From Flavobacteriales bacterium (GTDB taxonomy: Bacteria; Bacteroidota; Bacteroidia; Flavobacteriales_C; GCA-002722245): a stretch of 64,000 nt of DNA. This document shows, piece by piece, positions 1-64,000 of the stretch. Each line of letters opens with the position of its first letter. Positions within the stretch are counted from its first letter, which is position 1. Both the position numbers and the translations under genes were made by a program. Under the pieces are notes generated by a model. That model saw nothing but the letters and a program-made list of their open reading frames with translations. It had not been told where the DNA came from and ran no database searches. Location of the stretch: positions 5,110 to 69,109 of the forward strand of contig JBMTCG010000004.1 in the NCBI GenBank assembly GCA_049430665.1, read 5' to 3'.

Positions 1-784
1 ACGTTGCGCATGCGTAAAGAAAGATATTGGCCAAATTACCACACCAAACTTCATCTTTTCCGCAAAGGGCTCTTTTGTATTGCTCTAAAGGCGAAATGCC
101 ATTCATTGAATCAGAAGGAACACCTCTGCTTTTTGCCAATTTATCTAACAAATAAGAAGTTATTCTTTGTACTTTTTCCTTTGCTGTTTTAGTTTCTTGC
201 AAGGGAATAGCAAATTCTTTTCGTGCTTCATTTTTTTCTTGCTCGTTTAAAGTGAACGCAATAAACTTAGCACTTGGTATTTCCTGAAAAGTAATGTTGG
301 TTTCGTGTATAAAGAAACCGTTTTCAGAAGTAGTTTTGCCATTGTCAACCAAAAACTGTTTAGGATCGAAACTCACTTTCATAGAATAAACAGATGAGTC
401 GACCTGCACATTTAAAACATGATATATATTTTCTTTTGCCTTTCTTGGAAAACGAAAAACGAAAGCATCATTCACTAAACTTTGTTGTTTAATACCATCG
501 AGAAAAAAAGTATAGCCACTAAAATTTTGATAGGTGTTATTAAAAATAATTTTCACACTCAGAGTATCTATATCATTCGAATCACTGCAATTAATTACAT
601 CTGTGTAAAACAAATTGTTTTTTGCTGGATAAGCTGTAGCGTATCCCTGTGAAGCTTGATGTGTAAAGATTACGGAAGCGGCACTTGTATCAAGAAATGT
701 TTTAGAATATTTGCTGGTATATTCTTCATCGGCACATGATGCAGCCATCAAAGCAAGCACAATAAAAAGCAGAGATATTCTCAT
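1..784 (-). CDS. Lipoprotein with probable transglutaminase-like domain (partial, runs off the left edge)
   Basis: Not in the ORF track because there is no stop in the window. Manual translation from ATG 784: MRISLLFIVLALMAASC (lipobox) ... GVPSDSMNGISPLEQYKRALCGKDEVWCGNLANIFLYACA. WCGNLANIF resembles the transglutaminase-like catalytic Cys motif. Starts 1 nt after the stop of the HD gene. Confidence 0.7.
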   Translation of the reverse strand, partial: MRISLLFIVLALMAASCADEEYTSKYSKTFLDTSAASVIFTHQASQGYATAYPAKNNLFYTDVINCSDSNDIDTLSVKIIFNNTYQNFSGYTFFLDGIKQQSLVNDAFVFRFPRKAKENIYHVLNVQVDSSVYSMKVSFDPKQFLVDNGKTTSENGFFIHETNITFQEIPSAKFIAFTLNEQEKNEARKEFAIPLQETKTAKEKVQRITSYLLDKLAKSRGVPSDSMNGISPLEQYKRALCGKDEVWCGNLANIFLYACAT

Positions 785-785
785 A

Positions 786-2864
786 TTAGGCATTAGGATA
801 TTCAATTCGAACATGATAAATATTCATCAACATCTTTTTCAAAATCTTCTTGATTTGAGATATTTCTTTTAGCGTAATATCGGCATTCACAAACTGTCCT
901 TCCTCCATTTGTTTATGAATTATTTTTTCCACCAATTGCTCGATCTTTTCTGAGTTAACTTCTTTCAAACTACGAGAAGCAGCCTCCACAGAATCGGCCA
1001 TCATCAACACCGCCGTTTCTTTGGAGAAAGGAATCGGTCCGGGATAAGTGTACCTCTCAATTTCTGGCGATTCTTCTGGAAAATCTTCTTTCGCTTTTCT
1101 ATAAAAATACTCGGCTTTAGTAGTTCCGTGATGCGTGCGAATGAAATCAATCACCTGCTCGGGCAAACGATGTTTCTTGGCTATTTCGATACCGTGAATC
1201 ACGTGCTCGATGATGATACGCGCACTTTCTTCGCTCGACAATTCATGATGCGGATTTACGCCCGTCACCTGATTTTCGATGAAGTACATAGGTCTTTCCA
1301 TTTTGCCTATATCGTGGTATAAGGCAGCAGTTCTAATGAGCAAAGCATTACCACCCACTTGATAAATAGCAGCCTCAGCTAAGTTGGCCACTTGCAAAGA
1401 ATGCTGAAAGGTGCCAGGTGCTTTTAGCGACAATTCGCGAAGTAATTTGTTGTTGGTATCGGAAAGCTCTAAAAGAGTCATATCAGAAACGAATCCGAAC
1501 ATTTTTTCGAAAGCAAAAATCAAAGGATACGCAAACATGATAAGCATAGAACTGATACCAAACCACATAAAATCTCTCCACATAATTCTAGTAAAATCTC
1601 CTTCTTGCAAAAGTGTAAGCGCAAAAAAAGTAATGCTATAGGCAGCGAACACCATTCCCGAGGTTAAGAGCAATTGAGAGCGTCGACGGAAATTGGCGAA
1701 CCCGAAAATAGCCATGATGCCTGCCACGAATTGATAAAACACAAAAGAAAAGCTGTCGGCTACCATAAAGCCCACAATCATCAACGTCACCAAATGCGCA
1801 AAGAAAGCCGTTCGTGTATCAAAGAAAGAGCGCACAACAACGGGAATCAAGCAGAAAGGAACTACATACACCTTCAACCAACTAACGCGCAGGGCAATTA
1901 CTGTTGCCAATACAAAAATATTGAGCAAGAGCAGCAAGAACACCAAATGACGATTGTTGAAGAAAATCTCTTTACGGAAATAATACAAAAACAAGAAGAA
2001 GCAACCCAAAGCCACGGTAACCAAAATGAGTTGAGCAAAAATCACCACTAAGCGCTTGTTTTTCTCTAGAATTTGAGATTCGTATTTGGCTTTAAAAGAA
2101 TTTAAAATCTCTAGTTTCTCCTGATCTATGTTCTCCCCTCTTCTAATGATTAAGCGACCTTGCTCCCATGTGCCCGCATCGGTTTCTAATTTGGCCAATT
2201 CGGCATTGAGCACCAATTGCGTTTTGCGGGCATCATACAACACGTTGGCAGCATCCTTTCGCAACACCTGCTCTAGCACTTTTAATATGATTTCTTTGCT
2301 TTCGTACTCTTTACGCAAATTGTACTCGGCAAATTCAACAGCACTTTTAAGAGTAAACACATCGTCTTTGGTGTATGCTCCGGCCACATTGTTCTTCACA
2401 ACATAAAAAACTGTGCTATCACTCAAAGTACTTAATTCACCATGCGCATCGGCCAACCCTTTTTTATAAATTCCCTTTAACACAGGTTCGGCAATGCTTA
2501 GGTACTGCAGTTTCAATTCTTCAAGCTTATCTTTTTCTGTTTTTTCAGCAAGCTGGCGCATCAACTCCAATTCAAATTCAACAGCCTTTTGGTCGTACAC
2601 ATCTTCATTGAACTTGAAATAAAGTTTTTTCTTCGATTCTAGCTGTTTGCTCTCTATTCTGAGGTCATCGGAGTTCTTGTTTAAGGGTATGGAATAAGGT
2701 GCAAACAAATCGCTGTATTGCCATGCTTTGTTCTTTTGAAATTCGTACTTAAACGACACCTCTCTTGGCAGCAAAAACACAATAAAAGCAATGGTTCCCA
2801 AAAACAACAACACTTTATAGATGTTGTCGTGACGGTTTCTAATATTTTCTACAATTTTCTGCAT
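786..2864 (-). CDS. 7TM-HD (HDIG) phosphohydrolase, PgpH-like cyclic-di-AMP phosphodiesterase family
   Basis: N-terminal TM, extracellular domain, 7 TM helices, then APGTFQHSLQVANLAE, YHDIGK, HHGT and MMADSVEAASRSL motifs. Confidence 0.9.
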   Translation of the reverse strand: MQKIVENIRNRHDNIYKVLLFLGTIAFIVFLLPREVSFKYEFQKNKAWQYSDLFAPYSIPLNKNSDDLRIESKQLESKKKLYFKFNEDVYDQKAVEFELELMRQLAEKTEKDKLEELKLQYLSIAEPVLKGIYKKGLADAHGELSTLSDSTVFYVVKNNVAGAYTKDDVFTLKSAVEFAEYNLRKEYESKEIILKVLEQVLRKDAANVLYDARKTQLVLNAELAKLETDAGTWEQGRLIIRRGENIDQEKLEILNSFKAKYESQILEKNKRLVVIFAQLILVTVALGCFFLFLYYFRKEIFFNNRHLVFLLLLLNIFVLATVIALRVSWLKVYVVPFCLIPVVVRSFFDTRTAFFAHLVTLMIVGFMVADSFSFVFYQFVAGIMAIFGFANFRRRSQLLLTSGMVFAAYSITFFALTLLQEGDFTRIMWRDFMWFGISSMLIMFAYPLIFAFEKMFGFVSDMTLLELSDTNNKLLRELSLKAPGTFQHSLQVANLAEAAIYQVGGNALLIRTAALYHDIGKMERPMYFIENQVTGVNPHHELSSEESARIIIEHVIHGIEIAKKHRLPEQVIDFIRTHHGTTKAEYFYRKAKEDFPEESPEIERYTYPGPIPFSKETAVLMMADSVEAASRSLKEVNSEKIEQLVEKIIHKQMEEGQFVNADITLKEISQIKKILKKMLMNIYHVRIEYPNA

Positions 2865-2889
2865 GGGGTGTAAAGGTAAATTAATTTAC

Positions 2890-2897
2890 TATTTTTG
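2890..2897 (+). promoter_or_regulatory. Bacteroidetes sigma-70 -7 box (TAnnTTTG) for aspC
   Basis: tatttttg, 25 nt upstream of ATG 2923. Confidence 0.6.
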
Positions 2898-2922
2898 CCC
2901 CACTAATTTAAAATCAAAAACA

Positions 2923-4122
2923 ATGGCTCACGTATCACAAAGAGTACAAGACCTTATCGAATCGGCTACTATCGCTATGACAGCGAAAAGCCGCGAGTTA
3001 AAAGCACAAGGATTAGATGTTATCAGTTTAAGTATCGGCGAACCCGATTTTAACACTCCTGATGTCGTTAAAGAAGCTGCTAAAACAGCTATCGATAAAA
3101 ACTTTAGTAAGTACCCTCCTGTACCAGGTTACCTTGAGTTACAGCAGGCTATTGCCAATAAATTGAAAAGAGAAAACAACGTTGAATACAAACCGAACCA
3201 AATTGTAGTTTCTACAGGTGCTAAACATTCTATCGCGAATGTAATGTTGGCTTGTATCAACCCTGGTGATGAAGTTATTTTACCTGCTCCTTACTGGGTT
3301 AGCTATGCCGACTTAGTAAAATTGGCAGGTGGTGTTGTGGTAGAAGTTAAAGCTACTATTGAGAACGATTTTAAAATCACTCCTGCTCAATTGGAAGCTG
3401 CTATCACACCTAAAACAAGATTGGTAGTTTATTCTTCACCTTGCAACCCTTCAGGTTCTGTATATTCTAAAGCAGAGTTGGAAGCATTGGCAAGAGTGGT
3501 GGTTAAACATGATGAGTTATATGTATTGGCTGATGAAATTTACGAATACATCAACTTTACAGGCGAGCCTACAGCTAGTATGGCTTCTTTCGACTTCGTT
3601 AAAGACCGCGTATTCACGGTAAACGGAGTAGCTAAAGGTGCTGCCATGACTGGTTGGAGAATAGGATATTTGGCTGGTCCGGATTGGATTGCTAAAGCTT
3701 GTACAAAACTACAAGGACAAATTACTTCTGGCGCATGTACCATTGCTCAACAAGCTACTATCACTGCGGTGAACGAAGGCGTTAACTTAACAGGCGAAAT
3801 GAGAGTGGCTTTCCTGAGAAGAAGAGACTTGGTTTTAGGTTTATTGAAAGAAATTCCAGGATTGAAAACCAACGTTCCAGCCGGAGCATTTTATATTTTC
3901 CCTGATGCGTCTTACTATTTGGGTACTACTTTCAACGGTAAAGCCATTAAAACAGGTGATGATTTAGCTAACTTCCTATTAGAAGATGCATTGGTAGCTT
4001 GTGTAGGTGGTGATTCATTTGGTTCTCCTGAATGTATTCGTATTTCTTACGCAACATCTGATGATGTTTTAGTGAAAGCGATTGGAAGAATTAAAGCTTC
4101 TTTAGCGAAATTGAAATCATAA
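2923..4122 (+). CDS. aspC: Aspartate aminotransferase (class I/II PLP-dependent)
   Basis: SLSIGEPDFNTP, PCNPSG, DEIYE, NGVAKGAAMTGWRIGY (PLP lysine). Start moved to MAHVSQR because the longer ORF overlaps the promoter box. Confidence 0.92.
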   Translation: MAHVSQRVQDLIESATIAMTAKSRELKAQGLDVISLSIGEPDFNTPDVVKEAAKTAIDKNFSKYPPVPGYLELQQAIANKLKRENNVEYKPNQIVVSTGAKHSIANVMLACINPGDEVILPAPYWVSYADLVKLAGGVVVEVKATIENDFKITPAQLEAAITPKTRLVVYSSPCNPSGSVYSKAELEALARVVVKHDELYVLADEIYEYINFTGEPTASMASFDFVKDRVFTVNGVAKGAAMTGWRIGYLAGPDWIAKACTKLQGQITSGACTIAQQATITAVNEGVNLTGEMRVAFLRRRDLVLGLLKEIPGLKTNVPAGAFYIFPDASYYLGTTFNGKAIKTGDDLANFLLEDALVACVGGDSFGSPECIRISYATSDDVLVKAIGRIKASLAKLKS

Positions 4123-4124
4123 AA

Positions 4125-5108
4125 ATGTCGAAAGCATCCATAGAAAAAGCCTTTGAATCCTTCAACAATCAAACAGTTTTGATTGTTGGAGATTCAATGG
4201 TGGATGCTTATTTATGGGGACACGTTTCCCGAATCTCTCCTGAAGCTCCTGTTCCTGTGGTATCTATTAGCAAGCGCGAAAATCGTTTAGGTGGCGCTGC
4301 CAACGTAGCTTTAAACATTGTTGCCTTGGGCGCAAAGCCTATACTTTGCGGAGTAATTGGCAACGACAGCAAAGGTGAATCATTCTTAGAACTATTAAAA
4401 GAAAGTAATCTTTCTGCAGAAGGAATGGTGATCGACAAAAAAAGAAAAACCACTTCTAAAACCCGCATCATCAGCTCAGCGCATCACATGTTGCGCGTGG
4501 ATGAAGAAACTACAGAATACTTAGATTCAGCATCAGAAAAAGCTTTTTTAGATAAGATTTCGGCATTGTTGAACACCCAAAAAATTGATGTTGTTATTTT
4601 AGAAGATTACAACAAAGGTGTTTTAACCGAGAAGGTAATCAGCGAAACCATCGCTATGGCGAAAGCCAAAAACATTCCTGTTACTGTTGACCCTAAAAAA
4701 TCGAATTTCTTTTTGTACAAAGGTGCGACGATGTTCAAACCTAACTTAAAGGAGTTTGTTGAAGGCACTAAAATAGATTGGGAAGTCTTTAATTTGGATA
4801 CCCTTAAAGAGAAAGCCAAAAAATTTAAAGAAGAATTAAATATCGACAAATTGCTCATCACTTTATCTGAAAAGGGAGCATTAATCTGCGGAGAAAAAGA
4901 AATTCATGTCCCTGCTGAAATACGCAATATCGCCGATGTTAGCGGCGCAGGCGACACTGTTATCGCTGTTGCTTCCTTGGCCTTATCATCGGGTTTAAGC
5001 GACGAAGAAATTGTTAGAATATCAAATCTTGCAGGAGGCTTAGTTTGCGAGAAAGTTGGTGTTGTGCCGGTGGACAAGGCGCAATTGCTCACTGAGGCAA
5101 CTAAATAA
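4125..5108 (+). CDS. D-glycero-beta-D-manno-heptose-7-phosphate kinase (RfaE/HldE domain I, PfkB family)
   Basis: VGDSMVDAYLWGHVSRISPEAPVPVV, LGGAANVALN, KTRII, DYNKGVL, VDPK, DVSGAGDTV. Confidence 0.9.
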   Translation: MSKASIEKAFESFNNQTVLIVGDSMVDAYLWGHVSRISPEAPVPVVSISKRENRLGGAANVALNIVALGAKPILCGVIGNDSKGESFLELLKESNLSAEGMVIDKKRKTTSKTRIISSAHHMLRVDEETTEYLDSASEKAFLDKISALLNTQKIDVVILEDYNKGVLTEKVISETIAMAKAKNIPVTVDPKKSNFFLYKGATMFKPNLKEFVEGTKIDWEVFNLDTLKEKAKKFKEELNIDKLLITLSEKGALICGEKEIHVPAEIRNIADVSGAGDTVIAVASLALSSGLSDEEIVRISNLAGGLVCEKVGVVPVDKAQLLTEATK

Positions 5109-5126
5109 TTCCATCAAACAAACTCC

Positions 5127-8100
5127 CTATTTCATCTTCTCGTAATACTGAATTGCAGTAGTCATATTTATTTTCACCCCTTTGTAGAAAGCAATCAAGA
5201 AAGAATCTTGCAAGCCTTTAGCTTTTAAACTCTCTTTGTAAGCAGAAGCCTCTGCCGGATTTTTAAATTCACCAGTGATGTATCTTTTCAATCCTTGTTC
5301 AGTGGTTTCTATTTTTAAATCGGGAATGGTTGCCAATATTTTTTGAACCTCAGCTGGTGGCTCGCCTGCAAACAAACCAACCTGTACTTGAATTTTAAGG
5401 AAAGCTAAATTAGCAGAATCTTTAGGGGTTGCACGTTGTTTTGGCGTAACATCCACTTTCTTTTCTTCGATAGCCGTCACCTCAGTATTTTGTTTTGGAG
5501 AAACTTGTTTTTGAGTAGAATCGACTGGTGCTTTTTTAAATTCATCGGCGCCCACCAAATCAGCAACAGAAACTCTTGCTCCATCTTTATAAGCAGTAAC
5601 AAATGCGTCTGTAAAACCTTTATCACGCATAGCTATTTTTAATTCTTGAGCTTGCTTATAATTATCTAGAGAACCTACGGCATAGCGCACCAAACCATCT
5701 TGTCCGTCGAAACGAACCACCTGTACACCTTTAAAGACTGCCTCATTCACTTTATTTTTGAATGCCCCCAACTGCACACGATACACCACTTTACCATCTT
5801 TAACCGCATCTTGTTTAGCCGCAATTTTTGTATTTGGAATTTGTTTAAATTGTGTACCATCGTATTTTACTACTTCGGTATTGAACCCTTGATCACTCAA
5901 TTTTTTAGCACGAACTTTTGCAGAATCTAGGCTTACATAATTTCCTGCCGTATAGGTTGTTTTGTTTGGATCGAAAGTCTCTGTTCCTTTAACATCTGGA
6001 ATGTTTAAGATTTTATCCATTTCCTTAGTACTCACCCCTTTGTCGAATTCACCCACCTTCACTGTAAACTTGTCAATTAGTTCCTTGTTTTTTACAGAAT
6101 CTATCGGTGTATTAACAACTGTAGGCTCTTTTGTTCCTGATGCTTTCACCAATTTACCATCTTGCACTTTCACCAATTCTGGCGCTTTAATGCCTTTGGC
6201 TTTTTGTTCATTTAATTTTTTAGTCGCTATCGACAAATCTGGGAAAGTACCCACTACTACATCTTCAGAACCATCTTCGTTTTTCACTTTAACAGCACCT
6301 ACTGTAGCCTCTAATTTTGCTTTAACTTCAGGAGATGTTGTAGAATCAATTCTTCCAATTTTAACTGCGTACTCTCCATCTTTCAATTTCTTGGTGGTTG
6401 GCGTGGTAACTACCGGAGTTGTTGTTACTGGTTTGTCTTTTACTGGAGGTGTAACGGTGACCGGATTTAACTTTCCTTCTTCCACCTTAACAATCTCTGT
6501 TTTGAATCCTTTTTGTTTTAAAAGCGCTGCTTCTTTTTGTGCCGATTCTATAGATTCGAAGCCCGAATTCGAACTCAACACATCTTTAGTTCCATCAACA
6601 TTATCCACCTTTACATTTTTTGGCAAAAGCTTGTCGATTTTTTGCTGCTCAGCCGCGGAAGTAATTGGAGTAATTTTCGTGGTCTTCACAGCATATTTAC
6701 CTTCCATCAACTCTAAATCAGTTGGCTGTTTAATCACAGGAGCTTTAAAGAACGTAGAGTCTTTATCGTCGAGTACTTTTCCATCTTGAATCTTCACAAC
6801 CTTAGCATCTTTGAACTCTTTTTTGAAAGTAGGTAAATCGATAGAAGCCGAAGTTAAATCTTTGTATTTGCCAACAATAAACTGAGTAGAATTCTTTTCG
6901 CCAGATACTGCTTTAACATCCTTATCGGCAGTGATAAACTTCGCTTTATCTTCGGCATTGGCGCTGGCAGGTGTTGTGCCCAAATGTATGGCGTACTGAC
7001 CTTCCTTGTCTTTTAATTTTCCTTTTTCTTGTTCTTGCTTTTCAAGTTCAGCAGCTTTATCAAAATCCTCAACAGGAATGAATGAATTTCCTTTCTGCAT
7101 CACGATTTTGGCCATTGGAAACTTATCGTCTAACAATTGTTTCTGACGAGCCTTAGCCAATTCAATATCGGCGAATTTACCCACCAAATAACCAGTGATG
7201 GTGTCGTTCATCGGAGCAGCGATAATATCGGGTTGGGCTAAAAATTTATCGGCCAAATGATCAGGAATTTTTTTTGCGTATTCGCCCACCAAGACTCTGT
7301 AAATAGCACTTCCACTTCGATTGGCATCGGCCAATTTCACCAATATTTCGTAAGGTATATCTAATGAATCAATGTATCTGCGGTACCATTTTTCGTAATC
7401 GGCATCGGTCATTTCAACACCGTTGGCATTTACAAAAGCTTTGGCAGCCGATTCTTCTTTGTCTAAATAATCGGGCACACCGTCTTTGTCGCCATCTAAC
7501 GGACAACCACTACTGTCTACCGCAACGCCTTTAGGAGTTGCTAAACAGCGATCGTACCAATCGAAAACGCCATCATTGTCGGTATCGGTTGTATTAATAG
7601 CAAAATAATCAACAAATTGAAAATCTTTCTTGGCTCTAGCCGCACCGCCCAATAAATCATAATGCAATGAAACCGAGTTGTAAAAGAAATAATCATTGCT
7701 GGCGTTTCCTGCACGCAAGCCTTTTCCCGCCTCAGAAACATTGTCAACATTATCGGTAAAAGTATAATGGAAAGAAGAGCCCATTCGCAAAGTAAATCTA
7801 TCGCTAATGTTGAACTGTAAACCTAAACCAACTGGAACAGAAAAGCTAACTCTAGCATAATTGCCTAAGCCATCTAAATTCATCCCTCGCAAGTCACTTT
7901 CGTAATCGTAATCTCTTTTAAGTTCAATAGCGTCCACCGCATTAGGTGCATCTTGCGCTATGTTTTTGATAGAGCCGTCATCCCAATGAAAGTAAGTGTT
8001 TCCGGCAGCATTTACCAAATCGGCTTTAGAGTTGAACTCAAAAGTTTCAAAACCGATAGAAGTATAAGGTTGAACTACTTTACTGTGTATAAAATGTCCC

Positions 8101-8426
8101 CAATTGTATAAACCATAAGCAGAGAAAGAATTGACCCGTGTTTGAAAGTTAAGGTAAGCACCACTGTTTTGATTTCCTGTCATGGTACCATTGATGTAGA
8201 TAAAGCCTAAATCAAAATAAGAATTTATTTTACGCGACACATCGAAGGAAAAGCCCATTTGACCAACCAAAGGCGAATTGGCTTTTTTATTATTCACCTC
8301 ACCGTAGAAGCTAAAGTAGCCGGCACCAAAGCCCACTTGCGGCCTAAATTCTTTACTGCTTAAGGTTTGAGAAAATGAAGTAAAGCCCGCGCTAAGCAAG
8401 CAAAACAGAAATAGTAGATATTTCAT
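5127..8426 (-). CDS. Outer-membrane beta-barrel (DUF6089/PorG-like) + thrombospondin type-3 repeats + seven SPOR-like domains
   Basis: Signal peptide MKYLLFLFCLLSAGFTSFSQ; barrel motifs VPVGLGLQF, HYTFTDNVDNV, SVSLHYDL; DTDNDGVFDWYDRC and DGDKDGVPDYLDKE; seven ~75-aa repeats, e.g. YRVQLGAF...RYAVG...A.ELK..MRDKGF.DAFV.AYKDG. Confidence 0.8.
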   Translation of the reverse strand: MKYLLFLFCLLSAGFTSFSQTLSSKEFRPQVGFGAGYFSFYGEVNNKKANSPLVGQMGFSFDVSRKINSYFDLGFIYINGTMTGNQNSGAYLNFQTRVNSFSAYGLYNWGHFIHSKVVQPYTSIGFETFEFNSKADLVNAAGNTYFHWDDGSIKNIAQDAPNAVDAIELKRDYDYESDLRGMNLDGLGNYARVSFSVPVGLGLQFNISDRFTLRMGSSFHYTFTDNVDNVSEAGKGLRAGNASNDYFFYNSVSLHYDLLGGAARAKKDFQFVDYFAINTTDTDNDGVFDWYDRCLATPKGVAVDSSGCPLDGDKDGVPDYLDKEESAAKAFVNANGVEMTDADYEKWYRRYIDSLDIPYEILVKLADANRSGSAIYRVLVGEYAKKIPDHLADKFLAQPDIIAAPMNDTITGYLVGKFADIELAKARQKQLLDDKFPMAKIVMQKGNSFIPVEDFDKAAELEKQEQEKGKLKDKEGQYAIHLGTTPASANAEDKAKFITADKDVKAVSGEKNSTQFIVGKYKDLTSASIDLPTFKKEFKDAKVVKIQDGKVLDDKDSTFFKAPVIKQPTDLELMEGKYAVKTTKITPITSAAEQQKIDKLLPKNVKVDNVDGTKDVLSSNSGFESIESAQKEAALLKQKGFKTEIVKVEEGKLNPVTVTPPVKDKPVTTTPVVTTPTTKKLKDGEYAVKIGRIDSTTSPEVKAKLEATVGAVKVKNEDGSEDVVVGTFPDLSIATKKLNEQKAKGIKAPELVKVQDGKLVKASGTKEPTVVNTPIDSVKNKELIDKFTVKVGEFDKGVSTKEMDKILNIPDVKGTETFDPNKTTYTAGNYVSLDSAKVRAKKLSDQGFNTEVVKYDGTQFKQIPNTKIAAKQDAVKDGKVVYRVQLGAFKNKVNEAVFKGVQVVRFDGQDGLVRYAVGSLDNYKQAQELKIAMRDKGFTDAFVTAYKDGARVSVADLVGADEFKKAPVDSTQKQVSPKQNTEVTAIEEKKVDVTPKQRATPKDSANLAFLKIQVQVGLFAGEPPAEVQKILATIPDLKIETTEQGLKRYITGEFKNPAEASAYKESLKAKGLQDSFLIAFYKGVKINMTTAIQYYEKMK

Positions 8427-8453
8427 CTTTTTCTTATGGAGATTCACAAATGT

Positions 8454-8461
8454 CAAATGTA
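8454..8461 (-). promoter_or_regulatory. -7 promoter box for the SPOR-repeat gene
   Basis: Minus-strand tacatttg; supports the start at 8426. Confidence 0.6.
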
Positions 8462-8566
8462 AAATTAAAGCAGAACGATTCTTATACGCTGCCTTTTTAA
8501 AATTAGTTTAATTATGAGTGGTTTAAAGTAAAAAGAGAGGAAACAATGAACATCAAACCGTTAGTA

Positions 8567-8600
8567 AAACAAAAAGCTCCCGTCAACCGACGGAAGCTTT
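8567..8600 (-). terminator. Rho-independent terminator after rplT
   Basis: Minus strand agcttccgtc-ggtt-gacgggagct followed by ttttgtttt. Confidence 0.85.
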
Positions 8601-8621
8601 CTATATATCAACCAAAGAAGA

Positions 8622-8969
8622 TTATTTGTTTACAGAATCAACCACAGCTTTGAAAGCCTCTGGATGATTAGCTGCTAAATCAGCTAAAGTTTTTCTGTTC
8701 AATTCAATTCCTGATTTACCTACTTTACCAATGAATTCAGAGTAAGACATACCGTGCTCACGAGCACCAGCATTAATTCTTTGAATCCAAAGAGCTCTGT
8801 AGTTTCTTTTCTTTTGTTTACGTCCGCTATAAGCGTAAGTCAAACCTTTTTCAATTGCGTTTTTCGCAACCGACCACACGTTTTTCGCTCTACCAAAGTA
8901 CCCCTTGGCGTGCTTGAGGGCCTTTTTCTTTTTCGCTTTACTAGCGACTGAGTTTGTTGATCTAGGCAT
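8622..8969 (-). CDS. rplT: 50S ribosomal protein L20
   Basis: [10 protein letters not shown]...AKGYFG...[33 protein letters not shown]. Confidence 0.99.
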
Positions 8970-9054
8970 ACAATCTTAGTTTTTTGATGGTTAGCGGCTA
9001 TCTATTAAGACAACGCTTGTTGGCTAAACATCTGGTTAAACAATAACAAGGGAA

Positions 9055-9255
9055 TTATTTCCCTATGGTTAAAAGCAATTTGATTCTTCCTTCGTTGGTA
9101 ACATCTACCATTCCGGTTGCCGTCAAAGCTCTTTTTCTTTTCGTGCTTTTCTTAGTCAAGATATGACGTTTGTAAGCATGTTTTCTTTTCAATTTTCCAG
9201 AACCAGTAACTTCGAATCTCTTCTTAGCGCTGGAATTCTTCTTCATTTTTGGCAT
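9055..9255 (-). CDS. rpmI: 50S ribosomal protein L35
   Basis: [36 protein letters not shown]. Confidence 0.99.
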
Positions 9256-9285
9256 AACACTCTATTTATATAAAATTCTTAATTC

Positions 9286-9897
9286 CTATTTCTTTGGTGC
9301 AATCATTACAATCATCTTCTTCCCTTCTAACTGCGGCATTCCTTCAGCTTTACCCCACTCTTCCAATTCGTTTACAAACTTCAACAATAAAATCTGACCT
9401 CTTTCTTTGTAAACAATCGCTCTACCTTTAAAGAACACGTAAGCCTTCACTTTCGCTCCATCTTCCAAAAACTCCTGAGCATGTTTCAACTTAAAGTTAA
9501 AGTCATGTTCATCGGTATTGGGCCCAAAACGAATCTCTTTAATAACTACAGCCTGAGTATTTTTCTTAATCTCCTTCTGTTTCTTCTTCTGCTGGTATAA
9601 AAACTTCTTATAGTCAGTAATTTTACAAACAGGAGGTTCAGCGTTAGGTGAAATCTCCACCAAGTCGAGCTCCATTTCTTTAGCTAAAGCTATTGCTTCT
9701 CTGATTGGATATACAGCAGAATCAATACCTTCACCTACTACCCTAACTTCACGATTTGTAATCTCCTCGTTGATACGGTGTGGATTCTTTTTAATGAATC
9801 TTCCGCCTCTCGGACGTTGGAAATTATTTCCTCCACCACCTGGTGCACTACCTGCTGGTTTTTTGAAATTGGGATTAAAGCCTCCTGGTTGTCTCAT
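9286..9897 (-). CDS. infC: Translation initiation factor IF-3 with Gly/Arg/Asn-rich N-terminal extension
   Basis: RINEEI...[39 protein letters not shown]; thrS-infC-rpmI-rplT synteny. Confidence 0.97.
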
Positions 9898-11835
9898 CTA
9901 TTTTTCTAACGCGTTATTAATTTCTTTTTTTATCAATTCTACAAAATCTTCCAATTTCATTTTCCCTAAATCTTCGCCTCCATGTTTCCTCACAGCTACT
10001 ACTCCTTCGCTGATTTCCTTCTCTCCTAGCACAAGCATATAAGGAACTTTTTTCATCTCCGCCTCACGAATTTTCTTGCCCATCGTCTCGTCACGGTTGT
10101 CAACGAATCCGCGAATATCGGAATTATTTAGCAAACTCAAAATATTTTCGGCCTCTGAATTGAATTTTTCACTTAAAGGTAAGATTGCAAGCTGGTCGGG
10201 CATCAACCACAATGGGAAGTTTCCTGCACAATGCTCTATCAAAATGGCGATAAATCTTTCTAATGAACCAAAAGGAGCGCGGTGAATCATTACCGGACGG
10301 TGTTTTTTATCGTCGCTACCTATATATTCTAGATCAAAACGCTCTGGTAAATTGTAATCCACCTGAATAGTACCCAACTGCCATTTTCTGCCAATCACGT
10401 CTTTTACCATGAAATCCAGCTTCGGACCATAGAAAGCCGCTTCACCATATTCGGTAACCGTTTTCAATCCTTTTTTGGCAGCCGAATCAATAATAGCTTG
10501 TTCTGCTTGCTCCCAATTTTCGTCGCTACCTATATATTTAGAACGGTCTTCTTTATCGCGCAAGGAGATTTGAGCAGTGTATTCGTTAAAGCCAAATACT
10601 TTAAATACGTATTGAACTAAGTCAATTACCTTTTCGAACTCTTCATTCAATTGGTCTTGACGGCAGAAAATATGCGCATCATCTTGAGTAAAGCCTCTCA
10701 CACGAGTTAACCCATGTAACTCACCACTTTGCTCGTAACGGTACACAGTACCAAACTCGGCAAAGCGAACTGGCAAATCTTTGTATGAACGAGGTTTAGT
10801 TTTGTAGATCTCGCAGTGGTGCGGACAGTTCATCGGTTTCAAGAAAAACTGTTCGCCTTCTTGAGGAGTTTCTATAGGTTGAAATGAATCTTTACCGTAT
10901 TTTTCGTAATGTCCCGAAGTTTTGTACAACTCCACATTACCAATATGCGGCGTAATTACAGGCTGATAACCAGCTTGCGCTTGCGCCTTCTTCAAGAAAT
11001 TGGTCAGCCTATCTCTTAAATCTGCACCTTTAGGCAACCACAATGGAAGACCTTGCCCAACTTTTTGAGAAAAAGTAAACAACTCTAATTCTTTACCTAG
11101 CTTACGATGGTCGCGTTTTAAGGCCTCTTCCAACATCGCCAAGTAATCGGTGAGTTCCTTTTGTTTAGGAAAAGTAATGGCATATAAACGTGTTAGCTGT
11201 TTTCGTTTTTCATCACCTCTCCAATAAGCACCAGCAACTTTCATCACCTTAGCGGCTTTAATAAAAGAAGTATCGGGAATATGTGGTCCGCGACACAAAT
11301 CGGTGAAATTTCCTTGAGAATAAAAAGTAATCTCCCCATCGTTTAAGCCTTCCAACAACTCTAATTTATATTCGTCACCTTTTTCGGTGAAGTAAGCAAT
11401 AGCATCGGCCTTAGAAACAGAAGTTCTTTTGTACTCACTTTTCAAGCGAGCTAGGTCGAGCATTTTATCTTCAATCTTTTTGAAATCGGCATCGGTGATA
11501 GTTCTTCCACCTAAATCGATGTCGTAGTAGAAACCATTTTCAATAGCCGGACCAATTCCAAATTTAGTCCCAGGGTAAAGTGCTTCAATAGCCTCGGCCA
11601 ATAAATGCGCCGATGAATGCCACATAGTAGCTTTACCATCGTTATCGTTCCATGTATTTAAAACTATCGCAGCATTGGTATGAATCGTTCGCGATAAATC
11701 TTGTACTTCTCCGTTCACTTTAATAGAAAGGCAATTGCGCGCCAATCCTTCTGATATGCTTTTAGCGATATCCATTCCAGTAACCCCTTGAGGATACTCA
11801 CGAACAGAACCATCTGGCAAAGTAATTTGAATCAT
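9898..11835 (-). CDS. thrS: Threonine--tRNA ligase
   Basis: TGS domain, [57 protein letters not shown]. Confidence 0.99.
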
Positions 11836-11902
11836 AACTTTTAATAAGGGGCGTAAAAATAAGAAAAAGAGCCCGAACCTTTATATTAAGTTTTAAAAAG
11901 AA

Positions 11903-11927
11903 AAAAGGCATCGTTGCGATGCCTTTT
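11903..11927. terminator. Symmetric intrinsic terminator hairpin
   Basis: aaaaggcatcg-ttg-cgatgcctttt, a perfect 11-bp stem with A/T tracts on both sides. Confidence 0.85.
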
Positions 11928-11947
11928 ATTATACTATGCTCGATGTA

Positions 11948-12649
11948 TTAATTAACCTTTGGTAAATTCTTTCTTTCTAAGATTTCTCCTTGATCATCAT
12001 ATTTGGTCCAACGACCAGTTTTTTTTATCTCTATCTTACTCCTCTTCTGTTTCCACTTTACCGTTCCAATGCCATGTTTGCCAAAAACCAGTTTTTAAAT
12101 TGTTTAAATAAGCCCCCTCTTGTTTTATTTTACCTGTGTTGTACCATGTTTAAATAAGCCTTCTTTGCTTCCATTCACATAAGCTTCTTCCTTAAACAAA
12201 ATACCTGTTTCGTGCCAAGCTTGCACTTTACCATTAAGTTTTCCATTCACAAAAGTTACTTCGTAATGCTTTTTACCATTGGGAAAATAGATGGTCCACA
12301 AACCATTTTTCACGCCATTAGAAAAATTACCAGAAACTAATTTATTGCCTTCTTCATCGAAGCGCAGCCAAATACTATCTTTCTTATTGGCTTTAAAATT
12401 TCCTTCCAACTCTACCTTACCGTTGGGATGAAAATAGGTCCATTTGCCAAATCGAAGAATTTTACCTTCCGATTTTTTAGCCCCATCATCGTGATATGTG
12501 GTAGCGGTTTCAAATTCATTGTCTATTACATCCAACAAAGAATCACCAATCTCTTTGGTGGTTTCTCTTTCTTGTTCTTTGGCGGCAGGTTTTTGTGCAA
12601 AAACGTTTAGCGACAAAACAACAAATGCTATTACAAAAATATTTTTCAT
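11948..12649 (-). pseudogene. MORN-variant repeat (YwqK-like) exported protein, disrupted by frameshifts and a stop
   Basis: Repeats W.YFHPNGKVELEGNF and WTIYFPNGKKHYEV. The pattern continues in other frames past the ORF stop (WYNTGKIKQEGAYLNNLKTGFWQTWHWNGKVETE; KTGRWTKYDDQGEILERKNLPKVN*). Lesions near 12150, 12036-12038 and the A8 tract near 12020. Confidence 0.8.
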
Positions 12650-12659
12650 ACAATATAAA

Positions 12660-14637
12660 TTATGCCGTTGCGGGAGGAGTTGGCGGTGTATCGTCCTTCT
12701 TAGGTTCCTCTTTTTTCACTTCTGGTTTAACTTCTACTTTAGGCTTTTCCACCACTTTTTCTGCTGGTTTTTCCACAGCTTTATCTTCTGCCTTAACCTC
12801 TGCCACCACCTTCTTTTTGCGTTTGAAAACAGAAGCTATTTTTTTAAACAACCAAGCAACACCTACCAACAACTGATGCACGATTGGCACTTTAATTTTA
12901 GGCATTTTAACTTTGGCTGCTCTATCAATAAATCGTTTCAACCACTCGTAATACAAGGCAAATAAAGCAAAAATACTCATCACCCAAATCACTGCAATAT
13001 TGGCCCAGTAGGTTGATATATATTGCGTGGTAAAAGGAATCGCTTTAATGCTAGAGTAAAAGTGTGTTCTTAAACCGTATTTGGTAACATAAGGCGTTCT
13101 AAAAACAGGGTCAATTACTTGTTCTAATCTTCCGTTGATGACCTTAATCCTTCTGCTTGCAGTAGTATTTCTAACCAAATTCTCTAAGCTTTCGTTGGCA
13201 TAATGCTCTTTCAGATAGTTGTAATTTTCTTCGCCCTTTAATTTCGATAAAGCATCTTTCTTCTTCTCAATCAAGTTGGTTACATCACCAAAATATTTAG
13301 AGTATTAGCCATTTAAAGAATCCATATATACTTTCAATTTAGAAGAAGCTTCTTCATTGAAGTTTTTTGGTGTAATTAAATTGGTTTGAGAAAACTGCAT
13401 GTCTTTAGGCAAACGTTTGTTTTCTCTCTCCACTGCGTGACGGATGGCTGCTAAATTCTCATCGAAAATCTCTGTTGCCTCATCGGTTTTCACTTCTTTC
13501 AACTGAGTACACTGATTCAAACGTGCCTTCACTTCGGGAATATAATAGGCCAAACGATAGTTCAAATCGCTTTCCAACTTATCCCAAATAAACATGTCTT
13601 TTTCAAACTTATTGGCTTTGTATTGTTCTACAGCCAAGGCTTCAAAAGCCCAACGAGAAACCATCACTTCGGCTAAGTATGGCACTTTGGTTTCCTCACC
13701 TAAAATCTTGTTTATTTTATCGAAGTTGAACATCGCTCCCGACAAAATCATTTGAGGAATCAAGATTAAAGGAACCAAGATGTAAATGGTAACCGCCGAG
13801 TTGAAACTTGCCGAAATATTTAAACCCAAAATATTAGCAAAACACCCTACAGAAAATAGTACAAACCAGTATTCAAAGGTGAGTCCGCGAATCTCTAAAA
13901 TATAATTCCCCACCAACACAAACAGCAAAGCCTGCACCGCCGAAATAGTAAATAAAATAGCCACTTTAGAGAACAAATAAGAAATTCTACTCAAGTTCAA
14001 AAACTTCTCTCTCTTCAAAATTCTTCTATCCTTAATAATCTCTTCAGCAGAAATTGTGAGCCCCATAAACAAGGCCACCACAATACTCATAAAGATGTAG
14101 GCAGGAATATTGTCGTTTTTATAAAACACATATTCACTTGAATCGATTGCATTCATAACAATCATTGCCAACACAAAAGCCAGAGCAGGAGCTTCTAAGC
14201 TATTGATCATCATGTACTGATTGTTCTTTAATTTCGACAACACATCACGTGTTACAAAAATCCACCATTGCTTTATTCTCGAAAGAATATACAAAGAGTT
14301 AGGTGGCGCGTCTTTGGCATCTTCAATCACCTCCACACGCATTTCCTCCTCAAAATATCTGTTCCATTGTTCGGGAGACGCTTTACGTTTGTCGAGGTGA
14401 CGACCATAATCATCTACCAACTTAGCATCAATGATATTGAAAACCAATTCGGGATTGACGTTACCGCAGGCCACACATTCACCCGATGCTTGATCAACTT
14501 GATTTGATTTTTGTTTGAAATAAGTTAATGCTTCAACCGGATTACCATAATAAACACAATATCCACCCACATCGAGGATGAACATTTTGTCGAACATTTT
14601 ATAAATATCTGATGACGGCTGGTGAATTACCACAAAT
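12660..14637 (-). pseudogene. ABCG/White-like ABC transporter, C-terminal portion only, with an in-frame TAA at 13305-13307
   Basis: Begins at FVVIHQPSSDIYKMFD (H-loop) with no Walker A/B upstream; ABC-2 permease (LFMGLTISAEEIIKDR, LVPLILIPQMILSG). ORFs 13305..14660 and 12660..13274 share a frame, separated by one TAA. Confidence 0.85.
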
Positions 14638-14713
14638 AGGTTACTTATAATCTCCTTCACATATGTGATTTAACTTATACGCAATAACAAATAGAGCAAA
14701 CGCACTATAAAAA

Positions 14714-14735
14714 AAGGCGATCAAATGACCGCCTT
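14714..14735 (-). terminator. Intrinsic terminator after the response regulator
   Basis: Minus strand aaggcggtc-attt-gatcgcctt followed by a T tract. Confidence 0.8.
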
Positions 14736-14756
14736 ATAAAATTGAGAAGCTTTGAA

Positions 14757-15404
14757 TTAAATTATCTTCATCTCCATTGCTTTCACCACCAACTCAACCG
14801 CATTTTTAGCTTGTAACTTTGCCATAATATTGGTTCGATGCGCATTTACAGTTCTATCACTAATAAAAAGCTTATCACCAATTTCTTTGTTGGTTAATCC
14901 TTTCGAAATCTCTCTCAATATTTCTACCTCGCGAGAGGTCAATTCATTTCTATATCCTCCATCTGCTTGGTATTGCTTACTTACAACTCTTTTTACCAAA
15001 CTTTCTGGAATAGCTTTGCTGTAATAAACCTCACCCGAAGCCACCATTTCAACTGCATGCAGCAATTCTTCCTTGTCAATATTTTTGAGCAAATAACCCG
15101 AGGCACCTGCTTGATCTGCCATAATGATATACCTGTCTTCATGGTGCATAGATAGCATCACTACCTTAACCTCTTTACTGGCTTTGGTTATTCTTTGCGC
15201 CGCACTAATACCATCTAAAACAGGCATGTTAATATCCATCAAAACCACATTAGGTTTTCTGTTGGTGGCTAAAAAAACAGCCTGCTCACCATCGGCAGCT
15301 TCTCCCACTATTTCTATGTTTGGTGCTTTATTAAGTAAATCTCTAAAACCTTCCATCACCAAAAGATGGTCATCTGCTAAAACTACTTTTATTTTTGTCG
15401 ACAT
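14757..15404 (-). CDS. NarL/FixJ-family response regulator (REC + LuxR HTH)
   Basis: LADDH, MDINMP, LTSREVEILREISKGLTNKEIGDKLFISDRTVNAHRTNIM. Confidence 0.96.
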   Translation of the reverse strand: MSTKIKVVLADDHLLVMEGFRDLLNKAPNIEIVGEAADGEQAVFLATNRKPNVVLMDINMPVLDGISAAQRITKASKEVKVVMLSMHHEDRYIIMADQAGASGYLLKNIDKEELLHAVEMVASGEVYYSKAIPESLVKRVVSKQYQADGGYRNELTSREVEILREISKGLTNKEIGDKLFISDRTVNAHRTNIMAKLQAKNAVELVVKAMEMKII

Positions 15405-15405
15405 A

Positions 15406-17391
15406 CTATTCTGCTTTTTTATGCAAGGGAATAAATAAATTTATAGAAGTACCTTCTCCCACTTGCGAATTTATACTAAAACGAGCTTGAATTAAATCGG
15501 CTCTTTCTTTCATATTACTTAATCCACTACCAATGGTATGATTTTGATAAAAGGCCATTAATTTATCTTGTTTAAAACCTTTTCCATTGTCTTGAATCTG
15601 AAGCATAGACTCATCTACTTTAACTTGTGTAAACAACACCTTCATCTTTGATGCTCCTGAATATTTTACCGCATTATTGATGGCCTCTTGGGCAATTCTG
15701 TAAATGGCAAACTTCTCTTTCTGAGTAAGATTTATACTATCCAACTGCGCATCGTGAACAAACTCTACAACCATCGTTGGTGGCACCAAATTGCATAAAT
15801 GTTCTATGGCACCAAGCAAACCAAAGTCTTCAATAGCACTAGGCATTAAATTAGAAGAAATTCTTTTCACTTCAGCAATTGTGCTATCGATAGTTTTGTT
15901 TATTTTTTGCCGTTGTGCTTGCGTTGCTTCATTGTCTCCCGCCTCTAATGCAGAAACCTGCAAACGAATTGCGGTGAGCATTTGACCTATACCATCGTGC
16001 AACTCCTTGCTAAACCGCTGTCTCTCCTTCTCCTGCCCATGAATTATTAATGACAAGTTCTTTTGTTTTTGCTGATTGGCTATATCTCTTTTCTTCATTT
16101 CTACAAAAGCCAATAAATCTTCTTTCTCTTTCACCTTTTTCGAAATATCACTAATTCTCACCAAATCGTAGGTATTCGCATCAATCACTATTCGTTTAAT
16201 GAACAAAGCACCCCAAAACTCTTTTCCTTTCTTGGTAACATACTCAACTTCCGACCTCCAAACATGTCTTGTTTGCAAAGACTCTTCTATCATTTGAAAA
16301 AAAGTCTTGTCGGGAACATGTTTATGAAAAACCTCTCCTTTAACCGATTTCAACTCTTCCTCACTGTCTACTTGAAAAAGTTGAATCGCACCAGTATTAC
16401 AGGACAGTATTTTCTTGGTGTGTGCGTCGGTGAGAAAAATAGCGTCAGGCAATTCATCAATTATTGTAGCCAACAATTTCTTTCTTCTCTTTACTTCCTT
16501 TTCTGCTAATACTTTTTCTGTAACATTTAAACCGGTGCTTGATACCGCCACGATTTCATTGCAAATATTTCTAATGGGCGTAATCTTTATATGGTAATAA
16601 TTTGCCTCGCCATTTATAAATTGAACTTCCTTAACATAATCAATAGCCTCCCCCATCAAAGCTCTATCTAATTCTGTCTTAAAATCATCTTCATCCTTGA
16701 TAAAATCAAAAACATTTTCTCCTGTTTTTAACTCTAAGCCACTGTACAACTTTACTTGTTTAGCTGCAGCCCTATTAAATTCTATTAATTTATAATCGGC
16801 ACCTATGATGAATAGCGTTTCTGTGGCATTGTTGAAAACCGCTTTTAAATTCGACTCCACATGACTCATTTTCTTCTCAATGGCCATATTTATTGTAACC
16901 ACATGATAAACAGCCATTAAAGTAACCACCAATGATGTAATGAAATTCGACAAGTAAATTAGCCTCATAAAAGAAGGCTCAACATTTATTAAATTAAATT
17001 TACCTTCTAAAACAATCAACAATAGAATGGCAACCAATATGAATAATGATAAATAGAATATGATTCTTTTGCTTTGGCTGTAATCATACAACACAAACAA
17101 GACACTTAATAGAGGAATGTAATAATAATGCATTCCATTCCCAGAGCCAAGGAAGAGTCCGAATGCAAGTATAAACAAGCTAGCAAAACAAAAATATAGA
17201 ACACGTGCTTCATTGTGTTTTTCGTATTTATTGAGCAAATAAACCAAACCGAACATGAGGCCGGAAACAAAACACATGACGCTCCACAAAATTGACCCTA
17301 CCACAAAAATATACACAAAGGTCTGCACCATTGAAGCTAACGCTCCAACTAAAGCCATATAATGCAATATGATTTTTCTCTTTTGGTCCAT
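15406..17391 (-). CDS. Membrane PAS sensor histidine kinase (HisKA_3, NarX/UhpB class)
   Basis: ~6 TM helices, two PAS domains, ERQRFSKELHDGIGQML, QEAINNAVKYS, IQDNGKGF, GSGLSNMKER. Confidence 0.94.
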   Translation of the reverse strand: MDQKRKIILHYMALVGALASMVQTFVYIFVVGSILWSVMCFVSGLMFGLVYLLNKYEKHNEARVLYFCFASLFILAFGLFLGSGNGMHYYYIPLLSVLFVLYDYSQSKRIIFYLSLFILVAILLLIVLEGKFNLINVEPSFMRLIYLSNFITSLVVTLMAVYHVVTINMAIEKKMSHVESNLKAVFNNATETLFIIGADYKLIEFNRAAAKQVKLYSGLELKTGENVFDFIKDEDDFKTELDRALMGEAIDYVKEVQFINGEANYYHIKITPIRNICNEIVAVSSTGLNVTEKVLAEKEVKRRKKLLATIIDELPDAIFLTDAHTKKILSCNTGAIQLFQVDSEEELKSVKGEVFHKHVPDKTFFQMIEESLQTRHVWRSEVEYVTKKGKEFWGALFIKRIVIDANTYDLVRISDISKKVKEKEDLLAFVEMKKRDIANQQKQKNLSLIIHGQEKERQRFSKELHDGIGQMLTAIRLQVSALEAGDNEATQAQRQKINKTIDSTIAEVKRISSNLMPSAIEDFGLLGAIEHLCNLVPPTMVVEFVHDAQLDSINLTQKEKFAIYRIAQEAINNAVKYSGASKMKVLFTQVKVDESMLQIQDNGKGFKQDKLMAFYQNHTIGSGLSNMKERADLIQARFSINSQVGEGTSINLFIPLHKKAE

Positions 17392-17589
17392 TGTTTACCA
17401 CTTGAAAAAAACAAGTATATAAAAAATATAATTGTGATGCTCTAAATAGTCTGCAACATTTTTACTGCAAATAGTTTGATGCTCAACCACCGCAAGGTAA
17501 GTTATTCATACTAAACATTAACAACATTATAACGGATAATTGAACTAAAAGAACACACCCTCGTAACAATGCTTTCAAATTAAGCCATA

Positions 17590-20500
17590 ATGAAACCACA
17601 AGACATAGCTGCAGCTGTTGCTGAAAATGCCGAGCTCTCTATAAAAAAACGAAGCGAATTAAGAATGAAACAAATGCTTCTTTTGATATCAGCAGTGCTC
17701 TATCCTGCTTTTGGCTATATCAATCTTTATGTTGTTTCTCCTTCCATCGAAAATGAAAGTCTGTTTATTCAAAGGATCGTATTTGCAGCATTAATATGCA
17801 TTGCACTTCTGGTTTCAATCTTTTCAACTTTTGTAAAAAAAATATTTTATATTGTAATCATCTCATTTGCATACATAGCCATTGGTCACCTTCTGTATAT
17901 TGGTAGTGTTATTGGCTTTAAATCGGCTCACTTTGTGGGTGTGATCATGGTTCTTTTTGGAACCTCTCTGGTTTTTAAAAGAAAAATAGACCTTAATTAT
18001 TATTTGCTCTTCAACATTTTTTCATGTGCCATAGCAACCATTTACGCCCCTCCTTCTGATTTACAAAACTCAATTGTAATAGCTGTTTACGTCACTATTT
18101 GTGTAGTAATTTACATTTCTTTAAATGCGAAAATTAACGCCGAACGAGAATTACGTAAAAACGAAGCGAACCTCAATGCCCTAATTGAAAACACTAGCGA
18201 TTTAATTTGGTCTATCGACAGCAATTACCGACTACTAACAGCCAACAAAGCATATCTTGAAATGCGAAAAACTTATTTGGGAAAATACCCGAAATTGGGC
18301 GACGAAATAACTCTGAACGAATTTCCTGAAAAGATTAAACACCAGTGGAAAAGTAATTACACGAGAGCCTTAAATGGAGAATTTTTTACTGCCGAAGCCA
18401 GCTACTTTTATCAAGACAAACATACTATGTTGAACACTCATTCAATCCTATTAAAAACTCTAGCAATAAAACAAAAGGTGCAAGTATTTTCACAAGAGAT
18501 GTTACAGAAAACGTCAATAAGCAACAAAGAATTCAAGAATTACTGGAAAAAGCTGAAGAAAACGCAAAGCAGTTGTTAACGAAACATGCTCAACTGGAAG
18601 CAATAAAAGATTCATCTCCCGTTGGCATTTTCGTTACCGACCAATTGGGATCGTGCACTTACACAAACCCAGCCTACCAAAAATGCACAGGATTAAGTGC
18701 CGAGGAAAGCTTAGGCATTGGTTGGATAAAAGCCCTGCATGAAGACGACAAAAGCTTAGTACTGCAAGCATGGAATAGTTTCGTGCACGAAAACGCTCCC
18801 TTCGATATAGAATACCGATTTAAAATAAATAGCGAAGAAATTAGATGGGTTTCTGTAAAAGCAAACCCAATTTACAATAATGGTGAATTGTCTGGATACG
18901 TTGGCATGGTAAACGACATCACCAACAAGAGAGAAATTAGCAGAAGACTATTAGAATCGCAACAAATCGCAAAATTAGGAAGTTGGGAATTCACCCCTCA
19001 CACAGGTGCACTTATATGGTCGAAGGAACATTACGATATTTTTGAAATAGATGAGTCGGTTAAAGAAAATTTATATGAAGCATATCGAAATAAAATTCAT
19101 CCAGAGGATATACCTGAGCTAGACAAAGTGGTTCACGATGCTGTTCAAAAAGGAATGGATTTCAGTTACGAACATAGAGCGATAATGACTGATGGCCGAA
19201 TTAAACATGTTTTAGGTCAAGGAAGAGTAATTAAGAATGCGAAGGGAGAAAGCATTAAAATTAGCGGAACAGTTCAAGATTTCACAGAAAGACATCATCT
19301 TAGTCAGGAAATTTATTTACTAAAAGAACTTATCGATAAATCACAAGACCAAGTAACCATAATAAATGCTGATGGATTTTATGTTTACGCCAACAAAACC
19401 GCATTAAAAGCTTTTCAATTGGCAAATAAAAAACTTAGCTCCATAAATGCTAAAGACCTTATTCCAGAATTAAAAGGCAATGAAAAATTATTTACAGAAA
19501 GAATTCAACTACTGAGAGAAAAAAAACAAATAGTAAGCGAAAGAAAACTGCAAACCACTGAGGGTAAAGCAATGGAGGTAGAAATTGCAGCAAGCTACCT
19601 CAAATTAAAAAACAAAGAATACATTATCACTTTCTCGCGAGATATTAGCGAACGAAATAAACTAATACAAGAGAAAGAAGAAGCAGAATTTAAAAGTAAA
19701 TTAAAGGAAGAATTTCTGGCCCACATGAGTCATGAAATTCGCACTCCTCTTAACGCAATTATTGGATTAGGGAATTTATTAAACAAAAACAAGGACACCC
19801 AAAAACAAAAGGAATACATAGAAACAATAAACATTAACGCAAAAAACTTAGCTGGCATAGTCAACGACATTTTAGATTTCTCCAAAATTGAAAGCGGTAA
19901 AATGCATGTTGAAAATTCTATGTTCAACATAGCACAAACGCTTCACGAAACAACGGCATCGATAGCCCCAGCTATCAAAGAAAAAAAAATTAACTTTCAA
20001 TATCAATTACAATAAAAACCTACCAACAAATTTAATTGGCGACAGCATAAAACTAAAGCAGATACTATTAAACCTTCTGAGTAATGCATTAAAGTTCACC
20101 AAAGAAGGAAGCATTACTTTAAATGCCGAATGTTTGCTTAAAAGTGACAGAAGCTGTGTGCTTAAATTTGAAGTAAAAGACACAGGTATAGGCATAGCCG
20201 AGGACAAAAAAGAATCTGTATTTCAATCTTTCACTCAGGCATCAAGCGCAACAACAAGAAAATATGGTGGCACTGGCTTGGGACTGACCATTGTAAAAAA
20301 AATGGTAGACCTTCAAGGAGGAAAGATAGAATTGCAAAGCACGTTAGGAAGTGGATCAAGCTTTATCATTCATTTACCTTATGGTATTGACGAAAATTCA
20401 GCTTTAAATGAAAAGCACAAAAGCGAGGAGATCAGCCTACCGTCGAACTTTAGTATTTTATTAGTTGAAGACAATGCTTTTAATCAAATGGTTGCTGTAG

Positions 20501-20640
20501 ACACCTTAAAAGATTGGAATAGCGCTATAAAAATTGACATTGCAGACGATGGTGTAAAGGCACTAGATAAGCTGAAATCAAACAGCTATGATTTAATTAT
20601 CATGGATATTCAAATGCCAGAAATGGATGGTCATGATACT
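17590..20640 (+). pseudogene. Hybrid multi-PAS histidine kinase/receiver, split by two frameshifts and 3'-truncated
   Basis: TM domain + PAS. Frameshift near 18420 (gacaaacatac; one more A restores YYVEHSFNPIK). FLAHMSHEIRTPLN. Frameshift near 20010 restores NLIGDSIKLKQILLNLLSNALKFT. DTGIGI and GGTGLGL motifs. REC breaks after MDIQMPEMDGHD. Confidence 0.88.
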
Positions 20641-21073
20641 TCAAATTTTTGCGTGCAACTGCGGTGAATATAATCTTTATTGGACCCTGTGACCCTTGAC
20701 CGTCGACAACAGACACCCCGTGATTTCCTGCTGTAAGTTCTTTAACCAAGGCCTCACAATCTTGATCGGTGATGATACGCAGCATTTGCAAACCCAAAGC
20801 CAATCGCTCTTCTAAGAGTAATCCGATATAATTACCTGTTGCAAATCCAGCCGCCCAAGCAACATAATGATGCCAACTGTTGGCCTCGTTAAAAATTTGT
20901 TTGGCTACTACTATCCACAATAAAACTTCGAAAAAACCCAATAGCGGCGCAAACTTCTTAAAGCCTCTGGCCACAAAAATATGGCGCATGGTACCTAAAG
21001 AAACGTCTACTAATCTTGAGCAAAAGATAAGTAAGGGAAATATGATCCAATTGAAATAATCGAAATCGTGCAT
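20639..21073 (-). pseudogene. DUF2179/UPF0316 (DUF5698)-like membrane protein, 3'-truncated
   Basis: LIFCSRLVDVSLGTMR, LGFFEVLLWIVV, WAAGFATGNYIG; homology-like sequence ends after TAVARKNLK, where it meets the kinase REC coding sequence. Confidence 0.75.
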
Positions 21074-22213
21074 CTATTTCAAAATCTCTCTACTAATAAC
21101 CACTTTTTGAATTTCACTTGTTCCTTCACCAATGGTACACAACTTAGCATCTCTGTAGAATTTCTCTGCAGGAAAATCTTTGATGTAGCCATAACCACCA
21201 TGAATTTGAACACCGTCGTTGGCTACTTCTACTGCGATTTCAGAAGAGTAATATTTAGCCATCGCCGATTCTTTAGACACTGGCAAATGATTGTTTTTTA
21301 AATAAGCCGCGCGGAAAATCAACATTTCAGCGGCATCAATTTTAGTCGCCATATCGGCCAACTTAAAGGCGATAGCCTGAAAATCGGAAATAGATTTACC
21401 AAATTGCTGACGTTCTTTAGAATATTTCAAAGCCGCTTCGTAAGCACCTTTTGCAATACCTAACCCCAAAGATGCAATAGAAATTCTACCACCATCTAAT
21501 ATCGCCAAGGCTTGTTTGAAACCACTACCAACTTCTCCCAATCTACATGAATCGGGAATTTTACAATCTTGAAAAATCAGCTCTGCTGTTTCCGATGCAC
21601 GCATTCCTAATTTATCTTCTTTCTTACCCGCTGTAAAACCTGGAGTACCTTTATCAATTAGAAAGGCTGTTGCATTGTTTTTCTCTCCTAACTTACCTGT
21701 GCGCGTCATCAGCACCACTACATCACCAGAAATACCGAGCGTAATAAATGTTTTAGAACCATTGATTACCCAACCATCTCCATCGCGAACAGCTGTGGTT
21801 CTCATGTTTCCTGCATCGCTACCCGTGCTTGGCTCTGTTAAACCCCATGCACCAATAAATTCGGCCGACGCCAATTTTGGTAAATATTTTCTTTTTTGCT
21901 CTTCGTTACCGAAATACAAAATATGATTGGTGCATAAAGAATTGTGCGCAGCCATTGATAGACCAATACCGCCACATACTTTAGACACCTCTGTTATTGC
22001 TGTTACATATTCGTTGTAGCCAAAGCCCGAACCACCATATTCCTCGGGAACCAAAACGCCCATTAAGCCTAGTTCTCCCATTTTTTTGAAAACATCTACC
22101 GGAAAAATTTGTTTTTCGTCCCAATGATTTCTGTAAGGAAGTATTTCTTTTTGAGCAAAATCACGCACCATTTGCGCAATCATCTTTTGGTTGTCGTTTA
22201 AGCTAAAATCCAT
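21074..22213 (-). CDS. Acyl-CoA dehydrogenase
   Basis: GAWGLTEPSTGSDAG, NGSKTFIT, KLGMRASET, LDGGRISIA, QIHGGYGYI, IGEGTSEIQ. Confidence 0.95.
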   Translation of the reverse strand: MDFSLNDNQKMIAQMVRDFAQKEILPYRNHWDEKQIFPVDVFKKMGELGLMGVLVPEEYGGSGFGYNEYVTAITEVSKVCGGIGLSMAAHNSLCTNHILYFGNEEQKRKYLPKLASAEFIGAWGLTEPSTGSDAGNMRTTAVRDGDGWVINGSKTFITLGISGDVVVLMTRTGKLGEKNNATAFLIDKGTPGFTAGKKEDKLGMRASETAELIFQDCKIPDSCRLGEVGSGFKQALAILDGGRISIASLGLGIAKGAYEAALKYSKERQQFGKSISDFQAIAFKLADMATKIDAAEMLIFRAAYLKNNHLPVSKESAMAKYYSSEIAVEVANDGVQIHGGYGYIKDFPAEKFYRDAKLCTIGEGTSEIQKVVISREILK

Positions 22214-22246
22214 ATATCACTTTTATTATATGTTAATTAATTGCCC

Positions 22247-22261
22247 GCGGGGGCTCCCCGC
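22247..22261. repeat. Isolated GC-rich palindrome directly after the apt stop codon
   Basis: gcgggg-gct-ccccgc, no U tract. Confidence 0.5.
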
Positions 22262-22789
22262 TCAGTACGTGGCTAAAGAAATAATGTTAGTGTTGTACTT
22301 CAATAATTTTTCTCGGCCTTTCAAATCAGACAGTTCGATGATAAAACCAAAGCCAGCCACATCACCACCAATTGATTTCACCAATTGAGCTGCAGCAACA
22401 GCAGTACCGCCAGTAGCCAATAAATCATCGTGAATTAATACACGACTTCCTTTCACTAAAGCATCGGTATGAATTTCAATTTCGGCAGTACCATATTCTA
22501 ATTCATACTCAATTTTATTTTTGGTAAAGGGTAATTTTCCTGCTTTACGCACAGGCACAAAAGGAACATTGAGTTCGTCGGCCAAAGAAATTCCGAATAG
22601 AAAACCTCTACTTTCAATACCAATGATGGCATCAATTTTCAGCTTGCGTGCTTCAACAGCCAAAGCTTTTACAATTTGTCTTCTTACTCTAAAATCTACC
22701 AATAAAGGTGTGATATCTTTGAATAAGATTCCTGGTTTTGGAAAATCTTGTACATCTCGTACAGTACTTTTTATTTTTTCTGCAATCAT
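22262..22789 (-). CDS. apt: Adenine phosphoribosyltransferase
   Basis: DFPKPGILFKDITPLL, ESRGF, RKAGKLP, Y.LEYG, DDLLATGGT. Confidence 0.97.
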   Translation of the reverse strand: MIAEKIKSTVRDVQDFPKPGILFKDITPLLVDFRVRRQIVKALAVEARKLKIDAIIGIESRGFLFGISLADELNVPFVPVRKAGKLPFTKNKIEYELEYGTAEIEIHTDALVKGSRVLIHDDLLATGGTAVAAAQLVKSIGGDVAGFGFIIELSDLKGREKLLKYNTNIISLATY

Positions 22790-23454
22790 TGTAATAAAAT
22801 ATATGGTTCAATCAAATATAATAGAGAATCGCTGAAAACACGAGTTTTTAGCAAATCTTTTACAGAAGAAAAATCACCATGCTGTTTGCGGTAATTCACC
22901 AATACTTTGGCGCGCTTAAATCCTATTCTTCTGCACTTCGCCAATTCTTCCTCGCTATCGGTATTGATGTTGTATTTCTTCACCAAGGCTGAATTCACCA
23001 ACACATCATTTTTTATTTTTTCATATAGCACAGAATCTAATCCATATACTTGCAGCAATTGTTCTTTAGCCACATAACCGCCTAAAATCTCGCGATATTT
23101 AATAATTCGTGATGCGTAACTCTCTCCTATTCCATTCAACAAAACCAATTGTTCTGCTGTGGCCGAATTTAATTCTATTGGCTCTATTTTCGGTTTGGAA
23201 TAAACTGATTTGGGTTTAGTATAATCGCTTGAAAAGTTCGATGTATACTTTTTCTTTTCGTACACTTTCCATTCTTTTTTGGGATAAATTTTTGGGAACA
23301 CCGTATCTTTTTTTTGAAGCGCTACAGCCTTCTCCAACGACACACTTTGCGCAGGAAAAAAGAAATATTTGCCTACGATAAAAAGCGCTGATAGCAATAA
23401 CAAGAGATACAAGCCCCTTCTCTCGGAAGAGGAAAACAAAAATGGATATTTCAT
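22786..23454 (-). CDS. ComEA-like helix-hairpin-helix DNA-binding membrane protein
   Basis: N-terminal TM; IELNSATAEQLVLLNGIGESYASRIIKYREILGGY; second HhH domain. Confidence 0.88.
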   Translation of the reverse strand: MKYPFLFSSSERRGLYLLLLLSALFIVGKYFFFPAQSVSLEKAVALQKKDTVFPKIYPKKEWKVYEKKKYTSNFSSDYTKPKSVYSKPKIEPIELNSATAEQLVLLNGIGESYASRIIKYREILGGYVAKEQLLQVYGLDSVLYEKIKNDVLVNSALVKKYNINTDSEEELAKCRRIGFKRAKVLVNYRKQHGDFSSVKDLLKTRVFSDSLLYLIEPYILLQ

Positions 23455-23475
23455 GAGATATATTTAGTTAGTCGC

Positions 23476-24387
23476 TTATCGCGAAGCTTTCATTTGCTGC
23501 TCTAAAATGGCTATTCCTTCTTCAAAAGAATGAGGAGCGTAGCCTAAATCTTTAATGGCTTTATCGAGAATGAATCCTGTGACAGGCGGACGCTTTGCGG
23601 GCTGTTTCAAAGATTCAGATGAAATAGGTTTTATGAGCGTTTTATCTAAATGATAATAATCGGCTACTTTATGCACCAACTCTATAATGCTCATATAATC
23701 TTTACCCGAAATATTGAAAACGCCTTGTGCTTTTTTATCCATCGCCAAAATACAGCCTTGCGCCAAATCTTCAGCTAATGTGGGCGTGCGAAATTGATCG
23801 TTTACGACATTAATAGTTTTGCCTTTTTCCAACTCTCCTTTAGCCCACAAAACAATGTTAGACCGACTCATATTATCCACCAATCCGTAAACCAAAACAG
23901 TTCTTAATATCGCCCAAGCACCTTTATATTTTTCTACAATTTTTTCTGCCGCTAATTTCGATTCGCCGTAAAAACTCACCGGATTTCCTTGAGCTTCTTC
24001 ATTATACGGTCCGTTCTTTCCATCAAAAATAAAATCAGTAGAAACATGAATGAAATGCGCATTGTTTTTTTCTGAAGCAGCACACAAATACTGCACAGCA
24101 TCCACATTTATTTTCCAGCATTCTTCTTTTTTACTTTCGCAAATATCAACGTTGGTCATGGCCGCACAATGCATTACAGCATGAGGCTGATACTTGGTTA
24201 AAACTTCTTCTACTTCTTGTTGATTTGAAATATCTAAGGAAATAAATTGATAATCTTTTTGATCTACTAAACGATTCTCACCACGCGCTGTAGCCAACAC
24301 TTCTATATCTTCTCTTTGCTTTAGGGCGTACACTAATTTTTGACCGAGTAAGCCATTCGACCCTGTAATAAGAACTTTCTTTTTCAT
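23476..24387 (-). CDS. rfbD: dTDP-4-dehydrorhamnose reductase-like SDR
   Basis: ITGSNGLLG, AAMTNVD.CE, STDFIFDG, YGESKLAAE, DQFRTPT. Confidence 0.88.
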   Translation of the reverse strand: MKKKVLITGSNGLLGQKLVYALKQREDIEVLATARGENRLVDQKDYQFISLDISNQQEVEEVLTKYQPHAVMHCAAMTNVDICESKKEECWKINVDAVQYLCAASEKNNAHFIHVSTDFIFDGKNGPYNEEAQGNPVSFYGESKLAAEKIVEKYKGAWAILRTVLVYGLVDNMSRSNIVLWAKGELEKGKTINVVNDQFRTPTLAEDLAQGCILAMDKKAQGVFNISGKDYMSIIELVHKVADYYHLDKTLIKPISSESLKQPAKRPPVTGFILDKAIKDLGYAPHSFEEGIAILEQQMKASR

Positions 24388-24390
24388 GAC

Positions 24391-24615
24391 TTAAAGATGC
24401 CAAATATTTCTTCTTTTAAAACTGTTGAACCATTTTTTGGATTCCAGAAAGCCCGCCATGAGCAAATAAACCAACAAGGGGGAACCCAAAGTTAAAAACG
24501 ATATGTAAATAAAGAAGATGCGAATTCTGCTGGTTTCAATACCGAATTTTTGTCCCCAATAGGTACAAACACCAAACACATTCGACTCCACCATATTTCT
24601 AATTCTCTCTAACAT
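24391..24615 (-). CDS. PspC domain-containing protein
   Basis: FGVCTYWGQKFGIETSRIRIFFIYISFLTLGSPLLVYL. Confidence 0.85.
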   Translation of the reverse strand: MLERIRNMVESNVFGVCTYWGQKFGIETSRIRIFFIYISFLTLGSPLLVYLLMAGFLESKKWFNSFKRRNIWHL

Positions 24616-25897
24616 AAGTGCTTTTGTTTTTCAAAATTGAATAACCGATGCTGCAATTTAAACATTTTTTTTGAGAGCAGTATTCTTTATATAGCTCTGT
24701 TAGTGCCTGACTCTCATATGCCGAATCGGGGGCCAACAAAGCTTCCTTCCATTGTTTCACCACCGTATTGTCTTCAGCTGGAATCTTTTCTAAAAGTCGG
24801 AATCCTTTTTCCATCAAAGAAAAATCAGAATAAACTTCGGCACGCAAGAAGTACAAAGGAAGCACAGCATTAATCACTATTTTATCTATCATTTCTTTAC
24901 TTAAATGATGCATTGATTTTTTACTCAACTTATCGAAATGATAATGGTTTTGCCAATATTTAGAAACAGGAAAAGAAAACAAATCATAAAAATCGTCCAT
25001 ATCTGTGGCATTTAGCAATAGAGAAAAAAGATGTCGGCGATGATACAACAAAGCAGAAAACTGAGCTAATCTAATGGAAGGAAATGAGGCCGGACGAATA
25101 CGAAACCATTGCCATTGCGAAAAATCCATTTCTTGTAAATGGTACTTAGATTTGTAAAAAAGGTAATGTGATTGCAAAAGCGCAGGGTATTTATCGTCGT
25201 ACTTTTGAGAAAGAAACCCTGCTTGTCCGTAAATCATAGATTCTGTCACTTCTTCTTGATCGGCATTTTTGTAAATATTTTCCAGCGACAAAGAATACAC
25301 TAAATTCTCAAAAGCTGAGACATTGTGAAGGAGTCCGAAAACGCGCGAAATACAAAACAATGACAAATGATCCCAATTTTTATTTAAACGCTCATAATCG
25401 ATTTTTAAAGTATTTGTCTTGCGTTGAATTCTATTCACGAGCAATCTATCAAAAAACATTTTTTTTGTAAGGTGAGGTACTTCCTTCACTAAAGACTTAC
25501 ATGCAATAACTTCTTTTTTTTCATGAAAATCGCGAATGTATTCCAACATCTTTTCGTCAACATAATCGCTTAAACACAAATCGGGAATAGGCATAGAATC
25601 TTTATTGTAAATAATCTTATCGGTATCCCAAACTACGTGTAGCACAACAGAATCGTAAGCTTTATCGAATTGATGTTTGTGCAACAACCAATCGGAACTC
25701 TTCACATGAATTTCTACGTTGCCATGCCAATGGGTATTGCCAATTTTTATGTGCGCATTAAAAAAATCAGGACCGCCAGTATCGTTGTTGTGCGTACCAG
25801 GTTTAAAAACCTCTACTTTTTGTCCGTCACCAGTATATAAATTCGAAGTATCAAACAGCTTGTACTTCCATATAAAATGGAGAATTTTCTCTTGCAT
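24599..25897 (-). CDS. DUF2851 family protein
   Basis: MQEKILHFIWKY, GPDFFNA, GNVEIH, H.HQ.D.AYDSVVLHVVW, RPASFPSIRLAQ, C..K.CL.C.IG. Confidence 0.9.
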   Translation of the reverse strand: MQEKILHFIWKYKLFDTSNLYTGDGQKVEVFKPGTHNNDTGGPDFFNAHIKIGNTHWHGNVEIHVKSSDWLLHKHQFDKAYDSVVLHVVWDTDKIIYNKDSMPIPDLCLSDYVDEKMLEYIRDFHEKKEVIACKSLVKEVPHLTKKMFFDRLLVNRIQRKTNTLKIDYERLNKNWDHLSLFCISRVFGLLHNVSAFENLVYSLSLENIYKNADQEEVTESMIYGQAGFLSQKYDDKYPALLQSHYLFYKSKYHLQEMDFSQWQWFRIRPASFPSIRLAQFSALLYHRRHLFSLLLNATDMDDFYDLFSFPVSKYWQNHYHFDKLSKKSMHHLSKEMIDKIVINAVLPLYFLRAEVYSDFSLMEKGFRLLEKIPAEDNTVVKQWKEALLAPDSAYESQALTELYKEYCSQKKCLNCSIGYSILKNKSTYVREN

Positions 25898-25922
25898 AAA
25901 ACTTACCTGTTTAGTTAGAAGA

Positions 25923-25930
25923 CAAAACTA
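25923..25930 (-). promoter_or_regulatory. -7 promoter box for the DUF2851 operon
   Basis: Minus-strand tagttttg. Confidence 0.5.
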
Positions 25931-26017
25931 GGCAAAGCATGATTTAAGATATGATGAAGAAATCAACAGCTCTTCGTTGTGCTAATGAAAATAAAAAGAG
26001 AAAATTATAAAGCGCTT

Positions 26018-26842
26018 TTATATCAAGCATTTACCGCGCAACAAAATTTCCATTTCGGCTTGCATTTTTTGCGCTTCATCACGGGCTTTATCCGCAAAAT
26101 CTTCGCCGTTAGATGCGTAAATAATACTGCGAGATGCATTCACTAGTAATCCGCATTGTGCGGTTGCACCATAGTGAAAAACATCACTCATACTGCCTCC
26201 TTGCGCGCCAACACCTGGAATCAATAAAAAGTTATCGGGAACTATTGCACGAACTTTTTCCAACTCTTGAGCACGTGTAGCCCCAACCACATACATCATA
26301 TTATCGGCAGTGCCCCACTGAGATGTTTTTTTCAATACTTTTTGAAAAAGAAAATCGCCAGATTCTTTGAGCTCTTGTGTTTGAAAATCTAAAGCCCCTT
26401 GATTAGAGGTAAGTGCCAAAACAATTGTCCATTTACCAGGATAAGCTAAAAACGGAGTAACTGAATCTTCCCCCATATAAGGTGCAACAGTAACAGAATC
26501 GGCACCTAATTCTTCAAAGAAAGCACGCGCATACAAGCCCGATGTATTTCCAATATCGCCACGCTTTGCATCGGCAATAGTGAAACAATCTTTAGGAATA
26601 TAGTCTAAGGTTTTTTTCAAAGTCTCCCATCCTTTTGCGCCCATTGCTTCATAAAAAGCAGTGTTGGGTTTATACGAAACGCAATAGTCTTTGGTAGCAT
26701 CGATAATTCTTTTGTTGAATTCGAAAATAGGGTCTTCGCTATCCAATAAGAATTTTGGAATTTTTTGAATATCGGTATCTAAACCAACACATAAAAACGA
26801 TTTTTTATGTTGTATGTTTTTGAAAAGTTCTTGTCGGTTCAT
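26018..26842 (-). CDS. pyrF: Orotidine-5'-phosphate decarboxylase
   Basis: [42 protein letters not shown]. Confidence 0.97.
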
Positions 26843-26845
26843 AGG

Positions 26846-27931
26846 TTAAAAAGTTCCGCTTCCTTCTTTAAGTTTCTCTGTATTCTCGGCCATTTTAAGC
26901 GCTTCAATCATATCATCCATATCACCATTCATAAAGGCTGGTAAATTGTATATGGTTTTACCAATACGGTGATCGGTAACACGCCCTTGCGGATAATTGT
27001 ACGTACGAATTTTAGCAGAACGGTCGCCCGAAGAAACCAATGATTTACGATGTGCGGCGCGCTCGGCATGCAACTTATCAGCTTCTGCCTGATACAATCG
27101 AGAACGAAGTACAGATAATGCTTGTTCGTAGTTTTTGTGCTGAGAACGACCATCCTGACACTCTACCACAGTACCTGTAGGTAAATGCGTTAAACGAATT
27201 GCCGACTCTGTTTTGTTAACGTGCTGTCCACCCGCACCCGATGCACGGAAAGTATCTTTCTTCACATCACCCATATTCAACACAAAATCAACCTCTTCAA
27301 TCTCTGGCAAAACCGCCACAGTAATGGCCGAAGTATGCACACGCCCTTGAGATTCAGTCTCAGGAACGCGTTGCACACGGTGTACACCCGATTCAAATTT
27401 CAATTCGCCATAAATATTTTCGCCGCTCACGCTAAAAGTAATCTCTTTAATGCCTTTTGTTCCACCTGGTGCAGAGTTTAACACCTCCACATTCCATCCT
27501 TTGTTTTTGAAAAACATGGTGTACATTCTGCTGCAATCTTCCACGAAGATACAAGCCTCGTCACCACCAGTACCGGCGCGCAACTCCACAATAGCATTTT
27601 TGTTGTCTTCGGGGTCTTTAGGAATGAGCAACCATTTTACATCTTCTTCCATTTGAATCCTTTTTGCCTCCAATTCATACAATTCGGCTTTCGCCATTTC
27701 AATGAAATCGGCATCGGTTTCAGTTTTCAACAATTCTTTAGAAGACTCAATATTGTCGATAATATTTTTCAACTCGGTGTAAGCATCGGCCACAGGTTTC
27801 AACTCCTTGTATTCTTTGCTGTACTCCATGTAGCGCTTTTGATTCGACACCACATCGGGCAAAGTAAGCTGCTCACCTACTTCATCGTAACGCAACTTAA
27901 TGCTGTATAATTTCTGAACTAAATCCTTCAT
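26846..27931 (-). CDS. prfA: Peptide chain release factor 1
   Basis: ESGVHRVQRVPETESQGRVHTS (PxT motif), SGAGGQHVNKT, RTYNYPQGRVTDHRI. Confidence 0.98.
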   Translation of the reverse strand: MKDLVQKLYSIKLRYDEVGEQLTLPDVVSNQKRYMEYSKEYKELKPVADAYTELKNIIDNIESSKELLKTETDADFIEMAKAELYELEAKRIQMEEDVKWLLIPKDPEDNKNAIVELRAGTGGDEACIFVEDCSRMYTMFFKNKGWNVEVLNSAPGGTKGIKEITFSVSGENIYGELKFESGVHRVQRVPETESQGRVHTSAITVAVLPEIEEVDFVLNMGDVKKDTFRASGAGGQHVNKTESAIRLTHLPTGTVVECQDGRSQHKNYEQALSVLRSRLYQAEADKLHAERAAHRKSLVSSGDRSAKIRTYNYPQGRVTDHRIGKTIYNLPAFMNGDMDDMIEALKMAENTEKLKEGSGTF

Positions 27932-27935
27932 TTTA

Positions 27936-29108
27936 TTAACTGTAAATAAACTTTCCAAATGTTGATTCTACTTGCACTTGTTTGCCTTGAAAAGCTTCTG
28001 TGTGACCAATTATTTTGGCATCGATATTAAAGCTCTTTGCTATATCAATGATGGCTTGCGCATATTTCTCGTCAATATACACCTCCATGCGGTGGCCCAT
28101 ATTGAATACTTTGTACATTTCTTCCCAAGAAGTTTTACTTTCTTCTTGTATCATTTTGAAAAGAGGAGGCAATTCAAAAAGGTTGTTTTTCACCACTTTT
28201 AAATCGTTGATGAAATGCAATACTTTGGTTTGTGCGCCGCCGCTGCAATGCACCAATCCGCCAATTACATCGCGATATTCTTCCAATATTTTTTTCATTA
28301 CTGGAGCGTAGGTTCTGGTTGGCGACAACACCAATTTTCCAGCATTCATGGAAGTGCCTTCCACAGTATCTGAGAGTGAGCGTGAGCCCGAATACACCAA
28401 GTCGAGAGGAACGTTAGGATCAAAACTTTCGGGGTATTTGTTGGCCAACACTTTATTGAAAACATCGTGGCGTGCAGAAGTTAAACCATTGCTCCCCATT
28501 CCACCATTGTATTCTTTTTCGTAAGTGGCTTGTCCGTAAGAAGCCATACCTACAATCACTTGGTTTGGCGCTAGCTTTTCATTCGTAATAACTTCGCATT
28601 TCTTCATTCTACATGTCACTGTAGAATCAACAATAATGGTTCTTACTAAATCACCCACGTCGGCAGTTTCGCCGCCAGTAGAATAAATACCAATACCATT
28701 GTCGCGTAAATCTTGCAACACTTCTTCGGTACCATTGATGATGGCCGAAATAACTTCACCAGGCACTAAGTTTTTATTTCTACCGATAGTAGATGACAAT
28801 AATATTCCGTTAGTAGCACCAACACACAGCAAATCATCAATATTCATGATTACCGCATCTTGCGCTATCCCTTTCCAAACCGATAAATCGCCTGTTTCTT
28901 TCCAGTACAAATAAGCCAAAGATGACTTAGTTCCTGCACCATCGGCATGCATAATGTTACAATAAGCATCATCACCGCCTAAAATATCGGGAACAATTTT
29001 ACAGAAGGCACGCGGATATATTCCTTTATCAACGTTCTTAATGGCAGCGTGCACATCTTCTTTTGAAGCTGATACACCGCGTAGTTTATATCTTGAGTCT
29101 TGTGTCAT
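27936..29108 (-). CDS. purM: AIR synthase (PurM), Bacteroidetes type
   Basis: RGVSASKEDVH, HADGAGTKS, TGGETADVGD, SNGLTSARH, HCSGGAQTK, VFNMGHRME. Confidence 0.93.
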   Translation of the reverse strand: MTQDSRYKLRGVSASKEDVHAAIKNVDKGIYPRAFCKIVPDILGGDDAYCNIMHADGAGTKSSLAYLYWKETGDLSVWKGIAQDAVIMNIDDLLCVGATNGILLSSTIGRNKNLVPGEVISAIINGTEEVLQDLRDNGIGIYSTGGETADVGDLVRTIIVDSTVTCRMKKCEVITNEKLAPNQVIVGMASYGQATYEKEYNGGMGSNGLTSARHDVFNKVLANKYPESFDPNVPLDLVYSGSRSLSDTVEGTSMNAGKLVLSPTRTYAPVMKKILEEYRDVIGGLVHCSGGAQTKVLHFINDLKVVKNNLFELPPLFKMIQEESKTSWEEMYKVFNMGHRMEVYIDEKYAQAIIDIAKSFNIDAKIIGHTEAFQGKQVQVESTFGKFIYS

Positions 29109-29122
29109 TTGAGTAAAAATGA

Positions 29123-29149
29123 AAAGCATCCCAAAAATAGGGATGCTTT
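29123..29149 (-). terminator. Intrinsic terminator hairpin after the PorE-like gene
   Basis: aaagcatccc-N7-gggatgcttt. Confidence 0.7.
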
Positions 29150-29174
29150 ATCATATATAAAATTGTTGTGCTAT

Positions 29175-31247
29175 TTATTTACACTCAGCATTTTTTCCTT
29201 TTTCCCATGCGCTACATAAAATCTGGAACTCTGTACGACGGTTTAACTGGTGAGCTGCTTCTGTTAATTCTTTAGTTTTTAAAGAATTGATAAATTTCTC
29301 ATCCAATAAAGTTCCAATAGGGAATACTGATTTGTATTTATCAGGAACAAATTTGAAATTTTCTTTAGTGATTAATTTTGGCTTATCTTCTCCAAAACCT
29401 TTTGCTTTCATTCTATTAGGGTCGATACCTTTCTCCATTAAATATCTTACGGCAGATTCAGCACGGGCTTGAGCCAATTTTCTGTTGTAATCGGCACTAC
29501 CTCTAAAGTCGGTATGAGAACCTAACTCAATAGATAAAGTCGGATTTTCATTCAACACCTCAATCAGTGTATTCAAACTAATTTTAGCAGTAGGGGTTAA
29601 TACAGATTTGTTGTACTCGTACTCAATGTTTGGTAATTCAATTCCTCCTACAGGAATGGTATCTAATAAGATCATACACTCATAGGTTTTTGAATCATCA
29701 ACACCTACCGTAGAAACCAACAAGTTTTTAGAACGGAAGTATTTTGCTTTACCTTTTTTGAAAACATCACCATCTGTATACTTCGCATCAGAAGATGCCG
29801 ACAAAGTATAGTTTAAGTTTACAGAAAGAGGGAAACCAAATTTACCAATACTATCAGAAACAAATTCTTGTTTAGAACCGTCGCTAACATTCACCGTAAC
29901 CTTAGCTCCTTTAATTGGAGATTTTTTTCCATTGTTTTCTACTACAATACCATCACATTTAACTTCCAAAGGATGTAAAGCGAAAGACCAAATATCTAAA
30001 CCTCCCTTAGTACCTACTCTGTTTGAAGTAAGATATCCTCTTTCAGCTTTATCTTCGAAGATGATAGCAACATCATCACCGCAAGAGTTTAAAGGTACTT
30101 TTAAGTTGATCACAGGCCCGAATGAAGATTGGTTAGCGGCTGCTTTGAACAAGTCGAAACCACCAATACCAACGTGTCCGTTAGAACTAAAGTACAATGT
30201 ACCATCAGCATGAATAAAAGGGAACAACTCATCACCAGGAGTATTCACTTCAGCACCTAAGTTTGTAGGGTTTTCAAACATCTTGGTTTCTTTGTTATAA
30301 GAAGCCACCCAAATATCTTTACCACCTTGTCCGCCAGTCATATCAGAAACAAAATACAATTTACTACCATCAGCACTTAAAGCTGGCTGAGCAACTAAGA
30401 AAGTATCAGCAGCCAAAGGAACTTTAACAGAACCTTCTAGTTTTTTATCATCACCGTTAGCTACGAAGATAGCACAGTAAGCATTGCTTTTCTTAGATAA
30501 ATCACAACGTGTGAAATACATTTTTTTACCTTTGAAATCATAGGCAGAACCACCTTCAGAAAATTCTGAGTTGGCATCACCAGGAACGATAGCCGGAACA
30601 GTCCATTTACCTTTTGCATCTAAAGAAGCTTGAAATAAATCGGGAAAAGCTTGCCCCAAAATCTCAGATTCGCCAGCACCAGTAGTTCCTGATCTGTAAG
30701 AGTAAAACAAAATTTGATTGTATTTTCTCTTGTTCATGTAGATAGGAGCAGCATCGTCGTTCGCTGTGTTCAACATCACCACATTGGTAACATCATAACG
30801 GGTTGGTTTTTTCTCCCACTCCACTGCCAACTCACAAGCTTTAGCGCCATTCATGGCGGCTTTATCGTTAGGCACACGTTTTAAATATTCGTTGTATCTT
30901 TTTAAAGCCTCATCATAGCGACAAGTACCTTTATAGGCATCAGCCAATTTAAGAAGCAATTCGGGATGAGCCTCAGCATAGTTCACTTTCTCGGCATTTT
31001 CATACCATTGAGCAGCCAAATCGTACTTTCTCAAACTCATATAATTTTCGGCAATCATATAAGTCATTTGAGCTTTTTTAGCATCGTTTTTTTCTTTTGC
31101 TAAATCATCGATAAGCTTATCAACAGCTTTTGCCCATTTCTCTTCTTTATGAAGCTGGTCACCTGTTGCAGGAGCCGTACATTTAGTAAAAGTTAAAGCT
31201 GCAAACACTAAGGCTACAGCGCAAAAAGAACTCTTTAGATTCATCAT
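29175..31247 (-). CDS. PorE-like lipoprotein: TPR + PD40 + carboxypeptidase-regulatory-like + OmpA domain
   Basis: TPR helices, PD40 repeats (PALSADGSKLYFVSD..GG.GGKDIW, VNTPGDELFPF), ELGSHTDFRGSADYN..L...RA, NRRTEF. Confidence 0.88.
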   Translation of the reverse strand: MMNLKSSFCAVALVFAALTFTKCTAPATGDQLHKEEKWAKAVDKLIDDLAKEKNDAKKAQMTYMIAENYMSLRKYDLAAQWYENAEKVNYAEAHPELLLKLADAYKGTCRYDEALKRYNEYLKRVPNDKAAMNGAKACELAVEWEKKPTRYDVTNVVMLNTANDDAAPIYMNKRKYNQILFYSYRSGTTGAGESEILGQAFPDLFQASLDAKGKWTVPAIVPGDANSEFSEGGSAYDFKGKKMYFTRCDLSKKSNAYCAIFVANGDDKKLEGSVKVPLAADTFLVAQPALSADGSKLYFVSDMTGGQGGKDIWVASYNKETKMFENPTNLGAEVNTPGDELFPFIHADGTLYFSSNGHVGIGGFDLFKAAANQSSFGPVINLKVPLNSCGDDVAIIFEDKAERGYLTSNRVGTKGGLDIWSFALHPLEVKCDGIVVENNGKKSPIKGAKVTVNVSDGSKQEFVSDSIGKFGFPLSVNLNYTLSASSDAKYTDGDVFKKGKAKYFRSKNLLVSTVGVDDSKTYECMILLDTIPVGGIELPNIEYEYNKSVLTPTAKISLNTLIEVLNENPTLSIELGSHTDFRGSADYNRKLAQARAESAVRYLMEKGIDPNRMKAKGFGEDKPKLITKENFKFVPDKYKSVFPIGTLLDEKFINSLKTKELTEAAHQLNRRTEFQILCSAWEKGKNAECK

Positions 31248-31345
31248 TTTAATTTTTAATTACCCCTTTTAAGAAAGCTAAAAGTATCAATATTTTTTTA
31301 GGAAACAAGAAAACTTTTTGTCAATTTTTACTTTTCAAACTTCAA

Positions 31346-31594
31346 TTACAGCGTTTTATCTATGTCTTTCTGTAATTCATCAGCAATATCCTGTACTTGC
31401 TTCTTCTCTTCGTTCATCCCCTTCTTAATTTCATTTTGAATTTCGCCAGTCACATTCTTTATTTCCCTCATTCCTTTACCTAAGTTGCGCGCTATTTCGG
31501 GAATGTTTTTAGACCCGAAAAGCAACAATACCACAACGAGAATAAGCATAATCTCGCCGCCGCTGGGAGAAAGGAAAAGCAAATGATTAGTCAT
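31346..31594 (-). CDS. tatA: Twin-arginine translocase TatA/TatE subunit
   Basis: GGEIMLILVVVLLLFGSKNIPEIARNLGKGMREIK; ATG overlaps the secDF stop. Confidence 0.9.
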   Translation of the reverse strand: MTNHLLFLSPSGGEIMLILVVVLLLFGSKNIPEIARNLGKGMREIKNVTGEIQNEIKKGMNEEKKQVQDIADELQKDIDKTL

Positions 31595-34500
31595 TGTGAG
31601 CATTCTTTTCTTTTTCAGCCATATCCACATAAACTGGCGCTGCAATAAACAAAGAAGAATAAGTACCTATGATGATACCAATCAATAATGCGAATGCAAA
31701 ACCACGAATAGATTCACCTCCAAAGATGAAAATAGCCAACAATACCAAGAAGATAGTCATTGAAGTATTGATCGTTCTACCAAAAGTGCTATTTAATGCA
31801 GTATTTGCAATATCACCTACACTTTTCTTGTTGCCATACAATGTATTGTACTCACGAATTCTATCAAACACTACCACCGTATCATTAATAGAATAACCAA
31901 GTACAGTTAGCACTGCTGCAATAAATGCTTGGTTAATCTCCAAAGAGAAAGGCACCACACCGTGCAACAATGAGAAAACGCCTAACAAGAACAAAATATC
32001 ATGAAACAAAGCCATTAAAGCCCCAACACTATACGATATCTTGCGGAAACGAATAAACACATAGAAGAAGATCGCTATCAACGATAGCAATACCGACCAA
32101 AAAGCAGATGTTTTAATATCATCGGCCACCTCAGCACCTACTGCTATAGAGTTCATTCTTCCCACTTTTTTGCCTTCTTCATCTTTTGTAAAAGAAGAGA
32201 AGTCCATAGAGCTTGGAAGAAATGGTTTTAAACCATCGAACAATTTAGCTTCTACACGCTGATTGATATTGTCACCGGCCTCGTTTATTAAATACCTTGT
32301 AGTAATAGCATATTGATTGTCTTCACCGTATTGTTTCACCTCGGGAGTTAAAGCATTGCCTTTTTCATCTACAAACTGTTTAGACAGGGCTTCGGCCAAT
32401 TGCGGACCATCTACTGCTTTTTCAAAGCGGACAATATAAGTTCTACCGCCAGAGAAATCAACACCTAAATCGAATCCTTTTGTGGCAATCGACAAAATAG
32501 CCACAACAGAAAAGATAGCAGATAATACATATGCTTTTTTTCTATTGCCAATAATAGTATAGTTGGCACCCTGCATGAAATTTTCAGTAGATTTTGTAGC
32601 AAACGTCAATGCTTTGTCTTTTTTCAATAACCAGTCAAAAATGATTCTTGAAATAAATAACGAAGCAAATAATGATGTAAGAATACCAATCACCAAGGTT
32701 TGAGCAAATCCTTCAATTACACCTGAACCGAAATACCACAAAATAATACCTGTAATTAATGAAGTAAAGTTACTATCAATAATTGCTGTCATTGCATGCT
32801 TATACCCATCATTTAAAGCCAACTTAATGCCTTTTCCTGCGCGCAATTCCTCACGAATACGTTCATAAATCAAAACGTTGGCATCAACCGACATACCTAC
32901 CGTAAGCACAATACCTGCAACACCTGGAAGCGTTAATGAAATTAAAGGGAAAGCAGCAAGTGCACCCATTATGAAAAATAAGTTGGCCAACAAAGCAATA
33001 TTGGCAATCCAACCTGCTTTACCGTAGAAGAAAGCCATAAACACCAATACCGCCAACAATGCAATTAAGAATGAAATAAAACCAGCTTGAATTGACTCCT
33101 CACCTAATGACGGACCAACATAAGCCTCTTCTACAATTTTTACTGGAGCAGGGAAACGACCTGCGTTTAATACTGTAGCTAAATCGTGGTTCCAACCATC
33201 TTTACCACCGCCGCCAGAAATTTGCGTACGACCTTCTTTAATAGGACCATCGTGAGCTGTTGGTGCAGAGAATACTAAACCGTCCATTACAATGGCAATC
33301 GGACGTTGATAATCAAAAGATGTTTGGGTCATATCGGCCCATTTCTTCATACCTGTAGCATTAAAGGTAAGCGCCACAACAGGCTTACCATCATTTGGAT
33401 CATTCTCTGCAACAGCGTATTTAATAACGTCTCCAGACAAACCACCAATCGCAGATCCTCTTTCTCCTCTTAAAAAGTAAGTAGTGGCAAATTGAACTTT
33501 TTTATCGTCAGAAATGATTTCACTACCCCACCCCAACATAATGTTTGGAGGAAGAATTCCTTTGGCTTTAGCCAAGTTGAAATACAAATTCACTTTAGGA
33601 GTATCTGCTAATAATACCGCAAAGTTTGAATTACTAAAACCTCTCAATTTAGCCAACAAAGGCTTTTTAGACATATCGTCTTCTTTTGCTTCAGCTGTTG
33701 AATCTTTCTCTACCATTTTGGTTGTATCTGGTTTTACAGATTTATTTTGCGAAACCAAAGCGCCCAATACATTGTCCTTTTTAGCGGTATCAGCTACCAC
33801 CTCTTTTTTCTTAACCTCGCCATACAACTGCTCGTAAGCATAAGCCTCTTTGTCGGCTTCCTCAATATTAACCTCTAAATCTTTAATAGAATAAGTATCC
33901 CAAAACTCTAAGTTCGCAGAACCTTGCAATACTCTTCTTACTCTTTCGATATCTTCAACACCTGGCAAATCAACCATGATTCTACCCGATTTACCTACTC
34001 TTTTAATAGAAGGCTGAGCGATACCAAATTGCACCACCCTTGTTCTTAAAACTCTAAACGACTCATCGATAGCCTTATCTGCATAACCTTCTAAGTAAGT
34101 TACTGCATCTTTATCTGTAGCATCATCGCGCAATTCTTTTGTATTGTCTTGATTTTTGAAAAGAGAAACGAACGACTGCTTAATTTTTCCAGCTCTAGTT
34201 AAATCTTGGTAAGCAGAGTAAAAAATATCTACATAATTGTCGGCACTTGACTTCTTAATTTCGTTTGCTTGAGCAATAGCCATTTGGAAATCAGGCGTTT
34301 GAGCATTGGCTCCTGCCATTTGACGAACCAAATTTTCTAAGGCGATTTCTACTGTAACACTCACCCCACCACGTAAATCTAATCCTAAGTTAATCTCTCT
34401 TTCTTTACATTCTTTGTAAGTATATTCTGCACCCAAAAGATTTAAAACCACTTCACTTTCTTTGGCTTTTATAGCGCTTCTGTACTTTTCAGCACTGTTG

Positions 34501-34619
34501 CCCGCCTTAGCTTTAGCGTCGCTCTCAACGCTTTTTGTTTTGAAGGTGAAAGTAAGTTCGTAGACACAAACAAGTACTAGAATGATGGTTAAAACCTTAA
34601 GGATTCCGCTATTTTGCAT
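31587..34619 (-). CDS. secDF: Protein translocase subunit SecDF (fused)
   Basis: NLGLDLRGG, VGPSLGEESI, GMSVDANVLIYERIREE, GVDFSGG, GYSINDTVVVFDRIRE. Confidence 0.98.
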   Translation of the reverse strand: MQNSGILKVLTIILVLVCVYELTFTFKTKSVESDAKAKAGNSAEKYRSAIKAKESEVVLNLLGAEYTYKECKEREINLGLDLRGGVSVTVEIALENLVRQMAGANAQTPDFQMAIAQANEIKKSSADNYVDIFYSAYQDLTRAGKIKQSFVSLFKNQDNTKELRDDATDKDAVTYLEGYADKAIDESFRVLRTRVVQFGIAQPSIKRVGKSGRIMVDLPGVEDIERVRRVLQGSANLEFWDTYSIKDLEVNIEEADKEAYAYEQLYGEVKKKEVVADTAKKDNVLGALVSQNKSVKPDTTKMVEKDSTAEAKEDDMSKKPLLAKLRGFSNSNFAVLLADTPKVNLYFNLAKAKGILPPNIMLGWGSEIISDDKKVQFATTYFLRGERGSAIGGLSGDVIKYAVAENDPNDGKPVVALTFNATGMKKWADMTQTSFDYQRPIAIVMDGLVFSAPTAHDGPIKEGRTQISGGGGKDGWNHDLATVLNAGRFPAPVKIVEEAYVGPSLGEESIQAGFISFLIALLAVLVFMAFFYGKAGWIANIALLANLFFIMGALAAFPLISLTLPGVAGIVLTVGMSVDANVLIYERIREELRAGKGIKLALNDGYKHAMTAIIDSNFTSLITGIILWYFGSGVIEGFAQTLVIGILTSLFASLFISRIIFDWLLKKDKALTFATKSTENFMQGANYTIIGNRKKAYVLSAIFSVVAILSIATKGFDLGVDFSGGRTYIVRFEKAVDGPQLAEALSKQFVDEKGNALTPEVKQYGEDNQYAITTRYLINEAGDNINQRVEAKLFDGLKPFLPSSMDFSSFTKDEEGKKVGRMNSIAVGAEVADDIKTSAFWSVLLSLIAIFFYVFIRFRKISYSVGALMALFHDILFLLGVFSLLHGVVPFSLEINQAFIAAVLTVLGYSINDTVVVFDRIREYNTLYGNKKSVGDIANTALNSTFGRTINTSMTIFLVLLAIFIFGGESIRGFAFALLIGIIIGTYSSLFIAAPVYVDMAEKEKNAHND

Positions 34620-34653
34620 AAAAAATTGAGTTCTATTTTATTTTAAAGGACGA

Positions 34654-34661
34654 CAAATATA
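34654..34661 (-). promoter_or_regulatory. -7 promoter box for secDF
   Basis: Minus-strand tatatttg. Confidence 0.6.
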
Positions 34662-34779
34662 AATTATAGCAAATGATTTAACAAACACTTATTTCCAACA
34701 ATATTTTGGGCTTGTTCAAAAGGTAAATAGCCATCATTTTTATTTTTCCTCCGATGTGTTTTTTTACTATCTTTCTGCT

Positions 34780-36945
34780 ATGAGGAATAAGCCTTTACTG
34801 CTGTTATGTTACGCTTTTTTTGCTTTTCAATTGTATTGCAAAGCTCAACTGCAATTCTTTCCGGCTACGTCAATTCCCGTAACAAATGGTAATAATAACT
34901 TAACAAATGCTTGGGCAGGCGGACTCAACAACGCTCAAATTTCTAATGTTGATTTAAATCGCGACGGCAAAAAAGATTTGTTCATTTTCGACAGAGCCCG
35001 CAATTCCCCATCGGTTTACCTTAATCAAAACAACAATTATGTATTTGCTCCAACATACGCCGACAGCTTCCCAGCAATGACGAGCTGGGCATTTTTAATC
35101 GATTTCAACAATGACGGAAAAGCAGATATTTTCACCTCCAACGCCACACTAACCCAAAATAAAAATTCATTTAGGGTTTACCAAAATACTGGCACTAATC
35201 AGCTAGAATTCACATTAATTAAAGAAGAAATAAAATCTCAATACTATGGAAACACCAATAGCTTGTATGTGACTGGAAGCGATGTGCCCACCTTTGCCGA
35301 TGTTGATAGCGATGGCGACATAGACCTACTTATTTTTGATGTAACCGGCGGCTCGATTCAATTGCACTCTAATTACTCGCAAGAATTGTATTCAAATTCT
35401 GATAGTTTAAACTACATATTAACCAATGCCTGCTGGGGAAATGTGCATGAAGATCCTTTTTCAAGCGCGCTCACATTAAACCAAACTTGTTCGCCTATCA
35501 CTCTTAAAACAGAATTACACGCAGGTTCTACCTTGTGCGCTTTTGATTATGACAACGACAATGACCAAGATATTTTGGTGGGTGATGTATTGTTCAACGG
35601 ACTCACCTTTGCTGTAAATGGAGGAACTGCAACAAATGCCAATATCACTTCGCAAGACGCCAGTTTTCCAAACTACAACACTCCTATCAACATCAATTCT
35701 TTTCCCGCCGCATTCATCGCCGATATCGATCAAAATTCAAAAAACGATATTTTAATTTCTCCCAACAATAAAAACGACGAAAACTACAACTGCTTGCATT
35801 ACTACAAAAACACTTCTAACAATTCAACGGGTCATTTCGAATTACAACAGAAAGATTTTTTGGTAAATACCATGCTCGATTTTGGAAGTGGCGCCTACCC
35901 CGTTTTCTTTGATTACAATAGCGATGGATTATTGGACTTATTGGTGGCCAACGACTACATTTACGATGCGAGTAATCAAATAGGAAAAATAGCATTGCTC
36001 ATCAATACCGGAACAAATACCAATCCGTCTTTCAACTTGCAAGAAAATGATATGGGCACACTTTCGCAATACAACATCACTTCTATGAAACCAACTTTTG
36101 GCGACCTTGATGACGATGGAGACGATGATATGTTGATTGGTGCTTTTAACGGACAAATACACTATTTTAAAAACATAGCAGGCGCAGGAAACACTGCCAA
36201 CTTTAAAATTGAAACGCCAATTTACCAAAGCATTGATGTGGGTGCCTACTCCACTCCTTCCTTATTTGACGTTGATAATGACGGATTGCTCGATTTAATA
36301 ATTGGTGAACAAGATGGAAATTTAAATTATTACAGAAACACAGGTTCAGCGTCGACTCCTATTTTCACTTTACAAAACAGCGCCTTTGGAAATGTAAATG
36401 TGAGCGACGGATTTTTAAGCGGCTATTCTGTTCCCTTTCTGTACAAAAATGGAAGTAACACAGAGCTATTGGTGGGTTGTGCCAACGGAAGTGTGAAGAA
36501 CTACACCAACATCGATGGAAATTTAAATGGCACTTTCACTTTAAATAATTCTTCCTTCAACAACATTCAAACAGGAATACAATGCGCCGCAAGTATGGCT
36601 AAAATTACGGGCGACGACAAGTACTTTTTGGTGGCAGGAAATAAAGCTGGCGGACTCCAACTTTTTTCAGAAGTAGAAAGTAACAGCATCAACGAATTAT
36701 CGAACAAAAATTTAATCAACTCCTACTATTACAACCAAAAGATATTTTTGTCTTTCGATGACAATATTCGTGTACAAAACATATCTGTTTTCAACGTTTT
36801 AGGAGAAGAAGTTTTTCGAAAAACACTCAACGAAAACGAAAAAAACATCGATGTAAAACCACTCGCTTCGGGCTGCTACATCTCAAAAATATCTTTCTCT
36901 CAAAACAGAAACAACTACTTCGCATTTTTGAAATTCGTACAGTAG
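34780..36945 (+). CDS. FG-GAP/VCBS-repeat protein with T9SS type A C-terminal sorting domain
   Basis: Signal peptide; repeats DLNRDGKKDL, DVDSDGDIDLL, DYNSDGLLDLL, DLDDDGDDDML; C-terminal NISVFNVLGEEV...LASGCYISKI. Confidence 0.88.
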   Translation: MRNKPLLLLCYAFFAFQLYCKAQLQFFPATSIPVTNGNNNLTNAWAGGLNNAQISNVDLNRDGKKDLFIFDRARNSPSVYLNQNNNYVFAPTYADSFPAMTSWAFLIDFNNDGKADIFTSNATLTQNKNSFRVYQNTGTNQLEFTLIKEEIKSQYYGNTNSLYVTGSDVPTFADVDSDGDIDLLIFDVTGGSIQLHSNYSQELYSNSDSLNYILTNACWGNVHEDPFSSALTLNQTCSPITLKTELHAGSTLCAFDYDNDNDQDILVGDVLFNGLTFAVNGGTATNANITSQDASFPNYNTPININSFPAAFIADIDQNSKNDILISPNNKNDENYNCLHYYKNTSNNSTGHFELQQKDFLVNTMLDFGSGAYPVFFDYNSDGLLDLLVANDYIYDASNQIGKIALLINTGTNTNPSFNLQENDMGTLSQYNITSMKPTFGDLDDDGDDDMLIGAFNGQIHYFKNIAGAGNTANFKIETPIYQSIDVGAYSTPSLFDVDNDGLLDLIIGEQDGNLNYYRNTGSASTPIFTLQNSAFGNVNVSDGFLSGYSVPFLYKNGSNTELLVGCANGSVKNYTNIDGNLNGTFTLNNSSFNNIQTGIQCAASMAKITGDDKYFLVAGNKAGGLQLFSEVESNSINELSNKNLINSYYYNQKIFLSFDDNIRVQNISVFNVLGEEVFRKTLNENEKNIDVKPLASGCYISKISFSQNRNNYFAFLKFVQ

Positions 36946-37062
36946 TTTTACACATATCAACTTACAACCTTTAATAACTTATTTCTACCTACCAAACCTT
37001 GCTTTACTTCGACGTATATATTTGTGCAAACGGAGGAATTCCTCATCAAAAGCTTGATACTT

Positions 37063-37611
37063 ATGTTTTCTACCTTATTTGGAAAAAAGAAATTAAAGGA
37101 AGAAAAAATCGCGCAGGTTTTTGTTGATACGATCAACAGCACAGCCATCGACGGTTTTCCAACCTTAGCAGATTACATCAACCACGAAACAGAATTTAAA
37201 AAACGACCCAACATTTCTCCCCGACAAGTGGAATGGTTTTTATACATCGTATTCGCCGCCAACTTATACAACCTCAAAAGATTTTTTCCCTCTGAACAAT
37301 TGAACAGAATGCGACTTTTAATCATCGATGAATTTATTGCATCTTTGGAAGGCCGACACGAAGACGAAACTTTAGAAAACATCAACAACTACGAAGCATT
37401 CATTTGTCAGCTAAAATCACCTACCGACGAAATGGAAAAAGTGATTTCTAAAGCAGTGTTTTACAAATACGGATTGAATGAATACCAAATAGAACATTTC
37501 CAAAAATTAAACGCCCCTAATCCTTTAGTGGTAAAATCACTAAGCGAGATTACCGGAAATTTTATTTGGAACTGGGAAGACGTTCTTCAGAAATACAAGC
37601 TGGTGGCTTGA
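37063..37611 (+). CDS. Hypothetical protein
   Basis: 182-aa ORF with genome-typical composition; tatatttg -7 box at 37017-37024. Confidence 0.75.
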   Translation: MFSTLFGKKKLKEEKIAQVFVDTINSTAIDGFPTLADYINHETEFKKRPNISPRQVEWFLYIVFAANLYNLKRFFPSEQLNRMRLLIIDEFIASLEGRHEDETLENINNYEAFICQLKSPTDEMEKVISKAVFYKYGLNEYQIEHFQKLNAPNPLVVKSLSEITGNFIWNWEDVLQKYKLVA

Positions 37612-37658
37612 TTGCTGATATCCAGTAAATTAATTTTTTTCAATCGGGATTTTTGTTT

Positions 37659-37666
37659 TACATTTG
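37659..37666 (+). promoter_or_regulatory. -7 promoter box upstream of a terminated ~110-nt leader or sRNA
   Basis: tacatttg. Confidence 0.6.
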
Positions 37667-37669
37667 CGC

Positions 37670-37782
37670 CCCTTGAAATTAAATTTCAAGATTCCTTAGA
37701 AGCTCATTTTTAATGGTAACATTAAATTGACTATCCAAATCTAAAGAATAAAAAACCTTCCGGAAACGGAAGGTTTTTTTTT
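37670..37782 (+). ncRNA. Candidate sRNA or attenuating 5' leader of the MFS gene
   Basis: Promoter box, 5' palindrome cttgaaatt-a-aatttcaag, mini-ORF MVTLN* (37713-37730) and a strong terminator. Confidence 0.5.
37751..37782 (+). terminator. Intrinsic terminator upstream of the MFS gene
   Basis: aaaaaccttccg-gaaa-cggaaggttttt followed by further Ts. Confidence 0.88.
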
Positions 37783-37834
37783 GTTTTATCACCATTCGTT
37801 TTGCCTTTCGCCTTTTAACTTTTAACTTGCACGC

Positions 37835-39106
37835 ATGAAGCTAAGCAAAGCACAAAAAGGATGGGTAATATTTGATTGCGCAAACTCGGCTTATTACCTC
37901 ATCATCAACACCGCTATTTTTCCTATTCTTTTTGGCAGCATAGTGCACAATGGCACCACCGTTTTTGGTTCGCCTATCAAAAGCAGTGAGGCCCTTTTTC
38001 AAATGACCATTTCTATTGCCTACGCTTTAATTGTTTTACTCTCTCCTATTTTAAGTGGTATTGCCGATTACAGCAACAGCAAAAAAATGTTCATGCGCAT
38101 CTTCACCACCCTTGGCGCATTGGCTTGTTTCTCGCTTTATTTCTTTGATGAAAACCACATTGAATTGGGTTTAATTGCAGCTGCTTTAGCCATGATAGGA
38201 TTTTCGGGATCGTTGGTTTTTTACAACGCTTATCTGCCCGAAATTGCCACACATGAAGAACAAGACAAATTATCGGCTTTAGGTTTTTCGGTGGGCTACG
38301 CTGGTAGCACCATATTATTAATCATCATCATTGCTCTCGCCTCGCTATTTAAAGATGATTCACTTGAAGTTTATGCTTTGGGATTTGTTGCTGTAGGCCT
38401 ATGGTGGTTAGGCTTTTCTCAATATACTTTTAAACACTTACCTGCCGACGAGAAAATAAAAATTAGCTTTAAACAAGCTTTCTCTCATGGCTTTGCCGAA
38501 CTAAAAAAAGTGGGACAACAAATTAAAAGCAACAATGTTTTAAAGAAATTCATCAGTACTTATTTCTTCATTAGCATGGGGGTGCAAACCCTAATTTTAA
38601 TTGCTCCTCTATTCGCTCTTCAAAATTTAAAATTGGCTACAAGCGATCTTCTTATCATCATTTTAATTATGCAAGGTATGGGAATCTTAGGCGCATGGCT
38701 CACCGCAAAAATATCAGATGCAAAAGGAAATTTCAATGCCTTGTATTTTCCTTTGAGCATCTTCGCTTTGGTGTGTGGCTCTGTAATTTTTGTACACAAC
38801 GCTAATGCATTTTATTTGTTAGGAGCGTTGATAGGCTTATCTATGGGCGGCGTGCAAGCAGTGGCTCGTTCAACCTATTCTAAATTACTTCCCCCAACAC
38901 ACGACCACGCTTCCTTTTTTAGCTTCTATGATATCGCCGAAAAAGTAGCCATTACTTTTGGTACTTTTCTCACAGGATTCATCGCTTACATCACCAGCGG
39001 AAAATCTCAATATGGCATATTATCGCTCTCTTTATTATTTTTGATAGCGCTTTTCTTACTCAAATTAACTCAGAAAGAAGCTCAACACAATGGAACAAAA
39101 ATTTGA
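37835..39106 (+). CDS. MFS transporter, UMF1/Atg22-like family
   Basis: WVIFDCANSAY, LSGIADY, VFYNAYLPEIA, GYAGS, QAVARSTYSKLLP, FFSFYDIAEK. Confidence 0.9.
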   Translation: MKLSKAQKGWVIFDCANSAYYLIINTAIFPILFGSIVHNGTTVFGSPIKSSEALFQMTISIAYALIVLLSPILSGIADYSNSKKMFMRIFTTLGALACFSLYFFDENHIELGLIAAALAMIGFSGSLVFYNAYLPEIATHEEQDKLSALGFSVGYAGSTILLIIIIALASLFKDDSLEVYALGFVAVGLWWLGFSQYTFKHLPADEKIKISFKQAFSHGFAELKKVGQQIKSNNVLKKFISTYFFISMGVQTLILIAPLFALQNLKLATSDLLIIILIMQGMGILGAWLTAKISDAKGNFNALYFPLSIFALVCGSVIFVHNANAFYLLGALIGLSMGGVQAVARSTYSKLLPPTHDHASFFSFYDIAEKVAITFGTFLTGFIAYITSGKSQYGILSLSLLFLIALFLLKLTQKEAQHNGTKI

Positions 39107-40307
39107 TATCGTTATTATAGGCGGAGGTATTGTTGGCTTGGCCACGGCTTACCGACTCACTCAAGAGTTTGCTCATCTTTCTATCGCTGTTGTAGAAAAA
39201 GAAAAAGAGTTGGGTGAGCATCAAACCGGACACAATTCTGGCGTTCTACACTCTGGTTTATACTACACTCCTGGTTCTAAAAAAGCTATTCTTTGTTTAG
39301 AAGGGAAAGAAGAAATGGTAGCTTTCGCCAAAGAACATGGCATACCTCATGATATCTGCGGAAAAGTAATTGTTGCTACCGAAGAAAAAGAGTTGAAAAA
39401 CCTGGAAAAAATCTACCAAAATGGAGTGGCTAATAAAGTCCCAGGCATTGAAAAAATAGATGCGGCAGGAATAAAAAAACATGAGCCCTATTGCACTGGA
39501 ATTGCTGGTATTTTCGTGGCATCATCAGGCATCATCAATTATAAAGAAGTCTCTAAAAAATTAGGTGAGTTGATTATTAAAGCCAACCCTAAAAACAAAA
39601 TATTTTTAGGAGAAACTTGTAAAGATATCGAAGAGAAAAAAGAAACTTCTTTCATCACTACCGACAAAAAAACCATTGAAGCCAAAGTGGTGATCGCCTG
39701 CGCTGGCTTGCATTGCGACCGCATCGCGAGAAAAGATGAATTGAATCCAGGAATGAAAATAGTTCCTTTCCGCGGCGACTACTACGAATTAAGCGAAGAA
39801 GGAAAAAAGAAAGTACGCAACTTGATTTACCCTGTGCCCGACCCAGATTTTCCTTTTCTTGGCGTACACTTCACACGCATGATTGATGGTAGTGTAGAAT
39901 GCGGACCGAATGCCGTTTTTTCATTCAAAAGAGAAGGTTATACGCGCACAGCCTTTAACTTGCGCGACACCATAGAATCATTAACTTTTAAAGGAACGTG
40001 GATTCTCTTGAAAAAACATTGGCGACAAGCTTTACAAGAATACCGCAGAGCATTCTCTAAAAAAATGTTTTTAAAATCATTGCAAAAATTGATTCCCGAT
40101 TTAACGATGGAAGATATTCAGCCAGCTCGCGCTGGAGTGAGAGCGCAGGCTTTAGATTCTAACGGACAAATGATTGCCGATTTCAAAATCGAATTCAAAA
40201 ACAAACACGTGCATGTGCTTAACGCGCCATCACCTGCCGCTACAGCTTCGTTAGCTATTGGCCGACATATCGTAGAGGAGATTAAAAAGCAAAACATTTT
40301 ATCGTAA
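39090..40307 (+). CDS. lhgO: L-2-hydroxyglutarate oxidase
   Basis: IGGGIVGLA, HQTGHNSGVLHSGLYY.PGS.KA, PFRGDYY, IYPVPDP.FPFLGVH, NAPSPAATASLAIG. Confidence 0.93.
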   Translation: MEQKFDIVIIGGGIVGLATAYRLTQEFAHLSIAVVEKEKELGEHQTGHNSGVLHSGLYYTPGSKKAILCLEGKEEMVAFAKEHGIPHDICGKVIVATEEKELKNLEKIYQNGVANKVPGIEKIDAAGIKKHEPYCTGIAGIFVASSGIINYKEVSKKLGELIIKANPKNKIFLGETCKDIEEKKETSFITTDKKTIEAKVVIACAGLHCDRIARKDELNPGMKIVPFRGDYYELSEEGKKKVRNLIYPVPDPDFPFLGVHFTRMIDGSVECGPNAVFSFKREGYTRTAFNLRDTIESLTFKGTWILLKKHWRQALQEYRRAFSKKMFLKSLQKLIPDLTMEDIQPARAGVRAQALDSNGQMIADFKIEFKNKHVHVLNAPSPAATASLAIGRHIVEEIKKQNILS

Positions 40308-40316
40308 CTTCATTGC

Positions 40317-41552
40317 ATGTTTAAAGAGTTCAGCATTTTCACTTTATCGAATGGCATTAGAGTAATTCATCAAAATTACACGCACAGCAATGTGTGCCAC
40401 TTGGGTATTATTGTGAATGCAGGTTCGGGAGATGAAACCAAAGAAGAGCATGGCTTAGCACACTTCATTGAACACGTTATTTTTAAAGGAACAAAAACCA
40501 ACAACGCATTTGATATTTTAAGCAGAATCGATTCTGTAGGCGGAGAAATAAATGCCTATACCACCAAAGAAGACACCTGTGTTTTCGCTGCTTTTTTAAA
40601 AGAACATTACGACATCAGTGTTGATTTATTGGCCGATATTTTTTTCAATTCTACCTTTCCAAAAAAGGAAATTGAAAAAGAAAAAGTAGTGATTGTAGAT
40701 GAGATTCAATCATACATGGATAGTCCGAGCGACATGATTTCAGAAGACTTTGAGCGCTTACTCTTTCCCAATCATTCAATAGGAAGAGATATTTTAGGCA
40801 CCAAAGAATCTATTCAAAATTTCACGCAAAAAGACATTCGCAATTTCATGCAAAAACATTACACACTCAATAATTTTGTAGTGAGTAGTGTGGGCAATAT
40901 TTCGCAAAAAGAACTCACTATTAAGTTGGAAAATGCATTTGGAAAATATGCAGTGCCGACAGGTAATATTGAAAAGAAAAAAGTGATTCCAGCCTTCGGA
41001 TTTCATAAAACTTACAAGAAAAAAACATCGCAAAGTCATTACGTTTTAGGCAACTCGGCTTATGCTTTAAAAGACAACAAGAAAACGGCAATGACTTTAC
41101 TAACGAATGTTTTAGGCGGACCGGCAATGAATTCCATCTTGAATTTAGAGATTAGAGAAAAGCACGGATTAACCTACAACATCGAAGCGAATTATAGTCC
41201 GTTTATCGAAGCAGGAATGTTCTCCATTTATTTAGGAACCGATAAAACCCAACTCGACAAAACAGTTTCATTGGTAAAAAAAGAATTGAAAAAACTGCGC
41301 GATAAAAAATTGACTTCACAACAACTTGCAGCAGCAAAACAACAAATCATCGGACAAATAACGATGGCGAATGAAAACCGTTCCAGCGTTATGCTATCGC
41401 ACGGAAAAAGCTTGGTTACCTACAACAAAGTTGATTTACTCAGCGAGATTTACACCAAAATAAATGCTATTACTTCAAAGCAAATTCAAGATATTGCGAA
41501 TGAGGTTTTTGATGAGAGGAAGATGAGTGAGTTGGTGTATTTGAATAGGTAA
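40317..41552 (+). CDS. M16 (pitrilysin/insulinase) family zinc peptidase
   Basis: GLAHFIEHVIFKGT (HxxEH), GGEINAYTTKE, LEIREKHGLTY. Confidence 0.93.
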   Translation: MFKEFSIFTLSNGIRVIHQNYTHSNVCHLGIIVNAGSGDETKEEHGLAHFIEHVIFKGTKTNNAFDILSRIDSVGGEINAYTTKEDTCVFAAFLKEHYDISVDLLADIFFNSTFPKKEIEKEKVVIVDEIQSYMDSPSDMISEDFERLLFPNHSIGRDILGTKESIQNFTQKDIRNFMQKHYTLNNFVVSSVGNISQKELTIKLENAFGKYAVPTGNIEKKKVIPAFGFHKTYKKKTSQSHYVLGNSAYALKDNKKTAMTLLTNVLGGPAMNSILNLEIREKHGLTYNIEANYSPFIEAGMFSIYLGTDKTQLDKTVSLVKKELKKLRDKKLTSQQLAAAKQQIIGQITMANENRSSVMLSHGKSLVTYNKVDLLSEIYTKINAITSKQIQDIANEVFDERKMSELVYLNR

Positions 41553-41562
41553 ATTTTCTGAA

Positions 41563-41594
41563 TTAGGATATTTAGGATGATAAGATTTTAGGAT
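41563..41594. repeat. Short ttaggat repeats at a convergent gene junction
   Basis: ttaggat at 41563, 41572 and 41588. Confidence 0.55.
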
Positions 41595-42664
41595 TTCGAT
41601 TTAACGCCCATATCAACAGTCGCCATTACCAACCAATATATTGGCATCACAATAGGATAAAGAAGAAAAATTAAAAAGTAATATCCGTGATAGTTTGAAG
41701 CTTGTGTCCCAATCACCCAATCAATAAAAGGAAAAAAAAAAACAAAGAACTCATTGGTATTAATGGAACTATTAAAGAGCCAACTATAACAACTACTGAA
41801 AACCTTTTTTTTAGATTATTTTTTCTATACTTCCTGATCAAGATAATATGATAAACAATGACTCCAATAAGCAATAAAATCATTAGTCCAAAAGGTCCAA
41901 CAAAAACCAAAGCATCAGCAAAAAAATTAACGTCAGGAGTCCAAGTCAATGAAATAAAATCTGCAGGAATCTTATTGAAATGATAATGAGAAACCAACGG
42001 CTTAACATTATCGTCTTTAACCAATCCAGACTCTAAATTAGAAATGAATTCCTCACCAAATTCAGTGCAATCAACATAAACATCAAGTGTTCCAAATGAC
42101 TTCCATTTTTTTGCTGGAGAAAGCGAATATCTAAAGGAATATTCTTTTACCCAATCACTCAAATCTAACCAAACAGTAGAATTATATTCAACAACAATTA
42201 CATGTTTCCCTTTCGGTAAATTTGTAGTGAAAAATTTTAAATCTTTGTCGGAGGCATACAATCCTTCATTATCTCTGAATGCGAAAGAGAAATTTATGTA
42301 ATTCGAAGGTGCATCACCTGCATCTATTGCATATTCAAAATCTTGCTTATTTCCCACATCAACAACACTATCTACCTGAATTTTTACCCCATCTTTCAAA
42401 ATATTAATCTCTCCACTATAGTCCATCGCATAAAAAATGAATGGAATATCAATACCATCTTCTAAAGATTCAATTTGATATTCAATTTTATAAAAGGCTA
42501 TTAAATTAGGCTTTGGAGTGATGAAAATATTTTCGTGAATAATATTGATATGCTGATTAATGAATGGAGCTGAAACACATGAACCTTCATATATTGGAGA
42601 AGCCATATTCCCCTTCACCATCGCACTCACCCCCCATCAAAATCAAAAACAATAATTTTCTCAT
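41588..42664 (-). pseudogene. Exported/membrane hypothetical protein with two homopolymer frameshifts
   Basis: Removing one G from the G6 run near 42630 joins MRKLLFLILMG to VSAMVKGNMASP (signal peptide). A shift in the T11 run near 41745 restores FIDWVIGTQASNYHGYYFLIFLLYPIVMPIYWLVMATVD...*. Confidence 0.75.
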
Positions 42665-42699
42665 AGATTAAAAGTAAAATAAAAAATAATGTGAATTAT

Positions 42700-42816
42700 G
42701 AAGAGCAGGACAATAGTACCTTCGTTACTCAGGACAACCGCTCTTAGAAAGTAGCGCTTACCCGGTTTGTCACCCGTCGGCTGACGGGCCCCGAAGGAAC
42801 TATTGTCCTAAACTTC
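42700..42816. other. GC-rich multi-stem structured element (candidate ncRNA or REP-derived element)
   Basis: 18-bp terminal inverted repeat with one mismatch (42707-42724 / 42792-42809) enclosing gacaaccg/cggtttgtc, cgct/agcg and cccgtc-ggct-gacggg stems. Confidence 0.6.
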
Positions 42817-43712
42817 TAAAATTTATGCTTCAATTTTTTATATCCAAAATATCCAACAACTGCCAAAACCCACAACCACCATACACTCATCAAGGCAAGG
42901 AAAACAACTTCAATTGTGTTCAATCCAACAGCCAATGCATCGCCAATTTTCTCATAAAAAGGAGGCTCGTAAGGCTCAATTGTTTTTTCGCTGGCCACCA
43001 ATTCTTCTTTGATGCTTGAACGTTGATACAAATAAATTTTAATGGTGCTGAAATCCACTTGATCTTGAATGCTTAAATTGGCTAATAAAGCTTGATCTTT
43101 TTGTTCTTCGGCTTGCAATAAATTGTTTTCTGCATCTACCGTTTCGTGTAATTTTGCTTTGATGTGATCGGCATTGTCTAAACGATTTTCATGAATAGTG
43201 ATTCTTTTTTGCGTTAATCTATTTGCGAGCATTTTCAAAGTCACATCATCGGCATTGATATCTCTGTAATCGAGAAATTCTACCAGTCCGCTCATTTGCT
43301 TTAGCGCATCGTCTAAGCGACTATTAGGCACTCTAATTTCAATGGTATTGTCAACTGTAAAATGAATAATTTCCTTCGATGAGTCGGCGCTTACAGGAAT
43401 TGTATTTACATAAGATATATTACTCGCTAAATTCGTGTGCGTAACAAATCCATTGTTCTTAGCAATTACATCTTCAATAGCGTAAGTAGCAGTGCGCACA
43501 TCTTTCACCTTGAATTTTAAATCGGCGGTACGCACGAATTTCCTGTTGGAATGAATATCTTCTATGGCGGCAGAAGATGACAAAGTAGAATCGACTATTT
43601 CTTGATTTTCGCTGTATGCTTTTGCATTCATATCAGCAGCTGTTTCACCAGCACAAGAAATTAATATTGCACCTACAAAAGCGCTGGTTAGAATTACATA
43701 TTTCATTTTCAT
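42816..43712 (-). CDS. DUF4349 domain lipoprotein
   Basis: Lipobox ILISC; RKFVRTADLKFKVKDV, IRVPNSRLDD, DDVTL, VDFSTIKIYLYQ; C-terminal TM. Confidence 0.85.
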   Translation of the reverse strand: MKMKYVILTSAFVGAILISCAGETAADMNAKAYSENQEIVDSTLSSSAAIEDIHSNRKFVRTADLKFKVKDVRTATYAIEDVIAKNNGFVTHTNLASNISYVNTIPVSADSSKEIIHFTVDNTIEIRVPNSRLDDALKQMSGLVEFLDYRDINADDVTLKMLANRLTQKRITIHENRLDNADHIKAKLHETVDAENNLLQAEEQKDQALLANLSIQDQVDFSTIKIYLYQRSSIKEELVASEKTIEPYEPPFYEKIGDALAVGLNTIEVVFLALMSVWWLWVLAVVGYFGYKKLKHKF

Positions 43713-43772
43713 AAGAATTAATTTTTAGGTTGATTCTAGAAAATGAAAAAGGTAACCCAGCTAAAAAAACGA

Positions 43773-45395
43773 CTAGGTTTGAATCACCCCAACACTAAAC
43801 TGTTTTGTGATTGGAGAATTGTTTGCCGCTAAAATTCCTTGTGAAATCCATTTACGCGTATCTAACGGATCGATTATCGCATCCACCCAAAGACGCGCTG
43901 CCGCATAATATGGTGATGTTTGCGCATCGTATCTCGCTTTTATTTTCAAGAAAACTTCGTCTTCTTTTTCTTTATTTACTTCTTCTCCTTTTGCTTTTAG
44001 TGTAGCGATTTGAATTTGTGCTAAAACCTTGGCTGCTTGCTCTCCTCCCATCACTGCAATTTGAGCTGTTGGCCAAGCTGCAATTAATCTTGGGTCGTAA
44101 GCTTTTCCGCACATCGCGTAATTTCCTGCGCCGTAAGAATTACCAATTACGATGGTGATTTTTGGAACAATAGAATTCGCCACAGCATTTACCAGTTTCG
44201 CACCATCTTTAATGATTCCGCCATGTTCAGAACGAGAACCTACCATAAAGCCTGTTACATCTTGTAAAAAAACCAAAGGGATTTTTTTCTGATTGCAATT
44301 TAAAATGAAGCGTGTTGCCTTATCTGCAGAGTCGGAATAAATAACGCCTCCAAATTGCATCTCCCCTTTTGCCGACTTAATTACACCGCGATTGTTTGCC
44401 ACGATTCCTACAGCCCACCCATCGATGCGCGCATAACCGCACACAATGGTTTTACCAAATCCTTCTTTGTATTCTTCGAATTTTGAACCGTCAACAATTC
44501 TTGCGATAATTTCTTTTACGTTATGAGGTTTGTTAGATGCAGATGAAAAAACTCCATAAATCTCTTCAGGTTTTTCGTTGGGCGCAACCGCTTTTTTTCT
44601 GTCGAAACCAGCATTTTGAGCACCACCAATTTTATCTACCAAACCACGAATTTTCTCTAAACAATCTTCATCGTTTTCACATTCGTAATCGGTAACGCCC
44701 GATATTTCGCAGTGCGTGTGAGAACCTCCTAAAGTTTCGTTATCGATATCTTCACCTATGGCAGCTTTCACCAAATAAGAACCTGCTAAAAAGATAGTTC
44801 CTGTTTTTTTTACGATTAACGCTTCATCACTCATGATAGGCAAGTAAGCACCACCAGCCACACAACTTCCCATTACTGCCGCAATTTGCGTGATGCCCAT
44901 CGACGACATGATGGCGTTGTTTCTAAATATTCTACCAAAGTGTTCTTTATCGGGAAAAATCTCATCTTGCATAGGAAGGTAAACTCCGGCACTATCCACC
45001 AAGTAGATGATAGGCAGACGATTTTCCATGGCTATCTCCTGAGCGCGCAAATTCTTTTTACCTGTGATCGGAAACCACGCTCCTGCCTTTACTGTAGCGT
45101 CGTTCGCAACAACCACACATTGCTTTCCGCTCACTTGTCCGATGACCACTACCACACCTCCAGCCGGACAACCCCCATGCTCTTCATACATGCCGTCGCC
45201 CACAAAAGCACCAATTTCTAAAGTTTGTGAATCTTTATCTAGCAAAAGATTTATGCGCTCTCTTGCACTCAATTTTCCTTTCTCGTGCAATTTCGCCACT
45301 GCTTTGGCAGAAGGCATAACAGCAAGAAGCTTCTTGTTCATTTCTGTAACAAGAAGCTTCATTTTTTCTTCGTTCTTATTATAATTTGCGTCCAT
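43773..45395 (-). CDS. Acyl-CoA carboxylase carboxyltransferase beta subunit (methylcrotonyl-CoA carboxylase type)
   Basis: GKLSARERI, ANDATVKAG, DSAGVYLPMQDEIFPDK.HFGRIF, GSCVAGGAY, LQDVTGFMVG, GAGNYAMCG. Confidence 0.93.
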   Translation of the reverse strand: MDANYNKNEEKMKLLVTEMNKKLLAVMPSAKAVAKLHEKGKLSARERINLLLDKDSQTLEIGAFVGDGMYEEHGGCPAGGVVVVIGQVSGKQCVVVANDATVKAGAWFPITGKKNLRAQEIAMENRLPIIYLVDSAGVYLPMQDEIFPDKEHFGRIFRNNAIMSSMGITQIAAVMGSCVAGGAYLPIMSDEALIVKKTGTIFLAGSYLVKAAIGEDIDNETLGGSHTHCEISGVTDYECENDEDCLEKIRGLVDKIGGAQNAGFDRKKAVAPNEKPEEIYGVFSSASNKPHNVKEIIARIVDGSKFEEYKEGFGKTIVCGYARIDGWAVGIVANNRGVIKSAKGEMQFGGVIYSDSADKATRFILNCNQKKIPLVFLQDVTGFMVGSRSEHGGIIKDGAKLVNAVANSIVPKITIVIGNSYGAGNYAMCGKAYDPRLIAAWPTAQIAVMGGEQAAKVLAQIQIATLKAKGEEVNKEKEDEVFLKIKARYDAQTSPYYAAARLWVDAIIDPLDTRKWISQGILAANNSPITKQFSVGVIQT

Positions 45396-45433
45396 TGTTG
45401 TAGAGGTTTGCGCCCTCTACGGCAAAAACAAGT

Positions 45434-47680
45434 CTATTGTTTCTTAGTTTCCTGATTAAATATTTGCGCCGAAATGGTTTGTCCGTTTTTAAAATAATAC
45501 AAGCCACCCCATGAATATTTAATTTCTTTGTATTCATTGGCTTGTCCGGCTTTAACCACAATCACCCTATTAATCGTTCTCTTAGGTTCTGTAATGGTTT
45601 CTTTGGTCACACCTTCGGGATATTTTTTAGCCAATTCCGACAAGAAAATTTCTCTTTGCTCTTTGTTGTTGTAGTCGATTTCTTTGGTATCGGAAGTCTT
45701 AACAATGGTATTTTGTTCTTGCGCCAATTGCTCTTTGTATTTGGTAATGAGTGCCTCCTTTTTCTTCTTCTCAATTTCGGCAGCCAATCTTGCTGCTTCA
45801 GCTTGCTCGGCAATCACCGCCATACTATCGGCTGTTGCTTTTTCACGAGCAGCTCTTAATTCAGCTAATCTTTGTTCGGCCAGAGCTTTGGCATTTGCTT
45901 CATCAGCCGCTTTTTTAGCTGCAGCCGCTTGAGCAGCTAAACGAGTTTCTTCTTCTTTTCTTTTTCTTTCGGCTTCTTCGGCAGCGGCTTTAGCAATAGC
46001 AGCTAAGCGAGCCTCTTCAGCGGCTTTAGCACTTGCGGCCTGATTGGCCAAGCGAGCCTCTTCTTCTTTCTTTTTAGCCTCCTCAGCCTTTGCTTTCTCT
46101 ATATCGGCCAATCTTTTTTGTTCGGCCAATTGCGCGGCATAGGTAGAATCTTGAGACGCTTTAATTCTAGCATCGGCCAAAGCTTTTAAGCGCGCTGCTT
46201 CAGCATCGGCTTTCAATTTCTCGTCGGCAATTCTCTTTTGTTCTGCTTCAATTCTATCTCTTTCTTCTTTGGCTTTTCTTTGTTCTTCTAAACGCGCCAA
46301 TTCTTCAGCTTGTTGCTTCTGCTTGGCAGCCTCTTCCAATTTTCTTTGTCTCTCTGCTTCAGCAGCCTTTCTCGCCTCCGCTTCTTTTTGTTCTTGTGCA
46401 ACTCTAGCTGCTTCTGCCTCAGCAGCTTTTTTTGCTTCTTCTAACATACGAGCTTCTTCGGCTGCTTTTGCAATTCTTGCTGCTTCGGCTGCTTCGGCTG
46501 CTTTTTTAGCTTCCTCAGCCTTACGTGCTTCTTCAGCTGCTTTCTCTTTTTGAATACGCTCTTCTTCAGCTTTAATTCTTGCCGCTTCTTCAGCCAAACG
46601 AATTTTCTCTGCTTCGGCTGCAGCTGCAGCTTTTTTTGCTTCTTCGGCCTTAGCCTTTTCTTCTTGTTCTTTTCTAAGTCTTTCCTCTTCTGCAATTCTA
46701 GCCGCTTCCGCAGCTTTCTCTGCTTTTAATTTTTCTTCTTCAGCCTCCTTATTTTTCGCTTCCAGAGCTGCTTTTTCAGCGGCCTCTTTCTTCATAGCCT
46801 CTTCCATTTTTAAACGCTCAGCCTCCTTCTTTCTTTCTTCTTCGGCTGCTGCCGCTTTAGCTGCTTCTGCAGCCAATCTATTCTTTTCTTTTTCAGCCTC
46901 CAATTTTGCCATTTCAGCTTCCTGACGCAATCTTTCAGCCTCTTGTAATTTCTTTGCTTCTTCTTCTTTGCGTTTAGACTCTACAGCTGCCAAACGCTGA
47001 GCCTCTTCTGCCGCCTTTGCTTCAGCAGCCTTTTTTCTTTCCTCTTCTTCCTTTTGCTTTGCCAATGCTTGCGCTTTAATCGCAGCGTCTTTAGAAGCAT
47101 CAATTTCGGCCTTTTTCTTTTCGAATTCTGCTGCTGCAATGGTTGCCGCCTCAGCTTTTTTAGCGTCGTCTACCGCCTTATCTTTAGCTGCAACCTCAGC
47201 TTCTATCGCATCTAATTTTGCTTTAATCGTCTTTTCATAATTTAAATCGTAATCGAAACCACCTATATCATCTTGAAAAAACACCTTAGCTACAGGCTCA
47301 TCAAAACTTATCGTACTTCCATCTTTTGGGAAAGCGTACATTTTAATGGTCATATCGGTTGACATGTTTTCTTCTTTACCTGGCTCAGGAAAGGCAGTAT
47401 TTACATTAATTGTTTCCTTAACATAACCAGCTTTTTGAATAACAATAATATAGACCTTATTATAAGGGATATAGAAGATAAATTGTCCGTTTGGACCAGT
47501 GGTATAATCTTTAACCTTAACACTACCTTCATAAAGCGTTACAGATACTGCATCAACAGACTTGCCCTTATCTTTTAAAAAACCCACATACTCTAGAGAC
47601 GGACTATCTTGCGCCATTGAAGCACTCGAAACCAAGACAAACACTAATAGAGCTAAAACTCTAATAAAACTACCCTTCAT
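45434..47680 (-). CDS. Exported protein: N-terminal beta domain, ~470-aa A/E/K/R-rich helical rod (TolA-like composition), C-terminal globular domain
   Basis: Cleavable signal (SSASMA-QD); AEEARKAEEAKKAAEAAEA repeats; C-terminal LAKKYPEGVTKE...KYSWGGLYYFKNG. Confidence 0.85.
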   Translation of the reverse strand: MKGSFIRVLALLVFVLVSSASMAQDSPSLEYVGFLKDKGKSVDAVSVTLYEGSVKVKDYTTGPNGQFIFYIPYNKVYIIVIQKAGYVKETINVNTAFPEPGKEENMSTDMTIKMYAFPKDGSTISFDEPVAKVFFQDDIGGFDYDLNYEKTIKAKLDAIEAEVAAKDKAVDDAKKAEAATIAAAEFEKKKAEIDASKDAAIKAQALAKQKEEEERKKAAEAKAAEEAQRLAAVESKRKEEEAKKLQEAERLRQEAEMAKLEAEKEKNRLAAEAAKAAAAEEERKKEAERLKMEEAMKKEAAEKAALEAKNKEAEEEKLKAEKAAEAARIAEEERLRKEQEEKAKAEEAKKAAAAAEAEKIRLAEEAARIKAEEERIQKEKAAEEARKAEEAKKAAEAAEAARIAKAAEEARMLEEAKKAAEAEAARVAQEQKEAEARKAAEAERQRKLEEAAKQKQQAEELARLEEQRKAKEERDRIEAEQKRIADEKLKADAEAARLKALADARIKASQDSTYAAQLAEQKRLADIEKAKAEEAKKKEEEARLANQAASAKAAEEARLAAIAKAAAEEAERKRKEEETRLAAQAAAAKKAADEANAKALAEQRLAELRAAREKATADSMAVIAEQAEAARLAAEIEKKKKEALITKYKEQLAQEQNTIVKTSDTKEIDYNNKEQREIFLSELAKKYPEGVTKETITEPKRTINRVIVVKAGQANEYKEIKYSWGGLYYFKNGQTISAQIFNQETKKQ
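45780..47170 (-). repeat. Low-complexity coding repeat (Ala/Glu/Lys/Arg helix)
   Basis: Degenerate gct/gca/gaa/aaa codon repeats. Confidence 0.8.
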
Positions 47681-47730
47681 AAAGATTGCATTTTAATAAC
47701 TTCTTGGTGCAAATATGCAAATATTTGTGG

Positions 47731-49128
47731 CTATTGTAAATAGGCCTTCATCAAATCGGAAGCTACGTTGAGTTTTATTTTCTTTACCGCCTTGATATAT
47801 GCATCCTCGGCAGCTTTTTGAAAAGACAATTGAGTACCCTTTATAGGCGTGAGATTATTTTGATAAATCAATTGGCCACTAGATTTATGTTTCAAACTTA
47901 CCTCTACGTTTAGCAACGATGCAAAAAACTGCATACCATTATCGCTATTACTTCCCGCATCTGAAGCCTCAGCATGAATCTCAACAACTAAATCAGCCTT
48001 ATCAGCCACATTTACTGGTATAAAGCCATTACTCACCAATGCTTCCCTAAAAGCCCCGTCCAACCATCTTTGAGAAAGTAGAGTACCATTATTCTTTTCT
48101 TCAGACTGAATCATAACAAAAACAGGTAAGGCTTCAATACTTATTTTCTCGCTCAAAGGCGTCACAAGCATAAAAAGCTTAGAGATAAGAGAACTAACCG
48201 CAGCCTCTCTTAAAATTTGCTTTACATCTATGCTCACCTGAATATATTGAGCCGAAGTTTGACGACTCACCTTTCCTACATTTACTGTATACATGCCGTT
48301 AGCATCACTTAAACCTTGCGCATAGGAATACAAATCTTTCTTAATTTCAATTTGCAGAGAAATAGCTGGCAATTTTTTTCCATCAATACTTTTAACAACA
48401 AAAGGCATGGAACCAACCGCTCCAATTTTAGCACGATAAACTTCCTCTTGAGCGTCAATTACAATTTCATTCAATACTGTTCTATAACCATTAAACAATT
48501 CGTTACCTAAGGATATCGTTCTGCCATCCAACTGCGTTTCTAGCGACTGATCTAAGTGCCTTTTGATCTTTTCCATTCCCGATACGTAAGATAGCAAACA
48601 ATCCTTGTATCTTCCTTGCGACTTGAAATCAATAGCCTTTTTTAAGTAATCTAAACCCTGATAAACAGCGGCATCAACTTCCTTTTGTTTAGCTTCTTGA
48701 TATTCGGACTTCGACAACTGATAATACACCCAAATACCTTCCACATTTTCGTAAGTAGCAACCTCCTCATAATTTTGCAATTGCTCATTCACACTTACAT
48801 TAATATCTTGCTTAAACTCCTCTCGGTACAAATTATTGGTTTCCAACTGCGACAAAACAGAATTAGTAGACACATTCACAGATATACCACTGGCCAAATC
48901 ATTTAAGGCATTTTTCTTTGCGATATCGCGAAAATCTACTGGAGATGTTTTTTTAGAAGCATAACCAATTCCTACGTAGTAAATTGAAGAAGAAGGTCTT
49001 TCATTCACCCATTGAGGCACCTCCATTTTATCTTGCTTTTTCGCTTCCTGCTTTTGAACTGCTTCTTTACTTCCTGAACACGATAAAAGAAAAACAAGCG
49101 CGGCAACTATATATAATACATTTCTCAT
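47731..49128 (-). CDS. LPP20 family lipoprotein
   Basis: Lipobox FLLSC; PQWVNERPSSSIYYVGIG...AKKNALNDLASGISVNV. Confidence 0.8.
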   Translation of the reverse strand: MRNVLYIVAALVFLLSCSGSKEAVQKQEAKKQDKMEVPQWVNERPSSSIYYVGIGYASKKTSPVDFRDIAKKNALNDLASGISVNVSTNSVLSQLETNNLYREEFKQDINVSVNEQLQNYEEVATYENVEGIWVYYQLSKSEYQEAKQKEVDAAVYQGLDYLKKAIDFKSQGRYKDCLLSYVSGMEKIKRHLDQSLETQLDGRTISLGNELFNGYRTVLNEIVIDAQEEVYRAKIGAVGSMPFVVKSIDGKKLPAISLQIEIKKDLYSYAQGLSDANGMYTVNVGKVSRQTSAQYIQVSIDVKQILREAAVSSLISKLFMLVTPLSEKISIEALPVFVMIQSEEKNNGTLLSQRWLDGAFREALVSNGFIPVNVADKADLVVEIHAEASDAGSNSDNGMQFFASLLNVEVSLKHKSSGQLIYQNNLTPIKGTQLSFQKAAEDAYIKAVKKIKLNVASDLMKAYLQ

Positions 49129-50519
49129 TTCTCTGGATTGTAAGAATAAATTTCTTGAGCTACAGACGAACTAATTTGATCGTATAATTTTTGTAATAAA
49201 CTTTCTTTACTTTCTAAAGCGGTAGAACTTTTCAATAAATTTTGAATCTGATTTTTTTGTTCGAAATTATTGTACACAACATCTTGAGGACTCGTTACAT
49301 TCATAGAATACCAGGTACCAGGATATAAATTTTCGCGATTCCCAGAATATTGCACATAATGAACAGAACTATTTTGTGTTAATGTTTTAATTCCGCTTAA
49401 CAGCACTTCTCCTGTTGTAGCAGAAACCATCTTATATTCAAAAGACATTGTTACTTGCCTACTACCCTGAAATTCTGAATAAGTCACTTTCTTATAATTC
49501 GTTTCAAAATAAGGTTGATTGGTTTGTGGGTTAATCCTCTGTACTCGATAAGATTCATATCCTTTAACTGTTTTTCCACTCACCGGAGTATCGAAATACT
49601 TAAGATCTAATACAGAACCCATCACTACTGCTTTTGCACCAATTAAATTACCTGCATTCACAGCTGTTGTTGCATCTACAGCCCCAGTCATAGATAATTT
49701 TTGTTCTTTCAACAATAAATCTAAATGCTGTCTGTCGATCACTTTTAAGAACGGACCTTTATTGCCTATCACTGTATTTATTATTCTAGACGACAATTGT
49801 TCGGCAGCCGCAATTTCAGATGTATAATTGTTAAACCTCATGAAAGCTACAGTATATTGAGCTTGCGTTAAAGCTTCACTCATTTGAGCTGCAGCATCTT
49901 TATAGCTAGCGTCTCGATTCACTATATTTTGAAAAGCATAAAATGCAGCTCGGTACTTCTCTCTCTTCATGGCATCTACACCTTTTCTATATATAGGCTC
50001 AATGCGCGCATATTTTTTTAATTGCTCTACATCTTTATAGTTAGGATCTAAAGAAGATATTTCATTAAATATACTTTCAGCTGCCGAAAAATTTTCTTTC
50101 TCTAAAAGTGCGTTCGCTTTGCGAAATCTTTCGTCTAAATAATTTGACTTTGCAATTTCATAGTCTTCTGTATAATGCCCTGCTATCGATATATTAACTT
50201 GTCCGCTTCGCACTTTCTCCACATATTTCTGCATATCTAAATACGTATATACCACCACTCCCCAGTCACCTCTATTATTAGCCACAAAAAAAGTATCTTC
50301 TTTAACATCCATCACTTTATCTGCACACATTTTCAATGCTGTTTTTGCTTCCACATAATCGGGACGCTTAGCTATTGCTCTTAAAAAATAATCGGTTGCT
50401 TCGTTATACATTCCAGCATTATATAGCTGATTTCCCTTCTTGGTTAGAGATTTCGGACTGTTGCAAGCAATAATTATTAACAATAAAAAGAGGGTAAAAT
50501 ATGGGTAAAGTTTTTTCAT
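49125..50519 (-). CDS. TPR + CsgG/HfaB-like lipoprotein
   Basis: Lipobox IIIAC; TPR helices; VAFMRFNN, KVIDRQHLDLLLKEQKLSMTGAVD...AG.LIGAKAVVMGSV. Confidence 0.8.
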   Translation of the reverse strand: MKKLYPYFTLFLLLIIIACNSPKSLTKKGNQLYNAGMYNEATDYFLRAIAKRPDYVEAKTALKMCADKVMDVKEDTFFVANNRGDWGVVVYTYLDMQKYVEKVRSGQVNISIAGHYTEDYEIAKSNYLDERFRKANALLEKENFSAAESIFNEISSLDPNYKDVEQLKKYARIEPIYRKGVDAMKREKYRAAFYAFQNIVNRDASYKDAAAQMSEALTQAQYTVAFMRFNNYTSEIAAAEQLSSRIINTVIGNKGPFLKVIDRQHLDLLLKEQKLSMTGAVDATTAVNAGNLIGAKAVVMGSVLDLKYFDTPVSGKTVKGYESYRVQRINPQTNQPYFETNYKKVTYSEFQGSRQVTMSFEYKMVSATTGEVLLSGIKTLTQNSSVHYVQYSGNRENLYPGTWYSMNVTSPQDVVYNNFEQKNQIQNLLKSSTALESKESLLQKLYDQISSSVAQEIYSYNPEK

Positions 50520-50564
50520 CGCGAAAGATTAAATCATAATTTCATTGCCGTGAATTAACAAATA

Positions 50565-51749
50565 TTGTTCCAATTGAGCAAGGGTATTAAGATAAAACTT
50601 TTTCAAAAATCACTAATCACCGCAGTTGGCTTGGTATTAATGGCTGGCGTCACGCACTCATGCAACGAAGAAGCGGTGATGGATCCCATCAAAAAGGAAA
50701 ACGAAGTAGTTGTTGAAATACCTACTCGCGAGTTCATACCAGTGGATTCGGAATTGGTAAGAAAAATTGAGACTTTTTTTGAAAATCATTACGACGAAAC
50801 TTTCTTTAGTGGCACTGTACTAGTGGCTAAAGACGACAACATTTACTACCAAGCATGCCACGGATTGGGGAACTACAAAAGCAAATCAGACAGTATTTGC
50901 CTTCGCTCCAACTTCCAATTGGCCTCTGCAACAAAGCCTTTTACATCGTACGCTATATTAAGACAAATATATTTAGGCAAGTTAAAATTAACCGATAGTG
51001 TGCACAACATCCTTCCCGATTTTAAATACAAAGGCATCACCGTTGAAATGCTATTATCGCATTTTTCGGGCTTACCTAATTATATGTATTTAACCGATGA
51101 ATATTGGGGTTGGGACAAAGGCAGCATCTCTAACAACGACGTTTTAAATCTATTCAACCAACATAATCCTAGCGGAGCAAGACCAAACTCTCACTTCTAC
51201 TATAACAACACCAACTACTTGGTTTTGGCTTTAATTATTGAACAGCTTACCGGAATGAGTTACGACAAGTACATGAAAGATTCCATTTTCACGCCACTTG
51301 GCATGAACAACACATGTATATTTAATAATGTAAATAGAGACCAATTAAAAGACGCTACATATGGCCATCTTGGCGACTTAAGACCAATTTATTTCGACTA
51401 TCTTGACGGCGTAATGGGTGACAAAGGTGTTTTCTCAAATATTTACGATTTACTAAAATTTGACCAAGCTCTTTACGATTGTAAATTAGTACCTTGTAAT
51501 TTATTGGAAGAGGCTTGGAAACCAAGAACAGATAGCTTAGAAACTGCAGGTGGCGCTTACGGATTAGGATGGAGACTGAGAAATAGTAAAGACGTTGGCA
51601 AAGTTATTTTTCACAGTGGCTGGTGGAAAGGCTACCGCAGCTTATTCATTAGAGTACCACAAGTTCATGGAACCATTATCATTCTCACCAACACTGTTCG
51701 CGGAAGGTTCTTTAGAGTTGATGACCTCGTAAATTTATTTGCCAAATAA
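50565..51749 (+). CDS. Serine hydrolase (beta-lactamase class C/AmpC-like fold), catalytic motifs intact
   Basis: QLASATKPF (SxxK), LLSHFSGL, YYNNTNY (YxN), HSGWWKGY; start codon uncertain. Confidence 0.88.
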   Translation: MFQLSKGIKIKLFQKSLITAVGLVLMAGVTHSCNEEAVMDPIKKENEVVVEIPTREFIPVDSELVRKIETFFENHYDETFFSGTVLVAKDDNIYYQACHGLGNYKSKSDSICLRSNFQLASATKPFTSYAILRQIYLGKLKLTDSVHNILPDFKYKGITVEMLLSHFSGLPNYMYLTDEYWGWDKGSISNNDVLNLFNQHNPSGARPNSHFYYNNTNYLVLALIIEQLTGMSYDKYMKDSIFTPLGMNNTCIFNNVNRDQLKDATYGHLGDLRPIYFDYLDGVMGDKGVFSNIYDLLKFDQALYDCKLVPCNLLEEAWKPRTDSLETAGGAYGLGWRLRNSKDVGKVIFHSGWWKGYRSLFIRVPQVHGTIIILTNTVRGRFFRVDDLVNLFAK

Positions 51750-51798
51750 TTCGCTATTCTACTGTTTTTCAATAAATTTAGGGCTTAGGCTTTAAATT

Positions 51799-53217
51799 AT
51801 GTTAGAACAAGAAAACACTCCGTCAAGACAAAATCTTATTGCTCAATTGCAAGAATTGGTGAAAACCGAACAGCAAATTGGCAAAGCAATTCAGCAAAAG
51901 AAGACAATCATGGAGGCTTGGGCCAAGCTTGGCGATGATGGCTCTTCGCAAAACAAACAGCTCAGTCATCATTTTTTTAAATTGGTGGAAGATTTCAATT
52001 ACAACATTAATATTTATAAAGCCATTCAAGACCACGACTTAAAACGCAATCAGCAACTTAAGGAAGAACTCTTAAAAAAGCTAGAAGATCTTAGCACCAA
52101 AAACGATCGTATTGGCGACACCTTTAAAGAATTACAAAAACAATGGTTCGATGTTGGTCCGGTTAAAAAAGAACTACGCGATGATTTTTGGCAAAAATTT
52201 AAAGACCTCTCTCAAATCATCATATACAAACTAGCCCAATTAAAAGTGCAATCGAAAGCCAAAGAAGAAGAAAATGCTTTGGCCAAAGAACAAATCATCC
52301 TCTTCCTAGAAAACATCATTAGCGAGCCCATTACCAAAGAAAAACAATGGCGTACTAAAACAGATATTGTAATTGCTAAACAAGCCGAATGGAAGGAAAT
52401 AGGACACGTGCCTAAAGAAAAATCGAATTCACTTTGGAATAGATACCGAGCTGCATGCGACAACTTCTTTAAAGAAAAAGCTGTTTTTTACGACAGCTTG
52501 AAAGCAGGCTTTCAGCAGCACAAAAAAGAAAAACTAGAATTGTGTGACGCAGCGCAAAACTGCATCAACGATGAATCAAAAAGCAACGATGACAAAGCTT
52601 TTACATTAACGAAGTTGCAAAGAAAATGGAGAGAATTGGGACAAGCGCATCCTCGTGATGAACAAAAATTATGGATCAAATTTCACGACATATGCAACTC
52701 CTTTTTCAACACTGTAAAACAACAAAAAGAAGAAGAAAAAGCAAATAATTTAGCTGCCTTAGACAACAAAAAAGAAATGCTCAATAACATAGATAAATTA
52801 ACTACAAAAGAAGATATAGTAGCTCAACTTAAACAATGGTATTTAAGCGACATCATCAAAACACCTCACGAGCTTAACAATAAATTCTTTGAGAAAATAA
52901 ATACTGCGCTAGTCAATCAGCAATTGAACAAAAACGAAATTGAAGAACTAAAATTCAACACTAAACTGGAAGCCTACCACGAATTAAAAATTGATGATTT
53001 ATTTGGTGATGAAATAAGCCAAATTCGTGAAAAAATAAAATCATTAGAAGAAGACAAGATAAAATTTGAAAACAACCTAGGTTTCTTCAAACATGCGAAA
53101 AACGACAATCCTATGATTGTTGAATTGCGCGAAAAAGTAACACAAATGACTGCCGACATCGATGTGTATAAGAAGAAATTACAAATGATTAAAAAAGCGA
53201 TGAAATACCAAGCTTAA
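51799..53217 (+). CDS. DUF349 domain-containing protein
   Basis: Repeats LQKQWFDVGPV...FW.KF, W.EIGHVP...LWNRY..ACDNFF, W.ELGQAHP; NNLGFF. Confidence 0.88.
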   Translation: MLEQENTPSRQNLIAQLQELVKTEQQIGKAIQQKKTIMEAWAKLGDDGSSQNKQLSHHFFKLVEDFNYNINIYKAIQDHDLKRNQQLKEELLKKLEDLSTKNDRIGDTFKELQKQWFDVGPVKKELRDDFWQKFKDLSQIIIYKLAQLKVQSKAKEEENALAKEQIILFLENIISEPITKEKQWRTKTDIVIAKQAEWKEIGHVPKEKSNSLWNRYRAACDNFFKEKAVFYDSLKAGFQQHKKEKLELCDAAQNCINDESKSNDDKAFTLTKLQRKWRELGQAHPRDEQKLWIKFHDICNSFFNTVKQQKEEEKANNLAALDNKKEMLNNIDKLTTKEDIVAQLKQWYLSDIIKTPHELNNKFFEKINTALVNQQLNKNEIEELKFNTKLEAYHELKIDDLFGDEISQIREKIKSLEEDKIKFENNLGFFKHAKNDNPMIVELREKVTQMTADIDVYKKKLQMIKKAMKYQA

Positions 53218-53245
53218 AAATTTACAACTTCACTATATTCGCCTA

Positions 53246-55573
53246 ATGAAAAAAACATTACTTTCTCTGTTCATCATTCTTAGCTTTAGTGCAAAAGCGC
53301 AAGATTTTTTAGGTTATTTAAACAGTAATTACGCAGGTGTAAACGGTATTGATCTACAACCTGCTTCCATTGTAGACAACCGATATAAACTAGATATTCT
53401 TTTGTTTGCCAACAACACCTGTTTCCAAAACAACTTCTTTTATTTAAGAGAAGGATTTATGCAGGCCCCACTCGATAAAAATTTTAGAAAAGATTATTTA
53501 GACTATGATAAAGAAATAACGGGAACCACTCTTATAGTTTCCAATCAATTACAGGGTCCCTCCTTCATGCTTACTTTGAACGAAAAGAATTCCATTGCAT
53601 TTAATTCTAAAGCACGAGTAATTGTAAACATGGACAATGTATCAACCGAATTTTTAAGACAACTACATCACAATTATGATGTGCCAGAGTTATGGGGGAA
53701 ATCATTTTTACAAAACAATTTCAACTTGCAAGGAATGGCATGGGGAGAATTTGGCCTAACGTACGGAAGAGAAGTTTATAAAACAAAACACCACTATTTT
53801 AAATCGGCACTTAGACTAAAGATGCTTCAGGGTTATGGTGCTTTCCACCTGCACTCACCAGCATCTACCATTAAAATAGAAAGCGACTCATCTCTCACAA
53901 TAAGCAATAGCGAAATACTGTCCTATGGTCATTCGGCAAATTTTGATGATGGCACAGTGTATTTTAATCCGTTCGACCCCAATGCGACTATTGGTTGGGG
54001 TGGAGATTTTGGTGTTGTTTACGAATGGAGACCTCGCTCAGAAAAACACACTTACGAGATGGACGGTGAAAAGAAATCAGCTCGTGATGAAAATAAGTAC
54101 AAACTAAAAGTTGGAGTTTCCTTGCTCGATGTTGGAGGCATAAAATTCAAACGTGGTAGCCACAATAAAGACTTTATCCCTAACATATCTCATTGGAAAG
54201 TTAAAGATATCGATCCCACCAATATTCAAGCTTTCGACAGCACAGTAAATGCGAATTTCCCCCCTCTCCCTTCATCTCCAACTTATAACGTAAGTTTACC
54301 TACTGCCTTATCTGTACAGGTAGATTACAACATTTGGAAAAACTTCTATATCAACGCTACTGCCTTTCAGGCAATAAAATTCAATTCTAAAGCCACCAAA
54401 ATTCACGAAATAAGTAATTACTCTATTACGCCTCGTTGGGATTACAAATGGTTTGGGGTTTATGTTCCAATAAGTTTTAACGAAATGGGTACCTTTAGAG
54501 TGGGTGCCAGCGCGATGTTCGGCCCCTTCTTCTTTGGCACAAGTAATTTAGGTCCGCTTTACCAAAGCGAAATGAAAGGTGTAGATTTCTTTGTAGGCAT
54601 TAAAGTTTCTTCACTGCATAGCAAAGAATCTGATAAGGATGATGACAAGGTTTCCAACAAAAATGATGAATGTAAAGACCAAGCGGGTATTTGGAAGTTT
54701 AGAGGTTGTCCGGATACCGATGGAGACAGCATTCCTGATAAAGACGATGCTTGTCCGAAAATACCTGGCCTAAAAGAATTCAAAGGCTGTCCTGATACCG
54801 ATAAAGATGGCATAGAAGACATGAAAGACGACTGTGTAGATGTGCCAGGTTTAAAAGAATTCAACGGTTGTCCAGATACCGATGGAGATAAAATCATCGA
54901 TAAAAATGACTCATGTGCTTCTGTGAAAGGATTGGCAATTTACAATGGTTGTCCAGATACAGATGGAGACTCTATCATCGATTCAAAAGATGCTTGTCCG
55001 ACTTTGGCTGGACCGAAAAAATACAATGGTTGTCCAGATACCGATGGCGACAGTATTCTCGACAATGTTGATGATTGCATTACTGTAAAAGGATTAAGAG
55101 AAAATAGAGGTTGCCCAGAAAGCGATGAAGATGGCGACGGCGTCATTGATAAAGTAGACGAGTGTCCTAAAACCTTCGGCCCAGCAGAAAACAAAGGCTG
55201 TCCGATATTACAAAAAGAAGAAGTTGAAATTTTAAAACTTGCTTTCTCTAACCTCGAATTTGAAACAGGAAAAGCCATTATTAAAAACGAATCTTTTGCT
55301 TCACTCGATTCTTTAGCTGCTTTGATGGTTAAAAAATCTACATGGAAATTGAAGTTAGCTGGACACACCGACAATGTTGGCGACAAAGCTAAAAACATGA
55401 AATTATCGAAAGATAGAACAGAAGCAGTGGCAAAATATTTAGCTAGCAAAGGAGTAAATTCTAGCAATCTTATTGTAGAATATTACGGTCCAAACAAACC
55501 TATTGCCAGCAATAAAACGCCAGAAGGCCGTCAAAGAAATCGTAGAGTAGAAATGAATATTATTTTCGAATAA
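53246..55573 (+). CDS. DUF5723-like beta-barrel + TSP3 repeats + OmpA peptidoglycan-binding domain
   Basis: NYAGVNGIDLQPASI, W.EFGLTYG, DFGVVYEW, LPTALSVQVDY; GCPDTDGD repeats; FETGKA, GHTDNVG, NRRVE. Confidence 0.88.
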   Translation: MKKTLLSLFIILSFSAKAQDFLGYLNSNYAGVNGIDLQPASIVDNRYKLDILLFANNTCFQNNFFYLREGFMQAPLDKNFRKDYLDYDKEITGTTLIVSNQLQGPSFMLTLNEKNSIAFNSKARVIVNMDNVSTEFLRQLHHNYDVPELWGKSFLQNNFNLQGMAWGEFGLTYGREVYKTKHHYFKSALRLKMLQGYGAFHLHSPASTIKIESDSSLTISNSEILSYGHSANFDDGTVYFNPFDPNATIGWGGDFGVVYEWRPRSEKHTYEMDGEKKSARDENKYKLKVGVSLLDVGGIKFKRGSHNKDFIPNISHWKVKDIDPTNIQAFDSTVNANFPPLPSSPTYNVSLPTALSVQVDYNIWKNFYINATAFQAIKFNSKATKIHEISNYSITPRWDYKWFGVYVPISFNEMGTFRVGASAMFGPFFFGTSNLGPLYQSEMKGVDFFVGIKVSSLHSKESDKDDDKVSNKNDECKDQAGIWKFRGCPDTDGDSIPDKDDACPKIPGLKEFKGCPDTDKDGIEDMKDDCVDVPGLKEFNGCPDTDGDKIIDKNDSCASVKGLAIYNGCPDTDGDSIIDSKDACPTLAGPKKYNGCPDTDGDSILDNVDDCITVKGLRENRGCPESDEDGDGVIDKVDECPKTFGPAENKGCPILQKEEVEILKLAFSNLEFETGKAIIKNESFASLDSLAALMVKKSTWKLKLAGHTDNVGDKAKNMKLSKDRTEAVAKYLASKGVNSSNLIVEYYGPNKPIASNKTPEGRQRNRRVEMNIIFE
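54626..55204 (+). repeat. ~7 thrombospondin type-3 Ca-binding repeats (27 aa / 81 bp period)
   Basis: GCPDTDGDSIPDKDDACPKIPGLKEFK and copies. Confidence 0.9.
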
Positions 55574-56541
55574 TGAAGAAAATAATATTCTTATTTCTCC
55601 TTATAGAAATTGGTGTTCATGCTCAAAAAATAGATTCTACTATATTTTTAAATACACCAAGTTTTAGCGGACAATTGGCCATTTTAAAAAACGACTCTTT
55701 GGTTTTTGTTGCTTCGCAAGGATGGATGAACTACCCCTTACGACTCAAGATGAATAATGATGCGCTCATTGAAATTGGCGAGTTGAGCTCTCAATTTACG
55801 CGTGAAGCATTTTATAAATTAATCAATGACAATTTAATCCATCAAGATTCTACCGTAGAAAAATATATAGCAGGATTCCCTTACCCTAACATCAAAATTA
55901 AACATGTAATTGAAAACACATCGGGTTTATCTTCCAACTACATAAAGCTTTTTCACCGAAATATTTTCAACGACCAAAACATTAAAGTTAAAGACAAGCT
56001 AATCATCACCAACAAAAGCATCATTGATATTTTGGTGAAATTTAAACCTGCTTTAGAATTTATTCCGGGCGAAAAAATTTCGATGTGCAACACCAACGAT
56101 ATTGTATTGGCCTATTTACTTGAAGTTTTTTATTTCAAAAGCTACGATGAAATCATAAACGAAATGATAAAAAAGAAATATCCAAAACTCAATATTGTTG
56201 CTTGTAGCGATTGGAGAAATACGCCTTTGATGAATAGGGCATTGGGACAAATGAAAAACGACAGCACACACTACTCAGTTCAAGAATCGCTGCACGACAT
56301 GGGTTTTAAATACGACGACGCCTCGTTGGGGCATCACCATATATATGCAGATGCAAAAAGTTTGGTGAAATATTTTGGAATGTGTGAAGCAGAAAAAAAG
56401 ATAGAAGAATTTGAATTAACTGGTCACGAACCCGGATTCAATAGCTTTGCAAGATATTTAAATGGACTTACCGTGGTTGTTTTATCAAACACCAGCGACG
56501 AAAACGATGTTAAGTTAATTGTCAACTCACTCGCTCATTGA
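55573..56541 (+). CDS. Beta-lactamase-fold protein with degenerate catalytic motifs
   Basis: IGELSSQFT in place of SxxK, IENTSGL, PGEKISMCNTN in place of YxN, LTGHEPGF. Confidence 0.75.
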   Translation: MKKIIFLFLLIEIGVHAQKIDSTIFLNTPSFSGQLAILKNDSLVFVASQGWMNYPLRLKMNNDALIEIGELSSQFTREAFYKLINDNLIHQDSTVEKYIAGFPYPNIKIKHVIENTSGLSSNYIKLFHRNIFNDQNIKVKDKLIITNKSIIDILVKFKPALEFIPGEKISMCNTNDIVLAYLLEVFYFKSYDEIINEMIKKKYPKLNIVACSDWRNTPLMNRALGQMKNDSTHYSVQESLHDMGFKYDDASLGHHHIYADAKSLVKYFGMCEAEKKIEEFELTGHEPGFNSFARYLNGLTVVVLSNTSDENDVKLIVNSLAH

Positions 56542-56548
56542 AACAAAC

Positions 56549-58321
56549 CTATTTGCTTTGAATTAATTTTTCGCGATACTTCACTAACAAGCTTGATTTA
56601 GAAACAAAGCCAACATATTTTCCTTCGTCAACAACAGGAAGGTTCCAAGCATTTGTTTCATCAAATTTTTTCATAATCGACTGAATAGATTCGTCGGAAG
56701 AAATGATAGCTGGAGGATTATGCATAAGTTGCTTTACCGAAATACTTTCATACAACTCTTGTTTGAACATAATTTCACGAATATCATCTAAAACAATTAT
56801 ACCTACTAACAATTCATCTTCAACCACAGGAAAAATATTCCTTTTAGAATGAGCAACTACCTCTATTAACTCTCCTAAAGTTGTATCAGGAGAAATGGCT
56901 TGAAAATTTTGTTCAATAACCGCCATTGTTCTGAGGGAAGCCAAAATATTTTTGTCTTTATCCTCAATAAAAACATGACCTTCCTTTGCTAAATTTTTTA
57001 CATCTAGAGAATGTGGTTCAAAATAGCGAGCTATCATAAAACTAAATGCAGAAACAATCATTAATGGAATCATTAATTCATAGCCTCCCGTTAATTCTGC
57101 GATAAGAAATATAGCGGTTAAAGGTGCATGAAAAACACCACTTAAAATACCCGCCATAGCCACTAAAGTAAAGTTGCTTACCGGAATATTTTCAAAGCCA
57201 AACAAACTTAAAACAACAGCAAAGCCAAATCCTAAAAAAGCGCCCACAAAAAGTGATGGAGCAAAATTACCACCATTGCCTCCAGCCCCCATGGTTAATG
57301 CAGCTGCTATTGGTTTAAAAAGCATTGTAAAAAAAATAACCAATACCATCGCCCATTTATTGGTAATTAAATCGGCAAAAATACTTTGTGCAAATAAGTT
57401 TTGGGTATCTAAATATGAAAATGTTTTGATACTCTCATAACCTTCGCCAAAGAGTGGCGGAAAAATTAAAATCAACAAAGACAAAGTGATTCCGCCCACC
57501 AACGCCTTAGTATAAACGCTCCATGTCTTATGTTGTAAAGTACCTTCCACCTTTAAAAAGACACGTAAATAATACACCGACATTATGCCCGCCAAAACAC
57601 CTAAAATGATATAAAAAGGAACATTATGATAATCAAAAGTTTCTGTTAATTTAAACGACAACAAAATTTCTTCCTTTAAAATTATTTTTGATAACAAAGC
57701 CCCCGTTGCAGCAGAAATAATAAGTGGAATAAAAGCCGAAATTGATACATCGGCCAACAGTACCTCTAATGCAAATAAAACTCCAGCAATAGGCGCATTA
57801 AAAGCAGCACCAATACCTGCCGCTGCACCACAAGCCAATAAAAGCGTACGATCTTTATAATTAATACGATATGTTCTTGAATAATTAGAACCAATGGCAG
57901 AACCAGTTGTTACAATTGGAGATTCTAAGCCTACAGAACCACCAAAACCAACCGTTATCGCACTTGTTAGTGCATTAGAATACATTAAATGTTTGGGCAG
58001 AAAACTTCCTTTTTTAACAATGGAAAAAAGCACGCTTTCTGTACCTTTTTGTAATTTACCTTTAAAATATTTTTGGATAATTAGACTAGTGAACAATATA
58101 CCAACAGTAGGAAAAACGAGATACAAAAATTGTTGAAAATCTAAATGAAAGTCTTTGGTAAGCGCTATGCGAATATAATGCACAAAAGTCTTCAGCAATA
58201 TCGCCATTAAGCCAGCTGTTAGTCCTACCAATATGCTAGAAAATATTAGAAACTGTTTTGGCGTTAACTTTTTATGCAACCAATGAATATATACTTCTAT
58301 TTTGTTTGCCTTTGATGTCAT
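56549..58321 (-). CDS. ClC chloride channel/antiporter with two CBS domains
   Basis: GGSVGLESP, GAAAGIGAAFNAPIAG, GGNGGNFAPSLF, C-terminal CBS pair. Confidence 0.93.
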   Translation of the reverse strand: MTSKANKIEVYIHWLHKKLTPKQFLIFSSILVGLTAGLMAILLKTFVHYIRIALTKDFHLDFQQFLYLVFPTVGILFTSLIIQKYFKGKLQKGTESVLFSIVKKGSFLPKHLMYSNALTSAITVGFGGSVGLESPIVTTGSAIGSNYSRTYRINYKDRTLLLACGAAAGIGAAFNAPIAGVLFALEVLLADVSISAFIPLIISAATGALLSKIILKEEILLSFKLTETFDYHNVPFYIILGVLAGIMSVYYLRVFLKVEGTLQHKTWSVYTKALVGGITLSLLILIFPPLFGEGYESIKTFSYLDTQNLFAQSIFADLITNKWAMVLVIFFTMLFKPIAAALTMGAGGNGGNFAPSLFVGAFLGFGFAVVLSLFGFENIPVSNFTLVAMAGILSGVFHAPLTAIFLIAELTGGYELMIPLMIVSAFSFMIARYFEPHSLDVKNLAKEGHVFIEDKDKNILASLRTMAVIEQNFQAISPDTTLGELIEVVAHSKRNIFPVVEDELLVGIIVLDDIREIMFKQELYESISVKQLMHNPPAIISSDESIQSIMKKFDETNAWNLPVVDEGKYVGFVSKSSLLVKYREKLIQSK

Positions 58322-58322
58322 T

Positions 58323-59519
58323 TTATAAAATCTCTGTATCGTAATTCAACTTTGTTTTGGTAAACAGTAATGCCATCATCATGGTGACTGTAGACAATAT
58401 TATAACAAAAAGTAAAATTCCTTCATTAAATAAATCACTTTTCCACTGTTGAGGAATACTATAAAATAAAACAATAGTAATCAACCCTCTGGGGGCAATA
58501 AATAATTCGGGAAAAACATTGATTCGAGAAATAAAGCGAAGAAAAACATAACGGGTTACAAGAATAGTTAGCATGACCACAAAACCTAAAACGAACACAT
58601 TTTTATCTTTCAACAAAGATAAATTAATGGTATAACCAAAAATTAAAAAGAAAAAAGTACGCACAATAAATGCTGTTTCTGCGGTAATAATTTTGAGCTC
58701 ACGAGTTACTAATTTTAATTTCTCGGGATGAAGGTAATCAGCTAGCTTACCCTTAATAAACAGATTGGCATTGTTCAACATTACACCAAAAACAAGTATC
58801 AAGAGCAAAGAAGGTAGGTGAAAAATTTTACTTACAGAATACACTAAAATCAGAGAAGCAAAAATTAAATAAAACTTTGCGTGAGAACGACTATAGTTAA
58901 GCAATAACAACAGAAGAAAAGTGCTTAACAACGACACTACAACAATCAGAAAAAAGGAGACCCCCAATTCTAAAAAAGAAGAAAAACTGCCTATTTCAGA
59001 ACCAATCACATAATTAAAAAGCATGATGCCTAAAATATCTGAAAAAGAAGTTTCATAAATAATAAATTCTCTCTTTTCTGGCGACAATTTACTTACGCTT
59101 GGTATTGCAATAGCACTGCTTATAATACCCAATGGAACAGCGTAAACAATAGCTGTTCGTAGAGGCATGGCTAATGAATAATAAAAAATAGCGCCAATAA
59201 CCGCAGAAGTGACAATCAAAATGAATAATGCCGACAAAAATGATTTTCCTATCAATGGAATTTTTTTTCTACTTAATTTTAAATCAAGAGCCCCTTCCAA
59301 AACAATAAAAATTAAACCCACTACCCCCAGCAATTCTAATAAAAAAGGGGTATTAGGTATATTTACATCAAATTCATTTCCTAAAAATTGTATACCAACA
59401 CCCGCACTAATAAGCATTATAACAGAAGGCACTCTTAATTTTTCGCTAACAACATTAAAGATGTAAGACAATACAACTAAAATGCAAATACTTATTAAAA
59501 TGTAGTAAATGTTGGGCAC
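58323..59519 (-). CDS. Cation:proton antiporter (CPA1/NhaP-like)
   Basis: VGLIFIVLEGALDL, ISSAIAIPS, YETSFSDILGI, APRGLIT; GTG start inferred (ORF track start 59594). Confidence 0.85.
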   Translation of the reverse strand: MPNIYYILISICILVVLSYIFNVVSEKLRVPSVIMLISAGVGIQFLGNEFDVNIPNTPFLLELLGVVGLIFIVLEGALDLKLSRKKIPLIGKSFLSALFILIVTSAVIGAIFYYSLAMPLRTAIVYAVPLGIISSAIAIPSVSKLSPEKREFIIYETSFSDILGIMLFNYVIGSEIGSFSSFLELGVSFFLIVVVSLLSTFLLLLLLNYSRSHAKFYLIFASLILVYSVSKIFHLPSLLLILVFGVMLNNANLFIKGKLADYLHPEKLKLVTRELKIITAETAFIVRTFFFLIFGYTINLSLLKDKNVFVLGFVVMLTILVTRYVFLRFISRINVFPELFIAPRGLITIVLFYSIPQQWKSDLFNEGILLFVIILSTVTMMMALLFTKTKLNYDTEIL

Positions 59520-59590
59520 AGGGATAATTTGCAATAAACTTAAGTATATCGTTTTACATAACAAAAGCATATTGAATTTTATGAAATATT

Positions 59591-61825
59591 TCAAACAAGC
59601 TCCTCATACATCAATAACTTTAATAATAACTCAATCACATTTTTCTGTTGTTTTAGATTGTATTTAGCATCACTTTGCATTAATCCTACTTTGATTGAAT
59701 ACTGATTAGCTGGTATTACTTTAAACATGTCTTCATCTGTTTTATCGTCTCCAACAGCCATTATAAAATCATATGAATTATTGTTCAACCATAGATTTGC
59801 AGCCATACCTTTATCAATTCCTCTTGCTCTAACTTCTATCACTTTATTCCCTTCAATAATCTGAAAATCTAAATGAGTAGAGAGCTCCATGAGGGAATTA
59901 ATTAATTCTCTCGATCTCAAAAAGCCGAGTTCTGCTTCTGCATTTCGATAATGCCATGCTAGAGAAAGTGTTTTTTCTTCTGTAAAAGTTCCCGCACATC
60001 TCTCAGTATATAAATTAAAAATTGACTGAACGGCTTCCTTCCACTCCACTTTTACAGGTATAGTTTGCTTCCACGATTCACCAAAATGCTTAATAAATGC
60101 ACCATGCTCGGCTACCAAACTTATAGGAATATTAGCAAACCATTTTTCAAGCACCTCCATTCCTCTTCCACTGATAACAACGACCTCATTTCGAATATCC
60201 GACGACAGCATCAATAGAAGATTCAGAATATCTTCGTTAGGTGCTGCCAAATGTGGTAATTTTGCTAAAGGAGAAAGAGTGCCATCGTAATCTAACAGAA
60301 ACAGCCTTTTCCGTGAAACACAATATTTTTGTTGTAAATCAATTTCTATTAAAGGCGTAATTTCCTTTACATTAAGTTTCTTTTGCATATTTTTTTGTTG
60401 AATTAGTTGAGTAATGAAATCTTCGGCCCACTTCATAACATCGTAACTTTTAATTCGGTTTTGCATCACTTCATTACGAGCTACTTGTTCGTTAACAGGC
60501 ATGGTTAAAGCCAAATGAATACTATCGGCAATTTCTTTTCTATCAGTGGGATTCACTAAAATAGCCTCTCCCAATTCCGATGCAGCACCTGCTGTTTCAC
60601 TCAATATCAATACACCTTTCTTATCGGTACGACTGGCAATAAACTCCTTGGAAACTAAATTCATTCCATCTCTTACTGGGGTTATTAACGCTACATCAGC
60701 CGATAGATACAAAGCAACCAGGTTTTTAAAATCGAGAGATTTGTACTGATACACAATGGGAGTCCAATCTACACTACCGTATTTTCCATTTATACTGCTT
60801 ACCAAGCCTTCAATTTCTTTCTTTGTTTCCGAATATTTAGTAATAATATCTCGTGAAGGAACAACTAGGAGAATGAACACTACCTTTCTTTGATACTGGG
60901 GGAAGCGATTCAAAAACAACTCAAAACTTTCTAACTTATTAAGCAAACCTTTGGCATAATCTAACCTATCAACAGAAATAATCACATGTAGATCATACAG
61001 TTTCTTTTTAATTTTATTTCGTTCATTAAAAGTATTCGAATCAAGAGAACACGCATTAAATTTATTGTAATCAATACTAATTGGAAAAGTATCTACCGTT
61101 ACACTTCTTTCTGGCGTAATGATGAGCCGCAAGGAATGGTCGTAATCTAAAATTTGTCGGGTTGATTTTAAAAAATGCTGCACATAATCGTTGGTATGCA
61201 AACCAATCAAATCGGCACCCAAAATACCCTTCAAAACGCTTTTTCTCCATACACTAGGCAACAATCGAAAAAGCTCGTACGAGGGAAAAGGAATATGCAG
61301 AAAAAAACCAATTGTAGCATTGGGTAAATATTTCCGAAGCAATGCAGGCAAAAGCATTAAATGATAATCATGAATCCAAATAATATCATGAGGACGATAT
61401 AACTGTAAAATTTTTTTACAAAAAAGATGATTTGCTTCTTCAAAAGCCGTAAAACATTCATCGGAAAATTTTGCATAAGAAGGAAAATAATGAAACAAGG
61501 GCCAGATAGTATCATTACAAAAACCATTATAAAATTTATTTTGAGTATCGGTAGGAATAAATACTGGAGCAATCTCAAACTCTTTATGAATGATACTTCC
61601 CGACGGAAACTTCTCGTTAAATTTCATTTCTGAAATATCTGAAGTACCTATCCACAAGGGACGTTCTACTTCCGCGGAAAATTTAGCATGATTGGTTTTT
61701 TGAACATATGAAATAGTACTAGACACTAAACCACCCGAACTTTGTGAAAAAACCAATTCGCCTTTCTTTTCTGTTATTCTAAAAGGCAATCGGTTAGATA
61801 CAATTAACAGCCTACTTTTTTTCAT
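59591..61825 (-). CDS. otsAB: Bifunctional trehalose-6-phosphate synthase/phosphatase (GT20 + HAD)
   Basis: VSNRLP, GGLVS, WPLFHY, WIHDYHLMLLP, FFLHIPFPS, VDRLDY.KG, DGMNLVSKEF, LDYDGTL, GDDKTDEDMF. Confidence 0.95.
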   Translation of the reverse strand: MKKSRLLIVSNRLPFRITEKKGELVFSQSSGGLVSSTISYVQKTNHAKFSAEVERPLWIGTSDISEMKFNEKFPSGSIIHKEFEIAPVFIPTDTQNKFYNGFCNDTIWPLFHYFPSYAKFSDECFTAFEEANHLFCKKILQLYRPHDIIWIHDYHLMLLPALLRKYLPNATIGFFLHIPFPSYELFRLLPSVWRKSVLKGILGADLIGLHTNDYVQHFLKSTRQILDYDHSLRLIITPERSVTVDTFPISIDYNKFNACSLDSNTFNERNKIKKKLYDLHVIISVDRLDYAKGLLNKLESFELFLNRFPQYQRKVVFILLVVPSRDIITKYSETKKEIEGLVSSINGKYGSVDWTPIVYQYKSLDFKNLVALYLSADVALITPVRDGMNLVSKEFIASRTDKKGVLILSETAGAASELGEAILVNPTDRKEIADSIHLALTMPVNEQVARNEVMQNRIKSYDVMKWAEDFITQLIQQKNMQKKLNVKEITPLIEIDLQQKYCVSRKRLFLLDYDGTLSPLAKLPHLAAPNEDILNLLLMLSSDIRNEVVVISGRGMEVLEKWFANIPISLVAEHGAFIKHFGESWKQTIPVKVEWKEAVQSIFNLYTERCAGTFTEEKTLSLAWHYRNAEAELGFLRSRELINSLMELSTHLDFQIIEGNKVIEVRARGIDKGMAANLWLNNNSYDFIMAVGDDKTDEDMFKVIPANQYSIKVGLMQSDAKYNLKQQKNVIELLLKLLMYEELV

Positions 61826-61826
61826 A

Positions 61827-63041
61827 TTATACATTTTCAAATTCATTAATTAGTCTAACAAAAACCGCGTTTGTCCACGCGAAACCACTTTGAGTGGGGT
61901 ATCTATCGGGATTAAACTCACCAACACCTCTCTTAACAACATTGTGTTTTTCCCAAAACTTCCCTGTTTCTATAAATAATTCATGATTCATATCTAACCA
62001 TTTCTTGGCAATTCTTTCTGCATCATTTTTATATCCATAATTCAACAAACCTTTAACCACTATCCATTGCTGATGAGGCCATCCATTAGGACAATCGTGT
62101 TGTTTGGTGTATTCAGAAAGGTTATACGCCTGCGTATTTAGCACCCCTCCCTTACTTTCTAAAAGAGGTAAAATGTATTTTACAATTCGTTCAGCCTGTT
62201 TTTCGCTTGCCATTTTGGCCCATAAAGGATAGAATCCTGCCACAGAAATAAAACTACTTTGCTCACCCAAAAATTTATTGTAATCAAAAAAGAAGTTTTT
62301 TTCCTCATTCCACATTAACTCCATTATCATATTTTTTCTCTTAAGTGCCTGCTCTTTATAATACTTATGCTTATCGTAATTTTTTAAAAGGCGGAACACT
62401 TCACTCAAGTCTGTCTCATATTTATAAAGACAGGTATTTAAATCAATGGGTAAATAATCTAAACATCTATCATTAAATCGAGAGGTCATGTCCCACCCCG
62501 ATTCATGTTCGGCACCAAGGTGAGTAATAAAATGATCACAGTAGCGCGAAAGACCTTTATAAACAATGTGTTTCTCTGTTAGACCCTCACTCATCCAATA
62601 ATTTTTCAACTCCATTTCAGCTATGTTCACTGCCTTTTTTAGCCACAACAAATCTTTTGTATGTTCATAAATTTCTAAAGCCATGGATGTTAAAAAAGGA
62701 ATTTGAGAAGTACCAAGATTGTAGTACCTATTTCTCATCGGCATAATTCCAAAACGTTTGAACAAGTAAATAAAATTATCTACCATACCTTGAGCAAGTG
62801 ATACTTTATTTGATTTCACCAAACCCAAAATGGTAAAATAGCTATCCCAATAAAATTGATCTTTTTTAAAAATATCATCATTAGGCGATACATATTTATG
62901 AGGTAGCCCCAAATGTATCTGCCTATCAGAAGTATGAGAATAAGTTATTTTTGTCCAAAATCGCTCAATATAATCCAAGCTTAGTTTATAATTTTCTTTT
63001 TGTATCATATCATGTTTTTTGAAAATATTTAAATTCATCAT
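61827..63041 (-). CDS. Compact GH37 trehalase-like glycoside hydrolase, no signal peptide
   Basis: YWDSYF, ESGWD, PIDLN, PNGW, GFAWTNAV; alternative start at 63008. Confidence 0.85.
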   Translation of the reverse strand: MMNLNIFKKHDMIQKENYKLSLDYIERFWTKITYSHTSDRQIHLGLPHKYVSPNDDIFKKDQFYWDSYFTILGLVKSNKVSLAQGMVDNFIYLFKRFGIMPMRNRYYNLGTSQIPFLTSMALEIYEHTKDLLWLKKAVNIAEMELKNYWMSEGLTEKHIVYKGLSRYCDHFITHLGAEHESGWDMTSRFNDRCLDYLPIDLNTCLYKYETDLSEVFRLLKNYDKHKYYKEQALKRKNMIMELMWNEEKNFFFDYNKFLGEQSSFISVAGFYPLWAKMASEKQAERIVKYILPLLESKGGVLNTQAYNLSEYTKQHDCPNGWPHQQWIVVKGLLNYGYKNDAERIAKKWLDMNHELFIETGKFWEKHNVVKRGVGEFNPDRYPTQSGFAWTNAVFVRLINEFENV

Positions 63042-63043
63042 TT

Positions 63044-63110
63044 AAAAAAGCCGTAGTTTCTACTGAGGGAATAGGCAACTGAAGGTTAGGAAAGAAACTA
63101 CGGCCGGGGT
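63044..63110 (-). promoter_or_regulatory. Attenuator-like leader hairpin upstream of the trehalose operon
   Basis: gccgtagtttct-N31-agaaactacggc-tttttt on the minus strand. Confidence 0.6.
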
Positions 63111-63260
63111 TCAATCAGAATATTTTTTTGACATGAGTATTCATCCAATAGTAAACCAAAAGAGTTTGGCTCTGATTTACTAAACAATAGAATATTACAT
63201 GACATAACCGAGAAGAAATTCCTCAAAATTTCCCTCAATTAATAAATAGGAAGTATCGAC

Positions 63261-63602
63261 TTAAATTAAAAGGGAACAATACCGTATAGGGTAATCTATA
63301 CAGCAGAAAGGCAAGGTAGAATGGCATACTAAAACCTTTACTTTATTTAAACACAAAGACTCCTTTTTCTTTGCACCTAAATAAACATTATCTAAGCTAC
63401 AAACCTGCTTATACTTACTGTAATTGTTGTCGATGTATTTCACAACACACAAAATCTTTTTTACAGGCTGTCGCTGAGTTGAATAATCATACTTCACATG
63501 ATGAGAAGTAGGCAATAGAGCACTAATCATCAAATTAAAAGTGATGAATACAGCAGCTGAAAAAACAAAGAAGCAACTAATTATTTTAAATATTTTTTTC
63601 AT
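63261..63602 (-). CDS. Small hypothetical protein, N-terminal hydrophobic helix, Cys-rich C-terminus
   Basis: 113-aa ORF ending CCIDYPIRYCSLLI. Confidence 0.6.
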   Translation of the reverse strand: MKKIFKIISCFFVFSAAVFITFNLMISALLPTSHHVKYDYSTQRQPVKKILCVVKYIDNNYSKYKQVCSLDNVYLGAKKKESLCLNKVKVLVCHSTLPFCCIDYPIRYCSLLI

Positions 63603-63662
63603 TTAGTCTCTGTTGCTCCTTAAAGTAAAAAAAAATATTTGTAAAACCAAACTTTTTAACAT

Positions 63663-64000
63663 TTAACAAAACTTCGCTAAAAACTCATCTTTCTTAGCCG
63701 GCGACACATCCACCTCAGCCCCATCACTCATCGTTACAAATCCGCCTTTGCCTTTGGTATATTTTGTTACATATTGAATATTCACCAAATGCGATTTATG
63801 CACACGAACAAAATCAAACTCAGTTAAACAATCTTCATAGAATTTAAGTGTACGACAAATCATTAATTTCTTGCCCGATGTAAGATAAAAATTAGTGAAA
63901 TTATCTGCTGCTTCACAACGCACAACATCGGCAACATTAATCACTTCAAAACCTTCTAAAATGGGTAGTATTATTTTCTTCGTTTGCTTACTGATGCTCT
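63663..64000 (-). CDS. LytTR-family response regulator (partial, runs off the right edge)
   Basis: KIILPILEGFEVINVADVVRCEAADNFT, RTLK.YE, FVRVHKSHLVN. Confidence 0.92.
   Translation of the reverse strand, partial: SISKQTKKIILPILEGFEVINVADVVRCEAADNFTNFYLTSGKKLMICRTLKFYEDCLTEFDFVRVHKSHLVNIQYVTKYTKGKGGFVTMSDGAEVDVSPAKKDEFLAKFC

Follow-up and report, generated by a model that had tools for sequence, protein, structure and literature searches.

A decayed palindromic element behind a DUF4349 gene is probably a copy of an interspersed repeat restricted to one genus of Flavobacteriales

The structured element that lies immediately behind a DUF4349 gene in a 64-kb window of a Flavobacteriales genome (the window being the whole stretch of DNA that was analysed) is probably an old mosaic copy of a non-coding palindromic interspersed repeat, restricted to a single genus and of a kind with REPINs, BIMEs or orphan MITEs. 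It belongs with the ordinary repeats of bacteria, junk or regulatory, and is no dedicated RNA gene. The family to which it belongs is multi-copy, strictly intergenic, concentrated at gene 3' ends, and without target-site duplications; the two arms of its members co-vary, the centres are inverted or exchanged between orthologous copies, and the copy behind DUF4349 has decayed in place. To our knowledge, nearly all work on REPs and REPINs so far has been done in Proteobacteria. The family described here provides a clean example from the Bacteroidota of a vertically inherited palindromic repeat population without a visible cognate RAYT and, together with an IS481-family insertion sequence that acts as a secondary parasite and inserts only into the repeat, forms a small natural system in which the spread and recombination of repeats can be followed outside Proteobacteria.

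Structure of the element behind the DUF4349 gene

The core of the element occupies positions 42707-42809 of the window, and weaker outer arms of about 10 nt on each side widen its span to 42697-42821 (Table 1). Its outer stem pairs AGGACAATAGTACCTTCG (42707-42724, + strand) with CGAAGGAACTATTGTCCT (42792-42809) over 18 bp, with one A/A mismatch. Within this stem are an inner stem of GACAACCG (42733-42740) and CGGTTTGTC (42763-42771) with a single bulge, a small GCTC..AGCGC helix, the hairpin CCCGTC-GGCT-GACGGG at 42773-42788, and a second AGGACAA at 42731. The two stems, the hairpin and the recurring AGGACAA had been recognized in an earlier note on this DNA, and all are borne out by the sequence and its folding, as is the description of a GC-rich island in AT-rich DNA, with a GC fraction of 0.55 in the element versus 0.26-0.42 in its surroundings. 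Folded as RNA, the + strand reaches -50 kcal/mol (z -5.0) and the - strand -58 kcal/mol (z -6.4), and in neither case was the value equalled by any of 200 shuffled sequences.

Comparison of the arm classes of 81 unique copies, drawn from the same genome and its relatives, identifies the copy behind DUF4349 as a hybrid, the sole one of the set classed as an unclassifiable arm plus the third variant, and as the most degenerate of them all. One of its arms is intact and of a rarer, hairpin-bearing type, folding by itself at -7.8 kcal/mol as DNA. The other is decayed: its outer 18-mer carries one substitution (T to A), and its inner part, TTACTCAGGACA, differs from the short arm variant GTTCCTCAGGATGACA by a single substitution, in TTCC, and by the loss of 2 nt. 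This deletion turns CAGGATGACAACC into CAGGACAACC and thereby accounts for the internal AGGACAA. The multi-branch fold reported in the earlier note is likewise a by-product, arising because the palindrome has lost its symmetry.

Table 1. Coordinates of the element, its flanking genes, and related loci. Numbers without a prefix are positions in the window; C and L prefixes denote contigs, and G000 is the genome that carries the element.
Feature	Location	Strand	Basis or remarks
Outer extension of decayed arm	42697..42706	-	TATGAAGAGC on + strand; weakly conserved; GAAG/CTTC pairing with 42810-42821 in folds
Decayed arm	42707..42736	-	Comparison with 81 copies and arm classes
Centre module	42737..42767	-	Commonest centre family (component 0 in centre clustering); ends pair GACAACCG/CGGTTTGTC
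Intact arm, rarer hairpin-bearing variant	42768..42809	-	Arm classes; CCCGTC-GGCT-GACGGG replaces TACCTCAGGA, followed by consensus outer 18-mer
Outer extension of intact arm	42810..42821	-	Holds DUF4349 stop codon TAG (42818-42816)
DUF4349 gene, upstream, reads into element	42816..43712	-	ORF list; Pfam PF14257, E 1.6e-19
Downstream gene, no Pfam family	41713..42664	-	ORF list and Pfam; conserved ATG at 42664-42662
Y1 loci with their own flanking repeats	C15:1516-2473, C16:15025-15780, C26:29926-30929 (G000)
IS ends at contig ends	C4:79748, C13:47689, C14:45068, C31:25187, C72:27, C92:6520, C3:44 (G000)
IS ends at contig ends	C27:32453, C68:13886, C71, C75, C120, C140 (G000)
Internal truncated IS	C32:17817-18018 (G000)
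Candidate arm target sequence for IS481-family element			CCTCAGGATGACA
DUF4349 loci of relatives	L039 (G002) 1270-1730; L042 (G003) 580-1100; L041 (G001); L040 (G006)

Flanking genes and searches for known RNA elements

The placement of the element between the DUF4349 stop codon and the next start codon stands as the earlier note gave it, although the distance of about 36 nt to the downstream ATG holds for a start at 42700; the core itself lies 6 nt from the DUF4349 TAG and 42 nt from the ATG. A run of six G residues at 42630-42635 puts the conserved ATG of the downstream gene in another frame than the long ORF (GTG at 42630). We note that this run separates a signal-peptide-like start from a 305-codon ORF and that relatives have five G residues or GGTGG at the same place; it represents either a homopolymer assembly error or a genuine frameshift.

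Searching the window against Rfam 15 yielded no family at the gathering threshold (best local E-values of 4-9 under permissive thresholds), ARAGORN reported no tRNA or tmRNA, and a scan for promoters and terminators placed no terminator-like site at the element. The lack of a U tract and of tRNA features asserted in the earlier note is thereby confirmed. An intrinsic terminator is rejected from the sequence, which offers a GC-rich hairpin without a U tract, and the outer consensus of the family, T-rich at its 5' end and A-rich at its 3' end, is the reverse of what such a terminator has. An integron attC site is also rejected, as the ends AGGACAATAG...CTATTGTCCT are without core sites (RYYYAAC / GTTRRRY) and the copies are dispersed singly between housekeeping genes.

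A dispersed family of palindromic repeats

The element is one of many. A BLAST search of its own genome (2.74 Mb in 145 contigs) returned 104 matches, which excludes a single-copy sequence, and a scan with the 18-nt arm end, allowing up to 3 mismatches, returned 99 arm matches. The genome has about 95 arms of the family, which make up 32 complete inverted pairs together with about 30 arms that are cut by contig ends. The family is dispersed at least 60 times behind genes, and its hosts are a few uncultured Flavobacteriales of fresh water. In annotation, the element should be treated as a repeat to be masked, and no sRNA should be called there; the family distorts ORF calls, and 25 of the 290 contig termini in this metagenome-assembled genome (MAG) end within it.

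Members of the family are built from a consensus arm, AGGACAATAGTTCCTTCGGGGTACCTCAGGATGACA, placed around interchangeable centres. The canonical member is a near-perfect palindrome that reads AGGACAATAGTTCCTTCGG[G/A]GTACCTCAGGATGACA, then a centre, and then the reverse complement, with a mean ungapped stem of 37 nt; the arms are about 36 nt each, or some 46 nt when the weak outer extension is counted in, and there are at least five centre modules. Most copies are 96-117 nt long and further classes measure 134-138 nt. Three arm variants can be distinguished (GGGGTACCTCAGGATGACA, the shorter GTTCCTCAGGATGACA, and GGGGCCCGTCAGCCGACGGGTGACA), the first of which is found on both sides in 64 of the 81 unique copies. 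The five centre families have 25, 22, 8, 6 and 3 copies, and the commonest (25 of 81 copies) has the consensus ACA[A/T]ACTGGGTAAG.GCTAC..AAGAGTGGTTGT. Solo arms and tail-to-tail arm pairs also occur.

Outside the core, about 10 positions are weakly conserved as tTT[G/T]A[N]G[T][G]T (91 arms). A G is present at -2 in 48 and a T at -1 in 62 of these 91 arms, so that roughly half of the arms read GT-AGGACA; at the position of this GTAG tag the copy behind DUF4349 reads TTAG and GCAG. The complete element of 96 nt reaches -44 kcal/mol (z -15) when folded as single-stranded DNA. The majority arm alone folds at -2.2 kcal/mol (z +0.5); it thus has no hairpin of its own and is not a classical REP unit. 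The highest identity between any two assembled copies is 94%, which gives no sign of recent movement, although identical copies are the ones that would be lost at contig breaks.

Canonical U-tract terminators of this genome, at C9:20583-20620 and C21:35092-35130, share the hairpin core CCCGTCAGCCGACGGG with one of the arm variants, the one that forms the intact arm behind DUF4349. At C109:1-75 the sequence after a repeat arm is a (CACTCT)n microsatellite reaching the contig end, which seems to be an expanded form of the GAGTGAGAGTGAG motif found in one of the centre families. A separate palindromic family, TAATTTCAAATTTTGCGAAGCGAATTTGAAATC, is represented by about 10 arms (C32:18019-18160, and also on C7, C10 and C11). 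The last ~45 nt of contig C17 end in AGATCGGAAGAGCGTCGTGTAGGGAAAGAGTGT directly after a repeat arm; we take this to be Illumina adapter sequence, and hence adapter contamination in the assembly.

Distribution and genomic location of the repeat

The arm is present in five of the nine genomes of the genus and in none of 32 genomes outside it. When an arm 24-mer was compared with 185,579 species genomes (one per species), 69 stretches matched, and these belong to five MAG assemblies from lake or groundwater, all of them labelled Flavobacteriales or Chryseobacterium; the Chryseobacterium label is probably wrong. A scan of viral contigs and plasmids revealed no arms.

Gene context was taken from a simple ORF-based gene call (92% coding) and for complete copies only. 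All 28 classifiable copies are intergenic. Gaps between convergent genes hold 14 of them, against 4.2-4.9 expected (P 1.3e-5), gaps between tandem genes also hold 14, and gaps between divergent genes hold none, against 4.4-7.3 expected (P 2e-4 to 9e-3). The stop codons of genes that run towards a copy lie from 36 nt before the core to 7 nt inside it, mostly 7-19 nt before, and at 7 of 77 gene ends the repeat supplies or overlaps the stop codon. This spacing is too variable for strict targeting of stop codons, and the pattern of placement is compatible with copies that either insert into 3' intergenic DNA or survive only there.

Spread and maintenance of the repeat

Target-site duplications were sought in 81 copies at offsets of 0-4 and with k from 2 to 5, and occur at the same rate as in shuffled flank pairs. 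The two arms of a copy co-vary strongly (Fisher P 6.6e-12 at position 20 and P 1e-8 at position 32), which indicates that the whole hairpin is the unit that is copied or maintained. Eight orthologous loci are common to relatives; at these the arms are kept, and the centre belongs to another family in three and is inverted in one, from which it follows that copies recombine through their arms. Filled and empty orthologous sites exist between species, although the boundaries drawn from them are fuzzy. The suggestion in the earlier note of a REP- or MITE-like non-autonomous element has thus gained substance from the ~95 arms and 32 complete copies, from the occurrence of the repeat in related species, and from an empty-like site and differing occupants at orthologous loci.

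Since no cognate transposase was found (see below), mobilization through a single-stranded hairpin is something that we infer. The family would spread as DNA via such a hairpin intermediate, and the putative enzyme would act in trans and without a staggered cut, which would point to an HUH/Y1 enzyme of RAYT-like character; arm-to-arm recombination may then shuffle the centres and the arm variants. The family could also spread and persist without any transposase, if the host recombined copies and converted them into one another while palindrome-templated repair kept their arms matched. Orthologous loci with the same arms and swapped or inverted centres, hybrid copies with two arm variants, the duplicated flanks beside copies in genomes G002 and G003, and the failure to find a cognate enzyme would all be accommodated by such a process. 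It shuffles copies that already exist, however, and fails to explain both their arrival at many unrelated intergenic sites and the occurrence of filled versus empty orthologous sites, and we think it quite improbable.

Resident Y1 transposases and comparison with known repeats

Under the preferred reading of a REPIN-, BIME- or orphan MITE-like repeat, the Y1 transposases (PF01797) are the enzymes to consider, and genes for them occur in all nine genomes of the genus, with or without the repeat family. The genome that carries the element has three, which score 107, 97 and 67 bits against NF047646, so that two (C15:1717-2283 and C16:15180-15719) exceed the NCBIfam cut-off of 80 bits for a REP-associated tyrosine transposase. 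They are flanked by inverted repeats of their own (CCGCTTAGGC..., GCGCGCTTCCAAGCGCG and TAATTAGGGACAGCGCC), which are low-copy with 5-10 matches genome-wide, and no family arm lies within 3 kb of any of the three. In G002, a genome that is 100% complete, the single Y1 gene is flanked by CCGCTTAGGC repeats and not by the repeat family. Among the matches listed for G003 and G006 there is no Y1 gene on a contig with an exact arm match, and none of the Y1 loci checked in G002, G003, G005 and G006 is flanked by the family. The nearby RAYT or IS200-family transposase that the earlier note had proposed to look for is thus not to be found: RAYT genes do exist in the genome, and none is associated with the repeat. 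We reject an association with RAYTs, as no RAYT gene is flanked by family repeats in the genomes checked. Inspection by eye of the listed arm positions of the five genomes showed no two arms that enclose an ORF at a distance of 0.5-3 kb; if a short gene did lie between two copies, its contig would come out at less than 2 kb and so be lost from a MAG.

The closest parallels are the REPINs and REP doublets (BIMEs) that RAYT Y1 transposases mobilize (Bertels & Rainey 2011, PMC3116915; Ton-Hoang et al. 2012, PMC3333891). Like these, the family has many copies, all outside genes, is confined to one clade and is shared at orthologous sites by related species; a pair of inverted units with a short spacer folds into one long hairpin, the arms co-vary, target-site duplications are absent, and solo arms and tail-to-tail pairs are present. 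Of the conserved GTAG or CGTC tag that marks one end of a REP, a GTAG-like form arises from the consensus flank in about half of the arms. The differences are equally apparent. A REP unit is an imperfect palindrome of 20-40 nt, whereas the majority arm of this family forms no hairpin and a rare variant alone has one; with 36-46 nt the arms exceed REP units in length, and the centres are modular; and in none of five genomes is a RAYT flanked by the family, the resident RAYTs carrying other, low-copy repeats. A second parallel is offered by CGTC-tagged REPs and the "TIR repeat" families (Di Nocera et al. 2013, PMC3733652), which are also moderately abundant palindromes beside coding regions and probably transcribed, and the CGTC repeats are without a dedicated transposase (PMC3733652), a point in which the present family is like them. 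In sequence it is unrelated to those families, and it is confined to one uncultured genus of Flavobacteriales and not tied to a TIRYT gene. Orphan palindromic families of a comparable kind are the ERIC/IRU elements. ERIC and Correia elements duplicate TA at insertion, whereas no such duplication is seen in this repeat.

An IS481-family insertion sequence within the arms

Fourteen arms of the family are broken at one and the same point, where ...CCTCAGGAT is joined to TGTAGAAGTTTAATATTTCGTTGACA (7 ends) or to TGTAGATGTTAACTAATTCGTTGACA (7 ends), and 13 of the 14 lie at contig ends (Table 1). They mark an insertion sequence, and all 14 true ends of this IS in the genome are inside family arms. 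The full IS was found on one metagenome contig (L112:237-1272); it is about 1036 bp long with imperfect inverted ends, TGTAG...CTACA, and has an ORF of 326 aa with rve domains, for which the best match is an IS481-family model at 200 bits, just below the cut-off of 224. Its junctions fit a 5-bp duplication of AGGAT. Contig L112 itself looks chimeric, as its two flanks match two different loci of G000. On C32, a copy of the TAATTTCAAATTTTGCGAAGCGAATTTGAAATC palindromic family truncates the IS after 202 nt, and the 49-aa N-terminus of this truncated IS has no match in Pfam or NCBIfam. A DNA search for the first 202 nt of the IS found them in none of the eight same-genus relatives, four of which carry the repeat, and the IS is therefore a recent guest and not the mobilizer of the repeat.

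Insertion into a repeat, at one position of its arm, is a habit that this IS has in common with the REP-targeting elements IS1397 and ISKpn1 of the IS3 family and IS621 and ISPpu9/10 of the IS110 family (Tobes & Pareja 2006, PMC1525189). That survey records REP-targeting for the IS3, IS110, IS4, IS256 and IS5 families (PMC1525189), and the IS481 family lies outside these five.

The same IS is the candidate parent if the family were a classical MITE, that is, a deletion derivative of a DDE-type IS that is moved by the transposase of that IS. The family has the long terminal inverted repeats of a MITE, is non-coding, and with 96-137 nt is well within the limit of 300 bp; its extended consensus TGTAGG...CCTACA has the form 5'-TG..CA-3', and the IS481-family element likewise starts with TGTAGA and ends with TCTACA. 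Beyond TGTAG, however, the ends agree at about 50% at most, as judged by eye, the IS sits inside the arms and does not have them as its own ends, and the family is without a parent IS that shares its ends. Enzymes of the IS481/IS3 type make target-site duplications, and the 81 copies have none. With the start of the IS also missing from relatives that do carry the repeat, we regard a classical MITE as improbable.

The family may instead be a true orphan hairpin element, moved neither by the resident RAYTs nor by a DDE transposase but by an unrecognised enzyme of this clade, or by a replication or repair route that acts on long palindromes, and serving as a dedicated landing pad for the IS481-family element. 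We consider this unlikely, if conceivable; were it true, the spot behind DUF4349 would be a structure-directed insertion target at gene 3' ends.

The DUF4349 locus in related genomes

The sequence behind DUF4349 in relatives bears both on the age of the copy and on its possible function. In G001 this place is taken by a GTAG-tagged REP doublet (GGTAGGGGCGAAATGCTTTTCGCCC and its inverse), and in G003 and G006 by other, unrelated palindromes. In G002 there is a different palindrome of 200 nt, after which TTAGAAGTTT adjoins ATTCTCGATTCATAAT, resembling a site without the core; further on, a canonical copy of the family, its centre inverted, lies behind a degenerate second DUF4349 3' end (75.5% over 98 nt, E 9e-14). 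This canonical copy and the copy in G000 have their left flank in common, which indicates that the insertion predates the split of the two species and that the G000 copy decayed where it stands. The unit of gene 3' end, palindrome and leader is tandemly duplicated in both G002 and G003, with a different palindrome in each unit.

These comparisons weigh on the proposal of the earlier note that the element is a structured non-coding RNA or cis-regulator, or, more broadly, a dedicated functional RNA such as an sRNA, a regulatory 3'-UTR or leader element, or the terminator of a DUF4349 operon. Its fold is strong, members of the family are enriched at gene 3' ends, and, positioned 6 nt past a stop codon and 42 nt ahead of the next start, it is almost certainly transcribed with DUF4349. 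The centres of the family, however, point in both directions relative to the upstream gene, and stem mismatches reveal no preference for G-U pairs on the sense strand (16 vs 22, not significant), so there is no sign of selection on one RNA strand. A function specific to this locus also sits poorly with ~95 arms across the genome, with the lack of an Rfam match, with the absence of a U tract in a genome that does use canonical U-tract terminators, with unrelated palindromes at the orthologous site in G001, G003 and G006, and with the finding that of the whole set it is this copy that has degenerated most. The proposal is not supported by these observations, and we judge a dedicated functional RNA very improbable.

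As a decayed member of the repeat family, the element would still fold as a stable hairpin within the DUF4349 transcript, in its 3' region or between cistrons. Its role there, by analogy with REPs, would probably be to obstruct exonucleases passively, and not that of a dedicated regulator.

We note finally that each of the five species compared has a different palindromic element right after the DUF4349 stop codon.

What the first reader, a model, noticed from the sequence alone, without database searches (positions are those of the whole stretch)
61827..63041. Compact GH37 enzyme in which several canonical trehalase residues appear replaced
Established: E. coli Tre37A uses Asp312 (WDAPNGW) and Glu496 (GEYPLQDGFGWTN) as catalysts, and binds substrate through PGGRF, PNG, SRSQPP and RPES motifs. 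Seen: the Asp is kept (HDCPNGW). The Glu position reads DRYPTQSGFAWTN (Arg), with a Glu five residues earlier. The binding motifs read PNDDIF, PMR and GTSQIP, and the RPES segment is missing (SRYCDHFITHLGAEHESGWD). The protein is only ~400 aa and has no signal peptide. Inference: a rewired active site, another substrate, or a non-catalytic partner of TPS/TPP. The alignment was done from memory and by eye.
Basis: partly seen in the sequence, partly recalled or inferred. Interest (0 to 1): 0.62.

Follow-up and report, generated by a model that had tools for sequence, protein, structure and literature searches.

The report
Short trehalase with relocated sugar-binding arginines

Summary
The ORF at 61827-63041 (-) is real and is a confident GH37 enzyme: Pfam Trehalase E 4e-81, AlphaFold pLDDT 95, TM 0.87 to E. 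coli Tre37A.

The central claim, that the catalytic Glu is replaced by Arg, rests on a mis-remembered map. In E. coli TreA, Asp312 lies in SGWD(312)FSSRW and Glu496 in LVE(496)KYDV. WDAPNGW holds Asp448 and GEYPLQ holds Glu511. The true equivalents here, D184 (ESGWD) and E364 (WEKHN), are kept and are invariant in 119 close homologues.

The changes to the binding motifs are real and conserved across the clade:
- No Arg stands at the positions of R152, R205 or R277, the three "essential" arginines.
- N196 is Met and W447 is His.
- The RPES loop and the glycine-rich lid are absent.
- R103, R380 and a C-D-H...H...E-H block are invariant instead.

The clade is one derived branch of a wide radiation of about 390-430-aa GH37 proteins. 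It occurs in Bacteroidota, DPANN archaea and CPR bacteria. In Bacteroidota it sits directly upstream of TPS/TPP.

This genome has no other recognisable trehalase, and its congeners lack the whole module. The most likely reading is an active cytoplasmic trehalase with a rewired sugar pocket; a changed substrate is not excluded. Interest is modest.

The parts
61827..63041 (-). Longest ORF of the GH37 gene (404 codons plus stop). The probable true CDS is 61827-63008 (393 aa, start at M12).
   Evidence: ORF list and translation. Pfam Trehalase E 4.2e-81. Homologue lengths 390-395 aa and the N-terminal alignment.
62490..62492 (-). D184 in ESGWDMTSRF: equivalent of the catalytic acid Asp312 of E. 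coli Tre37A (Nth1 D478).
   Evidence: Alignments. 119/119 in close homologues. Motif 4 per PMC10969515.
61950..61952 (-). E364 in FWEKHN: equivalent of the catalytic base Glu496 (Nth1 E674).
   Evidence: Alignments. 119/119. Invariant in A1.
62844..62855 (-). F63-Y64-W65-D66, the conserved second half of trehalase signature 1 (YWD). D66 corresponds to Asp160, my candidate for the clan GH-G 'fixer' Asp of subsite -1.
   Evidence: The clan GH-G description is in PMC13671375; assigning the fixer role to Asp160 is my inference.
62865..62883 (-). P53-N-D-D-I-F-K59 replaces PGGRF(R). No Arg at the Arg152 position (I57 or D56, depending on the alignment).
   Evidence: I57 is 116/119 Ile.
62697..62741 (-). 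P101-MRNRYYNLGTSQI-P115 replaces PNGNRSYYLSRSQPP. N196 becomes M102, G197 becomes R103 (invariant), R205 becomes T111, P208 becomes I114.
   Evidence: Ungapped alignment. Clade conservation: M 114/119, R 119/119, T/I/V 117/119.
62502..62546 (-). R166-Y-C-D-H-F-I-T-H-L-G-A-E-H-E180: the short connector that stands where canonical enzymes carry the TPRPES loop plus about 26 further residues. C168, D169, H170, H174, E178, H179 and E180 are invariant in the clade.
62079..62102 (-). Q314-H-D-C-P-N-G-W321, trehalase signature 2 with W447 replaced by H315.
   Evidence: H 119/119. Deeper clade members keep W.
61866..61904 (-). R380-YPTQSGFAWTN: lid-loop / C-terminal block. The GGGGEY glycine-rich lid is absent.
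   Evidence: R 119/119. Among 129 representatives, Arg occurs here only in those without an RPES loop.
59591..61825 (-). Fused TPS/TPP (OtsA-OtsB) gene. Its probable start ATG is at 61823-61825, 1 nt after the GH37 stop.
   Evidence: Pfam GT20 E 1e-145 plus Trehalose_PPase E 6e-51; NCBIfam NF011071 945.8 bits, above its cut-off. Junction sequence.

Best explanation
The gene encodes a catalytically competent, cytoplasmic, inverting alpha-glucosidase of family GH37. It is most probably an alpha,alpha-trehalase that turns over the trehalose made by the TPS/TPP encoded 1 nt downstream.

Shown:
- GH37 fold and family membership.
- An intact acid (D184) and base (E364), plus the conserved YWD, SQ-P, SGWD--SRF, Q-D-PNGW, EK and Y--Q-GF-WTN blocks.
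- Membership of one derived clade of the short (about 390-430 aa) GH37 radiation. In this clade Arg152, Asn196, Arg205 and the Arg277/Glu279 RPES loop are gone, and R103, R380 and C168/H170/H174/H179 are fixed.

Inferred:
- R103 (next to the lost Asn196) and R380 (on the lid, at the Glu511 position) have taken over the sugar-hydroxyl contacts of the lost arginines. The pocket would then be rebuilt from different loops around an unchanged catalytic core.
- Sister sequences that carry both R103 and R205 look like the evolutionary intermediate.

Physiological role (inferred): the enzyme is transcribed with TPS/TPP, a polytopic membrane protein and a ClC channel as an osmotic-stress module. It would mobilise trehalose when stress ends, like E. 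coli TreF or Nostoc TreH, presumably with its activity held down while solute or ion levels are high.
For: Family and fold:
- Pfam PF01204 273.8 bits.
- AlphaFold pLDDT 95.3, pTM 0.94.
- Foldseek top hits are E. coli Tre37A 2jg0/2jf4, TMq 0.86-0.87, rmsd 2.4-2.5 A.

Catalysts:
- The numbering of E. coli TreA was checked on the K-12 sequence.
- D184/E364 align to D312/E496 in five independent alignments.
- Both are 119/119 conserved.
- The literature places the catalysts in the SGxD and EK[YF]D motifs (PMC10969515).

The rewiring is selected, not decay:
- M102 114/119, R103 119/119, T/I/V111 117/119, C168-D169-H170 119/119, H174 118/119, H179 119/119, H315 119/119, R380 119/119.
- The same pattern holds in archaeal and CPR members at 50-64% identity.
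- On the tree the pattern needs as few as one origin, with 'A-R-R' intermediates as neighbours.
- Arg at the 511 position is found in 0/30 representatives with an RPES loop and in 28/99 without one.

Link to trehalose:
- The clade gene lies immediately upstream of TPS or TPS/TPP in the window and in L005, L010, L013, L085, L086 and the P0050 locus. It lies within 4 kb of it in L004 and L020. TPP, a Na/H exchanger, ClC or MscS are often alongside.
- G044 has both genes on one contig.
- The window's 97.8%-complete genome has one GH37, one TPS, no GH65 and no GH15.

Precedents for a trehalase co-regulated or clustered with synthesis genes: TreF and Nostoc treZYH.
Against: - No member of this clade, and to my knowledge no short GH37, has been assayed.
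- Three arginines reported as necessary for activity in insect trehalases (PMC6007452) are all absent, and Asn196 and Trp447 are changed. Trehalose specificity therefore cannot be assumed.
- NCBIfam TreA/TreF models score far below their cut-offs (200 against 512 bits).
- I could not obtain model coordinates, so the proposal that R103 and R380 reach the sugar is untested.
- Twelve DPANN/CPR/other genomes that carry the clade gene have no GT20 trehalose-phosphate synthase. There the substrate must come from elsewhere or be something else.
- Co-transcribing a trehalase with TPS/TPP needs post-transcriptional control, for which there is no evidence here.
Confidence: 0.6

Rival explanations
1. Active GH37 hydrolase with a changed substrate. 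The rebuilt pocket (new Arg and His residues, possibly a metal site) binds something other than free trehalose, for example trehalose-6-phosphate or another compatible-solute alpha-glucoside. This clade would then be the first GH37 group with a non-trehalase specificity.
For: - All three 'essential' arginines, Asn196, the RPES loop and the glycine-rich lid are missing or replaced, and the replacements are under strong purifying selection.
- In clan GH-G the -1 subsite and catalysts are conserved, while the +1 subsite differs between specificities (PMC13671375).
- Clade members occur in DPANN/CPR genomes without a GT20 synthase and without sugar genes nearby.
- The scores are below the NCBIfam TreA/TreF cut-offs.
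Against: - Tight and repeated linkage to TPS/TPP in Bacteroidota.
- In the window's genome it is the only candidate for degrading the trehalose the cell can make.
- The RPES and R152 losses are shared by the whole short radiation, including forms that keep N196 and R205, so they are not specific to this clade.
- Net charge of the exchanged residues is roughly unchanged, so nothing points to an anionic substrate.
Confidence: 0.25
2. One reading: the catalytic base Glu496 has been replaced by Arg. On this view catalysis is rewired to an upstream Glu, or the protein is a non-catalytic partner of TPS/TPP.
For: Only the by-eye alignment of DRYPTQSGFAWTN with GEYPLQDGFGWTN. That alignment is itself correct.
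Against: - The aligned E. coli residue is Glu511, not Glu496.
- Glu496 aligns with the invariant E364, and Asp312 with the invariant D184.
- The trehalase Nth1 has Lys at the 511 position.
- About a quarter of the GH37 representatives examined have Arg there (28 of 129).
- The whole catalytic core is under strong constraint, which a pseudoenzyme would not need.
Confidence: 0.03
3. An ordinary trehalase in which the substitutions are neutral drift of peripheral residues, with no relocation of binding function and nothing special about the clade.
For: - Family-level scores are high.
- The fold is unchanged.
- The annotation pipelines already call these proteins alpha,alpha-trehalase.
Against: The substituted positions are nearly invariant in canonical GH37 (R152, N196, R205, E279, W447 at 90% or more in A2). 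They are replaced by residues that are themselves invariant in the clade. This is the signature of a functional exchange, not drift.
Confidence: 0.1

Closest known systems
E. coli periplasmic trehalase Tre37A/TreA (PDB 2JF4, 2JG0, 2JJB, 2WYN) and cytoplasmic TreF, GH37
   Same: - Same (alpha/alpha)6 barrel (TMq 0.87).
- 29% identity over 400 residues.
- Same acid (D312/D184) and base (E496/E364).
- Same YWDSY, SQ-P, SGWD--SR, Q-D-PNGW, EK and GF-WTN blocks.
- Like TreF, it is cytoplasmic and linked to osmotically controlled trehalose synthesis.
   Different: - About 100 N-terminal residues shorter than mature-length relatives.
- RPES loop (about 26 residues) deleted.
- No Arg at positions 152, 205 and 277; Asn196 is Met; Trp447 is His; Glu511 is Arg.
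- No GGGGEY lid.
- Scores only 200 bits against the TreF model, whose cut-off is 512.
- Encoded inside the synthesis operon rather than at a separate locus.
Yeast neutral trehalase Nth1 (PDB 5M4A, 5JTA, 5N6N), GH37
   Same: - Best sequence match among solved structures (E 5e-46).
- Cytoplasmic.
- ESG-D acid motif with Glu before SG.
- A basic residue (Lys) at the Glu511 position.
   Different: Nth1 keeps RSQPP and the long insertion before the acid motif. It also has N-terminal regulatory and Ca-binding extensions controlled by 14-3-3. None of these is present here.
Nostoc/Anabaena TreH in the treZ-treY-treH cluster
   Same: A GH37-type trehalase gene placed next to the trehalose synthesis genes of a stress pathway (PMC4675709). 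It shows that co-location of synthesis and breakdown genes is a known arrangement.
   Different: - The synthesis route is different (TreY/TreZ from glycogen, not TPS/TPP).
- I did not examine the TreH sequence, so I cannot say whether it is of the short or rewired type.
Other short (about 390-430 aa) GH37 proteins of Saccharibacteria, Chloroflexota, Bacillota and others
   Same: Same compact architecture and the same deletion of the RPES loop (LSRYYDINYLHDLAEAE|SGWD). They usually have no Arg at the 152 position and often have Arg at the 511 position.
   Different: They keep Asn196, Arg205 and Trp447, and they lack R103 and the C-D-H / E-H-E residues. They are also uncharacterised as far as I could find.
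GH63 mannosylglycerate/glucosylglycerate hydrolase (T. thermophilus TTHA0978, PDB 4WVA-C), clan GH-G
   Same: Similar size (about 400-420 aa), a single (alpha/alpha)6 domain, cytoplasmic, acts on a compatible solute. There is a weak Pfam MGH1-like hit (E 4e-16) and a fold match at TM 0.67-0.69.
   Different: Only 15-17% identity. The query scores far better as GH37 (273.8 against 59.8 bits).

Membership tests
GH37 (Pfam PF01204 Trehalase) | Significant match to the family profile, above the curated cut-off | tested here: met
   273.8 bits against a cut-off of 21, E 4.2e-81, in two stretches covering the profile to position 511/512.
GH37 (Pfam PF01204 Trehalase) | (alpha/alpha)6-barrel fold superimposable on Tre37A | tested here: met
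   Model pLDDT 95.3. Foldseek 2jg0/2jf4 E about 1e-26, TMq 0.86-0.87, rmsd 2.4-2.5 A.
GH37 (Pfam PF01204 Trehalase) | Catalytic acid Asp in motif 4, SGxD[T/F][S/T][S/T/Y]R[F/L/W] | tested here: met
   The query has S181-G-W-D184-M-T-S-R-F189. Only the residue after the Asp (Met) departs from the pattern. D is 119/119.
GH37 (Pfam PF01204 Trehalase) | Catalytic base Glu in motif 5, EK[Y/F]D | tested here: met
   E364-K365-H-N in the query; EKYN or EKYD in most clade members. E is 119/119 and K 116/119. It aligns with E496.
GH37 (Pfam PF01204 Trehalase) | Signature motif 1, PGGRFxExY[G/Y]WD[S/T]Y | tested here: not met
   The query reads PNDDIFKKDQFYWDSY. The YWDSY half is kept, the GGR half is lost, and there is a two-residue insertion.
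GH37 (Pfam PF01204 Trehalase) | Signature motif 2, QWD[Y/F]P[N/Y][G/A]W[P/A]P | tested here: inconclusive
   The query reads QHDCPNGWPH. Q, D, P, N, G, W and P are kept; W is His (119/119 in close relatives, W in deeper clade members); the final P is His.
GH37 (Pfam PF01204 Trehalase) | Motif 3, N[A/G]xRxYYxxRSQPP | tested here: not met
   The query reads MRNRYYNLGTSQIP. The first Asn is Met, the Arg before SQ is Thr, and the first Pro is Ile.
Canonical alpha,alpha-trehalases (EC 3.2.1.28) of the TreA/TreF/insect type | Three arginines reported as necessary for activity (Ha R168/R221/R286, equivalent to Ec R152/R205/R277) | tested here: not met
   R152 corresponds to I57 or D56, R205 to T111, and the R277 loop is deleted. 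I mapped the insect numbers to E. coli from the motif and the spacing: 53 residues between the first two Arg, and 35 from the third Arg to the acid.
Canonical alpha,alpha-trehalases (EC 3.2.1.28) of the TreA/TreF/insect type | Glycine-rich lid (GGGGEY) before the YP-Q-GFGWTN block | tested here: not met
   The query reads RGVGEFNPDRYPTQSGFAWTN.
Canonical alpha,alpha-trehalases (EC 3.2.1.28) of the TreA/TreF/insect type | NCBIfam TreA/TreF models above their cut-offs | tested here: not met
   NF009773 TreF scores 200.4 against 512; NF009775 TreA scores 183.8 against 941.
Canonical alpha,alpha-trehalases (EC 3.2.1.28) of the TreA/TreF/insect type | Hydrolysis of trehalose to two glucose with inversion | not testable with these tools
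   There is only indirect support: linkage to TPS/TPP, and it is the sole candidate trehalase in the genome.

The most novel reading that the evidence does not exclude
The R103/R380/Cys-His clade is a functionally distinct GH37 subfamily. One possibility is the first GH37 group with a substrate other than free trehalose (for instance trehalose-6-phosphate or another compatible-solute glucoside). The other is a trehalase whose rebuilt pocket, with a possible Cys/His3 metal or ion site in place of the RPES loop, makes its activity switchable by ionic conditions. The second option would explain why it can be co-transcribed with TPS/TPP, a ClC channel and cation transporters without a futile cycle.
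Probability: 0.2. Interest if true: 0.6.

Novelty: new variant of a known kind. Interest (0 to 1): 0.3.

Why it matters
All characterised GH37 enzymes that I know of are trehalases built on one set of binding residues, and annotation pipelines transfer 'alpha,alpha-trehalase' to every family member. This clade is represented by at least 120 clusters at 90% identity in the search. It occurs in Bacteroidota, DPANN archaea and CPR bacteria. It keeps the catalytic machinery but has exchanged the residues that canonical enzymes use to hold the sugar.

If it is still a trehalase, it is a natural example of a binding site rebuilt from different loops, and a minimal (393 aa) scaffold for enzyme engineering. 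If it is not, many annotations and metabolic reconstructions of trehalose turnover would need revising, including those for reduced episymbiont genomes.

For this particular finding the practical lesson is more modest: the apparent loss of the catalytic Glu came from a mis-remembered residue map.

Tried and rejected
1. Active-site geometry. The structure tool returns confidence and secondary structure only and no coordinates reach the Python box. I therefore could not measure whether R103, R380 or the His residues face the pocket, nor superpose a ligand.

2. Literature on which Tre37A residues contact which subsite. Searches for Arg152/Arg205/Arg277, Nth1 D478/E674 and Arg169/Arg222/Arg287 found nothing in the held library. 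I relied on PMC6007452 for the three essential arginines and on PMC10969515 for the motifs. That Nth1's catalysts are D478 and E674 is my own recollection; it is consistent with the numbering.

3. Search for a characterised short GH37 or a GH37 with another specificity. None was found. TreZ of Zunongwangia is 529 aa. The GH176 paper only compares folds.

4. Gene context in DPANN/CPR members. The neighbours are housekeeping genes (ribosomal protein S13, Cbf5/TruB, TBP, SpoU methylase, AAA ATPase), with one MscS. This says nothing about the substrate.

5. An anionic substrate inferred from the extra Arg and His residues. Rejected as unsupported, because the exchange is roughly charge-neutral: three Arg and two Glu are lost; two Arg and several His are gained.

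6. A compositional island. The GC content of the operon (0.30-0.37) is like that of its surroundings, so composition gives no sign of recent transfer, although the congeners lack the genes.
Full report
**1. What is there**

The minus strand carries an open frame of 404 codons at 61827-63041. It is the first gene of a co-oriented block:
- the GH37 gene;
- a fused TPS/TPP gene (Pfam GT20 E 1e-145 plus Trehalose_PPase E 6e-51; NCBIfam bifunctional model 945.8 bits, above its cut-off);
- a 423-aa polytopic membrane protein;
- a ClC-CBS channel.

The GH37 stop (TAA, 61827-61829) is followed after 1 nt by an ATG that opens the TPS/TPP domain.

Most homologues are 390-395 aa. In my alignment of 121 homologues the commonest N-terminus falls at or within two columns of M12 (69 of 121). 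The true start is therefore probably the ATG at 63006-63008, giving 393 aa. The N-terminus is hydrophilic and has no signal peptide.

**2. Family and fold**

- The protein matches Pfam Trehalase (PF01204) with 273.8 bits, E 4.2e-81.
- It matches every solved GH37 structure by sequence, with Nth1 at E 5e-46 and Tre37A at E 2e-40.
- An AlphaFold model built on 38 sequences has mean pLDDT 95.3 and pTM 0.94.
- Its best structural neighbours are the E. coli Tre37A entries 2jg0 and 2jf4 (TMq 0.86-0.87, rmsd 2.4-2.5 A). Next come the Enterobacter, yeast and Arabidopsis trehalases, and only then the GH63 enzymes.

It is a GH37 (alpha/alpha)6 barrel.

**3.

I fetched treA from E. coli K-12, translated it and numbered the precursor.
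- Asp312 is the D of AASGWD(312)FSSRW.
- Glu496 is the E of KKLVE(496)KYDVS.
- The D of QQWDAPNGW is Asp448.
- The E of GGGGGEYPLQ is Glu511.

The same numbering puts R152 in PGGRF, N196 in PNGNR, R205 in SRSQPP, and R277 and E279 in RPES. It is therefore the numbering used in the literature.

A review states that the two catalytic residues lie in motif 4 (SGxD[T/F][S/T][S/T/Y]R[F/L/W]) and motif 5 (EK[Y/F]D) (PMC10969515). In the phmmer alignment with Nth1, the residues I remember as its catalysts (D478, E674) fall on the same two motifs.

Query D184 (ESGWDMTSRF) pairs with Asp312, and query E364 (FWEKHN) pairs with Glu496, in all of these:
- BLASTP;
- two MAFFT alignments;
- a profile search of the PDB;
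- a profile-profile alignment (hhalign probability 100%, E 1e-110).

Both residues are invariant in 119 close homologues. Both are also nearly invariant in short and long GH37 representatives clustered at 50% identity.

So the catalytic pair is intact. Yeast Nth1, a proven trehalase, has Lys there. The 'Glu five residues earlier' (E375) is variable.

**4. What remains of the observation**

The binding-motif differences are real. In the ungapped stretch PMRNRYYNLGTSQIP against PNGNRSYYLSRSQPP:
- Asn196 is Met102;
- Gly197 is Arg103;
- Arg205 is Thr111;
- Pro208 is Ile114.

PGGRF is PNDDIF with a two-residue insertion. The Arg152 position is Ile57 or Asp56, depending on the alignment, and is never Arg. 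The RPES loop with Arg277 and Glu279, plus about 26 following residues, is deleted and replaced by RYCDHFITHLGAEHE. Trp447 is His315. The glycine-rich lid GGGGEY is RGVGEFNPDRY.

An insect-trehalase paper reports three arginines in conserved motifs as necessary for activity: R168, R221 and R286 in HaTreh-1 (PMC6007452). By motif and spacing these are E. coli R152, R205 and R277. None of the three is Arg in the query.

**5. Selection, not decay**

In canonical long GH37 proteins, R152, N196, R205, E279 and W447 are 90-100% conserved. In the query's clade the replacing residues are just as fixed:
- M102 114/119;
- R103 119/119;
- T/I/V111 117/119;
- C168, D169, H170 119/119;
- H174 118/119;
- E178, H179, E180 119/119;
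- H315 119/119;
- R380 119/119.

The same signature (no Asn at 102, Arg at 103, no Arg at 111, C-D-H, H, E-H-E, Arg at 380) holds in the genomic loci that are 50-69% identical to the query, with a few exceptions. These loci come from Bacteroidota and "Kapaibacteria", and also from DPANN archaea (Nano-, Woese- and Aenigmatarchaeota) and CPR bacteria (Peregrinibacteria, Parcubacteria, Kazan).

**6. Position within GH37**

A maximum-likelihood tree of 82 sequences gives the following picture.
- The clade is a derived branch inside a broad radiation of short (about 390-430 aa) GH37 proteins.
- The signature needs two changes on the free tree, and one origin is not excluded.
- Support for the deeper forks is weak.
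- Its nearest neighbours include Saccharibacteria-type sequences reading A-R-R at positions 102, 103 and 111. They carry both the new and the old arginine and look like an intermediate.
- Further out, short forms keep N196, R205 and W447.

The RPES deletion and the lack of Arg152 are shared by most of the short radiation. They are therefore older than the clade.

Across 129 representatives, Arg at the Glu511 position occurs in 28 of 99 proteins without an RPES loop and in none of 30 with one. This count is not corrected for phylogeny.

I read this as compensation. The lid Arg substitutes for the arginine lost with the RPES loop, and R103 substitutes for R205. This step is inference; I had no coordinates to test it.

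**7. Context and likely role**

In Bacteroidota the clade gene is repeatedly tied to trehalose synthesis.
- It lies directly upstream of TPS or TPS/TPP in the window and in L005, L010, L013, L085, L086 and the P0050 locus.
- It lies within 4 kb of it in L004 and L020.
- A separate TPP, a Na/H exchanger, a ClC channel or MscS often lies beside it.
- Two Bacteroidota loci (L014, L015) have the TPS elsewhere in the genome.

The window's genome (2.74 Mb, 97.8% complete) has exactly one GH37 and one GT20 synthase, and no GH65 or GH15. This protein is therefore the only recognisable way to degrade the trehalose the cell can make.

None of 8 congeneric and 12 confamilial genomes has either the GH37 or the TPS. 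The module is thus an accessory acquisition. A same-class genome (G044) has both genes on one contig.

There are precedents for such pairing. E. coli TreF has low activity at high osmolarity and clears trehalose afterwards. The conserved treZ-treY-treH cluster of Nostoc and Anabaena places a trehalase next to synthesis genes.

In contrast, 12 DPANN/CPR/other genomes with the clade gene have no GT20 synthase (these are MAGs, so absence is provisional). There the gene sits among housekeeping genes. In those organisms the substrate must be imported, made by another route, or be something other than trehalose.

**8. Verdict**

- The best explanation is an active cytoplasmic trehalase with relocated sugar-binding arginines, serving trehalose turnover in an osmotic-stress operon (about 0.6).
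- The main rival is the same chemistry on a different alpha-glucoside (about 0.25).
- I found no characterised member of the clade or of the short radiation. It is therefore a new variant of a known kind, of moderate-to-low interest until it is assayed.

Noticed in passing
window 58323-59594 (-): The 423-aa polytopic membrane protein between TPS/TPP and the ClC channel has no Pfam match better than E 0.05. It has no tblastn match at E 1e-8 or better in the related loci, including those with a Na_H_Exchanger gene (L004).
   Followed up: partly
window 62505-62540 (-), residues C168, H170, H174, H179: The connector that replaces the RPES loop carries an invariant Cys-x-His-x3-His-x4-His pattern, flanked by invariant Asp and Glu. 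This could be a metal or ion site, or it could be direct sugar ligands. Without coordinates I could not test either.
   Followed up: no
loci L006, L008, L009, L011, L012, L022, L024, L025, L028 (archaea) and L007, L017-L019, L023, L026 (CPR): Proteins 50-64% identical to the Bacteroidota enzyme occur in DPANN archaeal and CPR bacterial MAGs, in truly archaeal neighbourhoods (TBP, ribosomal S13, Cbf5). This implies inter-domain transfer of the clade. The 12 genomes tested have no GT20 trehalose-phosphate synthase.
   Followed up: partly
G000 versus G018-G037: Both the GH37 gene and the TPS/TPP gene are absent from all 8 other species of the genus and from 12 genomes of the family. The trehalose/ion-transport operon is therefore accessory in this lineage, although its GC content matches the surroundings.
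   Followed up: partly
window 63044-63110 and 63006-63041: A GC-rich hairpin followed by TTTTTT ends 3 nt before the first in-frame ATG. With the homologue-supported start at M12, about 35 nt separate the U-tract from the start codon.
   Followed up: no
window 63261-63602 (-) and 63663-63998 (-): Upstream of the hairpin lie a 113-aa Cys-rich ORF with one N-terminal hydrophobic helix and no Pfam match, and the LytTR DNA-binding end of a response regulator (E 2e-15). Similar small unannotated ORFs precede the GH37 gene in L004.
   Followed up: no
G044:C14:58167-59348: The clade homologue in a same-class genome (66% identity) is reported with one TAA inside the matched stretch. I did not check whether this lies upstream of the real start or breaks the gene.
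   Followed up: no

Follow-up and report, generated by a model that had tools for sequence, protein, structure and literature searches.

A terminator-like hairpin with a large, conserved pyrimidine-rich loop ahead of a trehalose and ion-transport gene cluster in Flavobacteriales: a candidate attenuator

In Bacillus subtilis, the hutP-terminator-hutHUIGM arrangement places a terminator between a regulator gene and the structural genes, and this intercistronic terminator contains two repeats of a binding site (PMC2425495). Antitermination by the CAT/PRD proteins (BglG, LicT, SacY) and the ANTAR proteins (AmiR, NasR, EutV) has been reviewed (PMC12591593). Cold-shock proteins, which bind T/U-rich single strands, have likewise been linked to antitermination (PMC1636342, PMC9765468), and cspD affects a terminator (PMC9765468). 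Here we analyze a terminator-like hairpin ahead of a trehalose and ion-transport gene cluster in a stretch of 64,000 nucleotides from a Flavobacteriales bacterium, referred to as the window. RNA-level control of gene expression is poorly charted in the phylum Bacteroidota, whose members, to our knowledge, lack Hfq, ProQ, CsrA and Shine-Dalgarno-driven initiation, and we know of no cis-regulatory RNA for trehalose or osmoadaptation operons. In Staphylococcus aureus, RNAIII and the Rsa sRNAs expose C-rich motifs in hairpin loops, including the loops of terminator hairpins.

The hairpin is encoded on the minus strand, as is every gene between 56.5 and 64 kb of the window (Table 1). The first-pass annotation had reported a perfect 12-bp stem followed by U6 on the coding strand, and both are present: the 12-nt arm GCCGUAGUUUCU (63104..63093) is perfectly complementary to AGAAACUACGGC (63061..63050) on the minus strand, and RNAfold adds the pair G63105-U63049, which extends the stem to 13 bp (12 Watson-Crick pairs and one G-U pair; 6 G-C). 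The 31-nt loop is predicted to be unpaired, and the folding energy amounts to -18.6 kcal/mol (z = -5.1 relative to dinucleotide shuffles). Hairpins with at least 12 Watson-Crick pairs and loops of 3-45 nt occur 5 times in the window as compared to a mean of 0.25 in 20 window shuffles; when a T-tail is required, 6 hairpins are observed versus 0.05 in the shuffles. Hairpins of this type are ~20-fold rarer in shuffled sequence, and the window hairpin is real, beyond chance. With a stem containing G-C pairs and an immediate U-run on the transcribed strand it has the anatomy of an intrinsic terminator, but the short loop of such terminators, typically 3-10 nt, is replaced by loops of 27-31 nt in the window and its relatives. 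The five other terminator-like hairpins of the window have loops of only 3-9 nt, so that loops of such a size are not a general trait of this genome, and the earlier description of the loop as far larger than that of an ordinary terminator was correct.

Table 1. Features of the hairpin and of its genetic surroundings (window coordinates unless a related locus is named).
Feature	Position	Strand	Remarks
Small ORF, 113 aa	63261..63602	-	N-terminal transmembrane helix, KKxL.V.KY, C-terminal ..C[CS]LLI
Small ORF in relatives	L081 3491-3823; L082 2362-2712; L090 95-433		
Spacer, small-ORF stop to hairpin	63106..63260	-	155 nt, poorly conserved; no conserved ORF, promoter motif or antiterminator
5' arm of hairpin	63105..63093	-	GGCCGUAGUUUCU; from RNAfold; aligns with the arms in L090, L082 and L081
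Loop	63092..63062	-	31 nt, pyrimidine-rich, C11 U12 A5 G3; two C/U tracts around the core A-N-UUGC
UUGC	63075..63078	-	Invariant in 4/4 loops (alignment and covariance model consensus)
3' arm of hairpin	63061..63049	-	AGAAACUACGGCU; 5/13 pairs with double changes among the four sequences
U6 tract	63049..63044	-	Directly 3' of the stem
Spacer, U-tract to probable GH37 start	63009..63043	-	35 nt, A/U-rich, without promoter motif
GH37 trehalase-family glycosidase	61827..63008	-	First gene past the hairpin, 393 aa from ATG 63008
OtsA-OtsB fusion (GT20 trehalose-6-P synthase + trehalose phosphatase)	59591..61846	-	20-nt overlap with the GH37 stop
Putative cation/H+ exchanger	58323..59594	-	No Pfam match itself; the syntenic L081 gene is PF00999
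ClC chloride channel with CBS domains	56549..58321	-	Last gene of the cluster

The tightly packed cluster past the hairpin consists of GH37, OtsA-OtsB, exchanger and ClC-CBS genes and thus bears out the trehalose and ion-transport functions that had been proposed for it. The hairpin had also been placed right before the GH37 gene, which is off by 33 nt. The longest possible GH37 ORF starts at ATG 63041, two bases past the U-run, but the called gene (P0001, 393 aa) and essentially all of its homologues open at MI(K/Q/N)K, and the true start is therefore most likely ATG 63008 as judged from these sequences. In the related locus L082, two GH37 genes are found in tandem (2933-3973 and 4001-5182); the first copy, directly past the hairpin, encodes 346 aa, has diverged around a conserved ESGWDMTSRF block and may be degenerate. 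GH37 homologues with 50-63% identity (L004-L049) are labelled as DPANN archaea, CPR/Patescibacteria and other unrelated phyla, and one match of 69% is labelled Akkermansia, which indicates either a wide horizontal spread of the trehalase-family gene or mis-binned contigs.

Four distinct hairpin sequences were compared, i.e., those of the window, L090 (a locus found via the small ORF), L082 and L081; L091 is identical to L081 in the hairpin region. All four share the same order of a small ORF of 110-118 aa, a spacer of 150-180 nt, the hairpin, a U-run and GH37, with 36-40 nt between the stem and the ATG in the three loci where this distance is measurable. The stem is followed by three or more U in each of the four sequences, the tracts of the relatives reading UUUUCU, UUUUAU and, in L090, the poor UUUAAUUCU. 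All four sequences fold (-18.6 to -22.9 kcal/mol, z between -4.3 and -5.2), 94% of the stem cells in the four-sequence alignment are paired, and RNAalifold finds the hairpin to be the sole strong conserved helix of the whole intergenic region, its one additional helix being a weak one of 5 bp. Homologues with compensatory stem changes, which the first-pass annotation had named as a check, were thus found in four lineages: double changes affect five of the 13 stem pairs, one position occurs as G-C, A-U and U-A, and the stem of L081 is almost wholly rewritten with pairing kept. The covariation score is 0.69, compared to 0.40 for column shuffles (1 of 500 reached 0.69) and 0.17-0.32 for slid registers; since the four sequences are closely related and part of the signal is shared ancestry, these statistics are weak, suggestive rather than conclusive. 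G-U pairs occur at several positions, where the opposite strand would have C-A mismatches, and the U-run is likewise present on one strand only, which suggests that the element is a sense-strand RNA structure rather than a DNA palindrome.

When the four sequences were made into a covariance model, its members scored 66-81 bits and the next best sequence 17 bits, and a search with this model, covering the window and ~730 kb of related loci, detected no further copies. The GH37 proteins that are 75-81% identical to that of the window form a small clade with it. GH37 relatives of at most 70% identity (80 genome loci; L084-L089) have other upstream genes, no small ORF and no hairpin by the covariance model. 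Within the clade, L083 (GH37 77% identical) carries only a decayed hairpin (positions 10-104; GCAU.GCU.UCU / AGA.AGC.AUGC) with 10 pairs in 12 positions and a C/U-rich loop of 54 nt, no better than shuffles (z = -0.3) and followed by a separate A/U hairpin; the element is hence dispensable. Scans of metagenomes with the small-ORF profile and with the hairpin DNA pattern gave no match, and the number of RNA runs holding the locus sequence was 0. Near-identical DNA is present in marine, estuary and freshwater metagenome runs, and among named GH37 relatives the closest come from metagenome-assembled genomes of Bacteroidota. Altogether, the element is confined to four or five uncultured lineages, all from aquatic metagenomes, and has no cultured host.

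The loop had originally been described as a direct repeat. Such a repeat, CCUAACCUUCAGU (63090..63078) / UG (63077..76) / CCUAUUCCCUCAGU (63075..62), is present but weak, with 11 of 14 aligned positions equal, one gap and no exact seed of at least 6 nt, which is why the program's repeat listing did not contain it. The exact tandem repeat is not conserved, and the relatives keep it merely as two pyrimidine tracts flanking the invariant UUGC. All four loops (31, 27, 30 and 28 nt; C+U 74-82%; one to four G) have the order 5' pyrimidine tract, core A-N-UUGC, 3' pyrimidine tract, in which A63080 is a further invariant column of the four-sequence alignment and the covariance model consensus. A CCC run is present in each of the four loops, and UCCC in the window and L090 only. 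The pairwise identity among the four sequences is 61-79% in the loop versus 38-60% in the upstream spacer; relative to L081, the stem arms are only 38-50% identical, the loop being better kept than the stem in that comparison. The loop sequence is therefore constrained beyond structural need. The former proposal of two loop sites for a dimeric protein or a ligand would have to refer to what is conserved, two C/U tracts and a central A-N-UUGC; a ligand riboswitch is unlikely.

A co-conserved small ORF upstream of the hairpin had been overlooked in the first reading, which took the element for a 5' leader. The hairpin does precede the GH37 operon, but in view of this ORF it is placed as an intercistronic terminator instead. 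The small ORF is found upstream of the hairpin in every readable locus, and its product belongs to a family of 110-131 aa with the C-terminus LP(I/V)(Q/R)xC(C/S)LLI that comprises 8 clusters among 1.84 billion representative proteins; P0131-P0135 are more distant relatives. The protein has no Pfam or NCBIfam match and no recognizable RNA-binding domain, and in its AlphaFold model (pLDDT 54) the transmembrane helix alone is confident.

Further upstream, a LytTR gene (63663-64000, minus strand) runs past the window end. On the longer contig of this organism (L092, 5002-7279), a TPR and His_kinase (PF06580) gene and a gene for a 128-aa stand-alone LytTR protein lacking a receiver domain immediately precede the small ORF, and L090 likewise ends in a LytTR gene there. 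Two similar octamers, AAGTTTTG (63674..63667) and AAGTTTGG (63654..63647), precede the small ORF at a distance of 20 nt from each other and might form a LytTR-type site. A 10-bp hairpin with a 34-nt loop (AAGGAGCAAC / GUUGCUUCUU; 63568-63621, minus strand), followed by a U-rich run, encloses an SD-like AAGGAG together with the start codon of the small ORF; none of L081, L082 and L090 shares it. In the spacer, L081 (3889-3900) and L082 (2774-2787) share a block TTTTCAATGG(T/C)TA followed by ATTAAG(A)GGG, ~60-40 nt upstream of the hairpin, which is absent from the window and L090; in these two loci, the G-rich tract there can pair locally with a C/U tract immediately ahead of the hairpin to give a small helix.

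The element matches no named riboswitch or leader family, and the first-pass annotation could not assign it to one either: Rfam 15 gave no match at the gathering score in the window and none on the homologous hairpins of L081, L082 and L090, and at E ≤ 10 no hit on the window hairpin was convincing (best overlap MOSES4, 15.8 bits versus a gathering score of 54.8). Because the loop of the one strong helix is unstructured and alternative pairings are missing, a ligand-sensing riboswitch is unlikely. Duplexes of upstream sequence with a stem arm, as an antiterminator would need, are weak (-5.7 to -10.5 kcal/mol) and inconsistent in position between the loci. A leader peptide was rejected as well: a 46-aa ORF of the window ends at UAG 63100..63098 inside the 5' arm and has no conserved start, and the leader-region ORFs of L081, L082 and L090 agree neither in frame nor in the points at which they begin and stop. 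Matches between the loop and upstream GAGGG tracts or a fixed site in the operon are scattered and not conserved. A HutP-type element was dismissed, since the loops contain no conserved series of NAG triplets and neither Pfam nor NCBIfam matches the small ORF, only the gene order being alike; an ANTAR leader was dismissed too, as only one hairpin, with a loop of 27-31 nt, is present and the neighborhoods viewed contain no ANTAR gene. A sigma-54 or LytTR reading of the loop DNA was dropped after inspection by eye.

No promoter of the TTTG...TAnnTTTG type, the canonical Bacteroidota motif and the one scanned for, was detected between hairpin and ATG, and none that is clear in the spacer upstream. 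With neither room nor motif for a separate promoter between hairpin and GH37, this part of the first-pass annotation stands. A sigma-70-like match at 63033..63004 was discarded because the start codon overlaps with its -10 hexamer. The spacer could still hide a promoter of the ECF type or of another type, or such a promoter could overlap the hairpin.

Based on these comparisons of sequence and predicted structure, we favor, with a probability of roughly 0.45, a terminator-type attenuator that is regulated by a trans-acting binder of the loop. Transcription would start upstream, probably ahead of the small ORF, because the spacer contains no canonical promoter motif. As the anatomy suggests, the polymerase would then meet the hairpin and its U-run before the GH37 start, and part of the transcripts would end at this point. 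The trehalose and ion-transport genes would be expressed by read-through, since the 35-41 nt before the GH37 start offer neither room nor a motif for a promoter, so that the operon would have to be read through the hairpin. The C/U-rich loop, which is made before the 3' arm, would be the landing site for a single-strand RNA binder acting in trans, either a protein or a G-rich RNA. This binder would delay or prevent closure of the stem and so bring about antitermination, or it would instead stabilize the stem. Three findings lead us to propose this step, namely the conservation of the loop, the lack of any competing RNA helix and a loop size far beyond that of the genome's ordinary terminators; as a conserved leader ORF, an antiterminator pairing and a consistent cis target are all missing, any regulation would have to come from a trans factor. 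Several observations count against an attenuator. A loop of 31 nt should weaken an intrinsic terminator, the U-tract of L090 is poor, and the element is dispensable in L083.

Candidate binders are cold-shock-domain proteins, RRM-type proteins or the small-ORF product, the last by comparison with the order hutP-terminator-hutH. Since the synthesis of trehalose is a cold- and osmotic-stress function, cold-shock-domain proteins would fit, but the invariant UUGC argues for a partner more specific than these. For the small-ORF product, the predicted transmembrane helix and the lack of a recognizable RNA-binding domain appear to count against a role as binder. That this small membrane-anchored protein is itself the loop-binding antiterminator, in an autoregulatory module like those of HutP or BglG, is an analogy that we consider highly improbable. 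If true, a membrane-tethered RNA binder would couple the state of the membrane or osmotic conditions to read-through into trehalose and ion-transport genes, a type of antiterminator that has not been described in any phylum.

The hairpin might instead be an ordinary, constitutively leaky terminator at which the small-ORF transcript stops and which keeps small ORF and operon at a fixed ratio, its loop being functionless and conserved by recent ancestry. We regard this as unlikely, while giving it serious weight: the anatomy is that of a terminator located 150-180 nt past the small-ORF stop, there is neither an alternative structure nor an identified ligand or protein, the related sequences are only four, and decay in L083 was not accompanied by loss of the operon. 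It is difficult to reconcile, however, with a loop that is kept better than the spacer and, in comparison to L081, better than a stem that was replaced in a compensatory manner, and with loops of 27-31 nt containing an invariant UUGC in all four lineages where the genome otherwise uses 3-9 nt. Conservation of an unpaired loop would also be expected if the hairpin formed the 3' end of an sRNA, either from the small-ORF 3' UTR or from an independent transcript, with the C-rich loop (CCC in four of four, UCCC in two) as the seed for G-rich mRNA sites and the terminator setting a defined 3' end. This we judge improbable, because an independent transcript would lack a promoter motif, the spacer upstream is poorly conserved, no conserved cis target and no second copy or partner is present in the window, and Bacteroidota mRNAs are largely without Shine-Dalgarno sites.

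A non-terminating element for mRNA stability, processing or translation, be it a protective stem-loop or a pyrimidine-rich standby or S1 platform ~40 nt before the SD-less GH37 start, would agree with the distance of 36-40 nt to the start codon that is constant in three loci, with the pyrimidine-rich single-stranded stretch and with an initiation in Bacteroidota that is independent of SD pairing. We find it quite improbable, as such an element does not need the U-run that is kept in four of four sequences, and as enhancers are usually A/U-rich and not C-rich. Extremely unlikely is a function at the DNA level, i.e., as an operator palindrome, a direct-repeat site of the LytTR type or a short segment that inverts. 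An inverted repeat does enclose direct repeats, a LytTR regulator gene is located upstream in the window and in L090, and low-coverage contigs from two runs break within the hairpin. But the G-U pairs and the U-run give the symmetry a strand, the repeat has a period of ~15 nt versus roughly 21 nt for LytTR sites, and its conservation does not extend to L081 and L082, where a LytTR neighbor is missing. Moreover, the orientation of the loop is equal in four lineages, and a 31-bp spacer is too short for known invertases. The two broken contigs (X2 and X5, low-coverage Logan contigs from other metagenomes) end inside the hairpin at window positions 63055-63074. These breaks probably reflect coverage and not a rearranged locus, since the source-run contig spans the hairpin cleanly, with no joint. 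A DNA palindrome or invertible element was thus rejected on the strand-specific G-U pairs and the intact source contig.

The attenuator with a loop binder, if true, would represent a compact form of factor-dependent attenuation that has no competing RNA fold and in which the large loop, not the stem, holds the conserved sequence. Its value is limited by the tiny distribution and by the fact that there is no cultured host, but the loop could act as bait for a Bacteroidota RNA-binding regulator.

The RNAIII and Rsa sRNAs of Firmicutes differ from the present hairpin in acting in trans, by pairing with Shine-Dalgarno sequences. Cold-shock proteins bind pyrimidine- or T-rich single strands and melt or prevent terminator hairpins, as would be required here, but their binding is thought to be largely sequence-unspecific, whereas the UUGC of the loop is invariant. 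In the CAT/PRD and ANTAR systems, as proposed for this locus, a protein on the nascent RNA at or next to a terminator decides on read-through; here, in contrast, neither a RAT-like antiterminator hairpin over the 5' arm nor a pair of hexaloop hairpins is present, and no CAT or ANTAR protein is encoded in the neighborhood viewed. The resemblance to the hut operon lies in a small first gene, an intercistronic terminator and structural genes, and in two repeated single-stranded motifs with a linker. The differences are C/U tracts and UUGC in a loop instead of XAG triplets flanking a G-C stem, a small protein with a transmembrane helix and no homology to HutP, and another phylum. Like the intrinsic-terminator attenuators, the element combines a stable stem with an immediate U-run on the coding strand and precedes genes without their own promoter. 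Unlike in these, where loops of 3-10 nt are free to vary, the loop here is 27-31 nt long and conserved in sequence, and there is no competing antiterminator helix and no leader peptide. The element would therefore be of a known kind, the terminator-type attenuator, but of no described family, with the loop instead of an alternative helix carrying the information.
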